Below are positions 1 to 64,000 of a DNA stretch of 64,000 nucleotides, piece after piece. Under the pieces are notes generated by a model. That model searched no databases, had not been told where the DNA came from, and saw only the letters and a list, made by a program, of their open reading frames with translations. A program made the translations under genes and the position numbers. Within the stretch, counting starts at the first letter, position 1; each line of letters opens with the position of its first letter. Origin of the DNA: an uncultured Verrucomicrobiae bacterium (GTDB lineage Bacteria; Verrucomicrobiota; Verrucomicrobiia; Limisphaerales; Palsa-1400). The stretch covers positions 768,001-832,000 of the forward strand of contig CAVXRD010000002.1 of the NCBI GenBank assembly GCA_963764165.1, read 5' to 3'.

Positions 1-1
1 G

Positions 2-406
2 GCGGACGCGACCTCAGCAAATAACGGCTGGGATCAAGCCATCGGAATCGCTCAAGACGTGGTCCGGGCCACTGGACTTTTTGACCTTCTCGGTGGCCTA
101 GGCATAGGAGCTCTTCCGAAGCCCTGTAACCTTCACCGTCCCTATATTCGGCAAGGGGTTATGGACGACGTAAAAGCTCGTGCGCCGCGAGCCCCAGATG
201 GCCGGTTTATTGATCCGAATACGCTGCAACCGACCGATGATCCTGTATTGGGTCACAAACCTGGATATGAGTTTTGGCGGTTGAAGGCAGCAGCAGAGGC
301 GGAAAATGTTTCCCAACAGATGTTTAATGAGACGCTAAACAATCCCGAATTTTACCAGATTGAAGACAAAGCGGTCAATGCAAGCCACCAATATGAACAA
401 CCGTAA
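2..406 (+). CDS. C-terminal toxin domain of a polymorphic (probably Rhs) toxin, GH-E family HNH/EndoVII nuclease; 5' end outside window
   Basis: Frame open from the window edge. Motifs LGHKPGYEF...NNPEFYQIEDKAVNASHQYE match the GH-E pattern. Overlaps a downstream immunity-type gene. Confidence 0.8.
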   Translation, partial: ADATSANNGWDQAIGIAQDVVRATGLFDLLGGLGIGALPKPCNLHRPYIRQGVMDDVKARAPRAPDGRFIDPNTLQPTDDPVLGHKPGYEFWRLKAAAEAENVSQQMFNETLNNPEFYQIEDKAVNASHQYEQP

Positions 407-902
407 ATCACAACATGAATTTCAAACTAACCATAATCTTCTCGCAGCCGTCGAAAAGAACGACATTCCAACAGTGCGACAACTGCTTGAAGCTGGCTAC
501 GACGCAAACGAGAGAGATCGGGGGATGAGCACGCCTCTCATGAGAGCTGCCTTTCACGGATACAGTGACCTATTAACATTATTGCTTGGCTTTGGAGCAG
601 ACGCGAATTTGGTAGACAAACTGGGCAAGACAGCCCTGCACTACGCGGCTCAGGAACAACACGAAACCGCAACCAAGATCCTTCTGGATGGCGGTGCCCC
701 GCTAAACGCTCAAGACAATTACGGCAATGCCCCTCTGCACAACGCAGTTTATTATTCGCTCGGTCGCGGAGCAACAATTAGATTGCTCCGTGAGCGTGGT
801 GCTAATGAAAACCTACAAAATGGCAGCGGCGTTACCCCGCTTGACCTTGCCAAAACGATCGCCAATTACGACGTGCTTCAGCATTTTGGTAACAAGAAGT
901 AA
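393..902 (+). CDS. Ankyrin-repeat protein, putative cognate immunity protein
   Basis: Ankyrin repeats (TPLMRAA, GKTALHYAA, GNAPLHNAV, GVTPLDLA). ATG 393 overlaps the toxin 3' end. Confidence 0.85.
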   Translation: MNNRKSQHEFQTNHNLLAAVEKNDIPTVRQLLEAGYDANERDRGMSTPLMRAAFHGYSDLLTLLLGFGADANLVDKLGKTALHYAAQEQHETATKILLDGGAPLNAQDNYGNAPLHNAVYYSLGRGATIRLLRERGANENLQNGSGVTPLDLAKTIANYDVLQHFGNKK

Positions 903-907
903 TAAGT

Positions 908-1288
908 GAACTGTACGAGCCAACCATAGCACGCGAGGTGCCATGAAAATGAACGCTGGCGCAGCATCCTCCTTCGCCAAGGCTGCGGCGGGACAAGTCT
1001 CGGCTGCGAAACACATCTGCGATTGCATGAAAGCTCACCTACGTCAGACTGAACACCCAAACCCCTTGCCCCCTCGTGGCGCTGTCTCGGTTAACCATGG
1101 GCTTTTCACTCTCGGTGCCCGGATTGTCTTCGGTAATGGATACGACTGCCCCAGCTATGTCGAACAACATCGTGCCGGATTGCAATGCGCGGCGCAACTG
1201 ATAAGCTTTTCGCCGCATGATTTGGCGCGTCATCATGTTCTGGTTATTGGCGGCATTTTCCGCCGTGGCCGATTTGCCGCGTCACTCC
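908..1288 (+). repeat. Inter-cassette direct repeat, copy 1 (leader plus signal-peptide segment)
   Basis: Begins GAACTGTACGAGCCAACC, ends in codons for MIWRVIMFWLLAAFSAVADLPRHS. Homologous to 4352, 5232 and 7654. Confidence 0.95.
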
Positions 1289-3712
1289 TCTCTTGGCTCT
1301 CTTCAAGTCGAGCAGTTCGCCTATAACGGGTTGGATGAACTGAACCTTCTCGCGGATGGCAACAGCCACACCACCTCGTGGGCATTTAATCAATACGGCT
1401 GGCGCATAGGAAAGACAAATGCCACCGGGACAAACATCATCAATTACACTCGCGATGCCAATGGCCGGGTGACAAATCGTTGGATGATGGGCACCAACAC
1501 CGGTTACAAGCTGGACGCGGTTGGCAACGTCACCAACATCGTCTATCCCGCCACCAACATTGCGATCGGGTATGACGCCGTCAACCGGCCAACCAACATG
1601 ATGGACATTTCGGGCACGGCTTCGTTTACCTGGACGCCGACCAGCCACTTAGCCAGCGAAACGGGGCTGTGGGCCAGCGATACCACCAGCTACGGATACA
1701 GCCAGGGCCACCGCACCAACCTGAACCTTTCCCAACCCTCCGGCTCATGGAACCAAACTTATCTCTACGACGCCGCCTGGCGCATGACTGGGATTGGTTC
1801 GCCCGCTGGAAGTTTCACATATCAATACGCTAGCGGGGCCAATCAATACAGGGTTGGCGGCATTCTTCTTCCCAACGGCGCGAGCATCGTCAACCAGTAT
1901 GACAACCTGAGCCGGCTGACCAACACGGCACTCCTCGATCATTGGGGCCATGTGCTGGATGGTTACGTTTATGGCTTGGACGCCCTCGGGCAAAAGACGA
2001 ACCTTACCCGCCAGCTTGGGCTATCTACAAACAATGTGGCGGCGGGTTACGACGCCATCGGCCAAATAACGAATTGGGCGGGAAAGGAAGCTGGCGGCGC
2101 GAATCGCCAGAACGAGCAGATGGCCTACGGTTACGATCTGGCCGACAACCTGATTTCCCGCACCAACAACGCGCTGGTGCAAACGTTCACGGTGGATTCG
2201 TTGAATCAGTTAAACAACGTGTCTCGCAGCGGCACCTTCACCGTGAGCGGCGCATTGCCTGCTCCACCCGCCAGCGTCACGGTCAACGGAGCCGCCGCGC
2301 AAACCAACGGAGACTTCACCTTTGCCGCGACCAACAACACGCTGGCCAATGGCAATAACACCTTCACCATCATTGCCGAAAATATTTATGGCACCAATGT
2401 GACCAACGTTCTCTCGGTGAATCTGCCCGCCACCGTCACATTTCAATACGACGCCAACGGAAATTTAACTAGCGACGGAACAAGAACATTCCAATACGAC
2501 GCGGAAAACCAACTGACCAACGTCAATGTGAGCGGCCAATGGCAGGTTGGCTACGTATATGACGGCTTGGGGCGTCGGCGCATCCGCCGGGCTTACGCGT
2601 GGCAAAGCGGCTGGTCGCTCACCAACGAAACCCGCTACATTTACGACGGCCCCTTGGTCATTCAGGAGCGCGACACTAACAATAACATCCTAGTCACTTA
2701 CACTCGCGGACTGGACTTGAGCGGCAGCTTGTTTGGGGCGGGAGGGATCGGGGGATTGCTGGCCCGCACCGACACGAATGGCACGCTGTATTATCACTGC
2801 GATGGCGGTGGAAACATCACCGCGTTGATGGACGAATACCAGAGGATCGTCGCCCGCTACGAGTATGATGCCTACGGGCGGCTGATCGGCATGTGGGGTT
2901 CGCTGGCCTCAGCCAACACCTATCGCTTTTCGAGCAAGGAATACGACGCGCTGTCGGGCCTCTACTACTACGGACACCGCTATTACGACCCCGCGCTGCA
3001 AAGGTGGCCAAATCCCGACCCGATTGGAGAGGCGGGAGGGATTAATCTTTACCGAGCTATGAGAAATAATCCAATGCGGTGGGTTGATCCGTTTGGATTG
3101 GACAACATGTACAACATGGCTGCTGGTAACAACGCCCCTCCTTCAATGGTCGTTTCGGCCAATCCATCTCTCGGCGAAGCACCTACGGTGACCTATCAAG
3201 GAAGTCAAGGGGATCTTTTCCTGATAGGTGAATTTAGCACGGCTGCCGGAACCGTGGCCGCAGCCTCTATCATGGGGCTTATCGCGGGCGGCGTTCCACC
3301 AGACCAAGCCATTATGCTTGTAGAGCAAGCGTATGAAAAACTAGTTAACAATGCGTCCCCGCAGCCATCTCAGAACAATTGCCCTAATAATACTTCGCCG
3401 ATTAAAACCCCGCTAATGGGAATGGCGAAACCTAACAATGGTGGAGGGCCACCACATGGAGGGAGTCTTCATGATCAAATGATAAACGATTTTATTGACA
3501 ACCTTCCGGACGAGGCGGATAATATCAGGAAAAATCAGCAGCAAGTGGACTTTTTCGGTAATCCCGTCGGCAACAATAGGCCGGACGTTCAATATGATTT
3601 GGATGGCGTGCATTATAACATCGAATTCGATATGAATTGGATGAAAAGCATTACGCATTTTGATGAAATATTTGAGAATGACTCGGTAAGTTCAATCGAA
3701 ATCCACTTTTAA
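1217..3712 (+). CDS. Rhs/YD-repeat toxin (N-truncated core with signal peptide), C-terminal putative PD-(D/E)xK-like nuclease
   Basis: YD repeats; Rhs core end PDPIGEAGGINLY...NNPMRWVDPFGL; CT from about 3101 with NQQQVD...NRPDVQY...NIEFD. Confidence 0.9.
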   Translation: MIWRVIMFWLLAAFSAVADLPRHSSLGSLQVEQFAYNGLDELNLLADGNSHTTSWAFNQYGWRIGKTNATGTNIINYTRDANGRVTNRWMMGTNTGYKLDAVGNVTNIVYPATNIAIGYDAVNRPTNMMDISGTASFTWTPTSHLASETGLWASDTTSYGYSQGHRTNLNLSQPSGSWNQTYLYDAAWRMTGIGSPAGSFTYQYASGANQYRVGGILLPNGASIVNQYDNLSRLTNTALLDHWGHVLDGYVYGLDALGQKTNLTRQLGLSTNNVAAGYDAIGQITNWAGKEAGGANRQNEQMAYGYDLADNLISRTNNALVQTFTVDSLNQLNNVSRSGTFTVSGALPAPPASVTVNGAAAQTNGDFTFAATNNTLANGNNTFTIIAENIYGTNVTNVLSVNLPATVTFQYDANGNLTSDGTRTFQYDAENQLTNVNVSGQWQVGYVYDGLGRRRIRRAYAWQSGWSLTNETRYIYDGPLVIQERDTNNNILVTYTRGLDLSGSLFGAGGIGGLLARTDTNGTLYYHCDGGGNITALMDEYQRIVARYEYDAYGRLIGMWGSLASANTYRFSSKEYDALSGLYYYGHRYYDPALQRWPNPDPIGEAGGINLYRAMRNNPMRWVDPFGLDNMYNMAAGNNAPPSMVVSANPSLGEAPTVTYQGSQGDLFLIGEFSTAAGTVAAASIMGLIAGGVPPDQAIMLVEQAYEKLVNNASPQPSQNNCPNNTSPIKTPLMGMAKPNNGGGPPHGGSLHDQMINDFIDNLPDEADNIRKNQQQVDFFGNPVGNNRPDVQYDLDGVHYNIEFDMNWMKSITHFDEIFENDSVSSIEIHF

Positions 3713-3722
3713 AGAGGTAAAT

Positions 3723-4343
3723 ATGTTTAACGGCTTTGAGGCTATACCAATTAATTGTCTTTGGGCAGAACCAGATAGCCTGATGGAATTTATTAGAGTA
3801 ATGAAATTAGAGAGTGGCTCTGAATGGAGCTTTGAGAAAAAGCCTTTAGATTTAAATAGTATCTACATTTCAGCTCCGCCTAAAGGCGGCGCGCACCTAC
3901 CGCGCTTTGCGGTTTGGCAGCCTAGCTGCATGTCGTTCGGCTCCGTTTTGATTGCTAATCACGAAGACGGACTTATTCAAACGATGCGGCATCTAAACAA
4001 AAGGCACGCAATTCCGTACTTTTCTGCCTTTCTCTCCCGCAATCATAGAAAGCAAGGCTTCTGCTATTTCGAGTATAGGGGCGAATCTCGGTCAGACCGG
4101 GTGGTATACGTCATACGCGACCCGAGATGGAAGTTCTTCGAAAAGGGCGGGAGGCTACCTTTTGAAAATCCTGAACGCTATGGGGCGAAGCGGATCGCAG
4201 ATCGCCTTACACCGTCCATTTTGGTCGAATATTTGAAGTCGCTCCATTGGAATCTCGAATCAGAAGATTTTTGGAAAAGCAAAAAGGACGCTTGGCTTGG
4301 ACGACGACTAAGCTTTAAAAGAGGACCGGTCGACATCCCATAA
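3723..4343 (+). CDS. Putative immunity protein for the 1217 toxin
   Basis: 10 nt after the toxin stop with a GAGG RBS; AT-richer; motif RWKFFEKG..LPFENPERY..KRIADRL resembles toxin-adjacent immunity proteins. Confidence 0.7.
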   Translation: MFNGFEAIPINCLWAEPDSLMEFIRVMKLESGSEWSFEKKPLDLNSIYISAPPKGGAHLPRFAVWQPSCMSFGSVLIANHEDGLIQTMRHLNKRHAIPYFSAFLSRNHRKQGFCYFEYRGESRSDRVVYVIRDPRWKFFEKGGRLPFENPERYGAKRIADRLTPSILVEYLKSLHWNLESEDFWKSKKDAWLGRRLSFKRGPVDIP

Positions 4344-4351
4344 AATAAACG

Positions 4352-4769
4352 GAACTGTACGAGCCAACCATAGCACGCGGGGTGCCATGAAAACGAACGC
4401 TGGCGCAGCATCCTCCTTCGCCAAGGCTACGGCGGGACAAGTCTCGGCTACGAAACACATCCCCAATTGGATGAAAGCTCGCCTACATCAAACTGAACAC
4501 CCAACCCGCCGTCGCTGCGCTATGGCGCGGCAAGACGCCTGCCCACCTCGTGGCGCTGGTTCCCTCGCCAAAGCTTTAGCGGCGGCGGGTGCCGGTCAAC
4601 CAAGGGCATTGTCGGAGGTTTTTCACTCTCGGTGCCCGGATCCTCTTCGGTAATGGATGCGACTGCTCCAGCTATGTCCGTAAGCATCATGCTGGATTGC
4701 AATGCGCGGTGCACCCGCTAAACTCAACTCCGCATGATATGGCGCGTCATTTTCTGCTGGCTGCTGGCG
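4352..4769 (+). repeat. Inter-cassette direct repeat, copy 2
   Basis: Near-identical to copy 4 over the first ~270 bp. Contains all three mini-elements. Confidence 0.95.
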
Positions 4770-4823
4770 CTGCATTCGCAGCGCGCCTTTGCGGGCGCAT
4801 GCACGGAAAGGGGTCGCACATAA
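4734..4823 (+). pseudogene. Leader-encoded signal-peptide ORF with no Rhs fused (29 aa)
   Basis: MIWRVIFCWLLALHSQRAFAGACTERGRT* read directly from the sequence. Confidence 0.55.
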
Positions 4824-4926
4824 CCACATATTTTGCGATTGACTGATCGAGAATGCAGCCGCAGCCTGCCATTCGCATAGCCGAGGATCACGCAATATGC
4901 TATTAAGTGGAACTGCCCCCTTTCTT

Positions 4927-5223
4927 ATGAATAATAGAAAAGAAGAGGTATTAGTGGCACTTCAGCAAGCGCTACTGGGCGAGGTTAGTGCTCGCTTGCG
5001 GGCGGTCACGGTTACTTACAACGAGACAAGCGTGCACTTTGATTGTTATTACGATGGAGAAATTGCCGAGGACGACCTGGAGTCAATGTCATGTGTGGAA
5101 GGTGAACTAATTGCTTGGTTTCCAGAAACCCATAAGGTTACATATCAGGTACATCGAAAAGATTATCCGACTTTGGTTCCTAAGGACAAAGTGTGCGCGT
5201 TTTATCGAAAGGAGCCTCTTTAA
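4927..5223 (+). CDS. Small acidic protein, putative orphan immunity protein
   Basis: Sits alone between repeat copies 2 and 3 in the immunity position (stop just before the repeat). No toxin upstream. Alternative start 4897. Confidence 0.65.
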   Translation: MNNRKEEVLVALQQALLGEVSARLRAVTVTYNETSVHFDCYYDGEIAEDDLESMSCVEGELIAWFPETHKVTYQVHRKDYPTLVPKDKVCAFYRKEPL

Positions 5224-5231
5224 GTGAATTT

Positions 5232-5571
5232 GAACTGTACGAGCCAACCATGGCACGCGAGGTGCCAAGGAAAAACGATTTGGCGCATGGAACAGCTTGT
5301 CGGCTACGAAACATATCCGGAATTGGATGAAAGCTCGCCCACCGCGTAGTGTTGTCCCGGTCAACCAGAGGCACCGTCGGAGGTTTTTTCACTCTCGGTG
5401 CCCGGATGGTCTTCGGTAATGGATGCGACTGCTCCAGCTATGTCGACCGACATCATGCCGGATTGCAATGCGCGGCGCAACTGTTAAACTTCTCACCGCA
5501 TGATTTGGCGCGTCATTTTCTGCTGGCTGCTGGCGACAACGTTCGCCCATGCCAGCCTTCCGCGCCATTCT
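5232..5571 (+). repeat. Inter-cassette direct repeat, copy 3 (shortest, no mini-elements)
   Basis: Same start motif and same 3' core. Ends in codons for MIWRVIFCWLLATTFAHASLPRHS. Confidence 0.95.
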
Positions 5572-7329
5572 GCCATGGGCTTGCGCACGAACATGACCCG
5601 GCAATTGGGCATGGCCATCAACAGCATCGCCATTGGTTACGACGGGATTTCTGAAGTGACCAGTTGGATCGGAAAGGAGACCACCGGACAGCCGCGCTGG
5701 AACGAACAGATCCATTACAGCTACGACGCGGCGGGAAACATGCTCTATCGAAGCAACAACTGGACTGTCCTTTCGATTGGCTCCTACAACAACATTAATG
5801 AGCCGAGCGATTATGTCACTTCCGGTTCATTTACCGCCGTCGGTTCCCTGAGCGCGCCCGCCACCAACGTCACCATCAACGGCTACGCCGCCGAGGTCTA
5901 CTCCGACCTGACCTTCGCGAATACGAATATTGCCATTGATTATTACCAGACCGGTTATTTCACCAACGTCGCCCAAAACATCTACGGACTCAAAACGACC
6001 AACCAATACGCCGTCACTTGGATCAATCCATTTGATTACAATCCAGACGGCTCGACGGACGGCGCCTCGTCGATTTATTTCACCTATGATGAGTTTGGCC
6101 ATGTGGCCGACATCTCCTATGGGGACGCATCCGGCTACCACTACGCGCAATTGACCTGGGATGGCCTGGGCCGGTGCCGCAGTGTGCAGTATTATACCTT
6201 GACCAACGATTCCACTGGCAACTGGTGGGTGGGGCCGTTCAATCAAGTCCGGTATATTTACGACGGAATGGCCGTGGTGCAGGAGCGGGATTCCAACAAC
6301 ACGCCGCTGGTCACCTATACCCGCGGATTGGACATGAGCGGGAGCCTGCAAGGAGCTGGAGGAATAGGCGGATTGCTGGCCCGCACCGACAGCAACGGCC
6401 CGGCTTTCGATCACGCTGATGGGAACGGCAATGTCACCGCCCTCATGGACAGCTACCAGCGCATCGCGGCGCGATATGAATATGACCCGTATGGAAGGCT
6501 GCTGGGCAAATGGGGCCGATTGGCAGATGCCAACACCTACCGGTTTTCGAGCAAGCAATATTTCCAGGCCTTCGGCATGTATAACTTTGACTGCCGCTTT
6601 TACATGCCAGAAATGGCTCGCTGGCCAAATCCAGACCCGATTGGAGAAGCAGGCGGGATTAACCTTTATGGGTTTGTTGGGAACAATCCCGTCAACTTTG
6701 TCGATACTTTTGGCTTAACTACTTATTACCGAGAAACTCCATTCAACCAAGATCAAGCCGGCTCGTATGGGCCATACTCCTTTACTGTCGACGACGGCTC
6801 CGACAACGCAGAATATTCAAGTTGGACCACTGACCCTGAGTTTTTCGGTAACGATGCGATGGAGACGCAGGACGGGATGCTCATGGCTATGGTTGCACCT
6901 ATAGCCGACCCTGTCGGAATGGCCTTTGGCGCGGCCTTTGAATTTCTTTCGAAACCTATCGCGGACGCCCTCGAGTCCCTCGGTTTGCGAAAGCCTCCCA
7001 TTCCAAAAACGCCTAAAGCGTCTCCGTGTCCGGTATCAATTAAACCTGAGCCCAAGATCACCCTTTATCGTCAGGGAAATCCTAACACCGTTTATTCCCC
7101 CACCAGAGCTACATCGTTAAGCAAGAGCCCCGACCTGATGCATTACGATCCGAAAGGCCAGCTTTTGCAATTTGAAATTCCTCAAAGCGTTTACAATCAG
7201 TGGATGAAGGATGGTCTAATTGATACCTACAGCGACCTTCACGCACTCTCAGGAATAATCACATCAGAAGTGAAAGTTTTGCCACCAGCATCTGGACAAC
7301 TGAATCAATATCAAGTTAAACCTCAATGA
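5500..7329 (+). CDS. Rhs toxin (more strongly truncated core with signal peptide), C-terminal putative ADP-ribosyltransferase-like domain
   Basis: Rhs core end PDPIGEAGGINLYGFVGNNPVNFVDTFGL; CT from about 6718 with TLYR...TSLS...SEVKV. Confidence 0.88.
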   Translation: MIWRVIFCWLLATTFAHASLPRHSAMGLRTNMTRQLGMAINSIAIGYDGISEVTSWIGKETTGQPRWNEQIHYSYDAAGNMLYRSNNWTVLSIGSYNNINEPSDYVTSGSFTAVGSLSAPATNVTINGYAAEVYSDLTFANTNIAIDYYQTGYFTNVAQNIYGLKTTNQYAVTWINPFDYNPDGSTDGASSIYFTYDEFGHVADISYGDASGYHYAQLTWDGLGRCRSVQYYTLTNDSTGNWWVGPFNQVRYIYDGMAVVQERDSNNTPLVTYTRGLDMSGSLQGAGGIGGLLARTDSNGPAFDHADGNGNVTALMDSYQRIAARYEYDPYGRLLGKWGRLADANTYRFSSKQYFQAFGMYNFDCRFYMPEMARWPNPDPIGEAGGINLYGFVGNNPVNFVDTFGLTTYYRETPFNQDQAGSYGPYSFTVDDGSDNAEYSSWTTDPEFFGNDAMETQDGMLMAMVAPIADPVGMAFGAAFEFLSKPIADALESLGLRKPPIPKTPKASPCPVSIKPEPKITLYRQGNPNTVYSPTRATSLSKSPDLMHYDPKGQLLQFEIPQSVYNQWMKDGLIDTYSDLHALSGIITSEVKVLPPASGQLNQYQVKPQ

Positions 7330-7655
7330 TGAGCGTATTCAAAAGCAAAGACATATTCTGCTGTGCTGGTTTCAAAAATCGGATTGAGGCCGCTGGCGGG
7401 CGCGGAATTGCGATTCTAGCGAATCAAACTGCAACTGGAGTTATATTTCTACTGCAGTCGCGTGGAATTGCGTTCGAAGATGTAAAAAGAATTGAACCAA
7501 ATTCCGATTTGCCAGACATTACGATAAACGTTTCCTACGAGGTAGGACTTCAATACTGTCCATGGTGCGGTCGTCAACTTCAAGAGCTAGTTGATGCTTC
7601 GCCAGCGGCCTTCGAGCAGCTCGCGAACAACAATAGATGCTTTTTGATGAAGTGA
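7326..7655 (+). CDS. Putative immunity protein, Cys-motif (CC...CPWCG)
   Basis: ATGA overlap with the toxin stop. FCCAGF and YCPWCG suggest zinc binding. Confidence 0.72.
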   Translation: MMSVFKSKDIFCCAGFKNRIEAAGGRGIAILANQTATGVIFLLQSRGIAFEDVKRIEPNSDLPDITINVSYEVGLQYCPWCGRQLQELVDASPAAFEQLANNNRCFLMK

Positions 7656-8091
7656 ACTGTACGAGCCAACCATAGCACGCGGGGTGCCATGAAAACGAAC
7701 GCTGGCGCAGCATGCTCCTTCGCCAAGGCTACGGCGGGACAAGTCTCGGCTACGAAACACATCCCCAATTGGATGAAAGCTCGCCTACATCAAACTGAAC
7801 ACCCAACCCGCCGTCGCTGCGCTATGGCGCGGCAAGACGCCTGCCCACCTCGTGGCGCTGGTTCCCTCGCCAAAGCTTTAGCGGCGGCGGGTGCCGGTCA
7901 ACCAAGGGCATTGTCGGAGGTTCTTTCACTCTCAACGCCCGGATCGTCTTCGGTAATGGATGCGACTACTCCAGCTATGTCGACCGACATCATGCCGGAT
8001 TGCAATGCGCGGAGCAACTGATAAGCTTCCCGCCGCATGATTTGGCGCGTCATTTTCTGCTGGCTGCTGGCGACAACGTTCCACGCCATTC
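7654..8091 (+). repeat. Inter-cassette direct repeat, copy 4 (terminal, empty)
   Basis: Overlaps the immunity stop codon. Leader ORF 8037-8210 runs into unrelated sequence. Confidence 0.95.
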
Positions 8092-8161
8092 CGCATTCGC
8101 AAGATTCTCCTCCCTTGACCGATTCAACTCGGCAGCGTGAAGGTCCAGCCCGAGAACCGCG

Positions 8162-8650
8162 TCAGACCAGTTCAAGCATATCGGCTTCCAATTTCACGGC
8201 GGCGGCCTGATTGATGAAATCCAGGCGCAAAATGACCGTGCTCATTCCGAGCCTTTTCTCCACCCAGCCTTCGATTCCCTGCAAGGGACCCGCTTTGATG
8301 CGGACCCTCTTGCCTTCTTCGATGGCCGGCGCCAGGGACACGCCGAGCTTGGCATCAAGGGCCAGCAGAATATCGCCCAATTGCCTGCTGAACGTTTCCT
8401 GGTCGAAGACGGTGAGCAGATTGGCAATATGATCGCTCTGCCGGACCGAGTCCGCCTGGGATCGCTCGCAGCGAATAAACACATAGCCTGGGAACAAGGG
8501 CTTCTCGAAGACCACCGTTTTCCCGCGGTATTTATGGGCGGACTCGAAGCACGGGAGCACTGCGGAAATGGAATTCCGCCTGCAAAACTCAGCAATCTTC
8601 TTTTCGCGGCGCGGCCGGGCGTGCGCAACGAACCAGTTCATTTCTGACAC
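8162..8650 (-). CDS. NusG-paralog transcription antiterminator (UpxY/RfaH-like)
   Basis: NGN domain WFVAHARPRREKK...PLFPGYVF plus KOW motif GKRVRIKAGPLQGIEG. Confidence 0.92.
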   Translation of the reverse strand: MSEMNWFVAHARPRREKKIAEFCRRNSISAVLPCFESAHKYRGKTVVFEKPLFPGYVFIRCERSQADSVRQSDHIANLLTVFDQETFSRQLGDILLALDAKLGVSLAPAIEEGKRVRIKAGPLQGIEGWVEKRLGMSTVILRLDFINQAAAVKLEADMLELV

Positions 8651-8747
8651 GATTCCAAAAAAGTACGAGGGTTGGGTAGAAAGTCAACGAGGCAATACCT
8701 TAATCGCGGGGAGCCGCGTCCAGAATTCGGCGATTTGCGAGGGTCTT

Positions 8748-8777
8748 ATAGGCCGAATAGGTCGCAGAGGACCCATA
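8748..8777. repeat. Short degenerate 9-bp tandem repeat
   Basis: ATAGGCCGA ATAGGTCGC AGAGGACCC ATA, intergenic. Confidence 0.45.
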
Positions 8778-8800
8778 CGATTGATTTTCCACAGGCCCGG

Positions 8801-11800
8801 TCATTTTCCCTGCAAAGCGCGCAGTTCGCGGGTCACGTTGGTAAATTCAACCGCGTCGGTTCTGGCGTAATCAAGGTACAGCTTGTCGTAGCGGATTTGC
8901 GCTTCCTTGTCGTGAGTTGCCTTGGCGACTTTGGCCAATCCGTCGTAGACGAGGGAGGAAGGAGCCGGCAGCTGCTTTTCCAAAACCAAAAAATCCTCGC
9001 GGGAGGCGTCGAAGCGGTGCAGTTCAAATTCGGAAATCGCCCGGTTTAGCCGCGCCGAGGTGTTTTTCGGGTCGCGTTCAAGAAGGCCGCCAAGCGTCGC
9101 GATGGCCGCCTGATAATCCTTCATGGTCATCTCGACCTCGGCCTTGCTGAGCGTCGCATCGCTGATCTCATCGGGTTCGGCGCCGGAGGCGTTCAAGATT
9201 TTCAATTGGTCGGCGGTTGCCTGAACCGCCTTGGCGAACCAGCGCGCCGCTTCCTTCTGAAATTCGCCCTTGCCGGGCGCCGATTTGATTTCCTCCCGCA
9301 GCATGAAATAGCCCATGCGCCGGTAGAACTCGGCCATCACGCCCAGGAACCTGGCATTGCCAGGATCTTTCGCGCGCTCATCTGTCAATAATTTTTCAGC
9401 GGCCGCGAAGTCCCTTTTCGTGGCATAGGCCAGCGCTTCCACGCGAATCAACTCGAGCGGGCTGCCGGTGAACCCGGCGCGCGCGCTGCCCAATAATTTC
9501 AACGCCGCGTCCGGCTGGTTCAAATCAATGTAGGTCTTGGCCAGGTTCAACTCGCCATCCGGATCTTTGGGCGAAAGCTCGAGGCAGCGCTGAAACATGT
9601 GGGCGGCCTGAATGGGAAGGTTGCGATAACCGAAAAACTCCCCGACCCGATTATTCAGGGCGGGCGTGTCTGGCGGGCCCATCAAGTTAAGCGCGTAATC
9701 CCACCGTTGAAATATTCGCGCTGAAAATTCCGTGACGCTGAGCGGCGGCTCAGAGTCTGGAATGCCACGCATTTGCAAGTTAAATTGCAGATTGGCCTTT
9801 GCCATGATGTTATCGGGGTTCAACCGCAGCGCTTCCTGGAATTGATCGGCGGCGTCCTTCAATAAAGAGCTTTTGTCCCCGTCCGAAATGCGAAGGCCCG
9901 CGGCCTCCTTTTGCAGTTCGGTTCCCCAGTAATCGAGGCATTGGGAGTAATAAGTTGCGATCAACCGAGCGTTGGCGTTTTTCTTCGCCACTTCCGGCAG
10001 CGGCCGGAGTGCATCCTTTTCCAAGGCGTGCCAAAAAGCCTGGTTTGTCCCAATATCCGCCCGAGACAGCAGCAGCGTGGCCAGGGCATTGGTGGGATCC
10101 GGCAACACAATCCCACCCATCCGATGCGGTGCCATGAAGACGCGTTCGAAACGATTGCCAAAACCGGGGTGCAAGTAATACACGGGCTCGCGGCCGGCGA
10201 GGTGCGCTAAAAAGTTGCCTACCGCCACGTCGCTGATCTCATCGCGCAAGTTTTCAGTGTCGCCAATCTCCTTCTTAAATGACGGATAATGCTCGGCCAG
10301 ATAGCGGACGTACTGGATGTAATTCAATTCGGGGCTCTCGACAAAGACGTAGTGCGACGGCAATCCGAGGCGTCGGCAGGCGTCCATCGCGAGGTAAAGC
10401 CGGGTGGAATCATCCGCCATGACAATCCCAGGTTTCGCCGGCAGCGTGCGGGCCAGTTCGTCCGCGAATTCCGAGACGATCGGTTTGTCAAATTCCCGGA
10501 TGTGCGCAAAATTGATGCACGCCAGCGCGACTGGCGCCGCGATCGCTCCAATCCACAGCGCCACTGCGGTCGTTAAGTTGCCATTCCGCAGCACTCCGCG
10601 CGGCTGGCCCCAATGATATGAAAGATCCTTGGCGAAAAAGAAAAAAACGTGGCCGAAAAAGTAGCCGACGCACAGCGCCGCCATATAATAGAAGCTCAGA
10701 TATGTTGGAGGGCCCAGCAACCCCGCGGAAAAACGCGCCCTGGGGCTTGGGCTGATTTCGATATCAAAAAACATCAACACGCTGATGACCAGAAACGCGA
10801 TGTGAAGGAGCCGAAACAGGAGGCGGGTGTAAACATCCGTAACGTTTCGAAATTCGATATTGAATGACGGCCAGCCAGTGAAGGCGAAGACCAGCGCAAT
10901 GACGCTCGGCAGCCCGGAAACGGCAAAATAGTAATGCGGAGTCCGATGGAGAAGATAGTGCTGCTGCCCCAGCCATTGGTGCATCAAATCCCAGAACTTT
11001 CCCTCATCGCGCATCGCGCCAAGCGCGGGATTCAGGATGTAGAGGCCAAGCCCCATCACCAGGCAAACGATCATGACGAGGAGGCATCGCCAATTCACGC
11101 TCCATGCGGTCCGAATCCACCCAAAAACCGCCCCCACCTTGGTCTTGAATGCCGCCAAGGTGGTGAACCAAATCGGCGTGTAGCCGCCGGTCGGCAGGGC
11201 CTCGAAATAGATCGGGCTCAACATGAACCAAGCCAGCCAGATAAGAAAAAAGGGCGCGTATCCGATCAGGCTCCAGTCATTGGCCAAGCCGACGCCGTAA
11301 ACGAATGAAAACGCAAACAGCCAATGGTTCTTTTTCGAAACGCGGAATTCCAGCAGGCATTCTATAAGAAAAGCAAAAATTAGAAGATCAACCATTTCGC
11401 CCGTGCCGGAAACCGCATTCTCCCAAAACGTGAGCTGCGCTCCAAGCAACACGACCGCCAGCCCGGCAGCCAGGAAAGATCCGCGCACCGCCACTTGAGT
11501 CCACTTCGCACTTTCCATCAACCGCAACTCTTTCGTCCGGTCCCGAAAAAGCAGCGTTTTGTTGTGGGAGATTACCGAGCCGAAATATGCGAACAACTGC
11601 CCGAACACCTTCTCCCGCTGCTCCGGCGTGCGGTCATGGGAAAGGAGGCGCACCGAACGGGCCAGAATCGCCAGGGTCAGCGACGCGCAAAGGGCCATGA
11701 ACAAGTTCAGCCCGATCACCTGCGCCCCGGCCGGCAGCCACCGGAACGGATACGTCAAGATGAAGCAAAGCGGCTGAAAATTGGGCGCCGCCCGCCAGAG

Positions 11801-11983
11801 CAAAGGGGCAGGATGCCAATTCCAACCGGTCACCTGCGCAATAAACGGGACGCTGCCAAAGGTCAAACCATGGTTCAGGGTCAGTGCGTAAAAGACAATC
11901 GCCACCAAAAAAACCAAGCCGGGTGCGAGGATGATTGGAGGCCTAACTACAGGCTCGTTGTTCTGCGACTCTTCTGCCGTCAT
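8801..11983 (-). CDS. DUF2723/TMEM260-like polytopic membrane protein with C-terminal TPRs (putative GT-C protein glycosyltransferase)
   Basis: Multiple TM helices starting FYALTL, LNLFMALCASLT, TFWENA; TPRs (ALRLNPDN, CLELSPKDP, LLERDPKN); GGGAG RBS. Confidence 0.72.
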   Translation of the reverse strand: MTAEESQNNEPVVRPPIILAPGLVFLVAIVFYALTLNHGLTFGSVPFIAQVTGWNWHPAPLLWRAAPNFQPLCFILTYPFRWLPAGAQVIGLNLFMALCASLTLAILARSVRLLSHDRTPEQREKVFGQLFAYFGSVISHNKTLLFRDRTKELRLMESAKWTQVAVRGSFLAAGLAVVLLGAQLTFWENAVSGTGEMVDLLIFAFLIECLLEFRVSKKNHWLFAFSFVYGVGLANDWSLIGYAPFFLIWLAWFMLSPIYFEALPTGGYTPIWFTTLAAFKTKVGAVFGWIRTAWSVNWRCLLVMIVCLVMGLGLYILNPALGAMRDEGKFWDLMHQWLGQQHYLLHRTPHYYFAVSGLPSVIALVFAFTGWPSFNIEFRNVTDVYTRLLFRLLHIAFLVISVLMFFDIEISPSPRARFSAGLLGPPTYLSFYYMAALCVGYFFGHVFFFFAKDLSYHWGQPRGVLRNGNLTTAVALWIGAIAAPVALACINFAHIREFDKPIVSEFADELARTLPAKPGIVMADDSTRLYLAMDACRRLGLPSHYVFVESPELNYIQYVRYLAEHYPSFKKEIGDTENLRDEISDVAVGNFLAHLAGREPVYYLHPGFGNRFERVFMAPHRMGGIVLPDPTNALATLLLSRADIGTNQAFWHALEKDALRPLPEVAKKNANARLIATYYSQCLDYWGTELQKEAAGLRISDGDKSSLLKDAADQFQEALRLNPDNIMAKANLQFNLQMRGIPDSEPPLSVTEFSARIFQRWDYALNLMGPPDTPALNNRVGEFFGYRNLPIQAAHMFQRCLELSPKDPDGELNLAKTYIDLNQPDAALKLLGSARAGFTGSPLELIRVEALAYATKRDFAAAEKLLTDERAKDPGNARFLGVMAEFYRRMGYFMLREEIKSAPGKGEFQKEAARWFAKAVQATADQLKILNASGAEPDEISDATLSKAEVEMTMKDYQAAIATLGGLLERDPKNTSARLNRAISEFELHRFDASREDFLVLEKQLPAPSSLVYDGLAKVAKATHDKEAQIRYDKLYLDYARTDAVEFTNVTRELRALQGK

Positions 11984-12060
11984 GGCTCCCGCCAGTTTGC
12001 AATGGCTGTCGCGCTCTTACAAGAATTCATCGTGATTTTATAGGCAGACAACGCACATTT

Positions 12061-12101
12061 AAACGAAAACGCCCGGCTCAAACTTGCGTTCGAACCGGGC
12101 G
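12061..12101 (-). terminator. Intrinsic terminator of the 1574-aa gene
   Basis: Minus strand CGCCCGGTTCGAAC-GCAA-GTTTGAGCCGGGCG followed by TTTTCGTTT. Confidence 0.85.
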
Positions 12102-12120
12102 GGTGTCAATAAAGTGCCAA

Positions 12121-15100
12121 TTACTTGCAGGTGAACGAACTGCTGCTCGAGAAGGATCCGCAATAGTTGTTGCCGCCATAGCCGCAACCGCCGCCTTGGC
12201 AGCCCGACTTGCAGTTTTCCGGCGTGCCGGCGCAGTCGTTGTTATTATATCCGCAGTAATTCTGCTGGCAGGCCTTCACGGAAACTGAGCCGCAATTGCT
12301 CAAGTTCTGATTGTAGCAGGCCGCGCCCCATTGCCAGGCGCAATTCACGTTGGTCGTGCTGCAGCTAAACGTGCCCGTCCAGCAGACCGATTTGCAGTTC
12401 GCGAAATCGGAATTCCAAGGAATTCCAGTGCCGCAAAGGAAAGCCTGGCTGTCGCCAGCCGAGGGAATCGTCGTGCTCCATCCGCTCCCGGTATAATAAG
12501 CGCTGCCGGACGAGCAGTTGGTGTATTCCACCTGGCAGTTCGGAACGGGATAGTTATAGACTTTGCCACTGGCTCCCGTGATCGTGATGGTCGCGTTCTG
12601 GCAGTAAACCGTGCATGACTTGCCTGGGTTCGCGGAAAGATGCGCATTGCACCAGAGGTAACCGCCATACGGGTTGCAGGAGTTGAAGTTGCCGCAGATG
12701 GTGTTCGTCGTTCCCTTGGTGGTGACGGCGGTGACGACTGAAGCCGTGTTGGTGGCTGACGCCCCGCTGGCCACAGAGCCAATCGCGGAAGCCACATTCG
12801 TCAATTGGCAGACATTCGAGCCCACCGTGTAATTATACGCAAATGTATAGCCTTGTCCCGACGCCACATTGGTCTTCGTGAAGATCGTGCCGCCGAGGAG
12901 CGCATCGACCACAGTCAAATTCTCCGCGCTCTGACCCACGTTGGTCACGGCAAACGTGTAGGTGATGACCGAGCCGATCGGCGCGCAGGTGGGACCCGAG
13001 AGGGTCAGACTCACAGCAGGCGGAGGTTGCACTACCACTGTCACCGTGCTCGATGCGGATAAGCCAGCCGTGTTGGTGATGGAGTATTGGAAGATCACCG
13101 TTCCAGAAAACCCACCCGTGGCCGTGAAGACAAGGTTTGTGCCCGATCGGACCACCGAGCCAGTGCCGCCAGAGGGCTGGCTGAACGTCGCAATGCCAAT
13201 CTTGAGCGCCGGGCTATTGCCATCCGAATCGTGGGATAGCACATTAATGGTGACTGGAGGAGCGCCTTCCTGCGTCGTTACAGTTACCGGGTTGGCCACC
13301 GGAGGCAGAGGTGTCACAGTGACAGTCACAGTGGAGCTCGCACTCAACCCCGCCGAGTTGGTGATCGAATAGGCGAACACAGATGTTCCAACAAAGCCCG
13401 ATTTGGGAGTGAACACGAGGTTGCCGCCGGATTGCGTTACGGTTCCATTGGTTGGCTGGGCGAAGCTTGAGATGGCAATCGGCAGCGCGGGGCGATTCGG
13501 GTCGTAGTCGTTGCCCAGCACACTGATCGTGACCGCGGAATTTTCAGCAGTCGAGGCCGAATTAGGAGTCGCGACAGGGGCCACTGGGCAGGCGCTGAAC
13601 GAGCAATAGCCCGATCCAGTCCAGTTGCCGCAGTAATTGTTGCCACCGTATCCGCAGCCGCCAGCCTGGCAGTTGGGTTTGCAATTCTCAGGCGTGCCAG
13701 CGCAGTCGGCGGAGGAATAATAGCCTTGATAGTTGCCCCAGCCTCCCCAATTGCCGTAGTTGCCCCAGCCGTTGCCGTAGCTGCCGCCGTATCCGCAAGC
13801 GGTCTGGTAGCAGGCCTTGACGCCAAAGCCGTTGTAATTAGTGAGGTTAGTGTTGTAGCAGGAACTGCCCCACTGCCAACTGCAGCTAACCCCGGGGGTA
13901 TCGGAGCAGAACGTGCCCGTCCACGAGACGGATTGGCAATTGGCAAAGGCCGATTGCCACGGAATGGCGCAGCCAGAGAGGAAAATCTGGCTGTCACCGT
14001 AGGACGGCGCGAACGTGTTCCAGTTCGTTCCGTCATACAGGCAGTTGCCGGTTGTGTTGGTTTGGTTAAAGATAATTTTGCCGTTCGGCACCGGATAGGT
14101 GTAGCTCTTGCCGTTCGAGCAGTTCAGTGTGATCGACGCATTCTGGTAGTAAATAGCGCAATTCTGCCCCGGTGTCGCCGCGATATGGGCGTTGAACCAC
14201 ACGCAACCGTTGTTGGGATTGCAGGAATTGAAGCTGCCATAAATCTGGCTGGTCACGCCCGCAGTCGTAATGGCCGTAATCGCCGTTTGAGTATTGGTGG
14301 CGGACAACCCGTTCGCCTGAACCACAATCGCCGAGGCGGTGTTCGTCACGAATCCCGAGCTAAGCGACGTTGCGTAGGTGTTGGTGAACACGAATCCAAC
14401 GCCAGCCGCCACATTCGTCTTCGAGAAGATTGTTCCGCCGAGCAACGGATCAACGACGGTCAGGTTGACGCTGACGGAATCGGTATTCGTGACGGCATAC
14501 ACGTAAGAGATGGTGCCATCGCAAACCACCGTTGGGGGCGCTGTCAAATTCAAGACCACGGTCGGAAGCGACGTCACCAGCACCGTCACAGTTGTTGTTG
14601 AGGCCAGGCCAAGTGTGTTCGTAATCGTGTAATTAAAGGTCGCGGCGCCCGCGAAGCTCGAGTTGGGTGAGAAGACGAGGTTCGTGCCGGAAAGCGTTAC
14701 CGTTCCTTCGGACGCCACAGCCGGCTGGGTATAGCTCGAGATTGCAATCGGAAGTGCAGGCGAATTCTGGTCGTAATCGTTGGCCAGCACCGAGATCGAA
14801 ACCGGCACGCCGCCTTGAGTTGAAGCGCTGTCGGCAACCGCGACCGGTGGCAGCGGCGGCGGCGTCACCACCACCGTCACGATGCTGGTGGAGGACAATC
14901 CAGCCGAATTCGTGATCGTGTATTGGAAGGACACTGTTCCGGTAAAACCCGTTGCAGGCTTGAAGAGCAGGTTCGTGCCAGAATAAGAAACCACGCCTTG
15001 GCCGGTCGGTTGATTAAAGCCCGAGATCAAAATGGGAAGCATCGGTGAATTCTGATCCGTATCATTCGCCAGCGAATTGATGACAACCGGCGTGTTTTCC

Positions 15101-16845
15101 GTCGTCGTCGCCGCATCAGGATTAGCGAGGGGCGGCCCAATCACAGCCACGGTCACTGTAGCCGAGGCAGTGAGGCCGGACGCATTTGCAACCGAGTAGG
15201 TAAAGGTGGTAACGCCAAAGTAGCCGCCGTAGGGGGTGAACACGATGATGTTTCCGACCATCGAGACCGTGCCGCCTGCCGGCTGGGAGGCAGTCGTCAG
15301 CGATACCGTCTGCGCTGGCTTGTTCGGATCGCTCACATTCGTCATTACATTGATGCTCACGGGAACCCCTTCAAAAGTGGTGGCAGTCACTGGACCCGCG
15401 ACCGGCGGCTGCGATACCGGCGTTACGACAACGGTTACGGTGCTCGTCGCCGTCAACCCTGCCGAGTTGGCGATTGTATAGGGGAACGTGGCGATCCCAG
15501 TGAATCCCAAGTTCGGTGTAAAGACTAAAACCGGAACCGGATTGCCAAGCCCCCCGAGAAGCTCACTCGTAGACACGATGATGCCATTGGGTGTCGTGCC
15601 ATTGCCGGTGGATGCAATCGGAAGCGCAGGCGAATTCTGGTCGTAATCGCCGGAAAGAACATTGATGGTGACAGGGGTGTTTACAGGAGTGGACACGACG
15701 ACCGGATTGGCCGCCGGCGGAAGAATGCCTGAACCACCGCCCGCTGCAGTCGAATTCACGTATGCGGCCGCGCCTGGCTTCAGCTTTGCAATCAATGCAA
15801 CCAGCGTAAGATCATCGTCTTCGAAACCCGTGGTAATGGTGAGATTGTTGAGTCCAGGCGTAAGAAACGGGACAATGTTGTAGTTATTTATATCCCACAA
15901 GCTGCCGGTGAAGAAAGAATAGCGGAAACCGCTGCTTTCGTCATACGGGGACGCTCCCCAAAAAATTTGGCCGATGAGCTGTCCCGTGCTAAGGCTGACC
16001 ACTGGGTTGGACGGCGCGAGAACCTGGCCGTTCAGATAAACGGCTGTTTCCAAATACTGGAGCTGGCCGTCGCCGACGTGGAATTCCAAGTCAATGCCGT
16101 CGCCGGTGGAATAGCTGACACCGGGGATCGTCACAGACCAGCCGAGCGGGTCGTAGGCATTCGCGCTATTTTCATCGCAACCGTTCTCGATCACAATGTC
16201 ATTCTTGTTGGTATTAGCCGGATCGTTGTAAATGACAACCAAAGACGCGCCCTCCAGGCCTGCGCCGGTCCCAAACCCACCATCACCCGACCCAAATGGA
16301 TCCGCGTAAGAAATAACATAATCGCCCCCGCCATTGACGAGGTCGGTCACGTCGGCGCGGTATGCCTGGCTGAAAATGAAGTTAAATGGCGCGGAGCCCC
16401 AGCTGTCGACGCCCGAAATACCGATGCAGTCGCCCGTAACTTGGTAATTAGTGATGGTCGCGCCCAGCGGCAGGGCGGAAATGTAGTGGAAGGACGAATC
16501 GGGGTCATTGACGAATGTGTAGCTATATAGGTTGGTGTCGCCCGTTTCGCTCGACATCCAGATGGTGCCGTTGGTGTTGCCGCCAGTTTCTTCATAACCG
16601 AGATCAACGCCGCCGCCAAAGCCGAACCAATACAGATAGGCATGCTGCACCGAACCCGCCGGGACATTGGTCAAGTGTAGCGTGCCGTAGCCCACTTCAC
16701 GCAATCCGCCTACCCCGCACGAAGAGTAGTTGACGTTGGTGAAAGTTTGGAAATAAGTCAGAACCGTTGCATCGGCACGGAAGCTGCTAAATAATGCAGT
16801 CGTCAGGAGCAGGAGGCTCGACAGAAGAACTCTGATATTACGCAT
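12121..16845 (-). CDS. Large secreted surface protein: N-terminal beta domain, six Ig-like (Big_9/cadherin-like) repeats, two DUF11-like domains, two Cys-rich domains
   Basis: Signal peptide; repeats PPvA.pd..sT..n.pV.InVL.ND.D; ITYTFAVTN...TVVD.LLGG twice; duplicated Cys-rich domain. Confidence 0.85.
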   Translation of the reverse strand: MRNIRVLLSSLLLLTTALFSSFRADATVLTYFQTFTNVNYSSCGVGGLREVGYGTLHLTNVPAGSVQHAYLYWFGFGGGVDLGYEETGGNTNGTIWMSSETGDTNLYSYTFVNDPDSSFHYISALPLGATITNYQVTGDCIGISGVDSWGSAPFNFIFSQAYRADVTDLVNGGGDYVISYADPFGSGDGGFGTGAGLEGASLVVIYNDPANTNKNDIVIENGCDENSANAYDPLGWSVTIPGVSYSTGDGIDLEFHVGDGQLQYLETAVYLNGQVLAPSNPVVSLSTGQLIGQIFWGASPYDESSGFRYSFFTGSLWDINNYNIVPFLTPGLNNLTITTGFEDDDLTLVALIAKLKPGAAAYVNSTAAGGGSGILPPAANPVVVSTPVNTPVTINVLSGDYDQNSPALPIASTGNGTTPNGIIVSTSELLGGLGNPVPVLVFTPNLGFTGIATFPYTIANSAGLTATSTVTVVVTPVSQPPVAGPVTATTFEGVPVSINVMTNVSDPNKPAQTVSLTTASQPAGGTVSMVGNIIVFTPYGGYFGVTTFTYSVANASGLTASATVTVAVIGPPLANPDAATTTENTPVVINSLANDTDQNSPMLPILISGFNQPTGQGVVSYSGTNLLFKPATGFTGTVSFQYTITNSAGLSSTSIVTVVVTPPPLPPVAVADSASTQGGVPVSISVLANDYDQNSPALPIAISSYTQPAVASEGTVTLSGTNLVFSPNSSFAGAATFNYTITNTLGLASTTTVTVLVTSLPTVVLNLTAPPTVVCDGTISYVYAVTNTDSVSVNLTVVDPLLGGTIFSKTNVAAGVGFVFTNTYATSLSSGFVTNTASAIVVQANGLSATNTQTAITAITTAGVTSQIYGSFNSCNPNNGCVWFNAHIAATPGQNCAIYYQNASITLNCSNGKSYTYPVPNGKIIFNQTNTTGNCLYDGTNWNTFAPSYGDSQIFLSGCAIPWQSAFANCQSVSWTGTFCSDTPGVSCSWQWGSSCYNTNLTNYNGFGVKACYQTACGYGGSYGNGWGNYGNWGGWGNYQGYYSSADCAGTPENCKPNCQAGGCGYGGNNYCGNWTGSGYCSFSACPVAPVATPNSASTAENSAVTISVLGNDYDPNRPALPIAISSFAQPTNGTVTQSGGNLVFTPKSGFVGTSVFAYSITNSAGLSASSTVTVTVTPLPPVANPVTVTTQEGAPPVTINVLSHDSDGNSPALKIGIATFSQPSGGTGSVVRSGTNLVFTATGGFSGTVIFQYSITNTAGLSASSTVTVVVQPPPAVSLTLSGPTCAPIGSVITYTFAVTNVGQSAENLTVVDALLGGTIFTKTNVASGQGYTFAYNYTVGSNVCQLTNVASAIGSVASGASATNTASVVTAVTTKGTTNTICGNFNSCNPYGGYLWCNAHLSANPGKSCTVYCQNATITITGASGKVYNYPVPNCQVEYTNCSSGSAYYTGSGWSTTIPSAGDSQAFLCGTGIPWNSDFANCKSVCWTGTFSCSTTNVNCAWQWGAACYNQNLSNCGSVSVKACQQNYCGYNNNDCAGTPENCKSGCQGGGCGYGGNNYCGSFSSSSSFTCK

Positions 16846-17039
16846 AAACTTTAGAGACTAGCTGACACTTCAATTTCCAAGGGACAAAATCCCTCGGAAA
16901 TCACCATTCACACCGCTAAAAAAGCTCGCAATTGGACCACTGGTGACAATTGCAAACCCGACACTGTAGCCAAATCCCGATCTCCGTCAACACCAAACCG
17001 TTATAATCGGGTTCACAGTGATCAGAACGAGCCGATTTT

Positions 17040-17055
17040 AGCACCTTCCATGCCA
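17040..17055 (-). promoter_or_regulatory. Putative sigma54 -24/-12 promoter for the 1574-aa gene
   Basis: Minus strand TGGCATGGAAGGTGCT (GG-N10-GC). TGT-N11-ACA inverted repeat upstream at 17097-17113. Confidence 0.5.
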
Positions 17056-17081
17056 CGGGAGAAGTGTCTCACATTCGAGAG

Positions 17082-17113
17082 TGGCATTACACTAGCTGTC
17101 TGGGATTGAGACA
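17082..17113 (+). promoter_or_regulatory. Putative sigma54 promoter (17082-17097) and adjacent enhancer-binding-protein-type palindrome
   Basis: TGGCATTACACTAGCT (GG-N10-GC) and TGTCTGGGATTGAGACA. Confidence 0.4.
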
Positions 17114-17253
17114 ATTCTATTTAGAATTGCTTGACCCGAAACTGAAAGGGCGGGTATGATTTGCGTTCATATTGGATTTTATTTCCAGATAACGATAGTG
17201 GCCAACGAGAAGGTACGAGCGAAAACCGCTCGGCCTTAGCCACTTCCCCGTCC

Positions 17254-20200
17254 ATGCGATTTTCCAGACAACCGTTGCTCAAGATTGCCGTTAGCCTTCT
17301 CGGTCTCGCATGGGGACTTGGCAGCGCCAGCGCCCAATCCACGTGGAATTTGAATGCCAACGGCGATTGGGCTACTGCCACAAACTGGTCGCCGAGCACC
17401 GTTCCCAACTCCAGTGGCGCCACTGCGATTCTCGGGTCGGTGATCACTGCGCCAACGACGCTTTGGATCGGCGGAAACACGACGGTTGGCACGCTAAGTT
17501 TCTCCAGTTCAGCAAATTACACGGTTGCCAGCTCTGGTTCGATTTATTTTCTTTTCCAAACCTCGCTTCCCCTGGGAACTGTCGCCTTGGACAATAGCGG
17601 CTCGGGATCGCCAAACCTCACCCCGTCGATCTATCTGAACAGCCCATTGGTCGTGACCCAGGCTGGAACGGGAATACTGACGATCACGGGCAATATCCAA
17701 GCCTCATCGGGCTCGATTACCAAATACGGTTCCGGCACGTTGCTTCTCGCCGGAGACAACGCCTATGCCGGGGGAACTTTCATCGATCAGGGCACGATTG
17801 CCGTCGCCGCGGAAACCGCCTTGGGAAATGGAACCAACATCACAATTAATGGCGGCACGCTCCAGATAAACGGAAATATCACCACGCTGGGGGCGAACAT
17901 TTATTCAACCAATCAGCCCGCTACCCGGTATTATACCATCGGGTCCGGCGGCGCGAATTTCAATATCCAGAGCAACTACACCTTGACCTTCCAGAACAAT
18001 CCGGCTGGCGGCACAGGCGGTGGCAGCGTCTTGATCGGATCCGGCACGCTGACCAATACCGGAACTGGCACCCTGGTGCTCGGTGGCGGGAGCACGGGAT
18101 CCTTTGCCGGATCAATTGAGATTGATAACGGCAAAGTGCAGATTGCGGCGGAAACGAACCTCGGCGCAACCGCAGGCAGCCTGACTTTGAACGGCGGCAC
18201 GCTGGAATCGACCTCCAGCTATACGTCGAGCAGCAAGGTTTACACCGTTGGCACGAACGGCGGCACTTTGCAGATCGATACTGGCGCAACCGTGACTTTT
18301 GGTTCGACCTCGAACCTTACCGGGACCGGCAATTTGACGGAATCCGGTGGTGGCACTTTAATCCTGAGCGGCAACAATACGGGCTACACCGGGACGAATA
18401 TCATCACCGGAACCGTGCAAATCAGCGCTGAAAACAACCTCGGCACCACCTCCGACAGTTTGATTATATCGAACGGGGGCACTTTGGTGGTGGCCGGAAC
18501 CTTCACCGACAACGCCAAAAAGGTCATGTATATCGGATCAGGAGGTGGAACGATCGATGTCTTGGCTGGCAACACCAACACCCTCGGCAGCACCGGCCAA
18601 ATCAGCGGCAGCAATGTGTTTACGGTCACTGGCGGCGGCCAGCTGGCCATCTCGGGCAACAACAATGCCACCTGGGGCGGCACGACAATCGTTAGCAACG
18701 GCACGCTTGCTTTTAATGGCGCAGGCACTGCGACGGCTTTAACCAATGTGACCGTAACGGCCCGCGGCACCCTTTTGATCGACAACAGCACCACAGCCAA
18801 TTCCACCCGCCTTAGCACCACTGCGGGCGTCACATTGAATGGCGGCGCCATCGTTTTCAATGGCGATGCGACGACGGCTGTCAGCCAGCAAGTCGGCGCC
18901 CTCACCCTTGCCGGGGGCGATTCAACGATCTACGTGAACAGTAGAGCCACCACTGTAAATACGGCACTTAACTTCAGCAGTTTGGTTGATTCAAGTCCTT
19001 TCTCCACCATCAGTTTTGAAAATACCAACATCGGCAATTTGGGCAACGGCACCCCTAACCCTACCATCGGTTTTACAAATGCTCCGACGACAACAAATGG
19101 AATCATTGCCGGCTGGGCGACTGCCCGCGCCACCAACGGAGGCCAGCTTGTGTTCGCCACCATGAACGGCGGCTCCGTTTCAACCCTCTCCACCTATAGC
19201 ACCGGAACGAACACAGGTTGGAATGCAAACGCCAATGTTCAACTCACCAACAACCAAACCTTGGCAGCCGGCAACTCGGTCTACACATTGACCATGACGA
19301 ATGGGCGGCAGCTTAACCTCGGCACCCACACCCTCACCAACACCAGCGGTGGCCTGATCGCCCAAACCGGTGATACCGCCATTTCCAACGGCGTCATGAC
19401 AGCCGGCGCGTCGGGAGTCGGTGGCACGCTCTACGTCCACGTGGATACTGGCGGCTTTTTGACCAACTACTCCGTCCTCACCAACAATGGCACTGGGGTC
19501 GTGAATCTTGTCAAGGCCAACGGCGGCACGCTGCTATTGGGCGGCGCGAATGCCTACACAGGCGCCACCTACGTCAACGGCGGCACGCTGGAACTGATCT
19601 CGGCCAATGCTGTTCCGACCGGGTCTGACATGACTGTCGCGACGGGTGCGACGTTTAACCTCAACGGTTTCAATCAAACTCTCGGTTCGCTGGCGGGAGC
19701 GGGCACTGTCACCAACTCCTCCGGCACGCTGACGGTGGGCGGCGATAATGCATCGACGACTTTCTCCGGTTCCATCAATGGCAACGGCGCGCTCACGAAA
19801 GCCGGCTCTGGCACTATGATCCTTTCCGGCTCCAACTCGTTTGGCGGCAATTTGACAATCAGCGGCGGCACCTTGAGCGTTTCGCAGGATGCGAATCTCG
19901 GCGCAACCACAAATCTGACGGTTCTCTCAGGTGGCACACTTGGGGTCACGGAATCATTTACAGCAAATTCCAATCGAGTTCTGGATGTGGCCTCCGCTGG
20001 CGGCTATATCAACGTCAGCGCCAACCAGACTCTGACCTTCACCACCTCCAACGCGTGGACAGGCACCGGTAATTTGACCAACAGCGGGGCGGGCACGGTG
20101 GTATTCGCCGGATCCTCCAACTTCACAGGCAACTTGGCCATCAACGGCGGCGGCACGGTTGAGGTCCAAGGCAGCTCCAACGTTGTCTTCAACACGCTGA

Positions 20201-21375
20201 ACAGCAATTTCATAAGTCACCTGACAGGCACCAGCGGCACCCTGATGTATTATGTTACCGGGGATAATTACACCTACACCGTCACAAATTCTCCGGCGGC
20301 GGGCTCCCCGGTTCTGATCGGATTCAACGCCAGCGCCTCCTCCACGAACGCGAATTATACTTTCGGCTCCGCGAGCCCGGCAAATTCCTTGAGCAACTGG
20401 GGCGGAATGGTAATCCATGGCGGCACCGTGTCCATGGCTGGCAACGAAACTTTGGTTGGCAACGGCGTGGCTCCCACAACGTTGGAAATCGACGGCGGCA
20501 CGCTGATCCTCGCCGGCGGCAACCCATCCGGTGGAAAGGTGCTGACGATCAGCGGCAATGCCTATCTTAACGGCGGCGAAATCGAAGGCGGCCCTGGTGG
20601 CGGTTCTCAGGGAACAATTGTTACCTCTGGCAGCATCTATTCGGACGGAACAGTGCTGGTCAACACGCCCAACATCACCATGACACCGGCGAACGGAGTT
20701 ACAAACGTCGTCGCGGGAACAACGCCTTTGGAAGGCATTTCCACCTTCACCGTTGGCACGGGCGCCAGCAACGGCACGGTGCAGCTCAACCAGCGCATCA
20801 CGGTTAGCACCGGCATCCAAATCAACTCGGGAACCCTTTTGCTCGGCGCGAGCTACGTCATCAACGACAGCGCGCCGGTGACGATGTTGAATAACACGAC
20901 GCTCGCCACGGGCGGGTACCAGCAGACGCTCGGCGCCCTGACGCTCGGCACCGGCGTCACCAGCGCCACAGCGACGCTCAGTTTGGGATACGGCACCAAC
21001 AGCTATCTGGCCTTCGCCAACAGCGCCAGCCAAACCTGGAACGGCACGCTGGTCATTTCAAACTATTATAATTCGTGGGACCAAGTTTATTTCGGCACAA
21101 GCAGCAACGGTTTGACAGCCAGCCAATTGGCGTCTATTGAATGGATCAACCCCTACGGCAACGGCGTCAACTTCACCGGCGCAATCATCGAGGGCAACGG
21201 CCTTATCCAACCGGTTCAACCCGTTCCGGAAGCGAAGACGGTGGCGGCATTATTTTTGCTAAGTGCCTTCGCACTGTGGCATGAGAGGAAACGTCTCGCT
21301 GCGCTCCTGGCGGGTCCTGGATGGACTGCCAAACCAGCGCTCGCCCGGGTGCGCGGTTATTTGCTGCGGCATTGA
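17254..21375 (+). CDS. Autotransporter-associated beta-strand repeat protein with PEP-CTERM-like sorting signal
   Basis: Signal peptide from ATG 17254; many KxGxGTLxLxGxNxYxGxTxIxxGTL repeats; C-terminal PVPEAKT + hydrophobic stretch + ERKR; no beta-barrel. Confidence 0.88.
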   Translation: MRFSRQPLLKIAVSLLGLAWGLGSASAQSTWNLNANGDWATATNWSPSTVPNSSGATAILGSVITAPTTLWIGGNTTVGTLSFSSSANYTVASSGSIYFLFQTSLPLGTVALDNSGSGSPNLTPSIYLNSPLVVTQAGTGILTITGNIQASSGSITKYGSGTLLLAGDNAYAGGTFIDQGTIAVAAETALGNGTNITINGGTLQINGNITTLGANIYSTNQPATRYYTIGSGGANFNIQSNYTLTFQNNPAGGTGGGSVLIGSGTLTNTGTGTLVLGGGSTGSFAGSIEIDNGKVQIAAETNLGATAGSLTLNGGTLESTSSYTSSSKVYTVGTNGGTLQIDTGATVTFGSTSNLTGTGNLTESGGGTLILSGNNTGYTGTNIITGTVQISAENNLGTTSDSLIISNGGTLVVAGTFTDNAKKVMYIGSGGGTIDVLAGNTNTLGSTGQISGSNVFTVTGGGQLAISGNNNATWGGTTIVSNGTLAFNGAGTATALTNVTVTARGTLLIDNSTTANSTRLSTTAGVTLNGGAIVFNGDATTAVSQQVGALTLAGGDSTIYVNSRATTVNTALNFSSLVDSSPFSTISFENTNIGNLGNGTPNPTIGFTNAPTTTNGIIAGWATARATNGGQLVFATMNGGSVSTLSTYSTGTNTGWNANANVQLTNNQTLAAGNSVYTLTMTNGRQLNLGTHTLTNTSGGLIAQTGDTAISNGVMTAGASGVGGTLYVHVDTGGFLTNYSVLTNNGTGVVNLVKANGGTLLLGGANAYTGATYVNGGTLELISANAVPTGSDMTVATGATFNLNGFNQTLGSLAGAGTVTNSSGTLTVGGDNASTTFSGSINGNGALTKAGSGTMILSGSNSFGGNLTISGGTLSVSQDANLGATTNLTVLSGGTLGVTESFTANSNRVLDVASAGGYINVSANQTLTFTTSNAWTGTGNLTNSGAGTVVFAGSSNFTGNLAINGGGTVEVQGSSNVVFNTLNSNFISHLTGTSGTLMYYVTGDNYTYTVTNSPAAGSPVLIGFNASASSTNANYTFGSASPANSLSNWGGMVIHGGTVSMAGNETLVGNGVAPTTLEIDGGTLILAGGNPSGGKVLTISGNAYLNGGEIEGGPGGGSQGTIVTSGSIYSDGTVLVNTPNITMTPANGVTNVVAGTTPLEGISTFTVGTGASNGTVQLNQRITVSTGIQINSGTLLLGASYVINDSAPVTMLNNTTLATGGYQQTLGALTLGTGVTSATATLSLGYGTNSYLAFANSASQTWNGTLVISNYYNSWDQVYFGTSSNGLTASQLASIEWINPYGNGVNFTGAIIEGNGLIQPVQPVPEAKTVAALFLLSAFALWHERKRLAALLAGPGWTAKPALARVRGYLLRH

Positions 21376-21449
21376 TCGCGTTCTGGCCGGTACTTTGCCT
21401 TTCGTTGAGAGCAGATTTCTCATACAAAGCTTGCGGTTGACCCGCAACG

Positions 21450-22850
21450 ATGATTTCGCAACACGATAAGGCCATCTACGCTTTCTCAGTCAGCTTGCAG
21501 CTCTTGATGAGCCAGGCCGTTTTCTGGGGGTACTTCGCCGTCTACAACTCCTATTATTCCAACGTCCTTCCGGAAATCGATACCTACGCCATTTACTCCG
21601 TCGTCGCCCTGGCCGGGTTGGTGATCGAAGCCAGCGCCCGGCGCAGCCGGGATTGGGAGTGGACGGACAAAGCCTTCTTCGCGCGCCACCGCTCGGCGCT
21701 CCACCAAACGGTGTTTGCGGCCAGCGCCATTATTTTGTTTCTCATTGCCACGAAGGACCGGTTCATGTCGCGCTTCTTTTTATTCAGCTACATGCCGCTC
21801 CTTTATGCGATGCTGCTCGCCACCACCCGCACGCCGCCGGCTTGGCTGATCCGTTTCTTGATCCAGCGCCAGGGCCCTCAATTCAGCCTGCTGGTCGGCC
21901 CGATGAAGAAAGCCAGTTCTCTTTATCAATGGCTCTCGAGCCGCGGGCACATCGGATACGAGATCGCAGGCGTCGTCAGCAATGAAATCGGCGGCCTCCC
22001 AGGCGATCCGCCATTTCTCGGCGTGCTCTCAGATTTGCAAAATGTGATTCGGGGAAAAAAAATCAGCCTCGTGATCCTTGCGGAACCGCCGGCTGATTCT
22101 TCGATTTTGTCGCAGATTATTTCCGATTGCGAGAATTGCGGAGTGCGTCTGCTGGTGGTGAGCGATTTACAGGAGCGGTTTCGGCACAAAATCACCTACA
22201 CCGAAAGCGGCGGGCTTCACATTATTGGCCTTCGCGAAGAACCGCTGGAAAATCCCATCAATCGAATTCTCAAGCGGCTGATGGATATCTCCATTTCGCT
22301 GCCTGTGGTCTTGTTCATTCTGCCGGTGGCCGCTGTGATTGTCTGGATCCTGCACCGGATGCAATCGCCCGGGCCGTTGTTTTACGCGCAGGAGCGCGCC
22401 GGCTTTCAAAACAATATTTTTTGGATCATCAAATTCCGAACCATGCACACCGACAATCCCGACGCGGCCCGGCAAGCCTCGAAAAACGATGTCCGTGTTT
22501 TCAAGGCGGGAAAATGGCTTCGGAAATTCAGCGTCGATGAACTCCCGCAGTTTATCAACGTGTTGAAAGGCCAAATGAGCGTCGTCGGCCCGCGCCCCCA
22601 TCTCCGTGAGCACAACGAACTCTTCTCGCGAGTCTTTCAGAGCTACCACATCCGCAGCCTCGTCAAGCCGGGCATCACGGGACTGGCGCAGGTTCGGGGA
22701 TTTCGCGGCGAAGCCACCAGCGACCAAGCCCTTCTCGAACGGGCAAAATCGGATATTTATTACCTCGAGAATTGGTCGTTCACGGCGGACATATTGATTG
22801 TTTTCCGGACGTTTCTGCAGGTTTTCTTCCCGCCGAAATCCGCGTATTGA
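21450..22850 (+). CDS. wcaJ: Polyprenyl-phosphate glycosylphosphotransferase (WcaJ family priming enzyme)
   Basis: KRLMDI, KFRTM, DELPQFINVLKGQMSVVGPRP, KPGITGLAQV. Confidence 0.93.
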   Translation: MISQHDKAIYAFSVSLQLLMSQAVFWGYFAVYNSYYSNVLPEIDTYAIYSVVALAGLVIEASARRSRDWEWTDKAFFARHRSALHQTVFAASAIILFLIATKDRFMSRFFLFSYMPLLYAMLLATTRTPPAWLIRFLIQRQGPQFSLLVGPMKKASSLYQWLSSRGHIGYEIAGVVSNEIGGLPGDPPFLGVLSDLQNVIRGKKISLVILAEPPADSSILSQIISDCENCGVRLLVVSDLQERFRHKITYTESGGLHIIGLREEPLENPINRILKRLMDISISLPVVLFILPVAAVIVWILHRMQSPGPLFYAQERAGFQNNIFWIIKFRTMHTDNPDAARQASKNDVRVFKAGKWLRKFSVDELPQFINVLKGQMSVVGPRPHLREHNELFSRVFQSYHIRSLVKPGITGLAQVRGFRGEATSDQALLERAKSDIYYLENWSFTADILIVFRTFLQVFFPPKSAY

Positions 22851-22858
22851 TGAGGGTC

Positions 22859-22939
22859 GGCAGGGCGAGACTCTATCGAGCCCCGAATTGGATTTTGGGA
22901 AATGAATTTAATCAGGGCTCGACGGAGTCCCGCCCTGCC
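22859..22939. repeat. REPIN-like inverted repeat between convergent genes
   Basis: 25-bp arms at 22859-22883 and 22915-22939, 22/25 complementary. Confidence 0.85.
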
Positions 22940-22955
22940 AAAAAGGGTGAAGAAC

Positions 22956-23831
22956 TCACGGCCTCGCGGCGGGCAAGCTTTCTCCGTAACGGATCAACAG
23001 CCAGAAAATCTTCATCGCCTTGAGATAGCGAGGGGCAAATTTTCCAGGCGCATTGGCCACGCGCAGAAACCAGCCAAGATAATATTTATCGGCCCATCCA
23101 GGAATCGATGCCTGGCATCCGCTCAAAAACGCAATGGCCGCGCCGGTGCAAATAATGGCCGGGCGATACGACAGTTCGCGCTTCAAAAATAATCCGAGTT
23201 TCTCCTGAATGCCGCCGCCAAGATTCACCACGATGACATCGGGGCGCGCCGCTTCGATTTGGGCCAGCAATTCCTCATCCCGCAACGCGCCATCGGCGGA
23301 CCTGGTTGCGCCGTAGTTGGGAGCAACGTAGCAGTCCTTTTCAGAGGCCCCGGCCACGTTGCGCGAATGAAGCCAGCGCAGATTGGCCGCTTGCTCCCTT
23401 TCGTTCGGCATGATCCAGAACGAACGGACTTCCGGCCGCGCCGAGAGCGCAACGACCAGCGCCTTGATGAATTCCAACCCGGAAAGGCGAGCGAGTCTTT
23501 TCGCCGGAGAGAAAGGATGGGCCAGATTCCAAATCAAGACCATGGCCCCACTGTCAGGAAGAACAAAATCAGCATTCAGCAGCGATTCGCGATATTGAAA
23601 ATCACGGAGAAAATCGCCAGCCAGCGGCGGGGCCGCAGGGACCAGCACCAAACCGCCTTCAAGGGACAATGCAACGGCTTCCGTTGCGTTGTTTTCCAAA
23701 AAGGGAATTCCCAAAATCTGCAGAGTGCGTTTCTTCGGAGAAGGCTGCCAATCGGATCCATTGCGGCCGCTGGAAAGCGATTCGCCGTTCCCAGGCGGGA
23801 CAGTGTCGATGGAGGTGTCAGCGAGACTCAT
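22956..23831 (-). CDS. WecB/TagA/CpsF family glycosyltransferase (GT26)
   Basis: ADFVLPDSG, RLSGLEF, PDVIVVNLGGGIQE, GAAIAFLSG; start moved to ATG 23831. Confidence 0.88.
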   Translation of the reverse strand: MSLADTSIDTVPPGNGESLSSGRNGSDWQPSPKKRTLQILGIPFLENNATEAVALSLEGGLVLVPAAPPLAGDFLRDFQYRESLLNADFVLPDSGAMVLIWNLAHPFSPAKRLARLSGLEFIKALVVALSARPEVRSFWIMPNEREQAANLRWLHSRNVAGASEKDCYVAPNYGATRSADGALRDEELLAQIEAARPDVIVVNLGGGIQEKLGLFLKRELSYRPAIICTGAAIAFLSGCQASIPGWADKYYLGWFLRVANAPGKFAPRYLKAMKIFWLLIRYGESLPAARP

Positions 23832-23929
23832 TTCGATGTTGAACAGGGTCTTAAACCCACACCGAGAGAGTAGTCTGCCAAGAAGAAGTTGTCGAATAAA
23901 AAGCCCGGATAAATTGTGGCATTTCCGAG

Positions 23930-24811
23930 CTATTTTCCCTCGGGCGGCATGAGATTTCGCTGCTTCCTTAATTCGTATTCTTTCGCAACACTGAGAAACT
24001 CGTAGAACCCGTGCAGCCTGGCAAAATAGTATCCTTCGCGCCCATCCAAAAAGCCGCGCTGCCAGAAATAAACGTAGCAGAATCGCAAAAATGGCCGGCA
24101 CGGAACGCGCATCTGAATTTTTTTCCGCCACACGCGCCAGCCTCCAGCTTGCGATTGCGCCGCCGAGAAATGCTGCGGATCTTCGATCGCGACACGCGCC
24201 TCCCAATTGGAATAGCGATTGTGCCGCTCGACAAAAGTGTCAATGGTTGGAAATGCGTAATGCGCCATTTCCGTTTTCAGATTTCCGATTTGGCCATCCA
24301 CAATCATCGGCTCATGCGCTTCGCAATCGCCAGCGAAACTGGGCAGGCTTGTCATTTGCTGGAAGAGTCCCTTGCCGCGTTTGATCATGCGAATAACCCA
24401 ATTCGGGTAGTAAGCGTGCGCGAGCCACTTCCCAATAAACATGAAACGGCGGTTGATATGGTAGGCGGCAAAAGGACAATCGGGCGCCGTCACAATTTTA
24501 AGAATTTCATCCGCCGCATCCGGCGCGAGCACTTCATCCGCGTCCAGCAAAAAAACCCAGTCGTTCCTGAACGGAAGATTTTGCAGCGACCAGTTTCCCT
24601 TCTTTGGCCACACGCCGTTGAAATGGAATTGGACAACCTTGGCCCCATGTTTGGCCGCGACTTCCTGTGTCCCGTCCGTGCTCTGCGAGTCCACCACAAA
24701 AACTTCATCCGCCCAGCGAATGGACTCCAGGCAGCGCGGCAGATTCGCGGCTTCATTCTTGATGCGAAGGACAAACGAGATGGGAACTTTTTTGGCGGCT
24801 GTTTCCGTCAT
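23930..24811 (-). CDS. Glycosyltransferase family 2
   Basis: KNEAANLPRCL, VVDSQSTDGT, LLDADE, GFLDGREG. Confidence 0.9.
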   Translation of the reverse strand: MTETAAKKVPISFVLRIKNEAANLPRCLESIRWADEVFVVDSQSTDGTQEVAAKHGAKVVQFHFNGVWPKKGNWSLQNLPFRNDWVFLLDADEVLAPDAADEILKIVTAPDCPFAAYHINRRFMFIGKWLAHAYYPNWVIRMIKRGKGLFQQMTSLPSFAGDCEAHEPMIVDGQIGNLKTEMAHYAFPTIDTFVERHNRYSNWEARVAIEDPQHFSAAQSQAGGWRVWRKKIQMRVPCRPFLRFCYVYFWQRGFLDGREGYYFARLHGFYEFLSVAKEYELRKQRNLMPPEGK

Positions 24812-24816
24812 GCAAT

Positions 24817-25371
24817 TTATTTCATTGGGCTCTTGCCTATTTCGCGGGCTGGATTTCCCGCGACCACCACACCGTCCGGCACATGGCGCGTGACCACCGA
24901 ACACGCGCCAACAATGGATTTTTTCCCAACCACAATGCCTGGCATGATGAAAGCGCGAGCGCCGACAAATGCGTTCTCGCCGATTGTAATTTTGCGCACT
25001 TGAAGCGGCTGGTCGGCCAGCGTGAAATCGTGCGTGCCTGAACAAAGATAAGCTTCCTGCGCGACGGTGGCGTGCTCGTGGATTTCGATTTCCCCGAGCG
25101 AATAGGCATTGGCGCGATCGCCAAGGCAGGCGCGGTCGTGCATCGTCAAATTCCACGGAATCTGAATAAGCGCGCGCTGATGAACGAAGGGACGCCCATG
25201 AATTTTCGCGCCAAAGATCCTCAGCCAAAAAAGCCGCCATCCGTTGCAGGGCTTCGGAGTCCAGGCGCAGAGCAGCTTCCAGCAAAATTCCCACAGCAGC
25301 ATCATCGCTTTTTGCTTCCGGCTCCACGGCGAGCTATAGCGCGGAACTTCGAAAGTGGTTACGGGCTGCAT
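24817..25371 (-). CDS. wcaF: WcaF-like hexapeptide-repeat acetyltransferase
   Basis: LRIFGAKI, PWNL, QEAYLCSGTHD, VAGNPAR. Confidence 0.9.
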   Translation of the reverse strand: MQPVTTFEVPRYSSPWSRKQKAMMLLWEFCWKLLCAWTPKPCNGWRLFWLRIFGAKIHGRPFVHQRALIQIPWNLTMHDRACLGDRANAYSLGEIEIHEHATVAQEAYLCSGTHDFTLADQPLQVRKITIGENAFVGARAFIMPGIVVGKKSIVGACSVVTRHVPDGVVVAGNPAREIGKSPMK

Positions 25372-26492
25372 GATTGAATGAGCTGCTGGAAATCTTCCAG
25401 ATAACGATCCGCCACCCGGGCCACCGAAAATGTCTCCGCCGTGGCGCGAGCTTGTTTTCCCACCATGGCGAGACTTCCGGGGTTTTGCAACAGCAATCCT
25501 AGCTTGCTTGACAATTCGGACACGTTATCCGCCACGCGATGATCGAAGACAAACCCGTTCTCGCCATCGCGAATAAAATCGCGGAAGCAAGCCAGGTTGG
25601 AAACCATCGCCGGACACTGCGCGGCCATCGCTTCCAGCGGCGCCGCGCCAAAACTCTCGCCGGTTTCTGCAAGGGACGGGTACATAAACAAATCCGATTC
25701 TTCGTAATTCTTCCTGAGCGCCGATTCCTTGAATTCCGGCTCGCGAAATTCAATTCGGCTTTCGATGCCTGAAGCGATCCCTTTTAATTTCCGCAAAAAC
25801 TCGCCGCCGCCGCCGCCCTGCCCAACTTCCCAGGGTCCAATGATTCGCAATTTCCAGCGTTCCAATCCTCCTCGAACCAACGACGAAAACGCTTTCAACA
25901 GCATTTCCAGTCCCTTCTCGGGATGAATGCGCCCGGCGTAACAGACGCGGTATTGGATGCCGCTTCTGACGGCAGAAGCCGCCAGCATTTCGTCCGACAA
26001 CGGGACCGGCAGAACGCGGACCTTGTCGGCAACGTCCGGCGTTTGTTCAATGATCGCATCACGCACCGCGCAACTGACCGCCTGCAAACGCGCCGAGCGC
26101 CGGTACAAACCCATCTGGCGTTTTGGAAACCGCGCCACATGAACGCAAATCAACCCGGCGCTTTTTCGCCGGCACACGATGGGCAGCCAGAATGTATGTG
26201 TCACCATAATCTGCGCATCGGGCAATGCGCGCGCCACTCGCAGCGAATAAATCAAATCCAGCATCTTCAGCCACGCCAGCGATTTCGTCGTCTGAAAACC
26301 GGGGACGCGGATATGCTGGACGCCGCTGATGATTTCTTGCGAAGGGAAATCTGGAAAGGCGCGCGAAATGTGATTCACAGAATGCCCGCGCCGCGCGAAT
26401 TCCTTGCCGAGGTTGAACCACCATTTCTCGACCGCGCCGCCCCGCACCGGCGGCACGGGGAAAAATGCGCCTTGCGCGATGGTGATTTTCAC
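25359..26492 (-). CDS. Glycosyltransferase family 4
   Basis: PVPPVRGGAVE, YAGRIHPEKG, ESFGAAPLEAMA. Confidence 0.9.
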   Translation of the reverse strand: MKITIAQGAFFPVPPVRGGAVEKWWFNLGKEFARRGHSVNHISRAFPDFPSQEIISGVQHIRVPGFQTTKSLAWLKMLDLIYSLRVARALPDAQIMVTHTFWLPIVCRRKSAGLICVHVARFPKRQMGLYRRSARLQAVSCAVRDAIIEQTPDVADKVRVLPVPLSDEMLAASAVRSGIQYRVCYAGRIHPEKGLEMLLKAFSSLVRGGLERWKLRIIGPWEVGQGGGGGEFLRKLKGIASGIESRIEFREPEFKESALRKNYEESDLFMYPSLAETGESFGAAPLEAMAAQCPAMVSNLACFRDFIRDGENGFVFDHRVADNVSELSSKLGLLLQNPGSLAMVGKQARATAETFSVARVADRYLEDFQQLIQSCSP

Positions 26493-27652
26493 AGGCGTTT
26501 GGCAGCGTCCGATTGCATGATCGCCAGAAAACGATCCGTTACCGCGCCCAATTCAAATCGTGTTTGGAAACATTTGAACGCGCATCGGGCAAATTCAGCC
26601 CGCTGAGGCGCGCTGAGCGCGAGCCACTTTTCCAAGAGCCGGGTCGTGCCTGCAGCATCGTCGGAATCAATCATGCCGCCTTTGTCCGCTTCGATTTCGC
26701 GCCAGATATTGACTTGGTTTGAAATTAAAACTGGAAGCCCGCAGGCCAGCGCCTCGACGACAGCGATGCCAAAATTTTCCTGATGCGACGGCAGCACGAA
26801 AACTTCCGCGCTGCGCATCGCGCCCCATTTCAATTGCACATCAATCATGCCAAGCCACGAGACTCGGTCGGCAATGCCAAGTGCCGCGCAGCGCTCTTGC
26901 AAAGTTGCTTTCCAATCTATCTGATCTGGCCCCGCAAAAACCAATTGCAGCGAAGCATCCCGGCCTGCGACACAAGCAAACGCTTCGATTACGAGGTCGC
27001 AGCCCTTCTTGGGATGAATCCGGCTTAGAAATAATAATATTCGTTTTCCCGAAAGCTCCGGATACCGGGCGAAAAACGCCGCGCGCTGCGCAACGGGATC
27101 CCCGTCGGGCAAATTGGTCCCCTGCCCCGCCACAATTTCGTTTGCCTTGTAGAGCCAGAACGATTGGCGCGCCAGCCGCCGCTCTTCCTCGCAGCAAAAC
27201 AAAACGCCGCGCGCATCGCGCAATACAGGATACTCGCCCCAAGGCCAGTAGAGCCATTTGCGCAAATGCTTTAACGGAAAGGCGCGCTTGAACCACGGGT
27301 CAAGCATCCCATGCGGAAAAACAAAATAGGGCGTGCGCGTGCGAAGGCAGGCGCGGCGCATGGCGAAATTGTTGTATTGCCAAAGTCCATTGCCGATCAC
27401 CACGTCCATTTCAGAACTTTTATTGACAAGCCATTTCTCGAAACCGCGCGCGAAACCGTAGCTGGTGAAGTGAGGCCCGAGTCCATAAATCTTGCATGGA
27501 AAGTCCGGCAGCCACCGTGAATCAGGCGGGTCGAGAGTCGCCACTTCAACTTGATGCCCGCGCTGCGCCAGCAGTCGCGCGCTCTGGCGCACGCCCTCAA
27601 TCGTGCCGCCCACGCGCGGATCGGCTGAATGAATGCAATGAAGCAGCTTCAT
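26489..27652 (-). CDS. Glycosyltransferase family 4
   Basis: PHGMLDPW, FLSRIHPKKG, ENFGIAVVEALA. Confidence 0.92.
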   Translation of the reverse strand: MKLLHCIHSADPRVGGTIEGVRQSARLLAQRGHQVEVATLDPPDSRWLPDFPCKIYGLGPHFTSYGFARGFEKWLVNKSSEMDVVIGNGLWQYNNFAMRRACLRTRTPYFVFPHGMLDPWFKRAFPLKHLRKWLYWPWGEYPVLRDARGVLFCCEEERRLARQSFWLYKANEIVAGQGTNLPDGDPVAQRAAFFARYPELSGKRILLFLSRIHPKKGCDLVIEAFACVAGRDASLQLVFAGPDQIDWKATLQERCAALGIADRVSWLGMIDVQLKWGAMRSAEVFVLPSHQENFGIAVVEALACGLPVLISNQVNIWREIEADKGGMIDSDDAAGTTRLLEKWLALSAPQRAEFARCAFKCFQTRFELGAVTDRFLAIMQSDAAKRL

Positions 27653-28740
27653 TTTCGAGCAACACTTGCTTTGGCCGCCAGCCGTTCACGCACAGCCGCA
27701 GAGACTGCTTCAACTGAAATCGTCAGGATGCATTTGCCGTTGATTTGTTTGCACGGTTCCGCGCAAGTCTCGCATCGGCTCTTTGCCAGCAGCACAATAT
27801 TCTCATCCCCTCGTGGATACCACTGGCCTGGCGGGCTTTGGGCGGAGAACAGCGCGACACACGGCGTTCCGACGGCGGCGGCCAAGTGCATGGGGCCGCT
27901 GTCGTTTCCAATAAACAGCGCCGCGCGCCTCATGATGGCCGCGCTGACTCGCGGCGAAATCCTGCCGCACAGGTTGGCCACTGGCGCATTCCAGGATGAC
28001 GCGCATTTGTCAACAATACTCTTTTCGTCGTCCGATCCAACGGCCAGCAGCGCGAGGCTTGGAAATTGTTTCGTCACCCGAGCCAGCAGCCTCTCCCAAT
28101 TGGCCGCGCCCCAATCTTTCCCCGGCACTTTTGTCCCCATCCCGATGGCCAGAAACGGCTGCGTCAGGTCGAAATCTCGAATAAGCTCGCCCGCGCGGCG
28201 AATCTCTTCATCTGTCAAACACAAATCCCAATTTCGATCATTGCCGAGGTCGATTCTCCCGAATGAAGACAAACGCCGCGCCAGTCGGATGGATTCCGCC
28301 TCAAACAATCCGGGCGCGATCTCCGCAAGGGCAAGATCCTCTTTCCGAAATGGCACTCCGACGATGCGCTTGATTCCGCAGGAGCGAAAAAAAACATAAT
28401 CGCGCAGGCTGCTTCCAAATCCGCGCGCCGCCGCCAGATCCACCAGCACATCGAACCGTTGCGCTCGAATTTTTTTTCGAAGGGCGTTGATTTTCGAAAA
28501 CTCGCGCAGCTGAAGCGGATACTCCATTACGTCATCAAACAAGCCCGTATGTTCGAGAACGCTGGCTAACGGCGCGGCCTTGGCGGCAATGGGGACGTTG
28601 GTCAGCACCGTGATATTGGCCGCGGGAAACTTGCGGCGCACGGCGTGAAAGCACGGCAGGGCAACAATCGTGTCGCCCAGGCTGCCGAGCCGATAAATCA
28701 ACACCCGTCTAACCGATAACTCGCCGCCTGTGCTCATCAT
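27649..28740 (-). CDS. Glycosyltransferase family 9 (heptosyltransferase-like)
   Basis: RLGSLGD, GNDSGPMHLAAAVGTP; ATGA overlap at 28740. Confidence 0.9.
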   Translation of the reverse strand: MMSTGGELSVRRVLIYRLGSLGDTIVALPCFHAVRRKFPAANITVLTNVPIAAKAAPLASVLEHTGLFDDVMEYPLQLREFSKINALRKKIRAQRFDVLVDLAAARGFGSSLRDYVFFRSCGIKRIVGVPFRKEDLALAEIAPGLFEAESIRLARRLSSFGRIDLGNDRNWDLCLTDEEIRRAGELIRDFDLTQPFLAIGMGTKVPGKDWGAANWERLLARVTKQFPSLALLAVGSDDEKSIVDKCASSWNAPVANLCGRISPRVSAAIMRRAALFIGNDSGPMHLAAAVGTPCVALFSAQSPPGQWYPRGDENIVLLAKSRCETCAEPCKQINGKCILTISVEAVSAAVRERLAAKASVARK

Positions 28741-29891
28741 AATTTCGAAGCCAGCCCCTCCGCGGCGGCGCGGATCGAATAATCTTCCATCGCCTTGGCG
28801 CACCAATCGAAATCGCGCGGAAATTTGCTCAGAGTTTGAATCGCGTCGGCGCACGCTGCCGCGTCGTCCACCGGAATGACCCGGACGCGCTCCCATGTTC
28901 CGAATTCCACCGCGCAGCCGACCGCCTCGGACACAATGACAGCGCACCCCGCGTGCAGCGCTTCGTTGACCACCAAGCCCCACGTCTCTCCCGCATACCG
29001 CGATGGCAGCACAATCAGATCGGCGGCCAAATAGTAATCATTGATTCCGGATTGATTCACAAAACCCGGAAAATGCGCCTGCAAACAATGCCGCGCGCAA
29101 AGCTCCTTCAAACGCCCCTCAAGTTCTCCAGCTCCAACAAAAAGCAAATGGTTATTCGAACGCGCGGGTTCGGGCAATTTCGCAACAGCGTCAACGAGCA
29201 ATTCCGGATTCTTCTTGTCAATCAGTTTGCCAAAAAAGCCGATCACTTTCGCGTCGCTCGGAATCTTTAATGACGCTCGCAGTTTTAACCGGCGATCTTC
29301 CTTTTCGGAAGCTGCCATCTGTGGCAAGCCGCTCGGAACGCAATACGGCGAACGTGTAAGTTGTCCTGATTTGAATCCATGACTTAGCAAATGCTCCCGA
29401 TTTCGCGCGCCGATAAAAAACGCGTGCGACACCGGCCAATACAATGCCCGATACGCCATGTCGCGCGCGAGCGACTTTAATAACGGGCGTTTGGAAGCTT
29501 CATCCTGCGTTTCCATTCTTATCCAAATCGGCACGCGCAAGGTCAGCGCCGCGTGATAGGCGGCCATTGAGAACGCGTAATTAAACTGGCAAAGCAAAAC
29601 GGCCCGCGGCCTGCGCCTGCGAAGCAGCGAGAAAATTCCCTTTCCGTGGAGGCTGTTCCATGTCGTCAGCGGCTGGCCCCGCTCATTGTTCAGCACGGTA
29701 AACGGATAACCTTCGAGCAACGGCACATCCCATCTCATCGCTTTTTGGAATCCGCGATCCAAATGCCCGCGGACCGAGCAATCGCTCGCGTAGTAAACAT
29801 GAAACGAATCCGGCTTGATACGCTGCAGTTCGCGGTAGACCGGCGCGCGATATTGAACCGGATGCGTTTCAAAAATAAAAAGTGGGTTCAA
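28737..29891 (-). CDS. Glycosyltransferase family 4
   Basis: THPVQY, GKLIDKK, ETWGLVVNEAL. Confidence 0.9.
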   Translation of the reverse strand: MNPLFIFETHPVQYRAPVYRELQRIKPDSFHVYYASDCSVRGHLDRGFQKAMRWDVPLLEGYPFTVLNNERGQPLTTWNSLHGKGIFSLLRRRRPRAVLLCQFNYAFSMAAYHAALTLRVPIWIRMETQDEASKRPLLKSLARDMAYRALYWPVSHAFFIGARNREHLLSHGFKSGQLTRSPYCVPSGLPQMAASEKEDRRLKLRASLKIPSDAKVIGFFGKLIDKKNPELLVDAVAKLPEPARSNNHLLFVGAGELEGRLKELCARHCLQAHFPGFVNQSGINDYYLAADLIVLPSRYAGETWGLVVNEALHAGCAVIVSEAVGCAVEFGTWERVRVIPVDDAAACADAIQTLSKFPRDFDWCAKAMEDYSIRAAAEGLASKL

Positions 29892-29947
29892 GCGCGTGTT
29901 TTGGAAGAAAGCTCCGCATCGATGCGAATGTCATATAATCTCCAAAA

Positions 29948-30031
29948 ATCGATAACATCGGTTACATCGTTGATTATCAACGACATAATCGGTAACAAAA
30001 TCGGCTACATTGCGGTAACACATCGGTAACA
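29948..30031. repeat. Six degenerate TCGGTAACA repeats around a TCGTTGAT-T-ATCAACGA palindrome
   Basis: Directly visible, intergenic. Confidence 0.75.
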
Positions 30032-30057
30032 TTTTGGGGTTCGCGGCTTTTTCAAGC

Positions 30058-30939
30058 TTAAGCCAGCCCACGCGCCACAGCCAGAATGTCACCCGGCCAC
30101 CGTTCCTTGACGGCATCCAGCGGATTCTTTTTTAAATCAAAAAACTCATACCCTAGCGGGCCCAGCATGCCCATGAGCAGATCGACAGATTCTGGGTTCC
30201 GCTCAAATATGATAACGGGTTTGAATTTTGCCAACGTTTGCGCCCCTCCCTTGAGGACCAGGAATTCAGCGCCCTCAACATCCAGCTTGATAAAATCGAG
30301 GCGCTTGAAACCTGCCTGCGCGGCGAAGTTGTCCAGGGTGTCGGTGTCGACTTCAATCGGCGCGATGCCCACGCCGGCTTCATGCACCAAACTGCTGGCG
30401 CCCCAATTTGGATTGCCCTCAGAGGGCACGTGAAGCATCACCTTTCCAGTGCGATCCGAAAGCGCCATTTCCGCAATCGTCAGATTGTTGAGGCCGTTCA
30501 ATTTTGCATTTGCCCGCGCGCGTTTAGCCAGCCACGGGACAGGTTCAAAACCGCAGACCGCCGAGCAGCGTTGCGCGAGAAGGCACGCGAAGAATCCAAA
30601 GTTCATCCCGATATCCAGGGCGACCCAGCCGCTCCGCGCATGCTTTGTGACCCACTCGTAAATCTCAACATCCTGCGTCCCATAAAACCACGTCGTCCAC
30701 TCGGTAAACCACCGGGTGGAGAGATTAAACTTGGGGCCACCCCGCCATGGGTTTGAGACAGTTTCCATCCACGATTCCTGCCTCTGGTCAGGATGATGCA
30801 GCGCGCGAAGAAATCTGTCCACGCCGGGAGCGCCGCGAAGATGCGTGCCGACAAAACGCCCGAAAGAATGAACGAATCCAGGCTCGAAAATTTTGGGGCT
30901 TTTGGCGGCGGAATTCAATTGCGGCCGATCAAGTCTCAA
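30058..30939 (-). CDS. FkbM family methyltransferase
   Basis: LDIGMNFG, FEPVP, DFIKLDVEGAE. Confidence 0.92.
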   Translation of the reverse strand: MRLDRPQLNSAAKSPKIFEPGFVHSFGRFVGTHLRGAPGVDRFLRALHHPDQRQESWMETVSNPWRGGPKFNLSTRWFTEWTTWFYGTQDVEIYEWVTKHARSGWVALDIGMNFGFFACLLAQRCSAVCGFEPVPWLAKRARANAKLNGLNNLTIAEMALSDRTGKVMLHVPSEGNPNWGASSLVHEAGVGIAPIEVDTDTLDNFAAQAGFKRLDFIKLDVEGAEFLVLKGGAQTLAKFKPVIIFERNPESVDLLMGMLGPLGYEFFDLKKNPLDAVKERWPGDILAVARGLA

Positions 30940-32336
30940 TTCCGGTTTTTGAGGCCGTCTGGGTTTCGTGCCAACGCCTCATTCGTGTCCAGATGGGCCA
31001 GAACAAGCGTCGTGCCGACCGCGATCCAAAACCATACGGAGAGCGGCGGCTGCACTCCCAGTGTCCCAATGACTCCTTCCAGCACAACGTAGGCTGCCGC
31101 CAGACAGCCTGCCGTCACCAGTTGAGGATCGCGGAGCGACATCACGCGCTGCAAGGTGAAGCCAATGGCAAAAAAACGAAATCCCATCCAGACAAACACC
31201 AGATACCACCCGCCCTCGAAGAGCGTGTTCGGCAGATCCGCCTCCCCCCAAACGCCTTGGTTGCGCCATCCCGCCGCGTATGGGCTGACCAGCCCCGACC
31301 CGTTGCTCATCACGCCGAGTCCATAGCCGAAGGTGCTGGCAGGGGCCCCTTCCATCCCGGTCATCCAGTCGAAGAGCGCATAATTCATGCGCGATTTCAT
31401 TTCATTTTCCTGGCTGCGCTCGCCGACTCCCGAACTGCGGGCTTCATAGGCTTGGAACGCTTCCGGGAAATAATTCTTGACGACAAAAAACATGCCAGCC
31501 CCGACCGCAAGTGTGCCGAGGAACGAAGCGCTTGCCTTGCCGTTCCCTTTCACAATGAGCAGAACAACCGCAATCGCAAGAATGGCGCCGTTGCCCAGGA
31601 CGGCGGTGCGCGAACCCGTGACGAAGCTGCTAATCAGCCAGAGGCCGCACAAGCCCACGAACAAGTAGGAGCCGACCCCCTTCTCCTTCTTGCCGGCAAA
31701 ATGATATACACCGAGCATATACACCATGGCATTGAGGTACCAGGCGAATTGCGCGACGAATGGAAAAGTCGCCGATACCCTCAGCTTTCCCCCGGCCGAG
31801 AAGCCGCTGATGTCCGTTCCGCCCACCGAAAGGTTGACCCAGCTAGCCGACGGCAATTTGAGTTGAACCAGCGCCAGAACACCCACTGGAATCAACAGCC
31901 GCACCGGCAAATCAAAGAACTTCTTGAAAGTGTCCTTGTCCGATCTCCGGAACGCCTCCCAAAGCGCGAGCACTATGATCGGATAGAGGACATACTGCTT
32001 GAGGCCGAAAACAGCCAGAATCGGATCCTTGTCCAGTGTGAGGGCGAACGGCACCAGCATCAACGCAAAGAAGACGCCGTAGGCAGTTTGAAAAACCTGG
32101 GCCGGGCCGTCGAAACGATGGAACAGCAGCATCAATCCCAGAAGCAGCGCGATGACGTCTTTGCCAAAGAACAGAAACTTTCCAGAGGATTGCCCAAGCA
32201 ATTTGCGCAGCAGCCCCTCCAGTATGAGGAGGCCAACCAGAGCCCAAAGCAGCAAGCGAAGCCGCGAAATAAAAATCGCCGTTCGAGCGATATATTCCTT
32301 TGACTCGAACCTCCTTTTTGCGGCGGCTAATGGCAT
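30936..32336 (-). CDS. Polytopic membrane protein, putative Wzy-type polymerase
   Basis: About 10-12 TM segments, LILEGLLRK, TGSRTA, FGYGLG loop; located in a GT cluster. Confidence 0.65.
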   Translation of the reverse strand: MPLAAAKRRFESKEYIARTAIFISRLRLLLWALVGLLILEGLLRKLLGQSSGKFLFFGKDVIALLLGLMLLFHRFDGPAQVFQTAYGVFFALMLVPFALTLDKDPILAVFGLKQYVLYPIIVLALWEAFRRSDKDTFKKFFDLPVRLLIPVGVLALVQLKLPSASWVNLSVGGTDISGFSAGGKLRVSATFPFVAQFAWYLNAMVYMLGVYHFAGKKEKGVGSYLFVGLCGLWLISSFVTGSRTAVLGNGAILAIAVVLLIVKGNGKASASFLGTLAVGAGMFFVVKNYFPEAFQAYEARSSGVGERSQENEMKSRMNYALFDWMTGMEGAPASTFGYGLGVMSNGSGLVSPYAAGWRNQGVWGEADLPNTLFEGGWYLVFVWMGFRFFAIGFTLQRVMSLRDPQLVTAGCLAAAYVVLEGVIGTLGVQPPLSVWFWIAVGTTLVLAHLDTNEALARNPDGLKNRN

Positions 32337-32339
32337 AAC

Positions 32340-32713
32340 TCAAGTTACCGATTGGACAATACGCGCCCTCCGCGCGGTTGGGTGCGGCTCAAAAGCATGC
32401 ACAACGCCCTCGCGGCTGCACCGCGCCGCCAGCAGGCTGCTGAAGCATCCAATGTTGGCGCCCACATCGAGCACCCTGGCCCCGGGCCAACCAATCGCCA
32501 TGCCCATTCGCTCAAACCAATATCGAAAATGAGCTGATGGAATATCTCCCGGCCAATCGCTTCGGAGATTTCGACATTGATTTTCGCGCCCCACGGCAGA
32601 GCGACGGTGGCCGCCTTTGCTTGCGGGGGAAAAATCTGCGCCGCCAACCGGCGCACAGCCGTCGTTGGCGAAAAGACGCAGCATGGTTTTATGATGCCTC
32701 GAAGGGATTTCAC
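32340..32713 (-). pseudogene. FkbM methyltransferase pseudogene (frameshifted, truncated)
   Basis: N-terminal frame ...LVGPG shifts near 32480 to ARVLDVGANIG...HAFEPHP, then stops. Confidence 0.8.
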
Positions 32714-32716
32714 TTC

Positions 32717-33874
32717 TTAATTTTTGGCGGAGGCGATTTTACGCATCGCTTCCATCAGCAGTTTTCCGCACCGTTCCCAGCCATTGAGTTCGAGCGCGCG
32801 CGTCTTTGATGATTCGCTCATCCTTTGCCGAAGCGCGCGGTCATCGGAAAGTTGCTGAAGTTTCTCCGCGATAATGGCGTCGTCGCGAATGGGGACGATG
32901 AACCCTTCCCTCCCGTCCGCGAATAAATCCCGCGCGCCCGTATTTTCCGTTGCCACCAGAGGCAAGCCGTAGGCGAGGGCCTCGCCCAATACGAGGCTCA
33001 ATCCTTCTTCGATGCTTGGCTGAGCAAAAACCGTCGCGCTCTGATAAAGCCGTGCCAATTCCTCTCCGCGCGCCACGCCGTGAAACCGAACACCTTCGGG
33101 AATTGATAAATCATCGAACCCCGTATTTTCCGTTTTGGGGCCGACCAGCAGCAATTCCTTTTTCGGCGCTTTCAACCGGGCGAACGCCTGAATGAGATAC
33201 CGCAAACCCTTGCGAAGGTGAATGGTGCCAACGTAGAGCACTCTAAAGACATCATCCCTGGGAACGGGATTCGTCCCGCTCGCTGGCAGCGTGAATCCAT
33301 AGGGAACAACATGAATTTGATCCTCGGAAAATCCGCGTTCGAGAAACGACTTTTTCACAAATTGCGACGGGCACAAAACCGCATCCGCCCGCTCATATTC
33401 CTGAACGCGCCGCCGCACTTCGCGCTGGTGGAAACCGGGTGGGGGCGCTTTCAGCCGTTCCGATTCCTCCACCAGCAACGCCTGCTGGGTGAGCACATGC
33501 GAGTTGACAGCTTCAACCACGCAACGCACGCCGTTTTGCTTCACCCGCTTTTCCGTCGCCAGCCCCGCGCCGCTGTAAAACAAAAAAATGTCCGATTCCA
33601 ATGCAGGTTTGATCGAACACCGGTCAATCCAGATTTTGCTCAAATAGGCGAGTTCGTCTGTGACAGATTTCGGAGCGCCGCGCATCAGGCCCGCAAGGTA
33701 AACATTTTGCAAGTGATCGGCCCGCTGGAGCTTTCCATCGAACTTGGACGCATCAAAGCGCGGGCTAAAGCGAGAAACGCCGCTGACAAACTTGTGCAAA
33801 CATCCCGCTTTCTGCATCGCCTCCGCAAAGGCCGCATGATGTGAGCGGTTGGGTGAATTGTAGGTAATGCGCAT
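32717..33874 (-). CDS. Glycosyltransferase family 4
   Basis: YVGTIHLRKG, EEGLSLVLGEALA. Confidence 0.9.
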   Translation of the reverse strand: MRITYNSPNRSHHAAFAEAMQKAGCLHKFVSGVSRFSPRFDASKFDGKLQRADHLQNVYLAGLMRGAPKSVTDELAYLSKIWIDRCSIKPALESDIFLFYSGAGLATEKRVKQNGVRCVVEAVNSHVLTQQALLVEESERLKAPPPGFHQREVRRRVQEYERADAVLCPSQFVKKSFLERGFSEDQIHVVPYGFTLPASGTNPVPRDDVFRVLYVGTIHLRKGLRYLIQAFARLKAPKKELLLVGPKTENTGFDDLSIPEGVRFHGVARGEELARLYQSATVFAQPSIEEGLSLVLGEALAYGLPLVATENTGARDLFADGREGFIVPIRDDAIIAEKLQQLSDDRALRQRMSESSKTRALELNGWERCGKLLMEAMRKIASAKN

Positions 33875-33913
33875 GTCGCGCCGGGCCGGACGATGATCGA
33901 ACTTTCGCCAACG

Positions 33914-35026
33914 CTACGAGGCGTAATTCAAATCTATGTGTTCCAGATTTGGATTGAACCACAACACGGCCTCGCCAACCGTCGAGGTGCATTTCATGAA
34001 ATACTGGCAGCGCGAGAGCAATTGGGCTTCAAGCAAAACATCCTTTCCGAGGCGATAGCCGTTCAAGCTCCCTTTCTGGAATACATTTCGATTCGTCTTT
34101 GACCGGACCGAATTGCAATGCACGACTTTCGCCCCATATCTCATTTTGAATTCATCAAGAAACTGCTCCTGATCCGTGGCCACGAACACCTTCGCGCCGG
34201 AATGGGATTTCAGCATCGGATCGAGGCGCTTGAAGTAGTCTTCAGGGCCAATGATCTTCATCGCTTTGGGGTTCGCGACATTGGTTAATTTGTCGGTGCC
34301 CCGCAAATGCACTCCGACCACGTAAGCGCCCTTCATATGCCGGTCGTGGAAAATTTCGATCTCGTCCCGAAGGTGCTTCTTCAGCTTGATGTATTTGGTG
34401 ACAAGTTGATTGGCTTTGGCCCTTTGGGTCCGATACCACGCCGGATCGTACTCGGTCTTGTCAAAATAATATCCATAAGGGTAGGGGAATACGCTTTCAG
34501 GATCATCAAAGTGAAGATGCCTCAGCTCCTCGGGCGACAACTCAAACAGCATGTCACGCTTTACCGCCGAATTTGGATCTTTCAGCATCGCGTCAACATC
34601 GTCATAGGTCAGTCCCGCCACCGGCTCGAAATAATAGTCCCACATGTTGCGGCCAAAACGAGGATCGTAAAAGTCGTTCCTGCCCGGCCCCGACTTTTTG
34701 CCAAAATAAACCACGGGAAAATAATTGCGCCTCTCGCAGTAAGACAACTGATTCAAGGCAAATAGCACACACCCGAAGAAACCGATGTTGTAGCTCTGGA
34801 GCTTTAACAGCATCACTTTCTCGAATTGAGTGGGACGAAATTCCTCGATGCGCTTGCGCCGTGATTTGGCGCGCGCCCGGGCATCTTTCTTCACCCGGTA
34901 AACCTGCGCCATCGTCTGAGGTTTTAGTGTGTCTCCGACGAACGAAGCCACCGTCAGCAACTCGGCTTTGATTTTGCCAGCGGCGATGACGGCCGCAGGA
35001 AAGCGGCTCTTGAGAAATTGTTTCAC
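33914..35026 (-). CDS. NodZ/GT23-like fucosyltransferase
   Basis: GVHLRGTDK, VFVATD, LLEAQLLSRC...STV match GDP-fucose-binding motifs I-III. Confidence 0.8.
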   Translation of the reverse strand: MKQFLKSRFPAAVIAAGKIKAELLTVASFVGDTLKPQTMAQVYRVKKDARARAKSRRKRIEEFRPTQFEKVMLLKLQSYNIGFFGCVLFALNQLSYCERRNYFPVVYFGKKSGPGRNDFYDPRFGRNMWDYYFEPVAGLTYDDVDAMLKDPNSAVKRDMLFELSPEELRHLHFDDPESVFPYPYGYYFDKTEYDPAWYRTQRAKANQLVTKYIKLKKHLRDEIEIFHDRHMKGAYVVGVHLRGTDKLTNVANPKAMKIIGPEDYFKRLDPMLKSHSGAKVFVATDQEQFLDEFKMRYGAKVVHCNSVRSKTNRNVFQKGSLNGYRLGKDVLLEAQLLSRCQYFMKCTSTVGEAVLWFNPNLEHIDLNYAS

Positions 35027-35046
35027 TGGGATTGCCGATTCACTTT

Positions 35047-35163
35047 GAGCGCGGCTGTGCTCGAAGGAGCGAAGCGACGAAGAACCAGCGGCAGCGCGCT
35101 GGGATTAAACGGCGCGCCTCTCAGTTCCACGCGCTGCGGCTGGTCTTCGACACAGCCGCGCTC
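35047..35163. repeat. REPIN-like inverted repeat with an extra insert in the left arm
   Basis: GAGCGCGGCTGTG...ACCAGCGGCAGCGCG pairs with CGCGCTGCGGCTGGT...CACAGCCGCGCTC. Confidence 0.8.
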
Positions 35164-35226
35164 CGAATAACGGTCTCCATTCCTCACCCTCTTCCAATCA
35201 TACGCAGTCGTCTTGCGCCCGAAAAA

Positions 35227-36237
35227 TCAATAGCTGCGGCCCAACGGCTGCGCTATCTGCTTGTATTGAGCCAGAAATTTATCGCGCGCTTCGGTGTTGG
35301 AATCCTTGTCGCCCTGATAAAATCCGCCCCACATAAACTGGCCCTTTTTCACCGTGGCGTGCTCGTAAGTCCAATCGGTGAACTTGTAGACCTTGCTGCG
35401 AGGCAGGAAGACCTGCGCCGCGGCGGATTGGAAAATCAAATCGTTCCATCGGTATTTGAACCAGCCGCCGATGCGGTCGAAATGATTGACGAACGCCTGC
35501 ACATCGGGACGCCGCCAAAAACCGACGTTGGTGATGAAAAAATTGTTGTAATATCCCCAATACTCGTAATCGTAGTCGAGCCGGTAACGCTTTCCCTCCG
35601 GCTTCCACTTCATCAGCATTCGCTTGACACGATTTTTCATAAGGACCTTGAAACGGGCCGGGCGAATTTGCTCCTCGAAAAACCTTGATTGCAATTTTTC
35701 GGCAGTCATATAAGCGCGCACGGTTTCAACAAAGCCGCGCGCTGGATCATCGGCGTCGTAAATATCCACGCGGTAGCCGTATTCGTAGCCGTTCTTCTCC
35801 ATGAACTCGAACATGTTGTATTCAATCTTGCTGTGGATAAAGGAATCGTCGTCCATTCGGAAGAACCAATCGTAGCCAAGCGCGGGCATGATCTGCCAGA
35901 GCTGCACGGCGTAAAAACGGATCATGTTTCGGTGGCCCATGCCGAATTTGTTGCCCCATCCGTCAGACCAGATTTCCGGCACTTCCTCCTTGGGAAGAAA
36001 TGACGGGATCTCGAAATGAATTTCCTGAAACTTGATTTCTCTCCTGCCCTTGGCCACGGCTTGCTGGTCTTTCTCCTTAAAATCCCCCTCGTGAAAAATC
36101 AAGATGTCGTGCTTGAACTGGTTGTTGTAATTTCTGTAAAGCAGATCAAGGCTCCGGTCGAGAAGGGACCTGGAGTCGCGTCCGTATTGCAGGTCGGTTG
36201 GTGTGTTTTGCGCCAGATAGACGATGGCTGGTTTCAT
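35227..36237 (-). CDS. Kre2/Mnt1-like (GT15) alpha-1,2-mannosyltransferase family protein
   Basis: HRNMIRF, YDWFFRMDDD, FEFMEKNGYEYGY, YNNFFI, GGWFKYRWND are colinear with Kre2 motifs. Confidence 0.8.
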   Translation of the reverse strand: MKPAIVYLAQNTPTDLQYGRDSRSLLDRSLDLLYRNYNNQFKHDILIFHEGDFKEKDQQAVAKGRREIKFQEIHFEIPSFLPKEEVPEIWSDGWGNKFGMGHRNMIRFYAVQLWQIMPALGYDWFFRMDDDSFIHSKIEYNMFEFMEKNGYEYGYRVDIYDADDPARGFVETVRAYMTAEKLQSRFFEEQIRPARFKVLMKNRVKRMLMKWKPEGKRYRLDYDYEYWGYYNNFFITNVGFWRRPDVQAFVNHFDRIGGWFKYRWNDLIFQSAAAQVFLPRSKVYKFTDWTYEHATVKKGQFMWGGFYQGDKDSNTEARDKFLAQYKQIAQPLGRSY

Positions 36238-36297
36238 ATGGGGTTGGTGGATGTTGCTGGTGGAAGCCGCGTTTGGCGGCCATGTCGTTGACAAAAT

Positions 36298-37470
36298 TTA
36301 AGCAATGGCGCGGTGCTGAATGGTTTCCGTTTTACCTCGCATTGATTTCGTTCCCGGCAAAAAAGCTTCGGCAAATTTCTGGATGCCGTGTTTGGACAAA
36401 AATAAATCGACTTCATTCCAGTCCACTTTGGGACTCAAGGCTCGCTCGATCCGTTGCAAAAACTCAGCCGCATTTCTCCGCCGATGAATTTCCACCGCGC
36501 CGGACTTCAATAGCAGCGGATCAAACGCGCATGCGTCGGACGCGAGAATTTGGCGGCGGCAAATCATCGCTTCAAAAACCAGCCCACTGCTGCCGAGAAA
36601 AACTTCGTAAGGCAGCAGGATGATGCTGGCGCGTTTGAACAGCGTTTCCTTCGCCGCGTCGCTGATTCGCTCCAGCATCGGTTCTGCGATAATATGGGAT
36701 GGCAGCGCCGCGCAGAGATGCTTGACGCGCGCGGCGTTTTCACATTGCCCCGCGATAATGACGCGCAGGGGTTTCGGAAATTTCGCCAGCGCCTCCAGCG
36801 CCCAATATGTTCCCTTGCGCTCCGTATGGTATCCGAACAAAAGCACTGAAGGCGGATTTTGATCTGGCTTGGCCGGACCGGAATCAGGCACGAGCCATCG
36901 ATCGTACGGCTCGGGGCATTCCATCAACATTCGCCGCGCGCGGGGAAAAAGGCGGCAAAGGGGAAAGATCGTGTAAGCCGTTGGGCCGAGCACCATCAAC
37001 CCCTGCTCCGCAACATATCGGCGCGCGATGACCGCCCAAATCTGCCACTTGGCCCACGCTATATAATCATGGGCGGAACGGCGCTCATAAAGACAGGCGC
37101 GGGGAAAAAGGTTTCCGCGAATGACTCGCGAAAAAACATTTGGATAGCGCGCTTCAATCTTTCCAGAAAAGAATTCGCGCGCAAAACGTTCGATCTCCAT
37201 GAAGCAAATCGTTTTGATTTCTGGAAATTTTTGCAGCGCTTGATCGAGCCATCGCAAAACCAAATCGGCCTCTCCAGCTTCACCTTCAATGAGACACGTT
37301 TTTACATGGGACACGTCACCCGAATCCGCGGCGGCAAGTTCAAAGAGCTTCTCTGGCCCGAAAAACACAAATGGCCGCCCGGAAAGCATCAGCGCTTTCA
37401 GGTGCATCGGGACGCAGCCGATTGGCCAAAAGCCCGCCACGGCCGTGGAGTATGGAGCGTCGAGCAGCAT
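36298..37470 (-). CDS. GT-B fold glycosyltransferase (GT4-like)
   Basis: LLFGYHTERKG, LLPY...SSGLVFEAM. Confidence 0.75.
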   Translation of the reverse strand: MLLDAPYSTAVAGFWPIGCVPMHLKALMLSGRPFVFFGPEKLFELAAADSGDVSHVKTCLIEGEAGEADLVLRWLDQALQKFPEIKTICFMEIERFAREFFSGKIEARYPNVFSRVIRGNLFPRACLYERRSAHDYIAWAKWQIWAVIARRYVAEQGLMVLGPTAYTIFPLCRLFPRARRMLMECPEPYDRWLVPDSGPAKPDQNPPSVLLFGYHTERKGTYWALEALAKFPKPLRVIIAGQCENAARVKHLCAALPSHIIAEPMLERISDAAKETLFKRASIILLPYEVFLGSSGLVFEAMICRRQILASDACAFDPLLLKSGAVEIHRRRNAAEFLQRIERALSPKVDWNEVDLFLSKHGIQKFAEAFLPGTKSMRGKTETIQHRAIA

Positions 37471-39683
37471 TAGTTTTTCGCGGGAATCAGGAGCGGGAAT
37501 TTTTCGGGCGAAAGGAAGATGTCTTGTTTGCGCTCGCTTGCGTCCAGGGCAGGCCCTTCGCCTAAAATGTAAAAGTGTCTCATGCGCAAGTAAGACGCCG
37601 CGGGCCACATGCTGGCATCCACATAACCGGAAGGGAAAATATCCACAAAGGTGGTTTCCGGGCGGCAGTAAATAATGTTCGCCATCGCCGCGCCGTGCGC
37701 TCCAACGACGCATTCAGCTTCCGAAAATACCGCGCGCTGCTGGGCCACGGTCAATTTGTCGGTCAATACTTTTTCAAAACCGCGAAGTTGAAGATAGCGA
37801 AAGGCTTCGTCCTCATTAATCCATCTCCGAAATGCCGTCGCTCCGCGACCAACAAAAAGCCGGCGCGCCGGCTTTCCACCATTGGGCGGCGCCAGGCCGT
37901 GGAGGAAACGGCACGTCCAATTGGAGACATGATATTGGCTCGGTTTCATTGAGGGCACCACCAATCGCCCGGCCTCGATATGGGTGCGAGCGCCGGTTTG
38001 AATCATTTTTTCCCGGGGAATGCCAGCCGCGGCCAAAGTCTCCATCTGGAATGACTGGCCAGTGTGATTGACAAGATAGAAATCAACTTTGTCGGGCGTG
38101 AATCCCGCTCTCTCCAGAAGGTGAAGGCGGGGCAAAAGATCAAAAGTCCAATGCCAATAATTATTGGCCGCCTCCGCAGTCGAGAGCACCGCCACCGTGC
38201 CTTTGATTGTTGCGCATCCCGGCAGCTTGACCACGGAACGAATGCGGTGATGCTTCAGGCCTAGCACGTCCGGGGAAACATCTGCCAAAAGCTTATCATC
38301 CGGCGATATGACGAACCCTCCGTAGCATCCCCAGAAGCGCGCGCCCGGCAGTTCAAATACCCGCGCGGGTGGAATCTCTTTGTGCTGTTCCTGTTTGAAC
38401 TTCCAATGGGCCTCTCCGCCTTCAAGCGGAACCGGCAGCGTGTATTCGATTTTCTCCGGGGGATATATTTCGCGCGCGCTGCTGCCACTGCTCTTGCCGG
38501 CCGGGGAATTTGCGAATTGATCCGCGGTTTCGTAATACCCTTTCGGCCTGCCAAAATATTTTGAGCTGACCGGAATTTTTGCGACGGGGAGAATGCGCAA
38601 AAAAGTTCGGTAAGCGCGAATCAATCCCCAAACCCAGCGAAATTGGGAACGGACTTTGTGATACCAGCGCTTCACTCCGATCTTAAACGAATGTTTCTTG
38701 ATCTCCTGCTCAAACGCATCGAGGTAACGGCGCGCCACCGCCGCCTTCTTGAACTTGCGCAGATGCTCCCCGCCATCGGCTGCGCCGTTGGTGGCGGCCA
38801 GCGCCGTTTTGAGGGCAGTAGCGAGTTCGCCCGCGTCGCCGCGTTTGAAAACAATGGCATTAGGCCCGGCGGCCTCAACCAACCCGCCGCTGTCGGCCAC
38901 AACCAAACGGCAGCCGCAGCCCAAGCCCTCCAGCGCCACAATGCCGAAAGGCTCCTGCCAGCGCGAAGGAACCACTTGAACCTTATGCTCGCGCAGCAAC
39001 ACCGCCATCTTTTCGGGCTTTTGATTTCCTGTGAACGTCACAAAATCCGATATGCCGAGCTTCGCCGCGGACTGCTCCAAACTCGCTTTGTCCGAGCCAT
39101 CCCCAACAACCGTCAACCTCGATTGGTCCCCCGCTTCGTGAATGTCTTTTAGCGCTGTCAATAATAAATCAACGCCCTTGTCGCTCACCAGCCGCCCAGC
39201 GAATATCAAGTCTTTGCGGTTTCGATGTTCATCCGCCGCGTGGAAAAGTTCGTCATCGTAGGGGTTGCCGATAATTTCCGAAGGCACCGGAAGCCTTTCC
39301 GCAATGGCGGCGCTCACCGCCAGATTTTTCGCGAATTTCAATGAGCGCCGCTTCAGCGTTCCCTGCCAGCGATTGTCTTCCGCCATCCAAACGTGGTGAG
39401 CCGCGACCCAAGGCCGCCGCACGAACAAAAGCGGCCATGCGAAATTAATGGAAACGTTGTTGTGGAAAACCACGTCAGCCCACAAATGCCATTTCAAAAG
39501 TTTCAACCCACCTGGCCGGCGGGCCACCTCGTATGAGAACGCATCCGCGCCCCTTGCCGCCTCCTGCGTGACCACCCGCACTTCGTGTCCGGCGCGAACG
39601 AATTCCTCCGCCATCAATCGCGCCACCGTTTCTATCCCTCCGACGCCGGGGGAAAAAACGTAGGATACGAAAAGAATTCTCAT
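37470..39683 (-). CDS. Fusion of GT4 and GT61 (DUF563) glycosyltransferases
   Basis: N half GRLVSDKG, EPFGIVALE; C half NYWHWTFDLLPRL, VGAHGAAMAN. Confidence 0.85.
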   Translation of the reverse strand: MRILFVSYVFSPGVGGIETVARLMAEEFVRAGHEVRVVTQEAARGADAFSYEVARRPGGLKLLKWHLWADVVFHNNVSINFAWPLLFVRRPWVAAHHVWMAEDNRWQGTLKRRSLKFAKNLAVSAAIAERLPVPSEIIGNPYDDELFHAADEHRNRKDLIFAGRLVSDKGVDLLLTALKDIHEAGDQSRLTVVGDGSDKASLEQSAAKLGISDFVTFTGNQKPEKMAVLLREHKVQVVPSRWQEPFGIVALEGLGCGCRLVVADSGGLVEAAGPNAIVFKRGDAGELATALKTALAATNGAADGGEHLRKFKKAAVARRYLDAFEQEIKKHSFKIGVKRWYHKVRSQFRWVWGLIRAYRTFLRILPVAKIPVSSKYFGRPKGYYETADQFANSPAGKSSGSSAREIYPPEKIEYTLPVPLEGGEAHWKFKQEQHKEIPPARVFELPGARFWGCYGGFVISPDDKLLADVSPDVLGLKHHRIRSVVKLPGCATIKGTVAVLSTAEAANNYWHWTFDLLPRLHLLERAGFTPDKVDFYLVNHTGQSFQMETLAAAGIPREKMIQTGARTHIEAGRLVVPSMKPSQYHVSNWTCRFLHGLAPPNGGKPARRLFVGRGATAFRRWINEDEAFRYLQLRGFEKVLTDKLTVAQQRAVFSEAECVVGAHGAAMANIIYCRPETTFVDIFPSGYVDASMWPAASYLRMRHFYILGEGPALDASERKQDIFLSPEKFPLLIPAKN

Positions 39684-40819
39684 GGCGCGGCCCGCTGAAG
39701 CGAGCGGCAAAATTCGGCGGCCACACTGGAGCGGCGTGATTCCGGGATGCTTCGCCGGGCCTGGACCAGCCGGCTCTCAAACTCCGAGTTAAGCGGAACA
39801 ATCCGCGGGTTTTCCGAAGGCGTCGCCTCCAGGCCGATACGAATCTCGTTTCGAGTCACTATGACGGGAAGTCCGTGCTCGAGCATGGCCGCCGCCGCGC
39901 CACTCTTGCCAAACAAGCGCCACGGCACCGTGGCCACGCCGAAATCCACCGCGTCCAAAAATTCGGAAATTTGACTTTCCGAGCGCTCTCCAAATCGCAG
40001 GACTTGAACCCGCCCGCGAAACCGTTCCTGCGCCTTGGCCAAAGCCAACTCGCCCGCGCCATGCCGTCCGATGGCGGCCAGGATGACTTTCTTATTCTTC
40101 TTGTCGGCAATGGGAAGCACCCGTTCCAGCAATTCAGTGGCGTCCCAAACCGGCGGGATGCCGCCAAAAACACCAAAAATCCAATACTGCCCTCGCGCCG
40201 ATTTGGCCACACCCGCTCCGGCCAGCTCCTGCTCCATCCATTTGCTGTCCCCATCGGAAATCTGGATGTTGCCGAACAGCGGCAATTCCGCAGCCGCGAT
40301 TTTTTCCCGCGCCAGCATGTGCCGGTAGGCGGCATTGGTGGTGTTGACGACGCGAGGCTTGACCACCCTGAGCCAGTCCAGAATATATTGCTTTTGCAAA
40401 CGGCCAATAATTCTGTCCTTTAGCGGCGATCCCTGGGCGGCGCCGATCCATAGTTCGTGGCACATGACATGGACCTTGCGCCCCTCGATCAGCGGCTGGC
40501 AAATGCGGGCAAATCCGCGCGCCAGCCCTTTTGGATGGATTCCATACGAAACAAATTGAAAACTCACCCATTCCGCTTTCATCGCGCCCAAAAATTTGGC
40601 CGTGATTTCGATCCGCGATTTCCAATCGGCTTTTTGCGGGAGGCGCAGCATGGGAAGCGGCGATTCGATCAATTTTTCTGTGTCAACAAATGAGTCGTTA
40701 ATCGCCACGATTCCGGCCTGGTGCCCCAGCGCCACGAGTTCCTCGGCGAGGCCGCGGCAGTAATCGCCGACGCCATCGCGCCCGGGTTCCAGGCAGGCGC
40801 AAAGAAACACACAATTCAC
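39680..40819 (-). CDS. GT-B fold glycosyltransferase
   Basis: EPGRDGVGDY, HELWIG, KSGAAAAMLEHGLPV. Confidence 0.75.
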   Translation of the reverse strand: MNCVFLCACLEPGRDGVGDYCRGLAEELVALGHQAGIVAINDSFVDTEKLIESPLPMLRLPQKADWKSRIEITAKFLGAMKAEWVSFQFVSYGIHPKGLARGFARICQPLIEGRKVHVMCHELWIGAAQGSPLKDRIIGRLQKQYILDWLRVVKPRVVNTTNAAYRHMLAREKIAAAELPLFGNIQISDGDSKWMEQELAGAGVAKSARGQYWIFGVFGGIPPVWDATELLERVLPIADKKNKKVILAAIGRHGAGELALAKAQERFRGRVQVLRFGERSESQISEFLDAVDFGVATVPWRLFGKSGAAAAMLEHGLPVIVTRNEIRIGLEATPSENPRIVPLNSEFESRLVQARRSIPESRRSSVAAEFCRSLQRAAP

Positions 40820-42033
40820 GGCGTGGAGTCGGCCATTTTATTTCGCCCAAGGCGTTCCAAGCCTTCGCGGTAGGCAGCCATCGTTTCCACGGCGATGTTC
40901 TTCCATCGGAATCGTCCCGCCACTGAAATGCATTCTTCGGAGACGCCGGCAAATTGCAACGGTGGCAGTTGCAGCAAATTCGCAACCGCGGCGGCGAATT
41001 TTTTGGCGTCGCCCGGGGGCGTTAACATTGTCTCGCTCATTCCGCGCAGCATCGTCCGCGGACCCGGCACGTCGTAGGCGGCCACGGGCATTCCCGAGGC
41101 CAGCATTTCAAGCACGCTGAAACCAAATCCCTCGATGTAGCTCGGCAGCGCGCCCGCCGTCGCGGAAGAAATGAGCGCGGGCAATTCGTCGCTGGCAAAC
41201 TTGGGAATGACTTCAATCCAATCGCACGCGGGCAATCCCAGATCACCGAGGACAGAATCGATGCTCACGCTGACTCCGAGAAATAAGAATTTCGCGCCGG
41301 GAACGCTTTCCTTCACTAGTCGAATAATGGCTCCCCAATCCAACGAGCCTTTCCGCCGGCTCCAGGCGCCAACGAACGCCACAGTTTTATTCGCCAGGCG
41401 CTGGTTCGCCGGTCGCCGCGCCGCCGCGAACGCCTCCATTCGCGCATCACTCAAGCCGCCGGGAATGGCGCGCGCTTTTTCGCCAAAACCGAGTTTCTCA
41501 TCGACGTATTGGCGTTCGTCCTCGTTCATCAGGGCAATCAAATCCGCGGCTTGAAAACTTCGCAGCGGAAAATCGCCGGTTCGGCGCTGCGAGAGTTTCC
41601 CGATGGCAAAATGGAACGAGGATTTCCAGTTGCGCGGCTGCGGCCATTTGCGCGCCGACTCCGCGTCAAACTCCGCGTAAAACGGCATCAGGCCAATCGA
41701 GCGCGCCACCAGCAGCCCATCAAAATTCATCTCGCGCTTGGTCACGGGCAAATTCGACTCCAGCGCATCAATGACATCGAAGCGTTTTGCGTTTTTTCTG
41801 ACAAATGCAACAGCGCGACTGCTAAAAAATTGCGGGCGAAATAATTCTGTAAAGCGGCTCAAGGGCTTTCCCGGGAAAGCGTCGAAGAAATCAAATTTTT
41901 CGACCTGATGGCCCATCGCTTTGAATTCTTCGGCCAGCTCCATTTGAATTCTCGCGCCTCCCAGCTCGCGGCGCCACGGCGCGTGGAGCAGCATGAGAAT
42001 CCGCAACGGGCGATCAAATTTATTTTCACTCAC
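40816..42033 (-). CDS. Glycosyltransferase family 4
   Basis: FVGAWSRRKG, EGFGFSVLEMLASG. Confidence 0.88.
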   Translation of the reverse strand: MSENKFDRPLRILMLLHAPWRRELGGARIQMELAEEFKAMGHQVEKFDFFDAFPGKPLSRFTELFRPQFFSSRAVAFVRKNAKRFDVIDALESNLPVTKREMNFDGLLVARSIGLMPFYAEFDAESARKWPQPRNWKSSFHFAIGKLSQRRTGDFPLRSFQAADLIALMNEDERQYVDEKLGFGEKARAIPGGLSDARMEAFAAARRPANQRLANKTVAFVGAWSRRKGSLDWGAIIRLVKESVPGAKFLFLGVSVSIDSVLGDLGLPACDWIEVIPKFASDELPALISSATAGALPSYIEGFGFSVLEMLASGMPVAAYDVPGPRTMLRGMSETMLTPPGDAKKFAAAVANLLQLPPLQFAGVSEECISVAGRFRWKNIAVETMAAYREGLERLGRNKMADSTP

Positions 42034-42988
42034 TGCCAGATCTATTTGCAGCCACGGAAATCTCGCGCAGAAATTCCTGCGCTTTTTTTCGGCCGGCTTT
42101 TTCAGAGAGAAACATTTTTTTATCAAAGGACGACATTCGGATGAATCGCGGAATTTGCCGCATTTTTTGAAAAAGCGTTTCCGGCGTTGAGCTTTGTTTG
42201 AATCGAATCGCCTTCAGCACTTCGTCGGAAAATGCCATGCCCTCCAAGAGCCGCAAAAAATAGGGACGCGTCAGCCGAGTGGGCGGAATGAGATGCCGAA
42301 GTTTCAGCCGCACAGTCTGCCCAACTCCGAATCCCATATCGCACGCGGTCCACGCAATGTCGGTGTCACCGGAGGACGACAAACTTGAACCACGCCGGTC
42401 AAGGGCCTGGCGGGCAGGTTCATTGGCGACTAATCGCGCATATTCCGCCGCTACAGATTTCCGGACGCACATTCCGGCTCCGCACGGGAGGCAGCGCGAG
42501 TCGTAATTGTTCGACCACGCGTCCCGCTCGAAACTTCGCGAGCCAAGCATCCACCAGTAGGCGCGCGTCCAATCCGCCGGGGGCGTTTCAAATTCCAGCG
42601 CCACCTCCCCGCCCCAGGCGCCGATCATGGGCCATTGCTGGGCAACCTTCAGCGCCTCGGCCAAGTAATCCGGCGCGAGCAAGTTATCATCATCAACAAA
42701 AACCACCAGATCGGAGGACGATTCTCGAATCCCGCGCACGCGAGCCCATGTCAAGCCCAGCTTATCCTCGCGGATAATCCGGCCTGCACGGTGCCAGGAG
42801 ACATCGATTTTGCCTGCGAGGGCGGGATTCGATCCGTTGTCGATGACGAGCAATTCCCATTGGGACTGCGCAAGCGTTTGCTCTCGCACGAGCGCCATGA
42901 CTTTCGCCAATCGCCCCAAATCCGGATTGTGCGCGCAGATGATAACCGAAACATCGAGCTTCGCGCCCCCTGAAACATTCTCACGCAT
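42026..42988 (-). CDS. Glycosyltransferase family 2
   Basis: SVIICAHNP, VIDNGS, FVDDDN. Confidence 0.92.
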   Translation of the reverse strand: MRENVSGGAKLDVSVIICAHNPDLGRLAKVMALVREQTLAQSQWELLVIDNGSNPALAGKIDVSWHRAGRIIREDKLGLTWARVRGIRESSSDLVVFVDDDNLLAPDYLAEALKVAQQWPMIGAWGGEVALEFETPPADWTRAYWWMLGSRSFERDAWSNNYDSRCLPCGAGMCVRKSVAAEYARLVANEPARQALDRRGSSLSSSGDTDIAWTACDMGFGVGQTVRLKLRHLIPPTRLTRPYFLRLLEGMAFSDEVLKAIRFKQSSTPETLFQKMRQIPRFIRMSSFDKKMFLSEKAGRKKAQEFLREISVAANRSGSE

Positions 42989-43853
42989 CGCGCCAAAAGA
43001 GATCCTTCGCTCCGGCGTAGTGCCGCACCAAACATGTCACCTTTTCCTTCAGCGAGAAATTATCGGACAAAGTTGTAGCCACTTCTGTCGTCTCAAATAA
43101 TCGCCCGCCGGATTTTTGGAACGCATGGGCAATCAGGGTTTGTTCGATATGCGTCGATGCGTTTTTGGCAAATGGCTCGGCCAGGGCGTATAAATTCGCG
43201 TCCAATGCCGCGGGCAGAATATTCCGTGAATAATACAGGAAACCGCAGTTCAGCGGCGGCGCCGAGAAAATGCCGGCGCGCAAGGCGTCAGCGACATCTC
43301 GATCATAGGAATAGCCGTAATCGCGCCCGGCGAGAATCGTGGGATTGGATTTCAACATTTGCTCGAGACGGGAAATAAAATCCCCCTTCCACAATACATC
43401 GGCATCCGACAGCAGAATTGCGGATTTCCGATTAGCCGCCACCGTGACGGCGAACTTCCTGGCGTAGCCACCCCAAGGCCTGGACTCTTTCCAGACTTCC
43501 ACGAATCGTTTTTCAATCGGCTGCAGTTCATCAAAGAAGCTTTTCCAATGAAAAATTTTCAACCCCTCGGTTTTGCACGAGACAACGGACTTCAATTTCT
43601 CCACGCACGAACCCGAATCTCCCGCCAGCCAAATCACCGGCGGCTTCGCGGTGAATTGGCGCATCGATCTGAGCGAATAAAGCAAGAGCGGGATGTCTTT
43701 CTCCATCGTCACCATCAGCAATGGCGGCAGATCGCTCCGAAATTCCCAGCTCCAATCCAGCCGCGTCAGGCGCTTCTTCTTGACAGATTCCAGCTTGCGG
43801 CAATATCCAAAAAACAGGCGAAACTTGAGGCTGTTTATCAGTCGTTGGATCAC
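42981..43853 (-). CDS. Putative GT-A fold nucleotide-sugar transferase
   Basis: RKF...LLSDADVLW, LNCGFLY, EQT, RHY; start uncertain. Confidence 0.6.
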   Translation of the reverse strand: MIQRLINSLKFRLFFGYCRKLESVKKKRLTRLDWSWEFRSDLPPLLMVTMEKDIPLLLYSLRSMRQFTAKPPVIWLAGDSGSCVEKLKSVVSCKTEGLKIFHWKSFFDELQPIEKRFVEVWKESRPWGGYARKFAVTVAANRKSAILLSDADVLWKGDFISRLEQMLKSNPTILAGRDYGYSYDRDVADALRAGIFSAPPLNCGFLYYSRNILPAALDANLYALAEPFAKNASTHIEQTLIAHAFQKSGGRLFETTEVATTLSDNFSLKEKVTCLVRHYAGAKDLFWRDA

Positions 43854-43884
43854 AGGCGCGCATCCTTCAATCGAACCGTTGCCA

Positions 43885-45051
43885 TCATGCCGCCTGCGCC
43901 CGGCCTTGAGAAATCGATTTTGCCCACTTTTCGATGGCCGCGCCCATGGTCTGCGCGTCAAATACAAAATTATCGTCCGTGCGCGGATCTTCGCTGCGAT
44001 AAAAATAGTAGTTCAGTTCCTTCTCGCAGCACAGGGTCCAGTAATCGTTGTTGTCGGCCCCGTAAGGGCAAATCTCGAGAACGTGCGCGCCGGGCGCGCA
44101 AAATGCCAGGTTCGTCAACGCAGCCCCGTGAAGGGCGACAATCATTTTCGCGCCGCGAAACCATCTGACGGTTTCCCGAAACGTTTGCCTCGATGGCACC
44201 AGCAGCTTGAATCCCAGTCTCTCCAGAAAACGGGCGAACTCATCGTTGTTCAGCATCGTCCGAACCTTCGAATCACGGCGATCAATATAAATGCGCTCTG
44301 GAGTCGGGGTGGATTCGCGCGGGACGAGGCTTTCGAGATAATCGGCCATCCACCGGCGCGGAAAGCCGATGCGGTTCGGTATGCTCGGAACGTGTAATTC
44401 GTCGCACGACAAGTATTCCACTTTATCGGTTTCAACAATTTTCTCCGCCGGAATTCCGGCGAGTTTGAGTGTTTCAAGCTGGAAAGGCATCTGCGTTGAG
44501 TTGACAAAGAAATGATCGATTTCACCCAGCGACAAACCCGCCATTTGGAACAGCCGGATCCTGGGCAGCAAATCCATCAGCCAGTGATAAAAGTTGCTGG
44601 ACGAAAAAAGGGCGCTCAGCAAAAGCCCTGTCCCTTTGAAATGCTCGCGCTTTGGAAAGAGAATTTGTTTCTGAACGCGGTTCTGGTCATACGGCGCGTT
44701 AAACGGCCATGGAGGCGACACGTCTCCTAAAATCCAACCGTCATGCGTGATCACGGTGGCATCCGTGCGATAAAATTTTCCGCCCGGCAGCTTGATGACA
44801 AAGGTCGGATTGTTGCGCCATTTTTTGCACCATTCGAATGCGGTCTGCGGCGGGGTGGTGATGGAGATGGGCTCGCGCTTTGCGAACAATGAAACTGGAT
44901 GAAGCGCCCAAAACCGCTCTTGCCGCTCGACCGAGGGAAGCGCGCAGGTATCGAGCCAGTTGCGCGAACACGGATTCACCTTCAATGTTTGAAACGAGTC
45001 CTCGTTGAAGGCCCAGGGCGCTTGCTTTAACAATCGTCGGAGGCGCTCCAT
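43885..45051 (-). CDS. GT61 (DUF563) glycosyltransferase
   Basis: NFYHWLMDLLPRI, RIYIDR, ALHGAALTN. Confidence 0.85.
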   Translation of the reverse strand: MERLRRLLKQAPWAFNEDSFQTLKVNPCSRNWLDTCALPSVERQERFWALHPVSLFAKREPISITTPPQTAFEWCKKWRNNPTFVIKLPGGKFYRTDATVITHDGWILGDVSPPWPFNAPYDQNRVQKQILFPKREHFKGTGLLLSALFSSSNFYHWLMDLLPRIRLFQMAGLSLGEIDHFFVNSTQMPFQLETLKLAGIPAEKIVETDKVEYLSCDELHVPSIPNRIGFPRRWMADYLESLVPRESTPTPERIYIDRRDSKVRTMLNNDEFARFLERLGFKLLVPSRQTFRETVRWFRGAKMIVALHGAALTNLAFCAPGAHVLEICPYGADNNDYWTLCCEKELNYYFYRSEDPRTDDNFVFDAQTMGAAIEKWAKSISQGRAQAA

Positions 45052-45055
45052 GGCG

Positions 45056-45898
45056 TCAGGGAGATCCAGCCAGCGTGCGCGACCGGAGACAAAGCCATTT
45101 CATTTGAACGCCGCGGCATTCCTGCACGAGGCGTTTCTTCAGCCATCGTTCCGCTCCGTCCAACTCGGGATAATTGTATGTGTCCACCTTGAATTCATCA
45201 TCGACAGAAAGCACCGCTTCCATGAAATGCGTCGCCGCAAACAGTTCGCACAAATGCTCCGATGTTCCCGGGCACGCGCGATCATGCGTTTCAATCAGCA
45301 GGTGAAAATTCCTTAAAGCAGGCACCGTCTCGGCGGAAAACAAAAACCGCTCCGTCCCTTCGCAGTCGGAGATGACCAGCCCGGAAGCTCCACTCGTGAG
45401 CGAAGCCAGGCATGCCGCGTCGCAAACCGAGCGCAATTCAACTCTTTCCGCGACGCCGTTTTTGCGCGCCATGCGCTCGCACAATTCGCGGGCTTTCGGA
45501 TCAATGTCGAAGGCAATCACTTTGGCGCCCTTGCACCGAAGCGCGAAGCCAACCGCGTAGTAACCTTCCGCGCAGCCAACATCAATCACCAGCGGCAGCG
45601 GCTGCCGGCAAAATTCCTCAACCACCGGATGCAGTTCGCGCTCGTAGCAGCCAAGCAACTTTGGATAGAGAAAGCTGCCCACGGCCTCGAGGTCGGGATA
45701 TTCCATTCCTTGAAACGGGCCGTGCCGCACTTTTTTATCGGGGAAAATTTTGGCCGCGAATTCCTGCGTGGTCGTGTCGAGGGCCGCTGCGCGCTGAATC
45801 GAAACATATTCCGCCACGCGCACAACACTGCCATTGAGCGCGTTCCACAATCCCGGGCGTCCCACGGCGGAGCGAACCCATTTCTCAAAGCGCTTCAA
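45056..45898 (-). CDS. Class I SAM-dependent methyltransferase
   Basis: PKLLGCYEREL, IDVGCAEGYY, DCEGTE; TTGA overlap start. Confidence 0.85.
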   Translation of the reverse strand: MKRFEKWVRSAVGRPGLWNALNGSVVRVAEYVSIQRAAALDTTTQEFAAKIFPDKKVRHGPFQGMEYPDLEAVGSFLYPKLLGCYERELHPVVEEFCRQPLPLVIDVGCAEGYYAVGFALRCKGAKVIAFDIDPKARELCERMARKNGVAERVELRSVCDAACLASLTSGASGLVISDCEGTERFLFSAETVPALRNFHLLIETHDRACPGTSEHLCELFAATHFMEAVLSVDDEFKVDTYNYPELDGAERWLKKRLVQECRGVQMKWLCLRSRTLAGSP

Positions 45899-46908
45899 GC
45901 CTTTCCCTCCCCGCTCGCCCGCGCGCGCCAGCCGCCGCCAAAATAGCTGTAAGGCCAGCACGTCATGGCCGGAATTTGAACCGACGGATTTTTTATTCTC
46001 CGGATGGCGCGATAGACCTGTGTAAACAAGAAATATCCCGGATTCCACGCGCTGTTCACCACCGCCGAAACCAGTGAGCGGGGCAATCCGTAATCCACAA
46101 TCCAGCGCAGCTTGGTCGTTTCGCGCTGATAGTGGAAGCCTTTGTCCCAATTTGAGAAAAAGTGCGCGACAAACGAATGATACGTTTTTTGCTGCGTCTC
46201 GCATCGGAAAAGGTGATGCGGCAAATCCCAGGAAACCTTCCCTTCACCGAGTTGGACCGGACCAATCTGGCGGCGCAGGTCGTAGTCCTCAATGCAGCCC
46301 AGATTATGCTCGGAGAGCGCTATGCAAAAGCAGGGCTCGTCGCCCCCTCTTAAAAACCATTCACGCGACAAATTCAATTTGGGACCGAGGATGTCAACCT
46401 GTTGCAGCACCTCGATCGCGCGGTTCGAGATCGATTGCGCCAGGGGACTGCGGTTGAAGTAATAAACGCCGCCATTGTAGCGGGGGATTTCCTTCTTGCC
46501 AGACAGCCGGCAATAATGCGCGATATCAAACCACATATCGCCCTCGCTCATCATGTGGCCGAGCACGCCAACGGGATGGACACTGAGCGTTTTCCACAGG
46601 TCATCGAGCGGCCGAAGGGCCAGGCAATCCGCATCAATAAAAAGAGTCTCCTCAAACGGCGAGTAATCGTAAAGGTATACCTTCTGGCAAGTGCCGCCGC
46701 CGCGCTCCATGCGGCATTGTATGATGTGGTGAAAGTAGCGGCGCAGTTCGGGATTCCCGGGCTGGTCCGTGACGATGGCCCGAGGCGCGTCCGGGTTTGT
46801 CACGATCAGAGAGCGCGCCAGGTTCAGGGCCTGCGCCAAATACCGTGGCTGGCCAAAGGCCATTGTCAATATCCCGCGGCCCGGAATGTATTTTGGATTT
46901 TCCGGCAC
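45895..46908 (-). CDS. GT8-like GT-A fold protein
   Basis: KVYLYDYSPFEETLFIDAD, YNGGVYYF, GDEP, HF. Confidence 0.65.
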   Translation of the reverse strand: MPENPKYIPGRGILTMAFGQPRYLAQALNLARSLIVTNPDAPRAIVTDQPGNPELRRYFHHIIQCRMERGGGTCQKVYLYDYSPFEETLFIDADCLALRPLDDLWKTLSVHPVGVLGHMMSEGDMWFDIAHYCRLSGKKEIPRYNGGVYYFNRSPLAQSISNRAIEVLQQVDILGPKLNLSREWFLRGGDEPCFCIALSEHNLGCIEDYDLRRQIGPVQLGEGKVSWDLPHHLFRCETQQKTYHSFVAHFFSNWDKGFHYQRETTKLRWIVDYGLPRSLVSAVVNSAWNPGYFLFTQVYRAIRRIKNPSVQIPAMTCWPYSYFGGGWRARASGEGKA

Positions 46909-46910
46909 GG

Positions 46911-47813
46911 CTAATTCTTCGCAAGTTTTAACATCTGGCCGAAGCGGACAATTTTCTTTGGCGAAAATCCGTCCGCGATCAAAAACCGGAAGGCGTAAAG
47001 CAGGCCGGTGTCGCGGTGCCCGCCCAAAAACGCGCGGCATGACCAATCCGCATAGAGATCGCTCAAAGTCACCGCGCCTCCCTCGGAAAACTCGAGATCA
47101 GGCTGCCCGAGATGGCGCTCGGAATAATACTCTGTCAGCAATTCACGCCGCAGCCGCTGCTGCGTGGCAAAATGTTTGACGTTCGTCCCGGCGGGATGCT
47201 GCCGGTATTGATAGAGCGCCTCGGTCAAATTCCCAAAATTGCCGTGGGCCGAAAGCCGCAAAAACAAATCCAGATCTTCAATGGATTTATACTTGTCACG
47301 ATAGGCGACAGCCTTGTAGGGCGCAGCCTGAAAAATAGCCGTCGCGTGCGTGACCGCCATGCTGTGGCCGCGGAGAAATTCCGCCATGATTTCCTTGTGC
47401 GACGCCGACGGCCTCATTTCGTAGAGCGGGCGGCGATGAGGATCCATATATAGCAGCCCCGTGCCGGACGCCACGATCTCCGGATTTTGCCGCATGAAGG
47501 CGAACTGCTTTTCCAGCCGCGTCGGAGTACAAGTGTCGTCGCCGTCCATGCGCGCGATCAAATTCCCCCGGGACATCGCAAGCGCTTCGTTCAGCGCGCC
47601 GCAGATGCCGGTATTGGGCCGGCTCTTGAATTGAATTCTCCCGTCGCGCCGCGCAAAGGTTTTGATGATTTCCAGGGAATCGTCCGTCGAACCGTCGTCA
47701 ATAATAATAAGTTCAAAATCCTTGAATGTCTGCGCCAGTGTACTCTCCAATGACGCGGCGAGGAACTTGCCGCAATTGAAGACCGGCATGATGACTGAGA
47801 TTTCCGGGATCAC
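46911..47813 (-). CDS. Glycosyltransferase family 2
   Basis: ISVIMPVFN, IDDGSTD, ARMDGDD, EDLDLF. Confidence 0.92.
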   Translation of the reverse strand: MIPEISVIMPVFNCGKFLAASLESTLAQTFKDFELIIIDDGSTDDSLEIIKTFARRDGRIQFKSRPNTGICGALNEALAMSRGNLIARMDGDDTCTPTRLEKQFAFMRQNPEIVASGTGLLYMDPHRRPLYEMRPSASHKEIMAEFLRGHSMAVTHATAIFQAAPYKAVAYRDKYKSIEDLDLFLRLSAHGNFGNLTEALYQYRQHPAGTNVKHFATQQRLRRELLTEYYSERHLGQPDLEFSEGGAVTLSDLYADWSCRAFLGGHRDTGLLYAFRFLIADGFSPKKIVRFGQMLKLAKN

Positions 47814-49072
47814 GCGAATTGTCCGAAAAACTTCTGAAAAGCACGCCCGCTTTCCGCCATCTGCGCATCCGCCGCTTTCTGCAATCCATCCGAGAACTCC
47901 CCCGCATCGCGCCACATTGCCTTCGCCAGTTTCGCCAGCGTCGCTGAAGCATCGGCCTTGGAAAGGTCGACCACTTCCAATCCCTTTCCAAATTGCATCT
48001 GCAAGCCGCAAAATTTATCGACGTAATATTCCGACGCGACCAGGGCGATGACTGGAATCCCCATCGCCAGGGCGAAGACGCCGGCGTGATAGCTGCCAGT
48101 AATTACAACGCGGCATTTTGAAATTTCGCGCATCACTTCGGCCGGTTCCGCCGGCGCAAAACCGAAATTGCCAGAGATTTCCCGCGGCACGATGCGCTGC
48201 AGGGCGATAACGTCTGAATCCTGCGGTTTCGTTTCAATTGGAAGCACGGCCACGCGCGCATTCAACTCCTTCGCCAGATCGCGAAGCGCGGCGGAAACGG
48301 ACTCCATGCCGGAATCGGCAACGCCGGAATAACTCGCCACGCGAACATTGAATCCTATGGCGTTTCCGAGTTTTCCCGGCGTCATTTTTCTGGCCAGAAA
48401 AATGGCATCGTCGCCGGTTACAATGACATCGGTTTTGGTGACGCCGAAAGATTTCAAAAATTCCGGGCCTTTGCGTCCCTCGCGCAGGCTGATCAAGGAT
48501 GCGTGATAGGCGACCGTCTTGAGTTTTTTTTTAATGACAGCATCTGTAAGCGGGCCGAGGCCTTGGCCGAAAAGCGCCGTTGGCTTTCCCATTTTCTGCG
48601 CCAGGGCAAGCGTGTCAAGTATCCCGTCCGCATGGATCGGGAATGAGTCCGTAAAATATCCTCCCCCGGTGGCCACCACCGCATCGCTGGATTTGACTTC
48701 GTTCCAGTATTCATCCAGGGCGCTGCCGCTGTTCGCCGCCGCCCGCGCGCTGAGGCGCATTAAATTGACGGCCGCGCGTGGAAACCGGAATCGAATTTCG
48801 GCATCGAGTTTTCGGAAGCGCTCCTTGTTGGCCTCGCCCACTCTGCGATAGGAAACCGGCAGCACCTTCATCGAGCGCCACGAGGAAAAGCTGGACGCCT
48901 TGGCCGCGTGGCAGCCAGGGCAGAATTTTTCCAGCCGCTCGGGCGCGTGGGTCACCACGTGCAAATCAGCCTTGGGCAGAATTTCACGGATTCGCTGCAC
49001 CGCTGCCTGCAGCATGGCGACGTCTCCCATGTTGGCCAGGGCGTAGCCGCTGTTTTCTATCAGGATCTTCAC
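47810..49072 (-). CDS. Polysaccharide pyruvyl transferase family protein
   Basis: NMGDVAML, GGGYF, GQGLGP, LRE, SYHAGVFAL. Confidence 0.88.
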   Translation of the reverse strand: MKILIENSGYALANMGDVAMLQAAVQRIREILPKADLHVVTHAPERLEKFCPGCHAAKASSFSSWRSMKVLPVSYRRVGEANKERFRKLDAEIRFRFPRAAVNLMRLSARAAANSGSALDEYWNEVKSSDAVVATGGGYFTDSFPIHADGILDTLALAQKMGKPTALFGQGLGPLTDAVIKKKLKTVAYHASLISLREGRKGPEFLKSFGVTKTDVIVTGDDAIFLARKMTPGKLGNAIGFNVRVASYSGVADSGMESVSAALRDLAKELNARVAVLPIETKPQDSDVIALQRIVPREISGNFGFAPAEPAEVMREISKCRVVITGSYHAGVFALAMGIPVIALVASEYYVDKFCGLQMQFGKGLEVVDLSKADASATLAKLAKAMWRDAGEFSDGLQKAADAQMAESGRAFQKFFGQFA

Positions 49073-50346
49073 GCTGCCGCGGCCTCGGCGAATTTCCAGC
49101 GGTGGGGAAAAGTCACGCTGCCATAGCCGGGATTGTCCACCATCGGGCGGCCGCGCACCACACCCTCTTCAACATCAAACACCGCGGCAGCTTCGATATG
49201 GTCCTGCATTTCGCCTTCGGCAATGATGGCGGCGTTGATGCGGTAGCGCCCCGGCAGAAACAAAACCTCCTCAGTCTCCCAAGAGAAAACGGCTTCGCCC
49301 GGGCCGGTGACCACGTCCTGCTCGCCGCGCCGCGCGCTCGAAAAATTCACCACCGCCAGGCCGCTTTGGTCGTAGACGGTGAAACCGAACAGCATGCCTT
49401 TGGCAATTCTGTCAAACCGAAAAATCATTTTGGCGGGAGCGCCAATGCTCAGGCGGCCGGATTGCGGCGCGGCCGGATTGAGAATTTCGACAGAGCAAAG
49501 CCGCGCGCCGCCTTTGCCGCCGCGATCCTTGCGATCTTTCAAGTCTATTTTCTGCGTTTGCTCGAGCGCGTTGAGATACTGCGCCACGGTTTCGTTCGGC
49601 GTGCCGTCAAATACATAGCGCCCCGATTGGAGCAGCAGGGCGCGGCTGCACAGCGTTTGCACGACGGACATGTTGTGGCTGACGAAAAGAATGGTGCGCC
49701 CGCTGCGGCTCACTTCGCCCATTTTGCCAATGCATTTCCTTTGAAAGGCGGCATCGCCCACCGCCAGCACTTCATCCACGATCAAAATGTCCGGCTCCAA
49801 GTGGGCCGCGACGGCGAAGGCGAGGCGGACATACATGCCGCTCGAATACCGCTTCACCGGAGTGTCAATAAATTTTTCAATTTCCGCGAAAGCGATGATC
49901 TCGTCCAGTTTCCGCTTGATCTCGACGCGCGGCATTCCGAGGATGGCGCCGTTGAGAAAAATATTTTCGCGGCCGGAAAGCTCCGCGTGAAAGCCGGTTC
50001 CCACTTCAAGCAGACTCGCCACCCTTCCCGTGATCTCAACTTCCCCCTCCGTCGGTTCAGTGATGCGGCTGAGAATTTTTAGAAGCGTCGATTTGCCGGC
50101 CCCGTTGCGGCCGACGATGCCGAGCGTTTCGCCACGCCGGATTTCAAATGACAAATCGCGCAAGGCCCAGAATTCCGAAAGAGATTCTCCAGCCTCCGCT
50201 TTTTTCGCCGAGGACCGCTTGAAGGGTTTCGTCACGAAATCGTTCAAAACGTGCCGCAGGCCGCGGCCTCCCTCAAAATTCTGGCCAAGGCGATATTTTT
50301 TGCCGAGCTTGTCGACGCGTAAAATGATGTCGGACATGAAAATCAA
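49069..50346 (-). CDS. wzt: Polysaccharide ABC transporter ATPase with Wzt_C domain
   Basis: GRNGAGKST, YSSGMYVRLAF, DEVLAVGD, C-terminal extension. Confidence 0.95.
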   Translation of the reverse strand: MIFMSDIILRVDKLGKKYRLGQNFEGGRGLRHVLNDFVTKPFKRSSAKKAEAGESLSEFWALRDLSFEIRRGETLGIVGRNGAGKSTLLKILSRITEPTEGEVEITGRVASLLEVGTGFHAELSGRENIFLNGAILGMPRVEIKRKLDEIIAFAEIEKFIDTPVKRYSSGMYVRLAFAVAAHLEPDILIVDEVLAVGDAAFQRKCIGKMGEVSRSGRTILFVSHNMSVVQTLCSRALLLQSGRYVFDGTPNETVAQYLNALEQTQKIDLKDRKDRGGKGGARLCSVEILNPAAPQSGRLSIGAPAKMIFRFDRIAKGMLFGFTVYDQSGLAVVNFSSARRGEQDVVTGPGEAVFSWETEEVLFLPGRYRINAAIIAEGEMQDHIEAAAVFDVEEGVVRGRPMVDNPGYGSVTFPHRWKFAEAAAA

Positions 50347-51380
50347 CAGGCCGCGAAGGCGGACATTTGACTGGAAAACCTATCGCCGTCCCAATCGCGG
50401 ACGAAGAAGCGGGGCAGCTCAAACAAACTGGAATCGCGCCTCACGCAGCAAGGCATGGCGGAAAATGCGCAGCGAAAACGCGCCTCTTGCAGAATGGCCG
50501 TCGTCTCCTTCGTGTAATCCGTGTCGCCGCCGAACGGAAATGAAAACGTGTCGACTGGTTTTCCGAGCATGTCCTCAAGAGCCCGTTTGCTGCCGCGAAT
50601 TTCCGTCGATTGGTCAGCGGCGGATTGGCGCGACAATTTCGGATGGCGCATCGTGTGCGCGCCGATTTCCACCAAGCCGCTTTCAGCCAGCTTCCGCATT
50701 TCATCGGCTGTCATCGACACGTGGGATTTGCGCGGCGTTCGATCGTCGCCCGCCCACGCCGCCACTGCCGCCAGAACATCCTCCCTTCGCTCGGGGATCA
50801 GCTCCTTCATGCGGCTCGACAACTCGGCATACAGGCGATGGCGCTCGCTGGGAATCTCGTTTTGGAAAACATCCCAACTGTCCGCCAGTGGTTGCGCAAA
50901 TGCTTTCTGAGAGATTTTCCAAAAGAAGCGTTCGTCTCCAATATCCATCGCCAAAGTTTCTGGCAGCGGCGAAGGCGCAAACAGAATCCGCTCCAGCTCA
51001 TCCCACCAAAACTCCGATTTCGCGCCAATGTTCCCGCTCGCCACAAAAACCACCGCGGGAATCTCGAATTTTTCCAGAACCGGTTTGGCGTTTGCAAAAT
51101 TGTCCGCATAGCCATCGTCGAACGTGACGAGGACGGCGTTGCGCGGGATTTTATTTTTCGTGACTGCCTGCACAAGCTGGCGCGTGGACAGCGGCTGAAA
51201 TTTTTCCCGCAGAACCTGCATTTGCTCCCCGAATTGATCCGGTCGCACCGACAGCCACTGCGGATCGAAGGGCAAATCGACGACACGGTGATAAAGCAGA
51301 ACACGGATCCCGGGCGTGAGGCGTTTCGCCGCCTGCCGCGCGACATGCCGGATTCTTCCAATGCCGCGCACTCTCATCAA
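50343..51380 (-). CDS. Polysaccharide deacetylase (NodB/CE4)
   Basis: LLYHRV, VTFDDGY, GAHTMRHP, FSFPFG. Confidence 0.92.
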   Translation of the reverse strand: MMRVRGIGRIRHVARQAAKRLTPGIRVLLYHRVVDLPFDPQWLSVRPDQFGEQMQVLREKFQPLSTRQLVQAVTKNKIPRNAVLVTFDDGYADNFANAKPVLEKFEIPAVVFVASGNIGAKSEFWWDELERILFAPSPLPETLAMDIGDERFFWKISQKAFAQPLADSWDVFQNEIPSERHRLYAELSSRMKELIPERREDVLAAVAAWAGDDRTPRKSHVSMTADEMRKLAESGLVEIGAHTMRHPKLSRQSAADQSTEIRGSKRALEDMLGKPVDTFSFPFGGDTDYTKETTAILQEARFRCAFSAMPCCVRRDSSLFELPRFFVRDWDGDRFSSQMSAFAAC

Positions 51381-52201
51381 ATGACATCCGCAAAAGAGCG
51401 TTCCGTCTTGCGAAAATACCAGAGGCCCGTGACCAACAAAACAACGACCAAAACCACCGGAAAGACGAAACCCGTCACATCAAGCTTGTTATCCCCGCCG
51501 AGGATGGCCCAGCGAAAGCCGTCAATGACGCCCACCATCGGATTCAGGGAATAGAGCCAGCGCCATTTCTCGGGAACCTTGTCGATTTGATAGGCAAGCG
51601 GGGAAAGGAAGAATCCGAATTGCATGATGAACGGCACCAGGACTCGAAAATCCCGATACTTGACGGTCAAAGCCGCCAGCCAGATGCCGCCGCCAATGGC
51701 CGCCGCGGTCGCCAGCAGGAGGAAGGCCGGCAAAAGAACGATTCGCCACGTCGGCGCAAAATGATACCAAGCCATCATGAACGCCAGAATGAGAATGGAT
51801 ATGGCGAGATCAACCAGCCCGGTCACGACCGAACTCAGCGGAACGATCAGCCTGGGAAAGTAGATCTTCGAGATCAAATTGGCATTTCCAACCACGCTGC
51901 TGCTCGATTCGGAAAGGGAGCCGGCGAAAAAATTCCACGGCAGCAAACCCGCAAAAACCATTAATGGGAACGGCGCATTTCCAGACGAAACCTTTGCCAC
52001 CTTTCCGAAAACAAGAACCAGCAATGCGGTCGATGCGATGGGACGAATGACCGACCACGCCACCCCGACCACGGTTTGTTTGTAGCGCACCAGGATGTCT
52101 CGCCAGGCCAAAAAGAAGAAAAGTTCCCGATATTTCCAAAAATCCCGCCAGTATTGCCTCTCCGTTTGGCCGGGCCTGATGATGATGGTGTCTGGGTTCA
52201 T
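51377..52201 (-). CDS. wzm: Polysaccharide ABC transporter permease
   Basis: RDILVRYKQT, KIYFPR, NPMVGVIDGFRW, ERSFADVI. Confidence 0.95.
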   Translation of the reverse strand: MNPDTIIIRPGQTERQYWRDFWKYRELFFFLAWRDILVRYKQTVVGVAWSVIRPIASTALLVLVFGKVAKVSSGNAPFPLMVFAGLLPWNFFAGSLSESSSSVVGNANLISKIYFPRLIVPLSSVVTGLVDLAISILILAFMMAWYHFAPTWRIVLLPAFLLLATAAAIGGGIWLAALTVKYRDFRVLVPFIMQFGFFLSPLAYQIDKVPEKWRWLYSLNPMVGVIDGFRWAILGGDNKLDVTGFVFPVVLVVVLLVTGLWYFRKTERSFADVI

Positions 52202-52509
52202 TTTAGAAAAAGCTCCGCCCCTGGCCAAATCTCTGCTCTTCGCAAAGAGGCTTCTATCAACATTTTACCTATAATTTCCCACGCGCTACAACTGACCAAG
52301 CTGACAATGTAAACTACAAGATCACGCCGCAACCCACAAGACGATTCGCCCGGAAACCGCCTCGTTTGCCAACTATGGCAATCCTCGTTTCCGAGCAATT
52401 GCCCTGCCAGTTCAAATTCTGATACCGTTTCTCGATGAAAGCATTCTGAAATATAAGAACCGATATATAATACCTTGAACCCTTTAAAAGATTATATATG
52501 ATAATTTAT

Positions 52510-52842
52510 ATGCGATCAGCGATCCATGATGTTTTCCCGCCGCCACTGCGGCAATCCATGTCTAAATTCGGTCACGATCTGGCAGTGGCTCGCCGCAAGC
52601 GCCACTTCACGATCGGAATGATGGCAGAGCGAACCGGCTTGGCGAAAAGCACGTATGCGCGGATCGAGAAAGGCGATCCATTTGTGGGCATGGGTGCGTA
52701 TGCCATGACCCTTTTCGTTTTGGGTTTTGGCGAGATTTTGAGCGATCTGGCAGACGTTCGGCGCGACAAAGCAGGGCTGCTTTTAGACGAAGAACGGCTG
52801 CCAAAGCGGGTGCGCGTCAAAAAAAACCCCACGGCATTGTGA
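52510..52842 (+). CDS. XRE-family HTH protein (HipB-like antitoxin)
   Basis: ARRKRHFT..MAERTGLAKSTYARIEKGDP; GTGA overlap with the hipA remnant. Confidence 0.85.
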   Translation: MRSAIHDVFPPPLRQSMSKFGHDLAVARRKRHFTIGMMAERTGLAKSTYARIEKGDPFVGMGAYAMTLFVLGFGEILSDLADVRRDKAGLLLDEERLPKRVRVKKNPTAL

Positions 52843-53156
52843 AACGAACGATCCAAGTTTTTGTGGGCGACGCAGCGAAAAGGGTTGAGACCTTGCACTA
52901 TGATGCGGTCGGCGCCCGCATTCGACCTCAACCCTTTCCCGGACCGCGCGCGTGAGTCGAAGACTTGGATTTCGGAGGACACCGACCCCGCGGGAACCAT
53001 CGCGGCGCTTCTTTCGGTTTTACGGAACGCGCCTTGTCAAGGTGGCGTAGTACAGGGGCGGATCTTGGCATGACGGCCGAGGAGCTGGATCAACTCGCCG
53101 ACGCCTTCGAACACCCTGAGAGGGAGGCGGCGCACCAGGCAATAAGAAAGGCTTAA
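52839..53156 (+). pseudogene. hipA: HipA-family kinase toxin remnant with internal deletions
   Basis: N-terminus MKRTIQVFVGD...LHYDAVGAR joined out of frame to APAFDLNPFP, then to a third frame ending AFEHPERE. Confidence 0.78.
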
Positions 53157-53185
53157 TTGAGCTGGCTATTCGGTGAGATGTGCTG

Positions 53186-55621
53186 CTATCTCCCTTTCTC
53201 TTCCAATAATTGCTCTGCCAGCTTAATCCCTGTTTTGGCGGCTTCTTCGAGTTCGCCTAGAGAACGTTCGGTGTCGAAAATGATCCAACGTATTCTCGGC
53301 AGGTTTGAGGCATCGGCCAGAGTCCCCAATTGGACCAAATCGCGATCTCGCGGAGGCAGTTGGTAAATAGCTTCGGCAGCTTCCAATTCTTTGGCAGCAT
53401 TCTTCGCAGTCGACGGATCGACTTGCCATCGATGGGAAGCGCTGGACCAGATCGTCTTGGCGGCTTGGATGGATTCGGCGAATTTGCCGAGTTGAAAGTA
53501 AGCCCGGCTGCGCACGTAATTGGCGCGCAGCGAATCGACCTTTAATAAATTCAGCGCCAGATCGGGGCGCCGGACATTCAGAAAATCCTCGGCACGAAGA
53601 TCCGCCGGCGCGTTTGTGCTGAGGCGCTCGAAGGCAAGATACGCCGCCCTCCGCATTGATTTTCCGAGAGCAAACGTGCCAAGCTCCTGCATCCCGGCGT
53701 CGGTATTGGGAGTGACTTTCCAGAGCAGATCTCCGTCTGGCTTGATGGACCATGCGATATTGAGAACCTCATTCAGATTCTCGGGAAATTCCGCCGCCGC
53801 GCGCAAGAACGGCAGGTCAGCCTCGCCTTCCTTCGCGAATTGGTGGGCGAAATGCAGCGCGACTCCCGCCGTGGTGGGTTCGAGGTGGATGATGCGCCAC
53901 GCTTCCGCGAATCGGCCATTCGGATATGCGGTCATGTAGGACAGGAAATAATCCCACCGCAGCCGCCAATTAAGCGGGTCGAGCCGGCGCTCGCGTTGAA
54001 TCTCCGCTTCGATCCCGGGGACAATTGGAACTCCGAGAATGCGGCGGGAATCCTTCCAGGCGATTAATTTCTCCATTTTCTGCACGCGATCAAAATACCC
54101 GGGCCACAACAGGAGGGATCTGGCATAAAGGGCGGCTTCCTCGGTGCCAGTGCGGGATCGTTCGGCCTGTTCGTTAAGCTCCCACGAATAGGCATTCGCG
54201 GCGCAAACCGCCAGCAGCGCCAGCGCAAAACCAACCCGTCCGAACACCGCCAGGCGGGTGGGCGGAGGCAGCAGCGCGGGCTGGCGGGGAAGATCGCGCA
54301 TGCCGTGCAGCCATCCCAAAATGGCCGCCACCAGCATTGTGGCCGCCGTGATGTGAAAAACGAACTCAACGTACGAATGCACCAAAAAAGCGATCACGGC
54401 CGCCAGCGCGCCAATCACCATCGGCTCCCCAGTGCGGCGCGCAAATTGGAAGAGACTGCCGAGCGACCACGCGAGCAGGGCAAGAAACAGCAGAGTCAGG
54501 GGCCAACCGCTTTCCGCCAAGCTTTGCAGGTATTCGTTTTCGGCGAACAGAGCCGTCGAGCCGGTCACCTCCGTCCGGTAATGAGCGAAGGCAACGTCAA
54601 ACGAGCCGGGCCCAACCCCGCAGAGCGGAAAGGCGCGCACGATTTTCCAAGTCTCGCGCCAGATGACATCCTTGTAGGAGAACGTGTGCGCCGCGGCAAG
54701 GCGGTCCAGCGCATGGCCGCTGGCATAGATCATGGCCGCCATGGCAAGGATCGTTCCAAAGATCAGTCCGGCGGAAACTTTGAAACGGACTTCCGCCATG
54801 AAAACAAGTGCCACTCCAAAAAAAATGATTCCGGCCACAAACGCGATCGGGGCGCCGCGCGAGCCGCAGAGAAACGCCATCAGCGCGGCGAACGCGATGC
54901 TCAGTCCAGCAAACGCGGCGGAGCGAGGCGATGGATATGTTATCGCGGGATGTGCGCTCCCCGATTTCACCGAAGCCTGGGCGAGCCAGCCGAGGACGAA
55001 GAGCGTGGCCACAAAAATCCAATCGGCGAAATGGTTTCGATTCGCAAACGTGCCCGCGCCATGGTGGGAGTAGTCCTGCCAGATGCCAAGAAACTTATCG
55101 CCGCCGTGAATGCGATACCAAACATCGCTGCCCGCCAGCGCAACCAAGGCAAGGCACAGCGCCATGACGAACGCGCGGTGCAGGCCCATTTTCGCCACGC
55201 GCCGCCCAAGGCAAAATGTCACCCCAACCAACAGCAGTTCCCAAACACGCTGCTGGCCCGCCGCCGGGGAAAGCGTGAGCGTCAGGTATCGGATGGTCTC
55301 ATTTGGAGCCAGTGGAAATTCTTTGGCGAGGGCGAGGCGTTCGGGCGAAATCAGCCCAACAACACTTGCGGGCAGCGGCGCCAGCGGCAGGATCAATCCC
55401 AAAAAAATCAGCACCCACCAACCCGCGCGGACGGCGCGTGGGAGGCTTGAAGGATAGGCGGGCTCGAAAATCAAAGCCAGCAAGCTAAGGCCGAGCAATG
55501 CTCCGACCATCGCCTGCTGCAAAGGTTTGACAGAACCAAACAAGACTGGCGCAAGGGCCAATCCCGCCAGGAAAGGAATCAGCTTCCACGCAGCCGGAGC
55601 GCGTTCCGTTTGCTGCGCCAT
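53186..55621 (-). CDS. O-antigen ligase family (Wzy_C) protein with helical C-terminal extension
   Basis: GTFANRNHFA, GSRGA, GVGPGSF, AENEYLQ..AESG, HSYVEF. Confidence 0.85.
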   Translation of the reverse strand: MAQQTERAPAAWKLIPFLAGLALAPVLFGSVKPLQQAMVGALLGLSLLALIFEPAYPSSLPRAVRAGWWVLIFLGLILPLAPLPASVVGLISPERLALAKEFPLAPNETIRYLTLTLSPAAGQQRVWELLLVGVTFCLGRRVAKMGLHRAFVMALCLALVALAGSDVWYRIHGGDKFLGIWQDYSHHGAGTFANRNHFADWIFVATLFVLGWLAQASVKSGSAHPAITYPSPRSAAFAGLSIAFAALMAFLCGSRGAPIAFVAGIIFFGVALVFMAEVRFKVSAGLIFGTILAMAAMIYASGHALDRLAAAHTFSYKDVIWRETWKIVRAFPLCGVGPGSFDVAFAHYRTEVTGSTALFAENEYLQSLAESGWPLTLLFLALLAWSLGSLFQFARRTGEPMVIGALAAVIAFLVHSYVEFVFHITAATMLVAAILGWLHGMRDLPRQPALLPPPTRLAVFGRVGFALALLAVCAANAYSWELNEQAERSRTGTEEAALYARSLLLWPGYFDRVQKMEKLIAWKDSRRILGVPIVPGIEAEIQRERRLDPLNWRLRWDYFLSYMTAYPNGRFAEAWRIIHLEPTTAGVALHFAHQFAKEGEADLPFLRAAAEFPENLNEVLNIAWSIKPDGDLLWKVTPNTDAGMQELGTFALGKSMRRAAYLAFERLSTNAPADLRAEDFLNVRRPDLALNLLKVDSLRANYVRSRAYFQLGKFAESIQAAKTIWSSASHRWQVDPSTAKNAAKELEAAEAIYQLPPRDRDLVQLGTLADASNLPRIRWIIFDTERSLGELEEAAKTGIKLAEQLLEEKGR

Positions 55622-55640
55622 AACTCAGCAGACCGTGATG

Positions 55641-57932
55641 CTATTTCTTGCTTTCCGACGGTGTCTCGGATCCACTCTCGGCGCCGACTGCTTCCTTGCC
55701 GTCGGGATTGGAGCGCGGCTCCAAGCGGCGGCGGCGGACGGTTGTCGTCTTGACAACGGACATCGGCTCGCCGCCATCCGGGCTGTCTTCAACGGTGTAA
55801 TAGCTGTAATAATACTGCTGATAATAATAGTACGGATTATCGGGCCGAATTCCGTTCAATACCAGCCCAAGTATCTTGCCGCCGCGCTGGCGGATGGATT
55901 CGAGCGCTGTCTTGGCGAAACGCATCGACGTCTGGCCCGACATGATGACAAAGATAACTCCGTCGGAAAAACGCGCCAGCGAATAAGCGTCGTCGATCGC
56001 CGTCAGCGGCGGACAGTCAAAGATGACGTAATCGAAATTATTGCGCAGTTCCTGAATCATCGGCCGGGTCACCGACCCGATCAGCAATTCGCCCGGGTTG
56101 GGCGGCAGCGCGCCTGTCGAGATGATGCGAAGTGACTCGATGGGTGTCTGGCGGGCGACATCTTTCCATTTTGCCTTCCCGGCGAGAACTTCGGCCAAGC
56201 CCTGCTCGCGTTCCCACTTAAAGTAAGCATGAACGTTTCCGCGGCGAAGATCGCCGTCAATGAGCAGCACGCGGTGGCCGGCGAAAGCCAAGGTGACCGC
56301 GAGGTTGGTGGTAATGGTCGTTTTGCCGTCGCCGGGAGCGGCGCTGGAAACGATGAGGACCTGGCATTCAGCCGGCTTGGCGGGCGCTTCGCCGCCATCA
56401 GTGAACATGATGGACGAACGCACCCCGCGCAACGACTCGGCGAACATGTTGTGCTTGTCCAGATTGGATACCAAAATTCGCTTGTCCGCCAGGGCCTTGG
56501 TGTTGATGAGCGGAATCTGGCCGATGATGCGTTCTTCCAATTCCGCTTCAATGTCTTCCGCCAATTCGAGGCGGTCATCGAGGCGGCCCAGCAGATAGAT
56601 CAAGCCGAGGCCGATGACGGTGCCCAAAAGCAATCCGCCCATCACCATCTTGGGGCGATTCGGGCTGACGGGCGCGGGATCGCCCACGCCCTCCACATCG
56701 ATGCTGAAGAACCCGTCTTCCATCGGGGTGGCGGCAATGGCCTGAGCCTGCTTTTGAAGGTTATCGAGAGTCTGTTTGATGTTCGATTCGTTTTCGCGGA
56801 GCTGCTCAAATTGGTATTGAATGGTGCTTTTGGCCAGAACCTCCTGGCGCGCTTCGTCAATGATGGGAGTCAAGCCGTCCTCATCCCGCTGCAATTCTTG
56901 AATCTGGGCCAGGCGCCGGTTTTCAATCTGTTCCAGGAAATAGCGGATCTGCTGTTTGACGGCAGCCAATTCCTTGGTCAGATACTTCATATAGGGATGG
57001 CCCGGCAGAAGTGTCGCCGTTCGCAGTTCCAGCTCGGATTCCAGACCGCGCTGTTTCAATTTCAAATCGCCGTACTTGGCGCTCTCGACCACCGCCAACG
57101 GATCCGAAGACATGTTACCCTGCGAACCCGGCCCGTTGGTGCCGCTCTCGCGATTTGGAACGACGGTTGGAATCGTCGCGCCTTCGGCGATCTCCTCCGG
57201 CTTTCGATTCTGCAGTTCCTCGCGCCTGATCTTGATGTCCTGACTCTCGCCCAGCAATTTATCGAGGCGCGCTTGCGCGGCGGCGCCGGCTTCAGAAATG
57301 CTGCCGATCTTGTTCTTGCTCTCGAACTCGCGCAGCGCCTCCCGCGCGGCATCCAAGGCATCTTGCCGGCGCTTGATTTCGTTGCTGACTTCCAGGGCAT
57401 TCTTGTCAAGGGCGGATTCGCGGAGTTGCGTTTTGTAGGCGATAAACTCGCGCGCCCACAGGGTGGCGTATTGCTTGGCGAAGTTGAGATCGGTCGAGTC
57501 CACCTGCATGACGATCGATACCGGGCCTTTGTAAACTGAGGGAGCGGAGAAGAACCCCTCCTTTTTTGGCACTGAATCGCGAAGCTGATCCCGGACCCGA
57601 GTCTGCACATGATCGCTATTCATGTAGTCAATCTGCTTCTCGTAAAAGGTGCCCAATTCCTCCTGATATTCCGCCTGGGTCTTATAGGGAGTTTGTATGC
57701 GCGGGGCAACGCCAATCTTGGAGACCGCACGGTAAACGTCCGGCATGTTGATCGCCCGATAGGCGGAAATGCCGACGGCGATGGCAATCGAAGCCGCCAG
57801 GATGTACCACCGCTCCTGCACCCATTTAATGTAACGGCGCAAGCGGAAGAACAGGTTGACCCGGTCCACGAGCCACGTTCCCAAGAGCAAGCCACTCTTC
57901 TTTTTTGGATATCCAGGCATATTTTTAATCAA
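55641..57932 (-). CDS. wzc: Polysaccharide co-polymerase/tyrosine autokinase
   Basis: Two TMs around a coiled coil, PVSPN, Walker A PGDGKTT, DGDLRR, DCPP, Tyr cluster YYYYQQYYYSYY. Confidence 0.93.
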   Translation of the reverse strand: MIKNMPGYPKKKSGLLLGTWLVDRVNLFFRLRRYIKWVQERWYILAASIAIAVGISAYRAINMPDVYRAVSKIGVAPRIQTPYKTQAEYQEELGTFYEKQIDYMNSDHVQTRVRDQLRDSVPKKEGFFSAPSVYKGPVSIVMQVDSTDLNFAKQYATLWAREFIAYKTQLRESALDKNALEVSNEIKRRQDALDAAREALREFESKNKIGSISEAGAAAQARLDKLLGESQDIKIRREELQNRKPEEIAEGATIPTVVPNRESGTNGPGSQGNMSSDPLAVVESAKYGDLKLKQRGLESELELRTATLLPGHPYMKYLTKELAAVKQQIRYFLEQIENRRLAQIQELQRDEDGLTPIIDEARQEVLAKSTIQYQFEQLRENESNIKQTLDNLQKQAQAIAATPMEDGFFSIDVEGVGDPAPVSPNRPKMVMGGLLLGTVIGLGLIYLLGRLDDRLELAEDIEAELEERIIGQIPLINTKALADKRILVSNLDKHNMFAESLRGVRSSIMFTDGGEAPAKPAECQVLIVSSAAPGDGKTTITTNLAVTLAFAGHRVLLIDGDLRRGNVHAYFKWEREQGLAEVLAGKAKWKDVARQTPIESLRIISTGALPPNPGELLIGSVTRPMIQELRNNFDYVIFDCPPLTAIDDAYSLARFSDGVIFVIMSGQTSMRFAKTALESIRQRGGKILGLVLNGIRPDNPYYYYQQYYYSYYTVEDSPDGGEPMSVVKTTTVRRRRLEPRSNPDGKEAVGAESGSETPSESKK

Positions 57933-57946
57933 GTTGAATTGTCAAC

Positions 57947-58603
57947 TCACTGAAACAGAATATTCTTTTCGATCAGATTGATGCGATCGCCCGGAAACAC
58001 CGGGACGTCCTTTTTCGGGTTCTTCTCAATTGCCTCGACGTCAACAATCTTCTCATCCACTTTTCCGGTCGCCTCATTGATCCGCATGATCTTGACCTTT
58101 TTCAAATTCGCGAATTCCGACGGGCCAGCCCGCAAGATCGTCTCCAAGAGCATTAAGTGTTCCCCCGGCAAAAGCGGGACGAAATTATTGCGAACCGGCC
58201 CCGTGATCACGATTTGGCCTGGCTGAACCGTTGCCGCTCCTTGCTCCAGCGTGACGGTGGCATTCTTGTAGTAGGTGGCGTCCAGCTTCTTTTTCAGTTC
58301 CTGGCGGATTTCGGAAATGGTCTTGCCGGAGGCATTGATCACGATTTCATCGTTGTAGCCCAAGCTCACCGGAAAATGGATGTTCGTGCTGAGATCAACA
58401 ATGAGGGTTAGCGGAGTGGCGCGCTGGGCTGGGTCTTCCGCCACCGCATAGGCCAGCTTGTCCTGCGGAATCACCATTTTGTTCGAGGGCGCCGCGGCGG
58501 CATTGGTGGAGGAGGATGAGGAATCGTTCGGGTCGGCGGCCAGCCGTGAGGCCAGCAGCAGCGCGCTTCCAAAGGCAAGGCATTTAATAATGGTCGATTT
58601 CAT
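57947..58603 (-). CDS. wza: Short OPX polysaccharide export protein (Poly_export plus one SLBB)
   Basis: INASGKTISEIRQEL, ANLKKVKIMR, DVPVFPGDRI; only 218 aa. Confidence 0.8.
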   Translation of the reverse strand: MKSTIIKCLAFGSALLLASRLAADPNDSSSSSTNAAAAPSNKMVIPQDKLAYAVAEDPAQRATPLTLIVDLSTNIHFPVSLGYNDEIVINASGKTISEIRQELKKKLDATYYKNATVTLEQGAATVQPGQIVITGPVRNNFVPLLPGEHLMLLETILRAGPSEFANLKKVKIMRINEATGKVDEKIVDVEAIEKNPKKDVPVFPGDRINLIEKNILFQ

Positions 58604-58606
58604 AGT

Positions 58607-59908
58607 TTAGAATTCGCGGGTGATGTCGAGGGTTAATCGGTTCTGCACGTAGTTGTTGTCTGGGAGACTGGAGTCCTTCAGCGCAAAGGAATAGCCGATG
58701 CTGGTGCTCCAAAGCCGCGTGATCTGCCGGCCCGTGCCGATGTAGAACAAGTATTGGCCCGCGTTCTCGCCTTGCGGACCGGAGCTTTGGAGCGCGTTAT
58801 AGGTGATCGAAGTGCGCAGAGTCAGGCCCGCCGAGAAGCGGGCCGATAAGCCGTACTGCATCGAAAGAATCTGGTTGTAATTGTTTTCCAGCCCCAGCAG
58901 CAGTCCGTTCGAGAGGTTGAAATCCTCGGACATGAGGCGATTGATTTTGTGCGTGATATTCAACTGCGCCGACACGTTTGCGCCCGGCTGGCTGGTGTCG
59001 CCGTAAAAGCCAGACTGCCCGAATGTCATTGTCGTGTATCCCACCGCGCCGTTGACAGATATAAATTGTGAGGGCCTGAATATAAAGTTCGGGCCGATGG
59101 TGTAGCTCTGGGCGGTCGCGGAATAGTTCGTCGAGTAATAGTTCAACCCGTAGGACGCGGCGACCCCAACCGTCAATCGCGGCGAAACGCGGTAGTAGGC
59201 CCCCACCGAAAACGTATGCGTGTTGACATCCAACTCATCGAAGTCAGAGGTCAGCGAGCGGCTGATGCCATAGCTGTAGCCTGCCGAAAAGCGCCACGTC
59301 GTGTTGGGTTCCCAGTTGAACAGGATGCCGATGGTCTCATTGAGCAGATCGAAGTTAATCAGCTCGCCTTCCGGACCGCTGATGTCAGGCCGGGAGGTGG
59401 GATCCGTCACAATGGAGAAACTATCGTAAACGCGCGCCTCAATCGGATGAACCAGCCGAAGCCGGTAATCAATGCGCGTCTTGGGATCAATGCTGAATTG
59501 GCTCACCGAAGTGTGGAACAAATACCATTGATACCCCATGTCCAGGTTCAATTCCAAAAGTTGAATCTCCGTAATTGGATAAACAAAGCCGACGGCGCCG
59601 TGCGGGTTGATCGAGATATCCGCGGCGCGGCCGTGAGCTGAGAGATTGATGTTATCATTGGCCTCAAGCTGGAGCGAGGCGCGGATGCGAGCCTCAAGCT
59701 TGCCAAACTTCAAATTGTAACGCGCCGGCTCCGGAGTCAAAAACGCGGGGGAGGGCGCCGACCGGCTAATAAAGCCGGTGTCAAGTCCCTGGCCGAAAGC
59801 GCGCGCGCTTCCCCATGCCAAGACTATCATCAAGATGGAGCGGGAAAGGAAAGACCTTCGCACTTCGTCCTTAAACCGGGACTCTCCCCAGCCAGCGCAT
59901 TTGCTCAA
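58607..59908 (-). CDS. Outer membrane beta-barrel protein of the polysaccharide export locus
   Basis: NDNI motif, amphipathic strands, C-terminal NYVQNRLTLDITREF; start uncertain. Confidence 0.8.
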   Translation of the reverse strand: MSKCAGWGESRFKDEVRRSFLSRSILMIVLAWGSARAFGQGLDTGFISRSAPSPAFLTPEPARYNLKFGKLEARIRASLQLEANDNINLSAHGRAADISINPHGAVGFVYPITEIQLLELNLDMGYQWYLFHTSVSQFSIDPKTRIDYRLRLVHPIEARVYDSFSIVTDPTSRPDISGPEGELINFDLLNETIGILFNWEPNTTWRFSAGYSYGISRSLTSDFDELDVNTHTFSVGAYYRVSPRLTVGVAASYGLNYYSTNYSATAQSYTIGPNFIFRPSQFISVNGAVGYTTMTFGQSGFYGDTSQPGANVSAQLNITHKINRLMSEDFNLSNGLLLGLENNYNQILSMQYGLSARFSAGLTLRTSITYNALQSSGPQGENAGQYLFYIGTGRQITRLWSTSIGYSFALKDSSLPDNNYVQNRLTLDITREF

Positions 59909-59944
59909 ATGACAGGCTTGGAAAAGTGTTGGGGATGGCGTGTA

Positions 59945-61678
59945 TCATTGAATTCTGCTGATGACGTGGTTGGTTTGCCCCGGCTGCGGCGGCGGTACGA
60001 CCGGCGGCGGAATCAGGCCCTCTGTGAAGGGTGTGCTCGGTGAAGGCGGCAGCAGGCCGCTCGTGAAAGGACTGGTGGGAGAGCTCGGGTTATCCGGGTT
60101 AATTTCGCCGTTGGCGCCGATAACCCAGCCGTTCAAATCGCCAATATTGAAATTGAGCGCGCGATCCGCTTGCAAGACTGGAGAATAGCCGTTCTCGGTT
60201 TCCACCGAGACATCGTTGATGTTGTCAGCGCCCGTCTTCAACGTGAAGGTGCCTTTCTTCAAGTCAAGGGTGAGGGAGACTTTGTCGCCTTCGACAACAT
60301 TGATCGTCAGGCCGTGAATCGCGTCGATAACAAGCTGAAAATTGCTGCGCAAAGCCTCCAGCGTCAAAAACCCGCCCGCCGAATACATAATTTTCGCCCT
60401 CCCGTCAGATCCGAACGACACAATGCGCTCGCTGCCAGGCTCGACTTGGGCAAAGGCAAGCGCCGAAAAAGCTTGCAGCGGCTGGCCGTTATCCCAGTTC
60501 ATCTTCAAGCGAATGCCCGCTCCAGAAGTAAGTCCGGCAATCAACCTTTTGGAATCCAGCAGCATTCCGCCCGTTTCCACGCTGCCGACGTCGTTGCCGT
60601 TGCCGTTATAGAGTTTCACCCGTCCGCCCGCCGCGGCGGTTGAGAAAATGCCCTTGGCCACCAAGGCGTATTGAAACTCAACATTGGGCTCCACGACGGC
60701 GACGCTGCGCCCGGGCAGCGATACCTGCATGGGCTCGGAGCAAAGGTTCTTGATTTCCGCCAGTTTCTTTGACTTGTCCCATAGAAGTTGCGCCTGCTGG
60801 CCGGACGTGGCAGTCACCATGAAGCCGGGAACGCCACTGACCAGTATTTGAAATTTGCCTTTGGCCGCGCTGACGTTCAGACTGCCGTCGGCGTTAAGTT
60901 TGAAACCGATGCTGCCAGTCGGCGTTTCAATGGTGGTCGGCGCCGTGTACATTTTTCCGCCGTCGGCGGAGATCTTCAGTTCGCCCCCTTGCATTCCCTC
61001 AATGGTCAGGGACATTGCCGCCCCAGGACGCTCCCAATGAGACTTGTCTTTGCCATCCGCATCCTTGCCGTCCACCCGCAGTTGCAAAGCGCCGCCCGTC
61101 ATCGAAGCACCCGGAACGGAGAGATTGACGGCATGCCCATCGGCATCAAGGGCCATTATATTCCCAGACCCTTTAAAAACAAAAGCTCCATTAGAGAGCA
61201 GATCAAGATGGCCTTTCGCTCCGCCTTTAAGTTCAATCTGGCTGCCATCGTCGCACAGCAAAAACCCCGCTCCGCCATTCCCCTTCGGCATCGATAGCTC
61301 AATCTGGCCATTTTTCAAGTCCGCCTTAATTTCAACCGGAACGCTTTGTGGAATTTCCGCCCGCCAACCTTTTGCCTCCGATGAACTTATGGAAACCTGG
61401 CCTGCGCTGCTGGATATCTCGATGCCGCCGCCTTGGGCTGGCGAAAAATCCACTCCATGGACCTGAACCCGATTGCTCGCGGAATTGGGATTATGAAGCG
61501 AGACCTCCTGGTTGTCGACGATTGCCGACAAGCCACCGTCACGGGTAACAAGCTGAACCTTGCTGCCAGTTGAACTATCCCGCGCTAGAACTTGGAAACT
61601 GACATTGCACAACAAGAACGCTGCAATCAATCCAACGGCGCACACCCGGTTCACGGATAACCTCATCGGAAGCTCCAT
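59945..61678 (-). CDS. Exported hypothetical protein, beta-rich internal repeats, Pro-rich tail
   Basis: Signal peptide; first gene of the minus-strand cluster. Confidence 0.7.
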   Translation of the reverse strand: MELPMRLSVNRVCAVGLIAAFLLCNVSFQVLARDSSTGSKVQLVTRDGGLSAIVDNQEVSLHNPNSASNRVQVHGVDFSPAQGGGIEISSSAGQVSISSSEAKGWRAEIPQSVPVEIKADLKNGQIELSMPKGNGGAGFLLCDDGSQIELKGGAKGHLDLLSNGAFVFKGSGNIMALDADGHAVNLSVPGASMTGGALQLRVDGKDADGKDKSHWERPGAAMSLTIEGMQGGELKISADGGKMYTAPTTIETPTGSIGFKLNADGSLNVSAAKGKFQILVSGVPGFMVTATSGQQAQLLWDKSKKLAEIKNLCSEPMQVSLPGRSVAVVEPNVEFQYALVAKGIFSTAAAGGRVKLYNGNGNDVGSVETGGMLLDSKRLIAGLTSGAGIRLKMNWDNGQPLQAFSALAFAQVEPGSERIVSFGSDGRAKIMYSAGGFLTLEALRSNFQLVIDAIHGLTINVVEGDKVSLTLDLKKGTFTLKTGADNINDVSVETENGYSPVLQADRALNFNIGDLNGWVIGANGEINPDNPSSPTSPFTSGLLPPSPSTPFTEGLIPPPVVPPPQPGQTNHVISRIQ

Positions 61679-61900
61679 TTAACAGCCGCATTGGAGCGCG
61701 CGCAAGGAAAAAACAGAGCGTTGCCAAGCCATGCCGTCTCTAGGCTTGACAAAGGACATTCCAGCGCCACCCATGCACCAGCTAAAACATTGATATTCAA
61801 ATACATAAATTCGACCGTTGAAATCGATTCATTTCTCGAATGGGGCGCCATCCCGTCGCAATAAACGCGGCGAAATGGGCAGATTTCTCGCCATCAATCA

Positions 61901-61916
61901 AGCAACTGCCATGCCA
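61901..61916 (-). promoter_or_regulatory. Putative sigma54 promoter for the polysaccharide cluster
   Basis: Minus strand TGGCATGGCAGTTGCT, near-consensus; TGT-N10-ACA upstream at 61965-61980. Confidence 0.6.
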
Positions 61917-62064
61917 GTTGCAGGTTCAAAGAAAATGGTTGTCAACGCATGTCGCTCTGCCTATTGTCCGCTTTACAACATCGATTTTGGCGACCGGGCG
62001 GAGAGCAAGTCTGCCAAGGATGGGCGTGATCGGTGCCGAGAAGACGCAATATTTGAAGCAAAAC

Positions 62065-63363
62065 ATGAAATTTCAGAAATGGACGGTTGGTTTGGCCACC
62101 GCTGGGCTGGTCGGCTTGGTTCCCTCCTTGGTGGCCCAAACGCCCGGGGGAGTACCCCAACTCGTTCCGATTGAAACAGCCTTGTCCGCGACCACTATCA
62201 GCGGGTATGTGGATACGTCGGCCATTTGGAATCCCGGCACCGGCAATGCCCACCCGGCCCCGTTTGCCTTCAACGCCGGAAAGCAGGACGGGTTCAATCT
62301 CGATTCGATGGATGTGAAAATCTCCCGCTCTGGCGATGATACGAAGTGGTCAGCTGGCTACGTCGCGGAACTGAATTACGGTCCAGACGCCGCGATGGAT
62401 GGCGGGGCGTATCCCATTCGCCAGGCGTTCGTTCAATTAAAAGTGCCGTTTTTCAACGGCATTGATTTCCAACTTGGGCGGTGGGACAAAACAATCGGGT
62501 TCGAGGCGAATGATTCGTACATGAATCCAAACTTCACCCGTTCTTACTCCTACACGTTTGAACCGACCGAGCACACCGGATTATTGGGCGCCTATACTTA
62601 CAAGGCGTTAACTTTTCAGTTGGGCGTGGCTGACACGGTGACGCCGAACGGATTAAATTCCCGGACTGATGGCTACGGAACGACGGTCGTCGAGAGCAAA
62701 AAGGCCCTCCTTGCCTCGGTCACGCTGACCGCGCCGGATAGCTGGGGCGGATGGAAAGGATCCACGCTCGAAGCAGGATGGGATCTGGGCCAAGGCTACA
62801 CTGACTACGGGGCTGGGTCCGGCCCAATGTACTCCTCCACCGCTCCACATAATCGTTCCGAGATTTACGTCGGCGCAAAATTCATCACGCCCATCAAAGA
62901 CCTGACCTTCGGCCTTTGCTGGGACGCGATTCAGCATAACGACATCGTAATGTACTACCAGGGCCAGCCGTTCGGGCCCGGCGATACCTTTCCCGGCGCG
63001 GTTGACGCCAGTTATTTTCAATCCATCGCAGGCTATATTTCGTATAAGCCCTTGGACCGGCTGAAGCTGAGCGGCCGTGTAGAATACGCCTCCGGGATGG
63101 GACTCGGAGTCGCGTCCGATTCGCAGAACGGCTTCGGCGTGGACTCCGCCGGCAACCTGATACCGAACCCGCTGCACCGCGTGCTCGATCTCACCGCAAC
63201 CGTCGAATACAGCATCTGGGAGAACGTCACCAGCCGCGTGGAGGTTCGCTGGGACCGCACCCTGGATGGCACCGACGCCTTCGGCGGCGACACGCTCTAC
63301 GATAGTTTGCCCAACAGCAAGAACAGCATCTTGATCGGGGCAAACGTCATATACAAATTCTAG
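62065..63363 (+). CDS. Outer membrane beta-barrel porin (BBP2/DUF1597-like)
   Basis: Signal peptide, TISGYVDTS, NPNFTRSY, EPTEHTG, C-terminal YKF. Confidence 0.85.
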   Translation: MKFQKWTVGLATAGLVGLVPSLVAQTPGGVPQLVPIETALSATTISGYVDTSAIWNPGTGNAHPAPFAFNAGKQDGFNLDSMDVKISRSGDDTKWSAGYVAELNYGPDAAMDGGAYPIRQAFVQLKVPFFNGIDFQLGRWDKTIGFEANDSYMNPNFTRSYSYTFEPTEHTGLLGAYTYKALTFQLGVADTVTPNGLNSRTDGYGTTVVESKKALLASVTLTAPDSWGGWKGSTLEAGWDLGQGYTDYGAGSGPMYSSTAPHNRSEIYVGAKFITPIKDLTFGLCWDAIQHNDIVMYYQGQPFGPGDTFPGAVDASYFQSIAGYISYKPLDRLKLSGRVEYASGMGLGVASDSQNGFGVDSAGNLIPNPLHRVLDLTATVEYSIWENVTSRVEVRWDRTLDGTDAFGGDTLYDSLPNSKNSILIGANVIYKF

Positions 63364-63369
63364 GGGGAA

Positions 63370-63392
63370 TGGGCGAAAGCCCAGCTTCGCCC
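63370..63392. terminator. Hairpin between convergent genes
   Basis: TGGGC-GAAA-GCCCA, alternatively GGGCGAA/TTCGCCC; no clear U-tract. Confidence 0.35.
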
Positions 63393-63402
63393 CCGGCGGG
63401 GA

Positions 63403-63900
63403 TCATTGAAGCGTCTTGACCGTCTCGATCTTGTCAATCAGCCAGTCGCTTTCAACCTTGCGAAAATGAAATTTCACTTCCTGCACGATCAGGTCTGATT
63501 CCCCGGCGATCTTCGCCTCCAATGTGGCATCGGCCACGGCCGATGCGTTGTCGGCGTTGACGATGACCGTGATGTCCGGGAAAGAAATGGACATGGAACG
63601 CACGGTGTTGCGCACGGCGAGGGACGCTTGCTGGATTTCGTCGCGGCCGGCAAATCGGCTTTCGTGATGGCCCGGCACGTCGATATTCACATTCACATTT
63701 GAAGCGAAATATCCGACCAGCTTCTCCGCATCCGCCACTTTTCCAATGAGACCCTGGCCGGAGCCATAGGACGCAGTGCGGGCCAGCGCCTGCAATTGCT
63801 TGCGCACCTGTTTCTCGGGGCTCGGATGCATCGCGATCCATCCCCAGACCGCTGCGCCCGCGATCAGTATCAGCAGAATGAGCTTGCTCGGTTTCACCAC
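63403..63900 (-). CDS. NTF2-like (SnoaL-like) membrane-anchored protein
   Basis: N-terminal TM; GRDEI...[10 protein letters not shown]. Confidence 0.7.
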
Positions 63901-63998
63901 AACGCCTTTCCAACAATTCGGTTTCGCTCGGTCTTGCCAAAGGAATGATATTCCTTGGGCATGTCGCGGTTATCGCCGACAACAAAATATTCGCCCGC
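63894..63998 (-). CDS. lepB: Signal peptidase I, 3' end (partial; not in the ORF track)
   Basis: Translates [21 protein letters not shown]...IVGKALW* (GDNR box E). Confidence 0.85.
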
Positions 63999-64000
63999 GC

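Follow-up and report, generated by a model that had tools for sequence, protein, structure and literature searches.

Candidate structured RNA elements follow the modules of an Rhs toxin/immunity array in a Verrucomicrobiota genome

The first part of a 64,000-nucleotide stretch of DNA from an uncultured Verrucomicrobiae bacterium (here called the window, to which positions refer unless a contig is named) contains toxin and immunity genes separated by a recurring sequence, and it raises the question of what this repeat is and what it might do at the boundaries between modules. The sequence GAACTGTACGAGCCAACC has exactly four exact matches, at 908, 4352, 5232, and 7654, all on the plus strand and with 0 mismatches, compared with a chance expectation of 0.04. 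A first-pass annotation gave the length of the four repeats (R1–R4) as 340–440 bp, which is borne out by repeat families and a four-way alignment that define units of 330–450 nt. As it also described, the repeats are set hard against the preceding genes: three begin 0–9 nt past a stop codon (TAA at 900–902, 4341–4343, and 5221–5223), and R4 overlaps one (TGA at 7653–7655). A search of the host genome found that the repeat is not scattered; the full unit is confined to this array, with just 29–51-nt sub-pieces elsewhere. R2 and R4 had been named as a possible assembly artefact, but they are 94% identical over 419 nt rather than identical, and their flanks are unique, so there is no sign of one.

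The gene content between the repeats is as originally described: GH-E and ankyrin genes, two RHS-repeat open reading frames (ORFs) with a small ORF each, and a lone 108-aa ORF. The window opens within the last 134 codons of a main Rhs gene (2..406, plus strand). Looking upstream for a full-length Rhs, as had been proposed, located the whole of this gene, a 1,848-codon ORF (G000:C2:762860-768406) that ends at window position 406, with its likely start at MKATKAK (762923 on contig C2). Its C-terminal toxin is a GH-E HNH/EndoVII-type nuclease (PF14410, E-value 5.4e-17). The ankyrin-repeat gene that follows (414..902, plus strand; Ank_2, E-value 1.5e-37) is predicted from its position to encode immunity to the GH-E toxin, and ankyrin proteins are among the immunity proteins listed for polymorphic toxins in PMC3482391. 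Beyond R1 lies short Rhs 1 (1217..3712, plus strand, 831 aa; PF05593, E-value 1.1e-11), which runs from a signal peptide, MIWRVIMFWLLAAFSAVA, through DLPRHS, the Rhs core, and WVDPFGL to a C-terminal part of ~200 aa, and is followed by a 206-aa ORF (3723..4343, plus strand; no family match), by position a predicted immunity gene. R2 is followed by a 29-codon stub with a chimeric signal peptide (MIWRVIFCWLLALHSQRAFAGACTERGRT and a stop; 4734..4823, plus strand) and by the lone 108-aa ORF (4897..5223, plus strand; no family match), possibly an orphan immunity gene. Beyond R3, short Rhs 2 (5500..7329, plus strand, 609 aa; PF05593, E-value 5.9e-06) has the same order of parts (MIWRVIFCWLLATTFAHA, SLPRHSA, Rhs core, FVDTFGL, and ~200 C-terminal aa), and its stop is overlapped by the start (ATGATGA) of a predicted immunity gene of 109 aa (7326..7655, plus strand). 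At the end of the array, a 57-codon stub (8037..8210, plus strand) shares the signal peptide at its start, contains no Rhs sequence, and reads into the 3′ end of a convergent NusG-like gene. The small ORFs lie 4–10 nt past each toxin stop or overlap it, and only the ankyrin protein has a family; the C-terminal parts of both short Rhs proteins gave no family match, a toxin domain being recognised in main Rhs only.

By homology, both short Rhs genes count as classic orphans of main Rhs. Amino acids 30–629 of short Rhs 1 are collinear with 1008–1624 of main Rhs at 55.6% identity, and 26–406 of short Rhs 2 with 1242–1623 at 76.2%; the latter pair is 77.4% identical over 1,159 nt of DNA, with a longest exact match of 40 nt. 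The orphan signal peptides are fused in frame at different positions of the core, and similarity ends at the core-end motifs VVDPYGL, WVDPFGL, and FVDTFGL. It had been claimed that the array lacks the core homology usual for orphan modules; these identities refute that, and the contrast drawn with ‘normal’ orphans was wrong. It had also been stated that what lies between the repeats is unrelated cargo. This is true only of the small ORFs and the C-terminal toxin parts, and not of the two short Rhs ORFs, between which identity is 50% across 390 aa until DPFGL/DTFGL, with no relationship past that motif. As a main-plus-orphan Rhs toxin/immunity array the locus is of a type already known, here in a Verrucomicrobiota genome; what sets it apart is a conserved folded element, E, after each module.

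Each repeat has two parts, of which the left ~245 nt is element E and the right combines putative overlapping divergent promoters with the start codon and signal peptide that begin the next short Rhs. The right ~90 nt has a promoter-like motif, TTGCAA-16-TAAnnT-9-ATG, and a Sec-type signal peptide, both conserved across genera; by eye, TTGCA-16-(TAAnnT-like)-9-ATG is found at 12 of 12 short Rhs starts, with TAA at −10 in 11 of them. On the plus strand of R1 this reads TTGCAA-16-TAAGCT, 9 nt ahead of the ATG, within a divergent, overlapping promoter-like region assigned from motif and position (1166..1216, both strands). Upstream of short Rhs 2, where overlapping divergent promoters are also predicted (5452..5490, both strands), the plus-strand elements would be a −35 at 5463–5468, TG at 5482–5483, and a −10 at 5485–5490, with the ATG at 5500. 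With a promoter and a Sec signal peptide of its own, each orphan would have its own expression and export start. The earlier proposal that the repeat provides such a start thus applies to the right part and not to the ~245-nt bulk; this had been taken for a mostly non-Rhs leader of the downstream gene and is instead a discrete, order-wide element whose structure and promoter-like motif point to the opposite strand.

The leader reading would make E a plus-strand cis-regulatory sequence, the 5′ UTR of the following gene. It accounts for the signal-peptide Rhs genes that begin 3–75 nt past E in the window and in three other genomes (G017, G043, and G152), but the plus-strand promoter motif lies past E, only 9 nt from the ATG, which would put E outside that mRNA. 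Moreover, the genes downstream of E are unrelated in most copies, terminal copies close arrays with nothing downstream (R4, and in G012, G090, and G163), and E also follows housekeeping genes. We regard this reading as highly improbable.

The sequence common to relatives extends only from GAACT..GCCAACCATAGC to ..CCAGCTATGTC, so that E is a discrete element of ~245 nt adjoining the preceding stop codon. In the window, its copies lie on the minus strand at 904..1165 (copy 1, in R1; covariance model score 210.9 bits, E-value 5.4e-61), 4348..4682 (copy 2, in R2; 195 bits), 5228..5448 (copy 3, in R3; 167 bits), and 7650..7985 (the terminal copy 4, in R4; 216.7 bits), where the TGA stop of the 109-aa ORF sits within the TGAACT end of the element. 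Of 151 genomes from the host’s order, 46 gave matches to a covariance model of E, as did 39 of the 107 genera represented; a single genome can have up to 10 matches, and copies often lie 1–6 kb apart on one strand. A 26-nt degenerate motif matched 119 stretches in species-representative genomes, and nearly all of the 80 match titles listed were Verrucomicrobiota MAGs; E is widespread in Verrucomicrobiota. It is 74–87% conserved across families, between flanks that are unconserved on both sides, and its most conserved part is a 45-nt end module that also occurs alone or in tandem (L036, short matches, and C4:238.8 kb). By our count, three of the window’s four copies deviate from the consensus, and not all need be functional: copy 1 lacks ~13 nt of a long hairpin and has one REP-like insertion, copy 2 has two insertions of 24–31 nt at loop positions, and copy 3, which is ~60 nt short, with the 3′ strand of helix 2 among the missing parts, may be defective for that reason. 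The departures are deletions in R1 and R3 and two insertions each in R2 and R4.

E is not protein-coding, as a variable-length T-run and other indels interrupt every frame, and ORFs within the repeats gave no protein family match. There was no Rfam 15 match at an E-value of 1 or below in window positions 1–9000. When five other carriers of E were compared with Rfam (E-value ≤10), three weak matches fell at or next to the expected position of the element (purD, ZFAT-AS1_3, and Betaproteobacteria-1; 12–17 bits, E-values of 5–10, far below gathering scores) and were taken as chance, while the stronger matches in these sequences belonged to an unrelated palindrome. 6S RNA was rejected as the identity of E since a 6S RNA gene was found elsewhere in the genome. 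No description of an E-like closing element was found in the literature searched or in Rfam.

The contexts of E are partly those of toxins. Among 62 copies examined, at least 28 adjoin RHS repeats or toxin/immunity families (GH-E, NucA/NucB with ComJ, Tox-REase-7, SUKH, and DMP19), and at least 13 lie directly 3′ of housekeeping or other unrelated genes, for example purC, purF, or ureG, so toxin loci are not its exclusive setting. E often stands in arrays, set between toxin/immunity modules. Junctions can be tight, with a gap of 0 for purC and an overlap of 6 nt for ureG and a xylose-isomerase-like gene; the gap to the preceding stop is at most 30 nt in ~40% of the 62 copies, and six ORFs, in addition to the 109-aa ORF of the window, stop at or next to E’s own TGA. 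Such junctions with unrelated genes, together with multiple copies per genome, sharp ends on both sides, truncated copies, clustering of copies by genome, and an IS200-like transposase adjoining one copy in G004, would suit a non-autonomous mobile element, MITE-like or RNA-mediated, with gene 3′ ends as its landing sites; E would then be present in Rhs arrays as a by-product of its insertion preference and of local duplication. We consider this improbable. The ends of E lack terminal inverted repeats and target-site duplications, no transposase is consistently near E among the contexts scanned, and copies in the host genome are confined to the one array. Furthermore, a promoter-like motif is kept at a fixed distance from E though flanks differ within a genome, which fits old duplicates better than recent insertions.

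The structure of E fits a folded RNA and shows strong covariation. Across 53 distinct sequences, the consensus has at least six helices and 63 pairs, with 89.3% of cells paired compared with 29–42% in slid controls, although the first percentage is inflated because the alignment was fitted to a model of its own family. Changes on both sides of a pair occur at 43 of the 63 pairs, compared with 17–28 in slid controls, which retain the relatedness of the sequences. None of 500 shuffles reached any of the structure measures for E, with the caveat that related sequences can beat shuffle controls. The repeats could also be without a role of their own, as left-over 5′ regions of duplicated rhs operons homogenized by gene conversion, with apparent structure a by-product of relatedness. 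In line with this, copies within a genome cluster and the stub after R2 points to a former full-length Rhs with such a leader, but it would leave unexplained the conservation of E across families between unconserved flanks, its presence after housekeeping genes with no Rhs nearby, and the excess of double-sided changes over controls that keep relatedness. We judge it very unlikely.

Several features indicate which strand would be read. The consensus fold has an alifold energy of −95.8 when read in the minus orientation, compared with −78.7 for the plus orientation, and G·U cells outnumber A·C cells by 389 to 53 in the minus orientation, compared with 131 to 139 in the plus orientation. The G·U pairing thus favours the strand opposite the Rhs genes, and it further weakens the leader reading. 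By eye, several copies show better plus-strand pairing in one hairpin, given in plus-strand reading as GAUCGCCUUCGGUC. Among 38 non-redundant and otherwise unconserved 5′ flanks of E, 24 have TTG within 1 nt of −37, compared with a mean of 2.0 and a maximum of 5 in background windows, and 23 of these 24 have A at position 2 of a −10 hexamer, 16–18 nt past the TTG. The corresponding minus-strand motif of R1 is TTGCGC-17-CACGAT (within 1166..1216), and in R3 a promoter would have its −35 at 5480–5475 and its −10 at 5457–5452; the hexamers of the window itself are weak (TTGCGC and CATGAT), and a generic promoter scan of the window listed none of the proposed promoters, with 6 sites compared with 7.1 expected. 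No hairpin and U-tract was found past the conserved 3′ end, and hence no clear intrinsic terminator. Terminator-like minus-strand hairpins are present within E (969–951, 4413–4395, and 7713–7699), ~45 nt before the conserved end, so the RNA may be ~45 nt shorter. With an RNA of that length, the 45-nt end module, the most conserved part, would have no explanation. Taken together, E is likely a structured small-RNA gene, antisense and read from the minus strand.

How modules might be exchanged is suggested by the repeats themselves. R4 is a mosaic whose left part resembles R2 (237 of 239 columns) and whose right part resembles R3 (110 of 119), with a breakpoint within E and not at its edge. The stub after R2 joins an orphan-type signal peptide start to a main-type signal peptide end, with 39 nt that are 94.9% identical to C2:762979-763017, and is probably what is left of a full-length Rhs that was deleted. 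In a tree, E copies group by genome in all seven of the genomes with two or more copies included. The mosaic, the chimeric stub, and the within-genome clustering point to homologous recombination and gene conversion, lending support to the first-pass view of the repeats as a recombination substrate; E likely serves as shared sequence for module shuffling. That annotation saw no recombinase in the window, and none lies within ~88 kb on the contig, the nearest tyrosine recombinase match (PF00589) on C2 being at 864153; nor was a recombinase found beside E in other genomes, among 69, 32, and 79 ORFs scanned; the set of 32 comes from a scan of 34 proteins, two of which belong to the window itself (TPR and NusG-like).

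These observations also bear on E as DNA, a folded single-strand recombination site resembling attC at which an unlinked recombinase would insert and excise cassettes. E abuts or overlaps the preceding stop in many copies and closes arrays, its favoured folding strand is the bottom one relative to the cassettes (G·T pairs being tolerated in DNA too), and its end module stands singly or in tandem, all as such a site might. It is nevertheless an improbable explanation, given that no recombinase lies beside the arrays examined, that the fixed-distance TTG box in unconserved flanks would have no place in it, and that the R4 breakpoint falls inside the element. Sites of the attC type are 57–141 nt long with little sequence conservation, unlike E with its ~245 nt, six or more helices, and ~80% identity across families.

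The reading we prefer, and hold to be probable, is that E is a structured RNA gene placed after every module of a main-plus-orphan Rhs array whose modules are exchanged by recombination. A sigma-70-type promoter belonging to E would drive its transcription, convergent with the preceding immunity gene. This promoter would overlap, back to back, the one from which the mRNA of the next short Rhs would start, almost without a leader, so that both would compete for a single stretch of DNA. Homology would bracket each toxin/immunity pair, in the form of the Rhs core on its one flank and E on its other. Ordinary homologous recombination and gene conversion would then likely duplicate, delete, and exchange modules, with no need for a dedicated recombinase. 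As a best guess, the RNA may regulate or insulate where modules meet. A wider proposal, which we offer as speculative and rather unlikely, is that E represents a new class of structured RNA active in toxin-cassette biology in Verrucomicrobiota, acting jointly as a promoter switch and in marking or guiding joins. If so, each boundary would switch in two directions, to RNA or to toxin/immunity expression, cassette joining would be marked or guided by the RNA or by its gene in single-stranded DNA form, and an integron-like cassette system would rest on an RNA gene rather than an integrase site.

In enterobacteria, as outlined in PMC3150448 and PMC3967940, Rhs loci consist of a main rhs gene and downstream orphan rhs-CT/immunity modules, and arrays of polymorphic toxin cassettes are covered in PMC3482391. 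The present locus resembles these in having a full-length Rhs followed by truncated pieces that share its core, diverge after DPxGL, and are each accompanied by a small gene. The accepted route for swapping toxin and immunity genes together is recombination at the 3′ tip of the full Rhs gene. Compared with the loci as outlined there, each orphan here comes with a promoter-like sequence, a start codon, and a Sec signal peptide of its own, and modules are closed by a structured non-coding element that provides a second, downstream homology arm.

The rAID arrays of Bacteroidales (acquired interbacterial defence associated with a recombinase), for which the account in PMC12247911 takes a linked tyrosine recombinase as defining, likewise have co-oriented short genes, encoding orphan immunity proteins, with a conserved intergenic motif between them, and a conserved intergenic element between co-oriented cassettes is present here. 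Unlike rAID arrays as described there, this one has no linked tyrosine recombinase and includes toxin parts besides immunity genes, and its intergenic element is ~245 nt long, folded, and likely transcribed.

As in integron cassettes, E stands directly after the cassette ORF, sometimes overlapping its stop, and its favoured strand is opposite the genes. In integrons, a folded attC site follows each ORF, sometimes over the stop, the cargo is unrelated, and the folding strand is complementary to the genes. The array here has neither an integrase nor an attI/Pc platform, its cassettes each bring their own promoter-like sequence, and E is longer than attC, conserved in sequence, multi-helical, and equipped with a promoter-like motif. 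Bacteria also have multicopy small-RNA gene families, and genomic islands in which tRNA or tmRNA genes are landmarks. E differs from such landmarks in lacking an integrase and partial-gene direct repeats and in not being universal (46 of 151 genomes), and like them it has several copies per genome, conservation running from the putative transcription start through to the 3′ end, diverged flanks, and a position at the border of variable DNA.

Rhs and polymorphic toxin loci are models of weapon diversification and antidote collection in bacteria. Upstream of the window, where the first-pass annotation had suggested looking for a full-length Rhs gene, there is a + strand ORF of 1,848 codons (the main Rhs, C2:762860-768406) that ends at window position 406. 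Its last 134 codons correspond to window 2-406 and carry a GH-E nuclease domain, its likely start, MKATKAKLASLILVIFAMLMGLHSQRAFA, reads as a predicted Sec signal peptide, and the gene of an ankyrin-repeat protein follows directly. RHS repeats are also present in two short ORFs (the orphans) of 831 and 609 aa, which share 50% identity over 390 aa. Residues 30-629 of the 831-aa protein are collinear with residues 1008-1624 of the main protein (55.6% identity), and residues 26-406 of the 609-aa protein with residues 1242-1623 (76.2% identity; 77.4% in DNA over 1,159 nt). All three alignments stop at the core-end motif (VVDPYGL, WVDPFGL, FVDTFGL), beyond which the tails, of about 200 aa, are mutually unrelated. 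Family searches at an E-value of 0.01 or below gave no match for the tails of the two short Rhs proteins, nor for the small ORFs of 206, 108, and 109 aa downstream, whose immunity role is predicted from their position. The cargo between the repeats had been described as unrelated, and the array as unlike normal orphan modules. The short Rhs ORFs share a core with each other and with the main gene, and the contrast with normal orphans fails because this is the textbook main-plus-orphan arrangement of Rhs loci (PMC3150448, PMC3967940, PMC3482391). At the level of sequence the array has all the features of that kind, with its toxin/immunity pairs predicted.

Four repeat units (R1-R4) of about 330-450 nt, delimited by repeat finding and four-way alignment, punctuate the array. 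Their 18-nt start motif has four exact + strand copies, at 908, 4352, 5232, and 7654 (0.04 expected by chance), and it sits 0-9 nt past a stop codon or overlaps one, as first noted; the TGA at 7653-7655, the stop of the 109-aa ORF, falls within R4. Two doubts about these repeats, scatter through the genome and misassembly, had been raised at the outset. In the genome, of 7.0 Mb in five contigs with the window at C2:768001-832000, the whole unit is confined to the array, with only 29-51-nt sub-pieces elsewhere. Furthermore, R2 and R4 are 94% identical across 419 nt, and thus not fully identical, and have unique flanks, so an assembly artefact is not indicated.

The sequences of relatives divide the repeat into two separately recurring parts, about 245 nt on the left and about 90 nt on the right. 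The left part, E, extends from GAACT..GCCAACCATAGC to ..CCAGCTATGTC and is 74-87% identical in other genera and families, with unrelated flanks on both sides. With a covariance model based on 14 copies, E was located in 46 of the 151 sampled genomes of the order, in 39 of 107 genera and with up to 10 matches per genome; by BLAST, it is present in 13 of 31 genomes of the family. Copies are frequently spaced 1-6 kb apart on the same strand (for example in genomes G152, G163, G012, G065, G139, and G048). A 26-nt degenerate motif of E matched 119 stretches among species-representative genomes, and of the 80 titles listed, almost every one is a Verrucomicrobiota MAG. A few carriers are titled Bifidobacterium, Klebsiella, Chitinophaga, or Alcaligenaceae, which, given the rest of the list, look like unreliable labels.

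Several individual copies depart from the consensus of E. In the window, R1 and R3 have deletions and R2 and R4 have two insertions each. One inserted piece of about 25-45 nt (..CCTTCGCCAAGGCTACGGCGGGACAAG..) lies at 961-1000 in R1, 4405-4444 in R2, and 7707-7746 in R4, and is dispersed in the genome (also C5:55986, C2:1339034, and C1:183830); a second insert is found in R2 and R4. Inserts occupy the same two positions of E in a genome of the same genus (G004:C3), which might be loop sites where a REP-like repeat is tolerated. The 45-nt end module of E also occurs by itself at C4:238772-238840. It immediately follows the stop of an ORF, with Rhs-repeat-coding sequence next, and resembles the decayed boundary of a module in a further Rhs locus of the genome. 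Another copy (G028:C45:663-3756) is without its 3' third and adjoins an ORF resembling the N-terminus of a group II intron reverse transcriptase; it may have been interrupted by intron insertion. A possible sister family of E, a different but related-looking element (..GGCAACCAATAGCATGG..GGTGCCAG..), stands upstream of other short Rhs starts of the type MIWRVI.. in three stretches (L026, G018:C1:~540990; L019, G013:C47; L020, G010:C78).

E is best read as a small-RNA gene antisense to the Rhs genes, a reading that we infer from its pairing pattern and conserved upstream motifs. The consensus structure has 63 pairs, 89.3% paired across 53 distinct sequences, with changes on both sides at 43 of the 63, in an alignment fitted to the covariance model, which favours structure. 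None of 500 shuffles matched the observed values, and controls with partners slid by 1-3 columns gave 29-42% pairing and 17-28 double-change pairs. Inspection by eye reveals full compensatory swaps in several helices, such as GCAUCC/GGAUGU to GCAGGC/GCCUGU and GCUUC/GAAGC to CAUCC/GGAUG. This covariation counts against the reading of the repeats as functionless duplicated leaders, which we consider quite unlikely. The two strands differ: the consensus fold is -95.8 opposite to the Rhs genes versus -78.7 in their orientation, and G·U versus A·C cells number 389 versus 53 and 131 versus 139, respectively. One hairpin is better paired on the plus strand in several copies. We consider it highly improbable that E is a plus-strand leader.

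The antisense RNA gene would also have a promoter. Its conserved 5' end in the RNA sense is ACAUAGCUGG, beyond which the flanks are unrelated in sequence. TTG occurs within 1 nt of -37 in 24 of 38 non-redundant copies (background mean 2.0, maximum 5), and in 23 of those 24 an A is at position 2 of a hexamer 16-18 nt past it. A generic promoter scan of the window listed none of the promoters proposed for E or the short Rhs genes. No clean terminator was found after the conserved 3' end, and the terminator-like hairpins that do occur are some 45 nt ahead of it. Other identities for the repeat were considered and rejected. It is not protein-coding, as a variable-length T-run and other indels interrupt every frame across relatives, and the ORFs within the repeats (943-1326 and 7689-8021) matched no protein family. 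It is not 6S RNA, since the 6S gene sits elsewhere in the genome (C2:571436-571619), nor an essential housekeeping RNA, since 105 of the 151 genomes searched gave no match to E. A closing stem CAUAGC/GCUAUG joining its ends was dismissed because, on our own reading, one-side changes are uncompensated. Next to one copy, a perfect palindrome of about 80 nt (L143, 740-822) gave microRNA-model matches on both strands; they are below gathering scores, fall in an unrelated palindrome, and are spurious.

The right part of the repeat recurs apart from E, as the region before and including starts of the form MIWRVI(L/M/F)..WLL...(D/S)LPRH. A pattern of TTGCA(A/T/G), 16 nt, a TAAnnT-like hexamer, 9 nt, and ATG is present in all 12 short Rhs starts inspected (the four window copies and eight from G004, G010, G013, G017, G018, G023, and G043), with a poor hexamer in one and TG often preceding the hexamer. 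This spacing would yield an almost leaderless mRNA. By inspection, the N-terminus is a predicted Sec signal peptide, as it combines a basic residue with a hydrophobic stretch and an AxA-like site; it is joined in frame to the Rhs core at varying points, and the resulting ORFs range from 155 to 831 aa. The whole repeat had been proposed as the expression and export start of the downstream gene, a role that suits the right 90 nt or so but not the left 245 nt, E, which is tied to the preceding module. In R3, the promoters predicted for the plus strand (5463-5490) and for E on the minus strand (5480-5452) share 18 bp and would be expected to compete.

The genomic setting of E was examined for 62 copies, over several kb each. 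In all cases the gene at the 3' end of the RNA is convergent with it, and about 40% of the copies lie within 30 nt of that gene. Six ORFs end at the TGA of E's own TGAACT, as does the 109-aa ORF of the window. RHS repeats or toxin/immunity families (GH-E, NucA/NucB with ComJ, Tox-REase-7, SUKH, DMP19) lie beside 28 copies. At least 13 are directly after unrelated genes, including purC, purF, ureG, SCO1/CusF, a xylose-isomerase-like gene, and genes for a cNMP-binding protein, a HEAT/cytochrome c protein, and a glucuronyl esterase. The remaining copies follow family-less small ORFs, of which one or two stand between a housekeeping gene and E in several cases. In three stretches (L098, G065:C18:265000-277000; L127; L141), housekeeping genes (glmM-like, phosphoglucomutase, FAD oxidase) are immediately followed by one to three family-less small ORFs, and each of these ORFs by a full or partial E; such stretches may be orphan-immunity islets marked by E. 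That E is a mobile element targeting gene ends appears unlikely. Genes on the promoter side are mutually unrelated, and array-terminal copies (R4 and those in G012, G090, and G163) have nothing Rhs-like beyond them. Together with the convergent gene at the 3' end, this means that E is part of the end of the preceding module, not of the start of the next. No recombinase is among the promoter-side genes, and the contig has no tyrosine recombinase closer to the array than about 88 kb. The use of E as a folded-DNA recombination site by an unlinked enzyme is an improbable alternative. One stretch (L133, G004:C2:1471260-1480499) has the gene of an IS200-like Y1 transposase upstream of E, at a distance of two ORFs.

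The array itself has mosaic patterns. The left side of R4 equals R2 at 237 of 239 aligned columns, and its right side equals R3 at 110 of 119, where R2 is only about 82% identical. A 29-codon stub, a short leftover ORF after R2, has an orphan-type signal peptide in its first half and main-type sequence (LHSQRAFAGACT) in its second, 94.9% identical over 39 nt to the 5' end of the main gene. A full-length Rhs with this leader probably stood after R2 and was then deleted, leaving the lone 108-aa ORF. In a tree that omitted R3 and ten other gappy rows, E copies group by genome in all seven genomes with at least two copies, which fits local duplication or gene conversion rather than import of each E with its module. 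Beyond the array, a NusG-paralogue gene (PF02357; 8162-8650, -) follows the gene of a 1,060-aa TPR protein (8801-11983, -) and converges on the array end, where the terminal 57-codon stub runs into the 3' end of the NusG-paralogue gene. A search with the TPR protein for an orthologous locus in close relatives returned only 36-50% identical relatives or paralogues and thus no syntenic locus to compare for module gain or loss.

The accepted mechanism of module swapping involves one homology arm, the conserved core. Here, modules are bounded downstream too, by a conserved, folded, and likely transcribed E, across an order whose members are mostly uncultured Verrucomicrobiota of soil and water. 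We propose that each orphan would have its own promoter and export signal, and that each toxin/immunity pair would be bracketed by homology, the Rhs core upstream and E downstream, so that modules could be duplicated, deleted, or replaced by RecA-type recombination, even with DNA of divergent relatives that share E. In our view, the most likely role of the putative RNA would be boundary or insulation through convergent transcription, or regulation linked to the shared promoter region. If this is true, there is a simple account of whole modules moving between divergent species without a recombinase, and small ORFs ending at E provide a practical metagenome marker for toxin/immunity cargo of unknown families. 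E would also represent a new bacterial RNA class, fairly large at about 245 nt, whose genomic association is clear. No Rfam family matches E, and the literature searched gave no prior description, which the supplements of candidate-RNA surveys might hold. Orphan Rhs modules have been viewed as silent spare parts; that they can bear a predicted export signal of their own puts this view in question.

The array differs from integrons, and from rAID arrays (PMC12247911), in being without the linked recombinase that defines each of them, and it is like both in having a repeated element between cassettes. What is new here is E, its placing at module ends across an order, and orphans with their own predicted signal peptide.

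Follow-up and report, generated by a model that had tools for sequence, protein, structure and literature searches.

In an array of rhs genes of an uncultured Verrucomicrobiae bacterium, a repeated intergenic cassette supplies truncated, orphan Rhs modules with a predicted promoter, a start codon, and an in-frame signal-like peptide that is clearly under selection. The window, that is, the whole stretch of 64,000 nucleotides that was analysed, contains four copies of the repeat (starting at positions 907, 4351, 5231, and 7653), each beginning at the stop of a putative immunity gene; the 3' end of the cassette consists of a sigma70-like promoter (TTGCAA-N16-TAnnnT-N9-ATG, near-leaderless) followed by an 18-residue signal-like peptide. 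The preliminary description had reported two copies, both of which are indeed present among the four, and correctly gave the starts of the two open reading frames that follow them, 1217-3712 and 5500-7329, as MIWRVIMFWLLAAFSAVA/DLPRHS and MIWRVIFCWLLATTFAHA/SLPRHS. Elsewhere in the genome, there is only a 50-nt match to the left end of the repeat, on contig C4.

We give an even chance to the reading that takes the repeat for a portable expression-and-export cassette, one that turns orphan Rhs modules into Sec-exported mini-toxins. The constant part, namely, the sigma70-like promoter, the near-leaderless ATG, and the 18-residue Sec signal, would lie directly behind an immunity gene; duplicated rhs DNA would land behind it and be shortened by deletion, and the junctions that keep the frame would be retained. 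The resulting mini-Rhs protein, exported via Sec, would retain the self-cleaving core intact and carry a toxin tip, and its shell would not be long enough to close; the gene for its immunity protein would come next, and such scaffolds would then exchange tips in the manner of full-length polymorphic toxins. By the same reading, the module would be transcribed, and its product would lose the signal by cleavage, undergo autoproteolysis, cross the outer membrane, and act on neighbouring bacteria. All this bears on the reason for which toxin fragments are maintained in the orphan modules of bacteria; the papers considered here portray such modules as silent reserves, as banks of immunity genes, or as toxin-antitoxin pairs acting within the cell. 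Here, orphans come with a predicted promoter and export signal, a combination that makes it testable whether several tips are deployed at once and whether or not the Rhs shell is needed for export or delivery. A literature search, mainly of open-access main texts, yielded no description of this cassette, and a search of a plasmid collection with the cassette yielded no match; a match on a viral contig (L126), without promoter, signal, or Rhs sequence, was treated as chance.

Architecture of the array

The main Rhs protein (1826 aa) starts at an ATG of its own that lies upstream of the window (L001:12926), and it has a signal-like N-terminus (MKATKAKL...RAFA) that is unlike the cassette signal; the full-length Rhs genes examined here likewise begin with signal-like peptides, and five secretins are encoded in the genome. 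The two mini-Rhs genes of the window are located 3' of the full-length rhs/immunity pair and lack its N-terminus, which is the orphan position, but do not conform to the definition of silent orphans as modules with neither a start nor an export signal, given the conserved predicted promoter, the ATG, and the in-frame signal (Table 1).

Table 1. Features of the rhs array at the left end of the window
Feature	Positions	Strand	Remarks
Full-length (main) Rhs gene, 3' end	2..406	+	GH-E HNH nuclease tip
Ankyrin-repeat gene, putative immunity gene of main Rhs	360..902	+	role suggested by position
Cassette r1, upstream part (module A)	907..1179	.	sharp left end at immunity stop; non-coding, indel-rich
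Predicted sigma54-like site, TGGCAC-N5-GTGC	928..943	-	outward-facing, antisense into immunity gene
r1 predicted sigma70-like promoter	1180..1216	+	TTGCAA 1180-1185, TAAGCT 1202-1207, 9 nt to ATG, near-leaderless
r1 18-residue signal-like peptide	1217..1270	+	predicted cut AVA/D
Mini-Rhs 1, 831 aa	1217..3712	+	signal, linker, Rhs, Ig-like insert, Rhs-associated core, 204-aa tip
Predicted strong sigma70-like match (11/12)	3495..3523	+	inside mini-Rhs 1 tip, 200 nt 5' of immunity gene
Putative immunity gene of mini-Rhs 1, 206 aa	3723..4343	+	without family match
Cassette r2	4351..4823	+	promoter intact, ATG 4734, stop at codon 30
Orphan immunity-like gene	4897..5223	+	intact toxin absent upstream; role suggested by position
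Cassette r3	5231..5574	+	shortened module A, TTGCAA 5463-5468, TAAACT 5485-5490, signal 5500-5553, LPRHSA to 5574
Mini-Rhs 2, 609 aa	5500..7329	+	signal, Rhs, core, 204-aa tip
Putative immunity gene of mini-Rhs 2, 109 aa	7326..7655	+	start overlaps toxin stop
Cassette r4, degenerate	7653..8164	+	promoter intact, ATG 8037, signal broken by short frame-shifting deletion

The Rhs sequence enters mini-Rhs 1 at approximately residue 1010 of the main protein and mini-Rhs 2 at residue ~1241 (with 77% DNA identity to the main gene), so that residue 25 of the latter aligns with residue 256 of the former. The claim that the two genes enter mid-core at different points thus holds, whereas entry directly after the repeat does not apply to mini-Rhs 1, where a short linker (approximately codons 25-30) comes first. 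Within the hydrophobic stretch, the r2 peptide passes in frame into the signal region that belongs to the main gene (4760-4805, 93% over 46 nt), and in r4, the broken signal is followed by an out-of-frame Rhs remnant of 31-37 nt (main residue ~745). Judging from these two copies, the signal is probably grafted onto Rhs fragments by duplications and deletions whose in-frame products are selected, rather than by targeted insertion. The database entry of the mini-Rhs 2 protein (P0001) begins at residue 26, an annotation trap in which the signal is lost.

Across 26 copies of the cassette promoter, the TTGCAA columns are kept in 20-24 and the T, A, and T of the -10 element in 23, 25, and 23, with a spacer diversity of 0.54. 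The TAnnnT motif is enriched genome-wide 6-9 nt 5' of ATG (87, 32, 51, and 57 vs ~22), and an SD-like motif precedes only 234 of the 2435 long ORFs. A promoter scan that employed an E. coli-type consensus did not list the cassette promoters.

Selection on the peptide and on the reading frame

The preliminary description had inferred protein-level selection from seven codons that differ synonymously between r1 and r3 (I6, L10, L11, L20, R22, H23, S24). These differences are exactly as reported, but codons 1-24 also include six non-synonymous changes (codons 7, 8, 13, 14, 15, and 17) in addition to D19S, and two copies alone are insufficient for the inference. Comparison of 22 copies bears it out: pN/pS is 0.35 in the ATG frame vs 0.98 and 1.38 in the other plus frames and, for codons 11-19, which were fixed by no search pattern, 0.47 vs 1.11 and 1.16. 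The possibility that an alternative frame is open across the repeat was ruled out, with pN/pS of ~1-1.4 and stops. The peptide has the basic, hydrophobic, AxA anatomy noted originally, with R4 in the n-region, an 8-residue hydropathy of 2.7-2.8, and a signal peptidase I pattern that extends across the 22 copies, where position -3 (residue 16) is Ala or Val in all, position -1 (residue 18) is Ala in 21, encoded by four different codons, and position -2 is free. Taken together, these patterns indicate that the cassette peptide is under protein-level selection. The signal call itself is our own heuristic, which 530 of the 2435 long ORFs of this genome also pass; in a protein search that used no DNA pattern, signal-like starts were found in 26 of 118 short Rhs matches vs none of 4682 internal windows. 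A DNA pattern for a second signal type, that of P0036, P0058, and P0103, gave 3 matches in 401 genomes, against 6 with the reversed control, and was thus uninformative.

The frame bias is equally pronounced. Among 47 distinct cassette starts from relatives and metagenomes, 28 are followed by Rhs sequence, and 26 of these are in frame, far above the chance rate of about one third that had been named as the refuting outcome, so that this test did not refute the original proposal. Counted as independent junction groups, 19 are in frame vs 2 (P = 8e-8), or vs 3 when r4 is included (P = 4e-7). The 19 starts without an Rhs match mostly run into an early stop, four in-frame fusions end before the core (L028, L043, L072, and L075b), and one (L030b) has a tip of only 31 aa; one-mismatch matches in other families (L082, L083, and L089) failed the promoter/peptide filter and are outside the 47.

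Cores, tips, immunity genes, and known orphan systems

Both mini-Rhs proteins of the window match PF05593 and TIGR03696 (YD repeats and Rhs-associated core) above the cut-off. The predicted self-cleavage motif PxxxxDPxG, which ends the core, is DPFG at residue 627 in mini-Rhs 1 and the variant DTFG at residue 405 in mini-Rhs 2, whose core has drifted (264 bits vs 288 for the main gene). Overall, the core is kept: the median score of signal-bearing proteins is 273 bits (n = 18) vs 279 for controls (n = 31; p = 0.66), that is, not lower. Gene conversion by the main gene could account for the low pN/pS of the core (~0.14-0.25), given that L030a is 95% identical to the local full-length gene. The two minis have ~390 and ~610 residues before the cleavage motif vs 1621 in the main protein, and so lack ~60-75% of the pre-cleavage region and fall short of a complete shell; by these lengths, the shell appears to be open.

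The 204-aa tips of the two minis are unrelated to each other, each with a small adjacent, putative immunity gene. That of mini-Rhs 1 is restriction-endonuclease-like and that of mini-Rhs 2 ADP-ribosyltransferase-like, both as leads only (Atlas 0.85-0.87 and 0.88, respectively). In relatives, the tips include matches to LHH, GH-E, HNH, NucA/B, colicin E5, and Tox-REase-9, Pfam nuclease tips among them. Tips are swapped among scaffolds: in five families with a shared junction, the tips are mostly unrelated (16-29% identity), and conversely, P0007 and P0021 have one tip in common (99%) on scaffolds that are 63% identical. The prevalence of cytoplasm-acting nucleases among the tips counts against the mini-toxin reading, and we know of no route into a target cell for an open shell.

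Peptide selection and frame excess fit the proposed conversion of orphan fragments into Sec-exported mini-toxins, but also fit detoxifying export. In this alternative, the main one, though less probable, the promoter drives orphan immunity genes, export serves only to clear the cytoplasm of the toxic product, in-frame translation of the toxin avoids polarity and couples to the immunity gene, and the fragment is a mere recombination reserve. It agrees with the position of the putative immunity gene, which in 14 of the 16 fused loci checked starts -11 to +10 nt from the toxin stop (none was found in the other 2), with the scarcity of SD-like motifs, with the r2 promoter kept before an orphan immunity-like gene after toxin loss, and with the expression of orphan immunity proteins in E. 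coli EC93 (PMC3150448). However, a cognate immunity protein ought by itself to neutralise the tip, a separate predicted promoter lies inside the tip of mini-Rhs 1, long fused cores remain open with scores like those of controls, and a stand-alone unit (L032) adjoins a tRNA gene, with no Rhs sequence in the 6 kb upstream.

It is improbable that the exported mini-Rhs closes its shell in trans, with N-terminal parts of full-length Rhs or a secreted partner, thereby borrowing the main delivery route. The TcB/TcC cocoon consists of two chains, main and mini proteins are both predicted to take the Sec route, and a longer Rhs lies upstream of the mini in 12 of 16 loci (the other 4 show no match, 2 of them with less than 700 nt upstream). 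Nevertheless, the junctions are scattered, with the core end at residues ~106 to 627 and beyond, so that one fixed partner piece could not fit all minis, and L032 has no main gene nearby. The mini-Rhs proteins resemble TcC in core sequence and in that the C-terminal Rhs part with the self-cleaving core is a separate polypeptide; unlike TcC, which has a partner gene and always starts at the same point, they have widely varying start points.

Other known systems invite comparison. As in orphan rhs-CT/rhsI and cdiA-CT/cdiI modules (PMC3150448) and in S. suis WapA (PMC12704120), a truncated core and tip are followed by an immunity gene, in arrays 3' of a full-length gene and with interchangeable tips; unlike these orphans, which generally have neither start signals nor a signal sequence, those described here obtain a predicted promoter, start, and in-frame signal from a repeated cassette. 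The S. suis WapA orphan mediated no competition (PMC12704120). In Salmonella Typhimurium, the orphan pair Rhs-CT/RhsI, a type II toxin-antitoxin module with internal promoters, is expressed without first recombining into the main gene, as is predicted here; there, the promoter lies within the rhs core, 89 nt 5' of the PxxxxDPxGL codons, and the toxin is described as acting in the producing cell (PMC7043789), whereas here, a separate intergenic repeat holds the predicted promoter and start along with a Sec-type signal, and 100-600+ core residues are kept. With Sec-exported Rhs/WapA toxins (PMC12704120, PMC3482391), the minis share the signal peptide, YD repeats, core, variable tip, and immunity gene, but those toxins are full-length, and the signal of the minis comes from the repeat, not from their own N-terminus.

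The upstream module and its possible mobility

Module A, the upstream part of the cassette, belongs to a family with a covarying helix that is best read on the minus strand. A coding role was rejected because indels are frequent, and an integron attC site was rejected by eye (~250 nt, GTT right end absent); the covariance models of Rfam 15 gave no match to the repeat in positions 1-9000 of the window (one chance match elsewhere, E = 1.2) or in 12 loci. The module is found also at non-Rhs sites, such as the 3' ends of purC and ribD, with a sharp left and a ragged right end, and truncated cassettes precede moaC and other genes. The sharp left end presumably resembles that of a non-autonomous element derived from IS200/IS605 or IS91; the cassette copies read had no such autonomous element next to them.

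These distributions, along with some junctions (r2 and the LPHA group) that are in frame via microhomology, would suit a selfish or neutral, MITE-like repeat, or the 5' remnant of a lost gene, with the frame excess arising without benefit from microhomology and faster out-of-frame decay, an explanation that we hold to be quite unlikely, considering the protein-level selection with its -3/-1 rule, the detection of fusion-less copies by the same patterns, and, for a lost gene, the absence of a full-length protein with the cassette signal among 20 matches of 71-2000 aa (longest 831) and in the loci examined (longest 889). A search for the cassette signal as the native N-terminus of full-length Rhs, a weak test with 8000 candidates scored, also found none.

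Going beyond the portable-cassette reading, we tentatively suggest that a mobile activation cassette could spread through Rhs arrays and create a second class of toxins, shell-less, Sec-exported, and tip-swapping, in parallel to the main one, and that the structured upstream part and the sigma54-like site might have an antisense or mobility function on the upstream immunity gene. The TGCCA end is present in 31 of 53 heads, and rpoN is encoded in the genome.

Selection and reading frame of the signal-like peptide

The preliminary description held that the frame opened by the repeat, a cassette of a variable upstream module, a putative promoter, an ATG and an 18-residue signal-like peptide, is under protein-level selection, and this is borne out: across 22 colinear copies (four with a different c-region excluded), the ATG frame has a pN/pS of 0.35 for codons 2-19, and the other two plus frames have 0.98 and 1.38; for codons 11-19, fixed by no search pattern, the value is 0.47, with 1.11 and 1.16 in the other frames. 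All 22 copies have Ala or Val at position 16, and 21 of 22 have Ala at position 18, encoded by four different codons, with position 17 free; such constraint at 16 and 18 around a free 17 is the pattern of signal peptidase I sites. Codon 4 is almost always CGC, which suggests that the DNA sequence is to some extent constrained as well.

In-frame fusion to Rhs likewise exceeds the chance rate of one third, with 26 in-frame and two out-of-frame junctions (L068, L081) among 47 distinct starts, where some junctions are in frame by microhomology and decayed out-of-frame copies were possibly missed, yet the same patterns detected early-stopping copies. No Rhs match follows 19 of the 47 starts, which include the window copies r2 and r4, a contig end, truncated copies ahead of unrelated genes, and L039, which derives by deletion from an in-frame fusion (cf. 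P0125). With three shared-junction groups merged before the significance test, the counts are 19 and 2 (P = 8e-8), or 19 and 3 if r4 is counted as out of frame (P = 4e-7).

A protein search with the Rhs-associated core behind r3 (lengths 334-1066) gave 118 top non-self matches, 26 of which pass a signal heuristic that is passed by 0 of 4682 internal windows and also by 530 of 2435 ordinary ORFs of the window genome; one of the 26 signal starts is probably false. The MIWRV type accounts for ten of them. Probably related to it is a second type, MRRLLSVLCLFCCGLACA/SLPRD, with intermediates at 19-21 bits against 11.5 for the best control, and P0036 and P0058 at only 10-11. Other signal-like starts, which may be comparable but independent cassettes, are joined mid-core in the short Rhs proteins P0039, P0064, P0068, P0075, P0079, P0096, P0114 and P0119. 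No full-length protein with the cassette signal was found, a weak negative. Core scores of signal-bearing proteins and controls do not differ (273 bits, n=18, versus 279, n=31; p=0.66; 8 signal-bearing matches without the core regex fall outside the comparison).

The Rhs array of the window genome

The ORFs opened by r1 and r3 (mini-Rhs 1 and 2, starting at 1217 and 5500) and their N-termini match the earlier account, and the seven synonymous codons between the two copies are correct as listed, accompanied by seven non-synonymous changes over codons 1-24. Entry into the core at different points also holds: residue 25 of mini-Rhs 2 aligns with residue 256 of mini-Rhs 1, and the r1 and r3 junctions enter Rhs at residues ~1010 and ~1241 of the full-length main gene, which begins with a signal-like peptide of its own and has a tip (the variable C-terminal toxin domain) of the GH-E nuclease type and a putative ankyrin immunity gene. 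The DNA behind all four copies is related to the main gene. Copy r2 runs in frame into DNA matching the signal region of the main gene itself (93% over 46 nt), and its reading frame stops at codon 30; in r4, the signal is broken by a frame-shifting deletion and followed by a short out-of-frame Rhs piece from main residue ~745. All four left ends lie at or just past a small gene's stop. No further full copy was found in the genome, only a 50-nt left-end match on contig C4, again with an immunity-like gene before it and an Rhs remnant after it. From these junctions we infer that rhs DNA was duplicated behind the repeat, deletion following. Two other Rhs loci, on contigs C4 and C1, are fragmented and without the signal cassette.

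Both mini-Rhs proteins retain the core and a 204-residue tip, and a small gene directly follows each. Neither tip has a match in Pfam or NCBIfam; in Atlas, as leads only, that of mini-Rhs 2 is ADP-ribosyltransferase-like (0.88) and that of mini-Rhs 1 falls in unnamed clusters near Tox-REase families. Among relatives, 6 of the 24 proteins scanned have a Pfam-named nuclease tip. In five shared-junction families, scaffolds are 58-96% identical and tips mostly unrelated, one tip being found on two different scaffolds.

Upstream of the main gene lies a secreted-looking partner ORF with weak thrombospondin/pilus-like matches; locus L034 has a signal-bearing ORF at the equivalent position. A NusG/RfaH-like gene ends at the r4 remnant, polysaccharide-synthesis genes flank the array on both sides, and an Ig/cadherin-repeat surface protein and a passenger-repeat (PATR) protein are divergently encoded.

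Coordinates of features in the window, the window genome and other loci
Feature	Position	Strand	Length
Main gene	just upstream of window		1826 aa, counted from its ATG
Repeat r1	start 907
Repeat r2	start 4351
Repeat r3	start 5231
Repeat r4	start 7653
Module A, candidate structure (with homologues, alignment A7)	window 907-1179
GC-rich palindromic repeats	window 960-1000, 4400-4445, 4505-4590, 7700-7900
NusG/RfaH-like gene	window 8162-8650	-
Ig/cadherin-repeat protein	window 12121-16845	-	1574 aa
PATR protein	window 17161-21375	+	1404 aa
Polysaccharide-synthesis genes	L001; window 21450-57932
Partner ORF	L001:11314-12903		~500 aa
Rhs locus, C4	L002:9694-12919
Rhs locus, C1	L003:3878-12308
Group II intron sequence	L023:1-1473, L037:9955-10040
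REP-associated tyrosine-transposase-like ORFs (presumed)	L004:7979-12414, L032:8921-9409, L038:10129-11079, L037:6866-7786

Putative promoter and upstream module

The consensus of the constant part is TTGCAA-N16-TAnnnT-N9-ATG, then MIWRVILFWLLGAxLAxA/DLPRH. The -35 letters are retained in 20-24 of the 26 in-frame copies and the T, A and T of the -10 in 23, 25 and 23, and part of the spacer of the putative promoter varies (0.54). TAnnnT 6-9 nt ahead of ATG is enriched among the 2435 long ORFs of the window genome, only 234 of which have an SD-like motif; some Verrucomicrobia are classed as SD-scarce (PMC10783764). The matches of an E. coli-type promoter scan did not include the cassette promoters. 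In four records (L031, L051, L073, L078), a truncated cassette whose frame stops at codon 19 lies directly ahead of moaC and may be a captured promoter of that gene; similar fixed remnants precede a SurA-like gene (L063, L094).

Module A, the variable upstream 250-280 nt, is of two related types with a sharp left end; it is nearly missing in L075 and elsewhere present alone. It contains an outward-facing sigma54-like site, with a TGCCA end in 31 of 53 heads, and rpoN is encoded in the window genome. Rfam gave no match to the repeat that contains the module. It has a long-range helix that shows compensatory changes and reads best from the minus strand. One set of helix pairs on that strand shows 98% pairing, 6 of its 13 pairs have changed on both sides, and none of 500 shuffles scores as high, the structure being derived from the same alignment. 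The module is a candidate for an uncharacterised structure, of RNA or of single-strand DNA, antisense to the 3' end of the upstream gene. Group II intron sequence breaks up module A at two loci of one genome, recognized in L023 by an Rfam D1D4-7 match and an RT-like ORF and in L037 by a domain-V-like sequence judged by eye. Short GC-rich palindromic repeats of the CTTCGCCAAGGCTACGGCGG type are inserted within the cassette and are also present at other sites of the genome, and ORFs that we take to be REP-associated tyrosine-transposase-like lie near Rhs fragments and element copies in several genomes.

Proposed toxin export, immunity and spread

The repeat is best read, at roughly even probability, as an expression-and-export cassette that would make mini-Rhs toxins. 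Elsewhere, the window genome encodes five secretins and a single T6SS sheath gene, and the Rhs proteins at this locus look Sec-dependent. The main rival, rather unlikely in our estimate, is that the cassette serves immunity expression, export being detoxification; in 14 of 16 rows, the putative immunity gene indeed starts within -11 to +10 nt of the stop of the toxin gene, and r2 retains its promoter ahead of an orphan immunity-like gene, but the r1 toxin has a separate promoter match within its tip, and a solitary unit lies next to a tRNA. The low core pN/pS does not decide the matter because one copy, L030a, shares 95% identity with the main gene of its own locus. Trans-complementation and a neutral repeat, both improbable, fit worse than either the cassette or the immunity reading.

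In the sources drawn on here, orphan CDI/Rhs modules are described without start and signal (PMC3150448), a Streptococcus suis WapA orphan without signal mediated no competition (PMC12704120), promoters within the core drive expression of Salmonella orphans as TA modules (PMC7043789), secretion markers distinguish active toxins from cassettes in the Aravind survey (PMC3482391), DPxGL is the autocleavage site (bioRxiv 2024.02.26.582050), and T6SS loci are the subject of bioRxiv 2026.07.13.738213. An incomplete literature search, confined to main texts, found no description of orphans that bear a repeated cassette of promoter plus signal. The signal-cassette feature is real and is a variant of polymorphic toxin arrays.

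DNA of r3 has matches in 17 of 61 related genomes. The exact pattern occurs at 31 metagenome loci and at 10 loci of a species-genome collection, nine labelled Verrucomicrobiota or Limisphaerales and one, a short contig, otherwise; the one-mismatch pattern occurs in 8 of 401 genomes of the order, three of the 8 failing the promoter/peptide filter. The contig L041 (2976 nt, labelled Bifidobacteriaceae), which has the cassette and a mini-Rhs whose start is shared with metagenome locus L057, is probably mis-binned.
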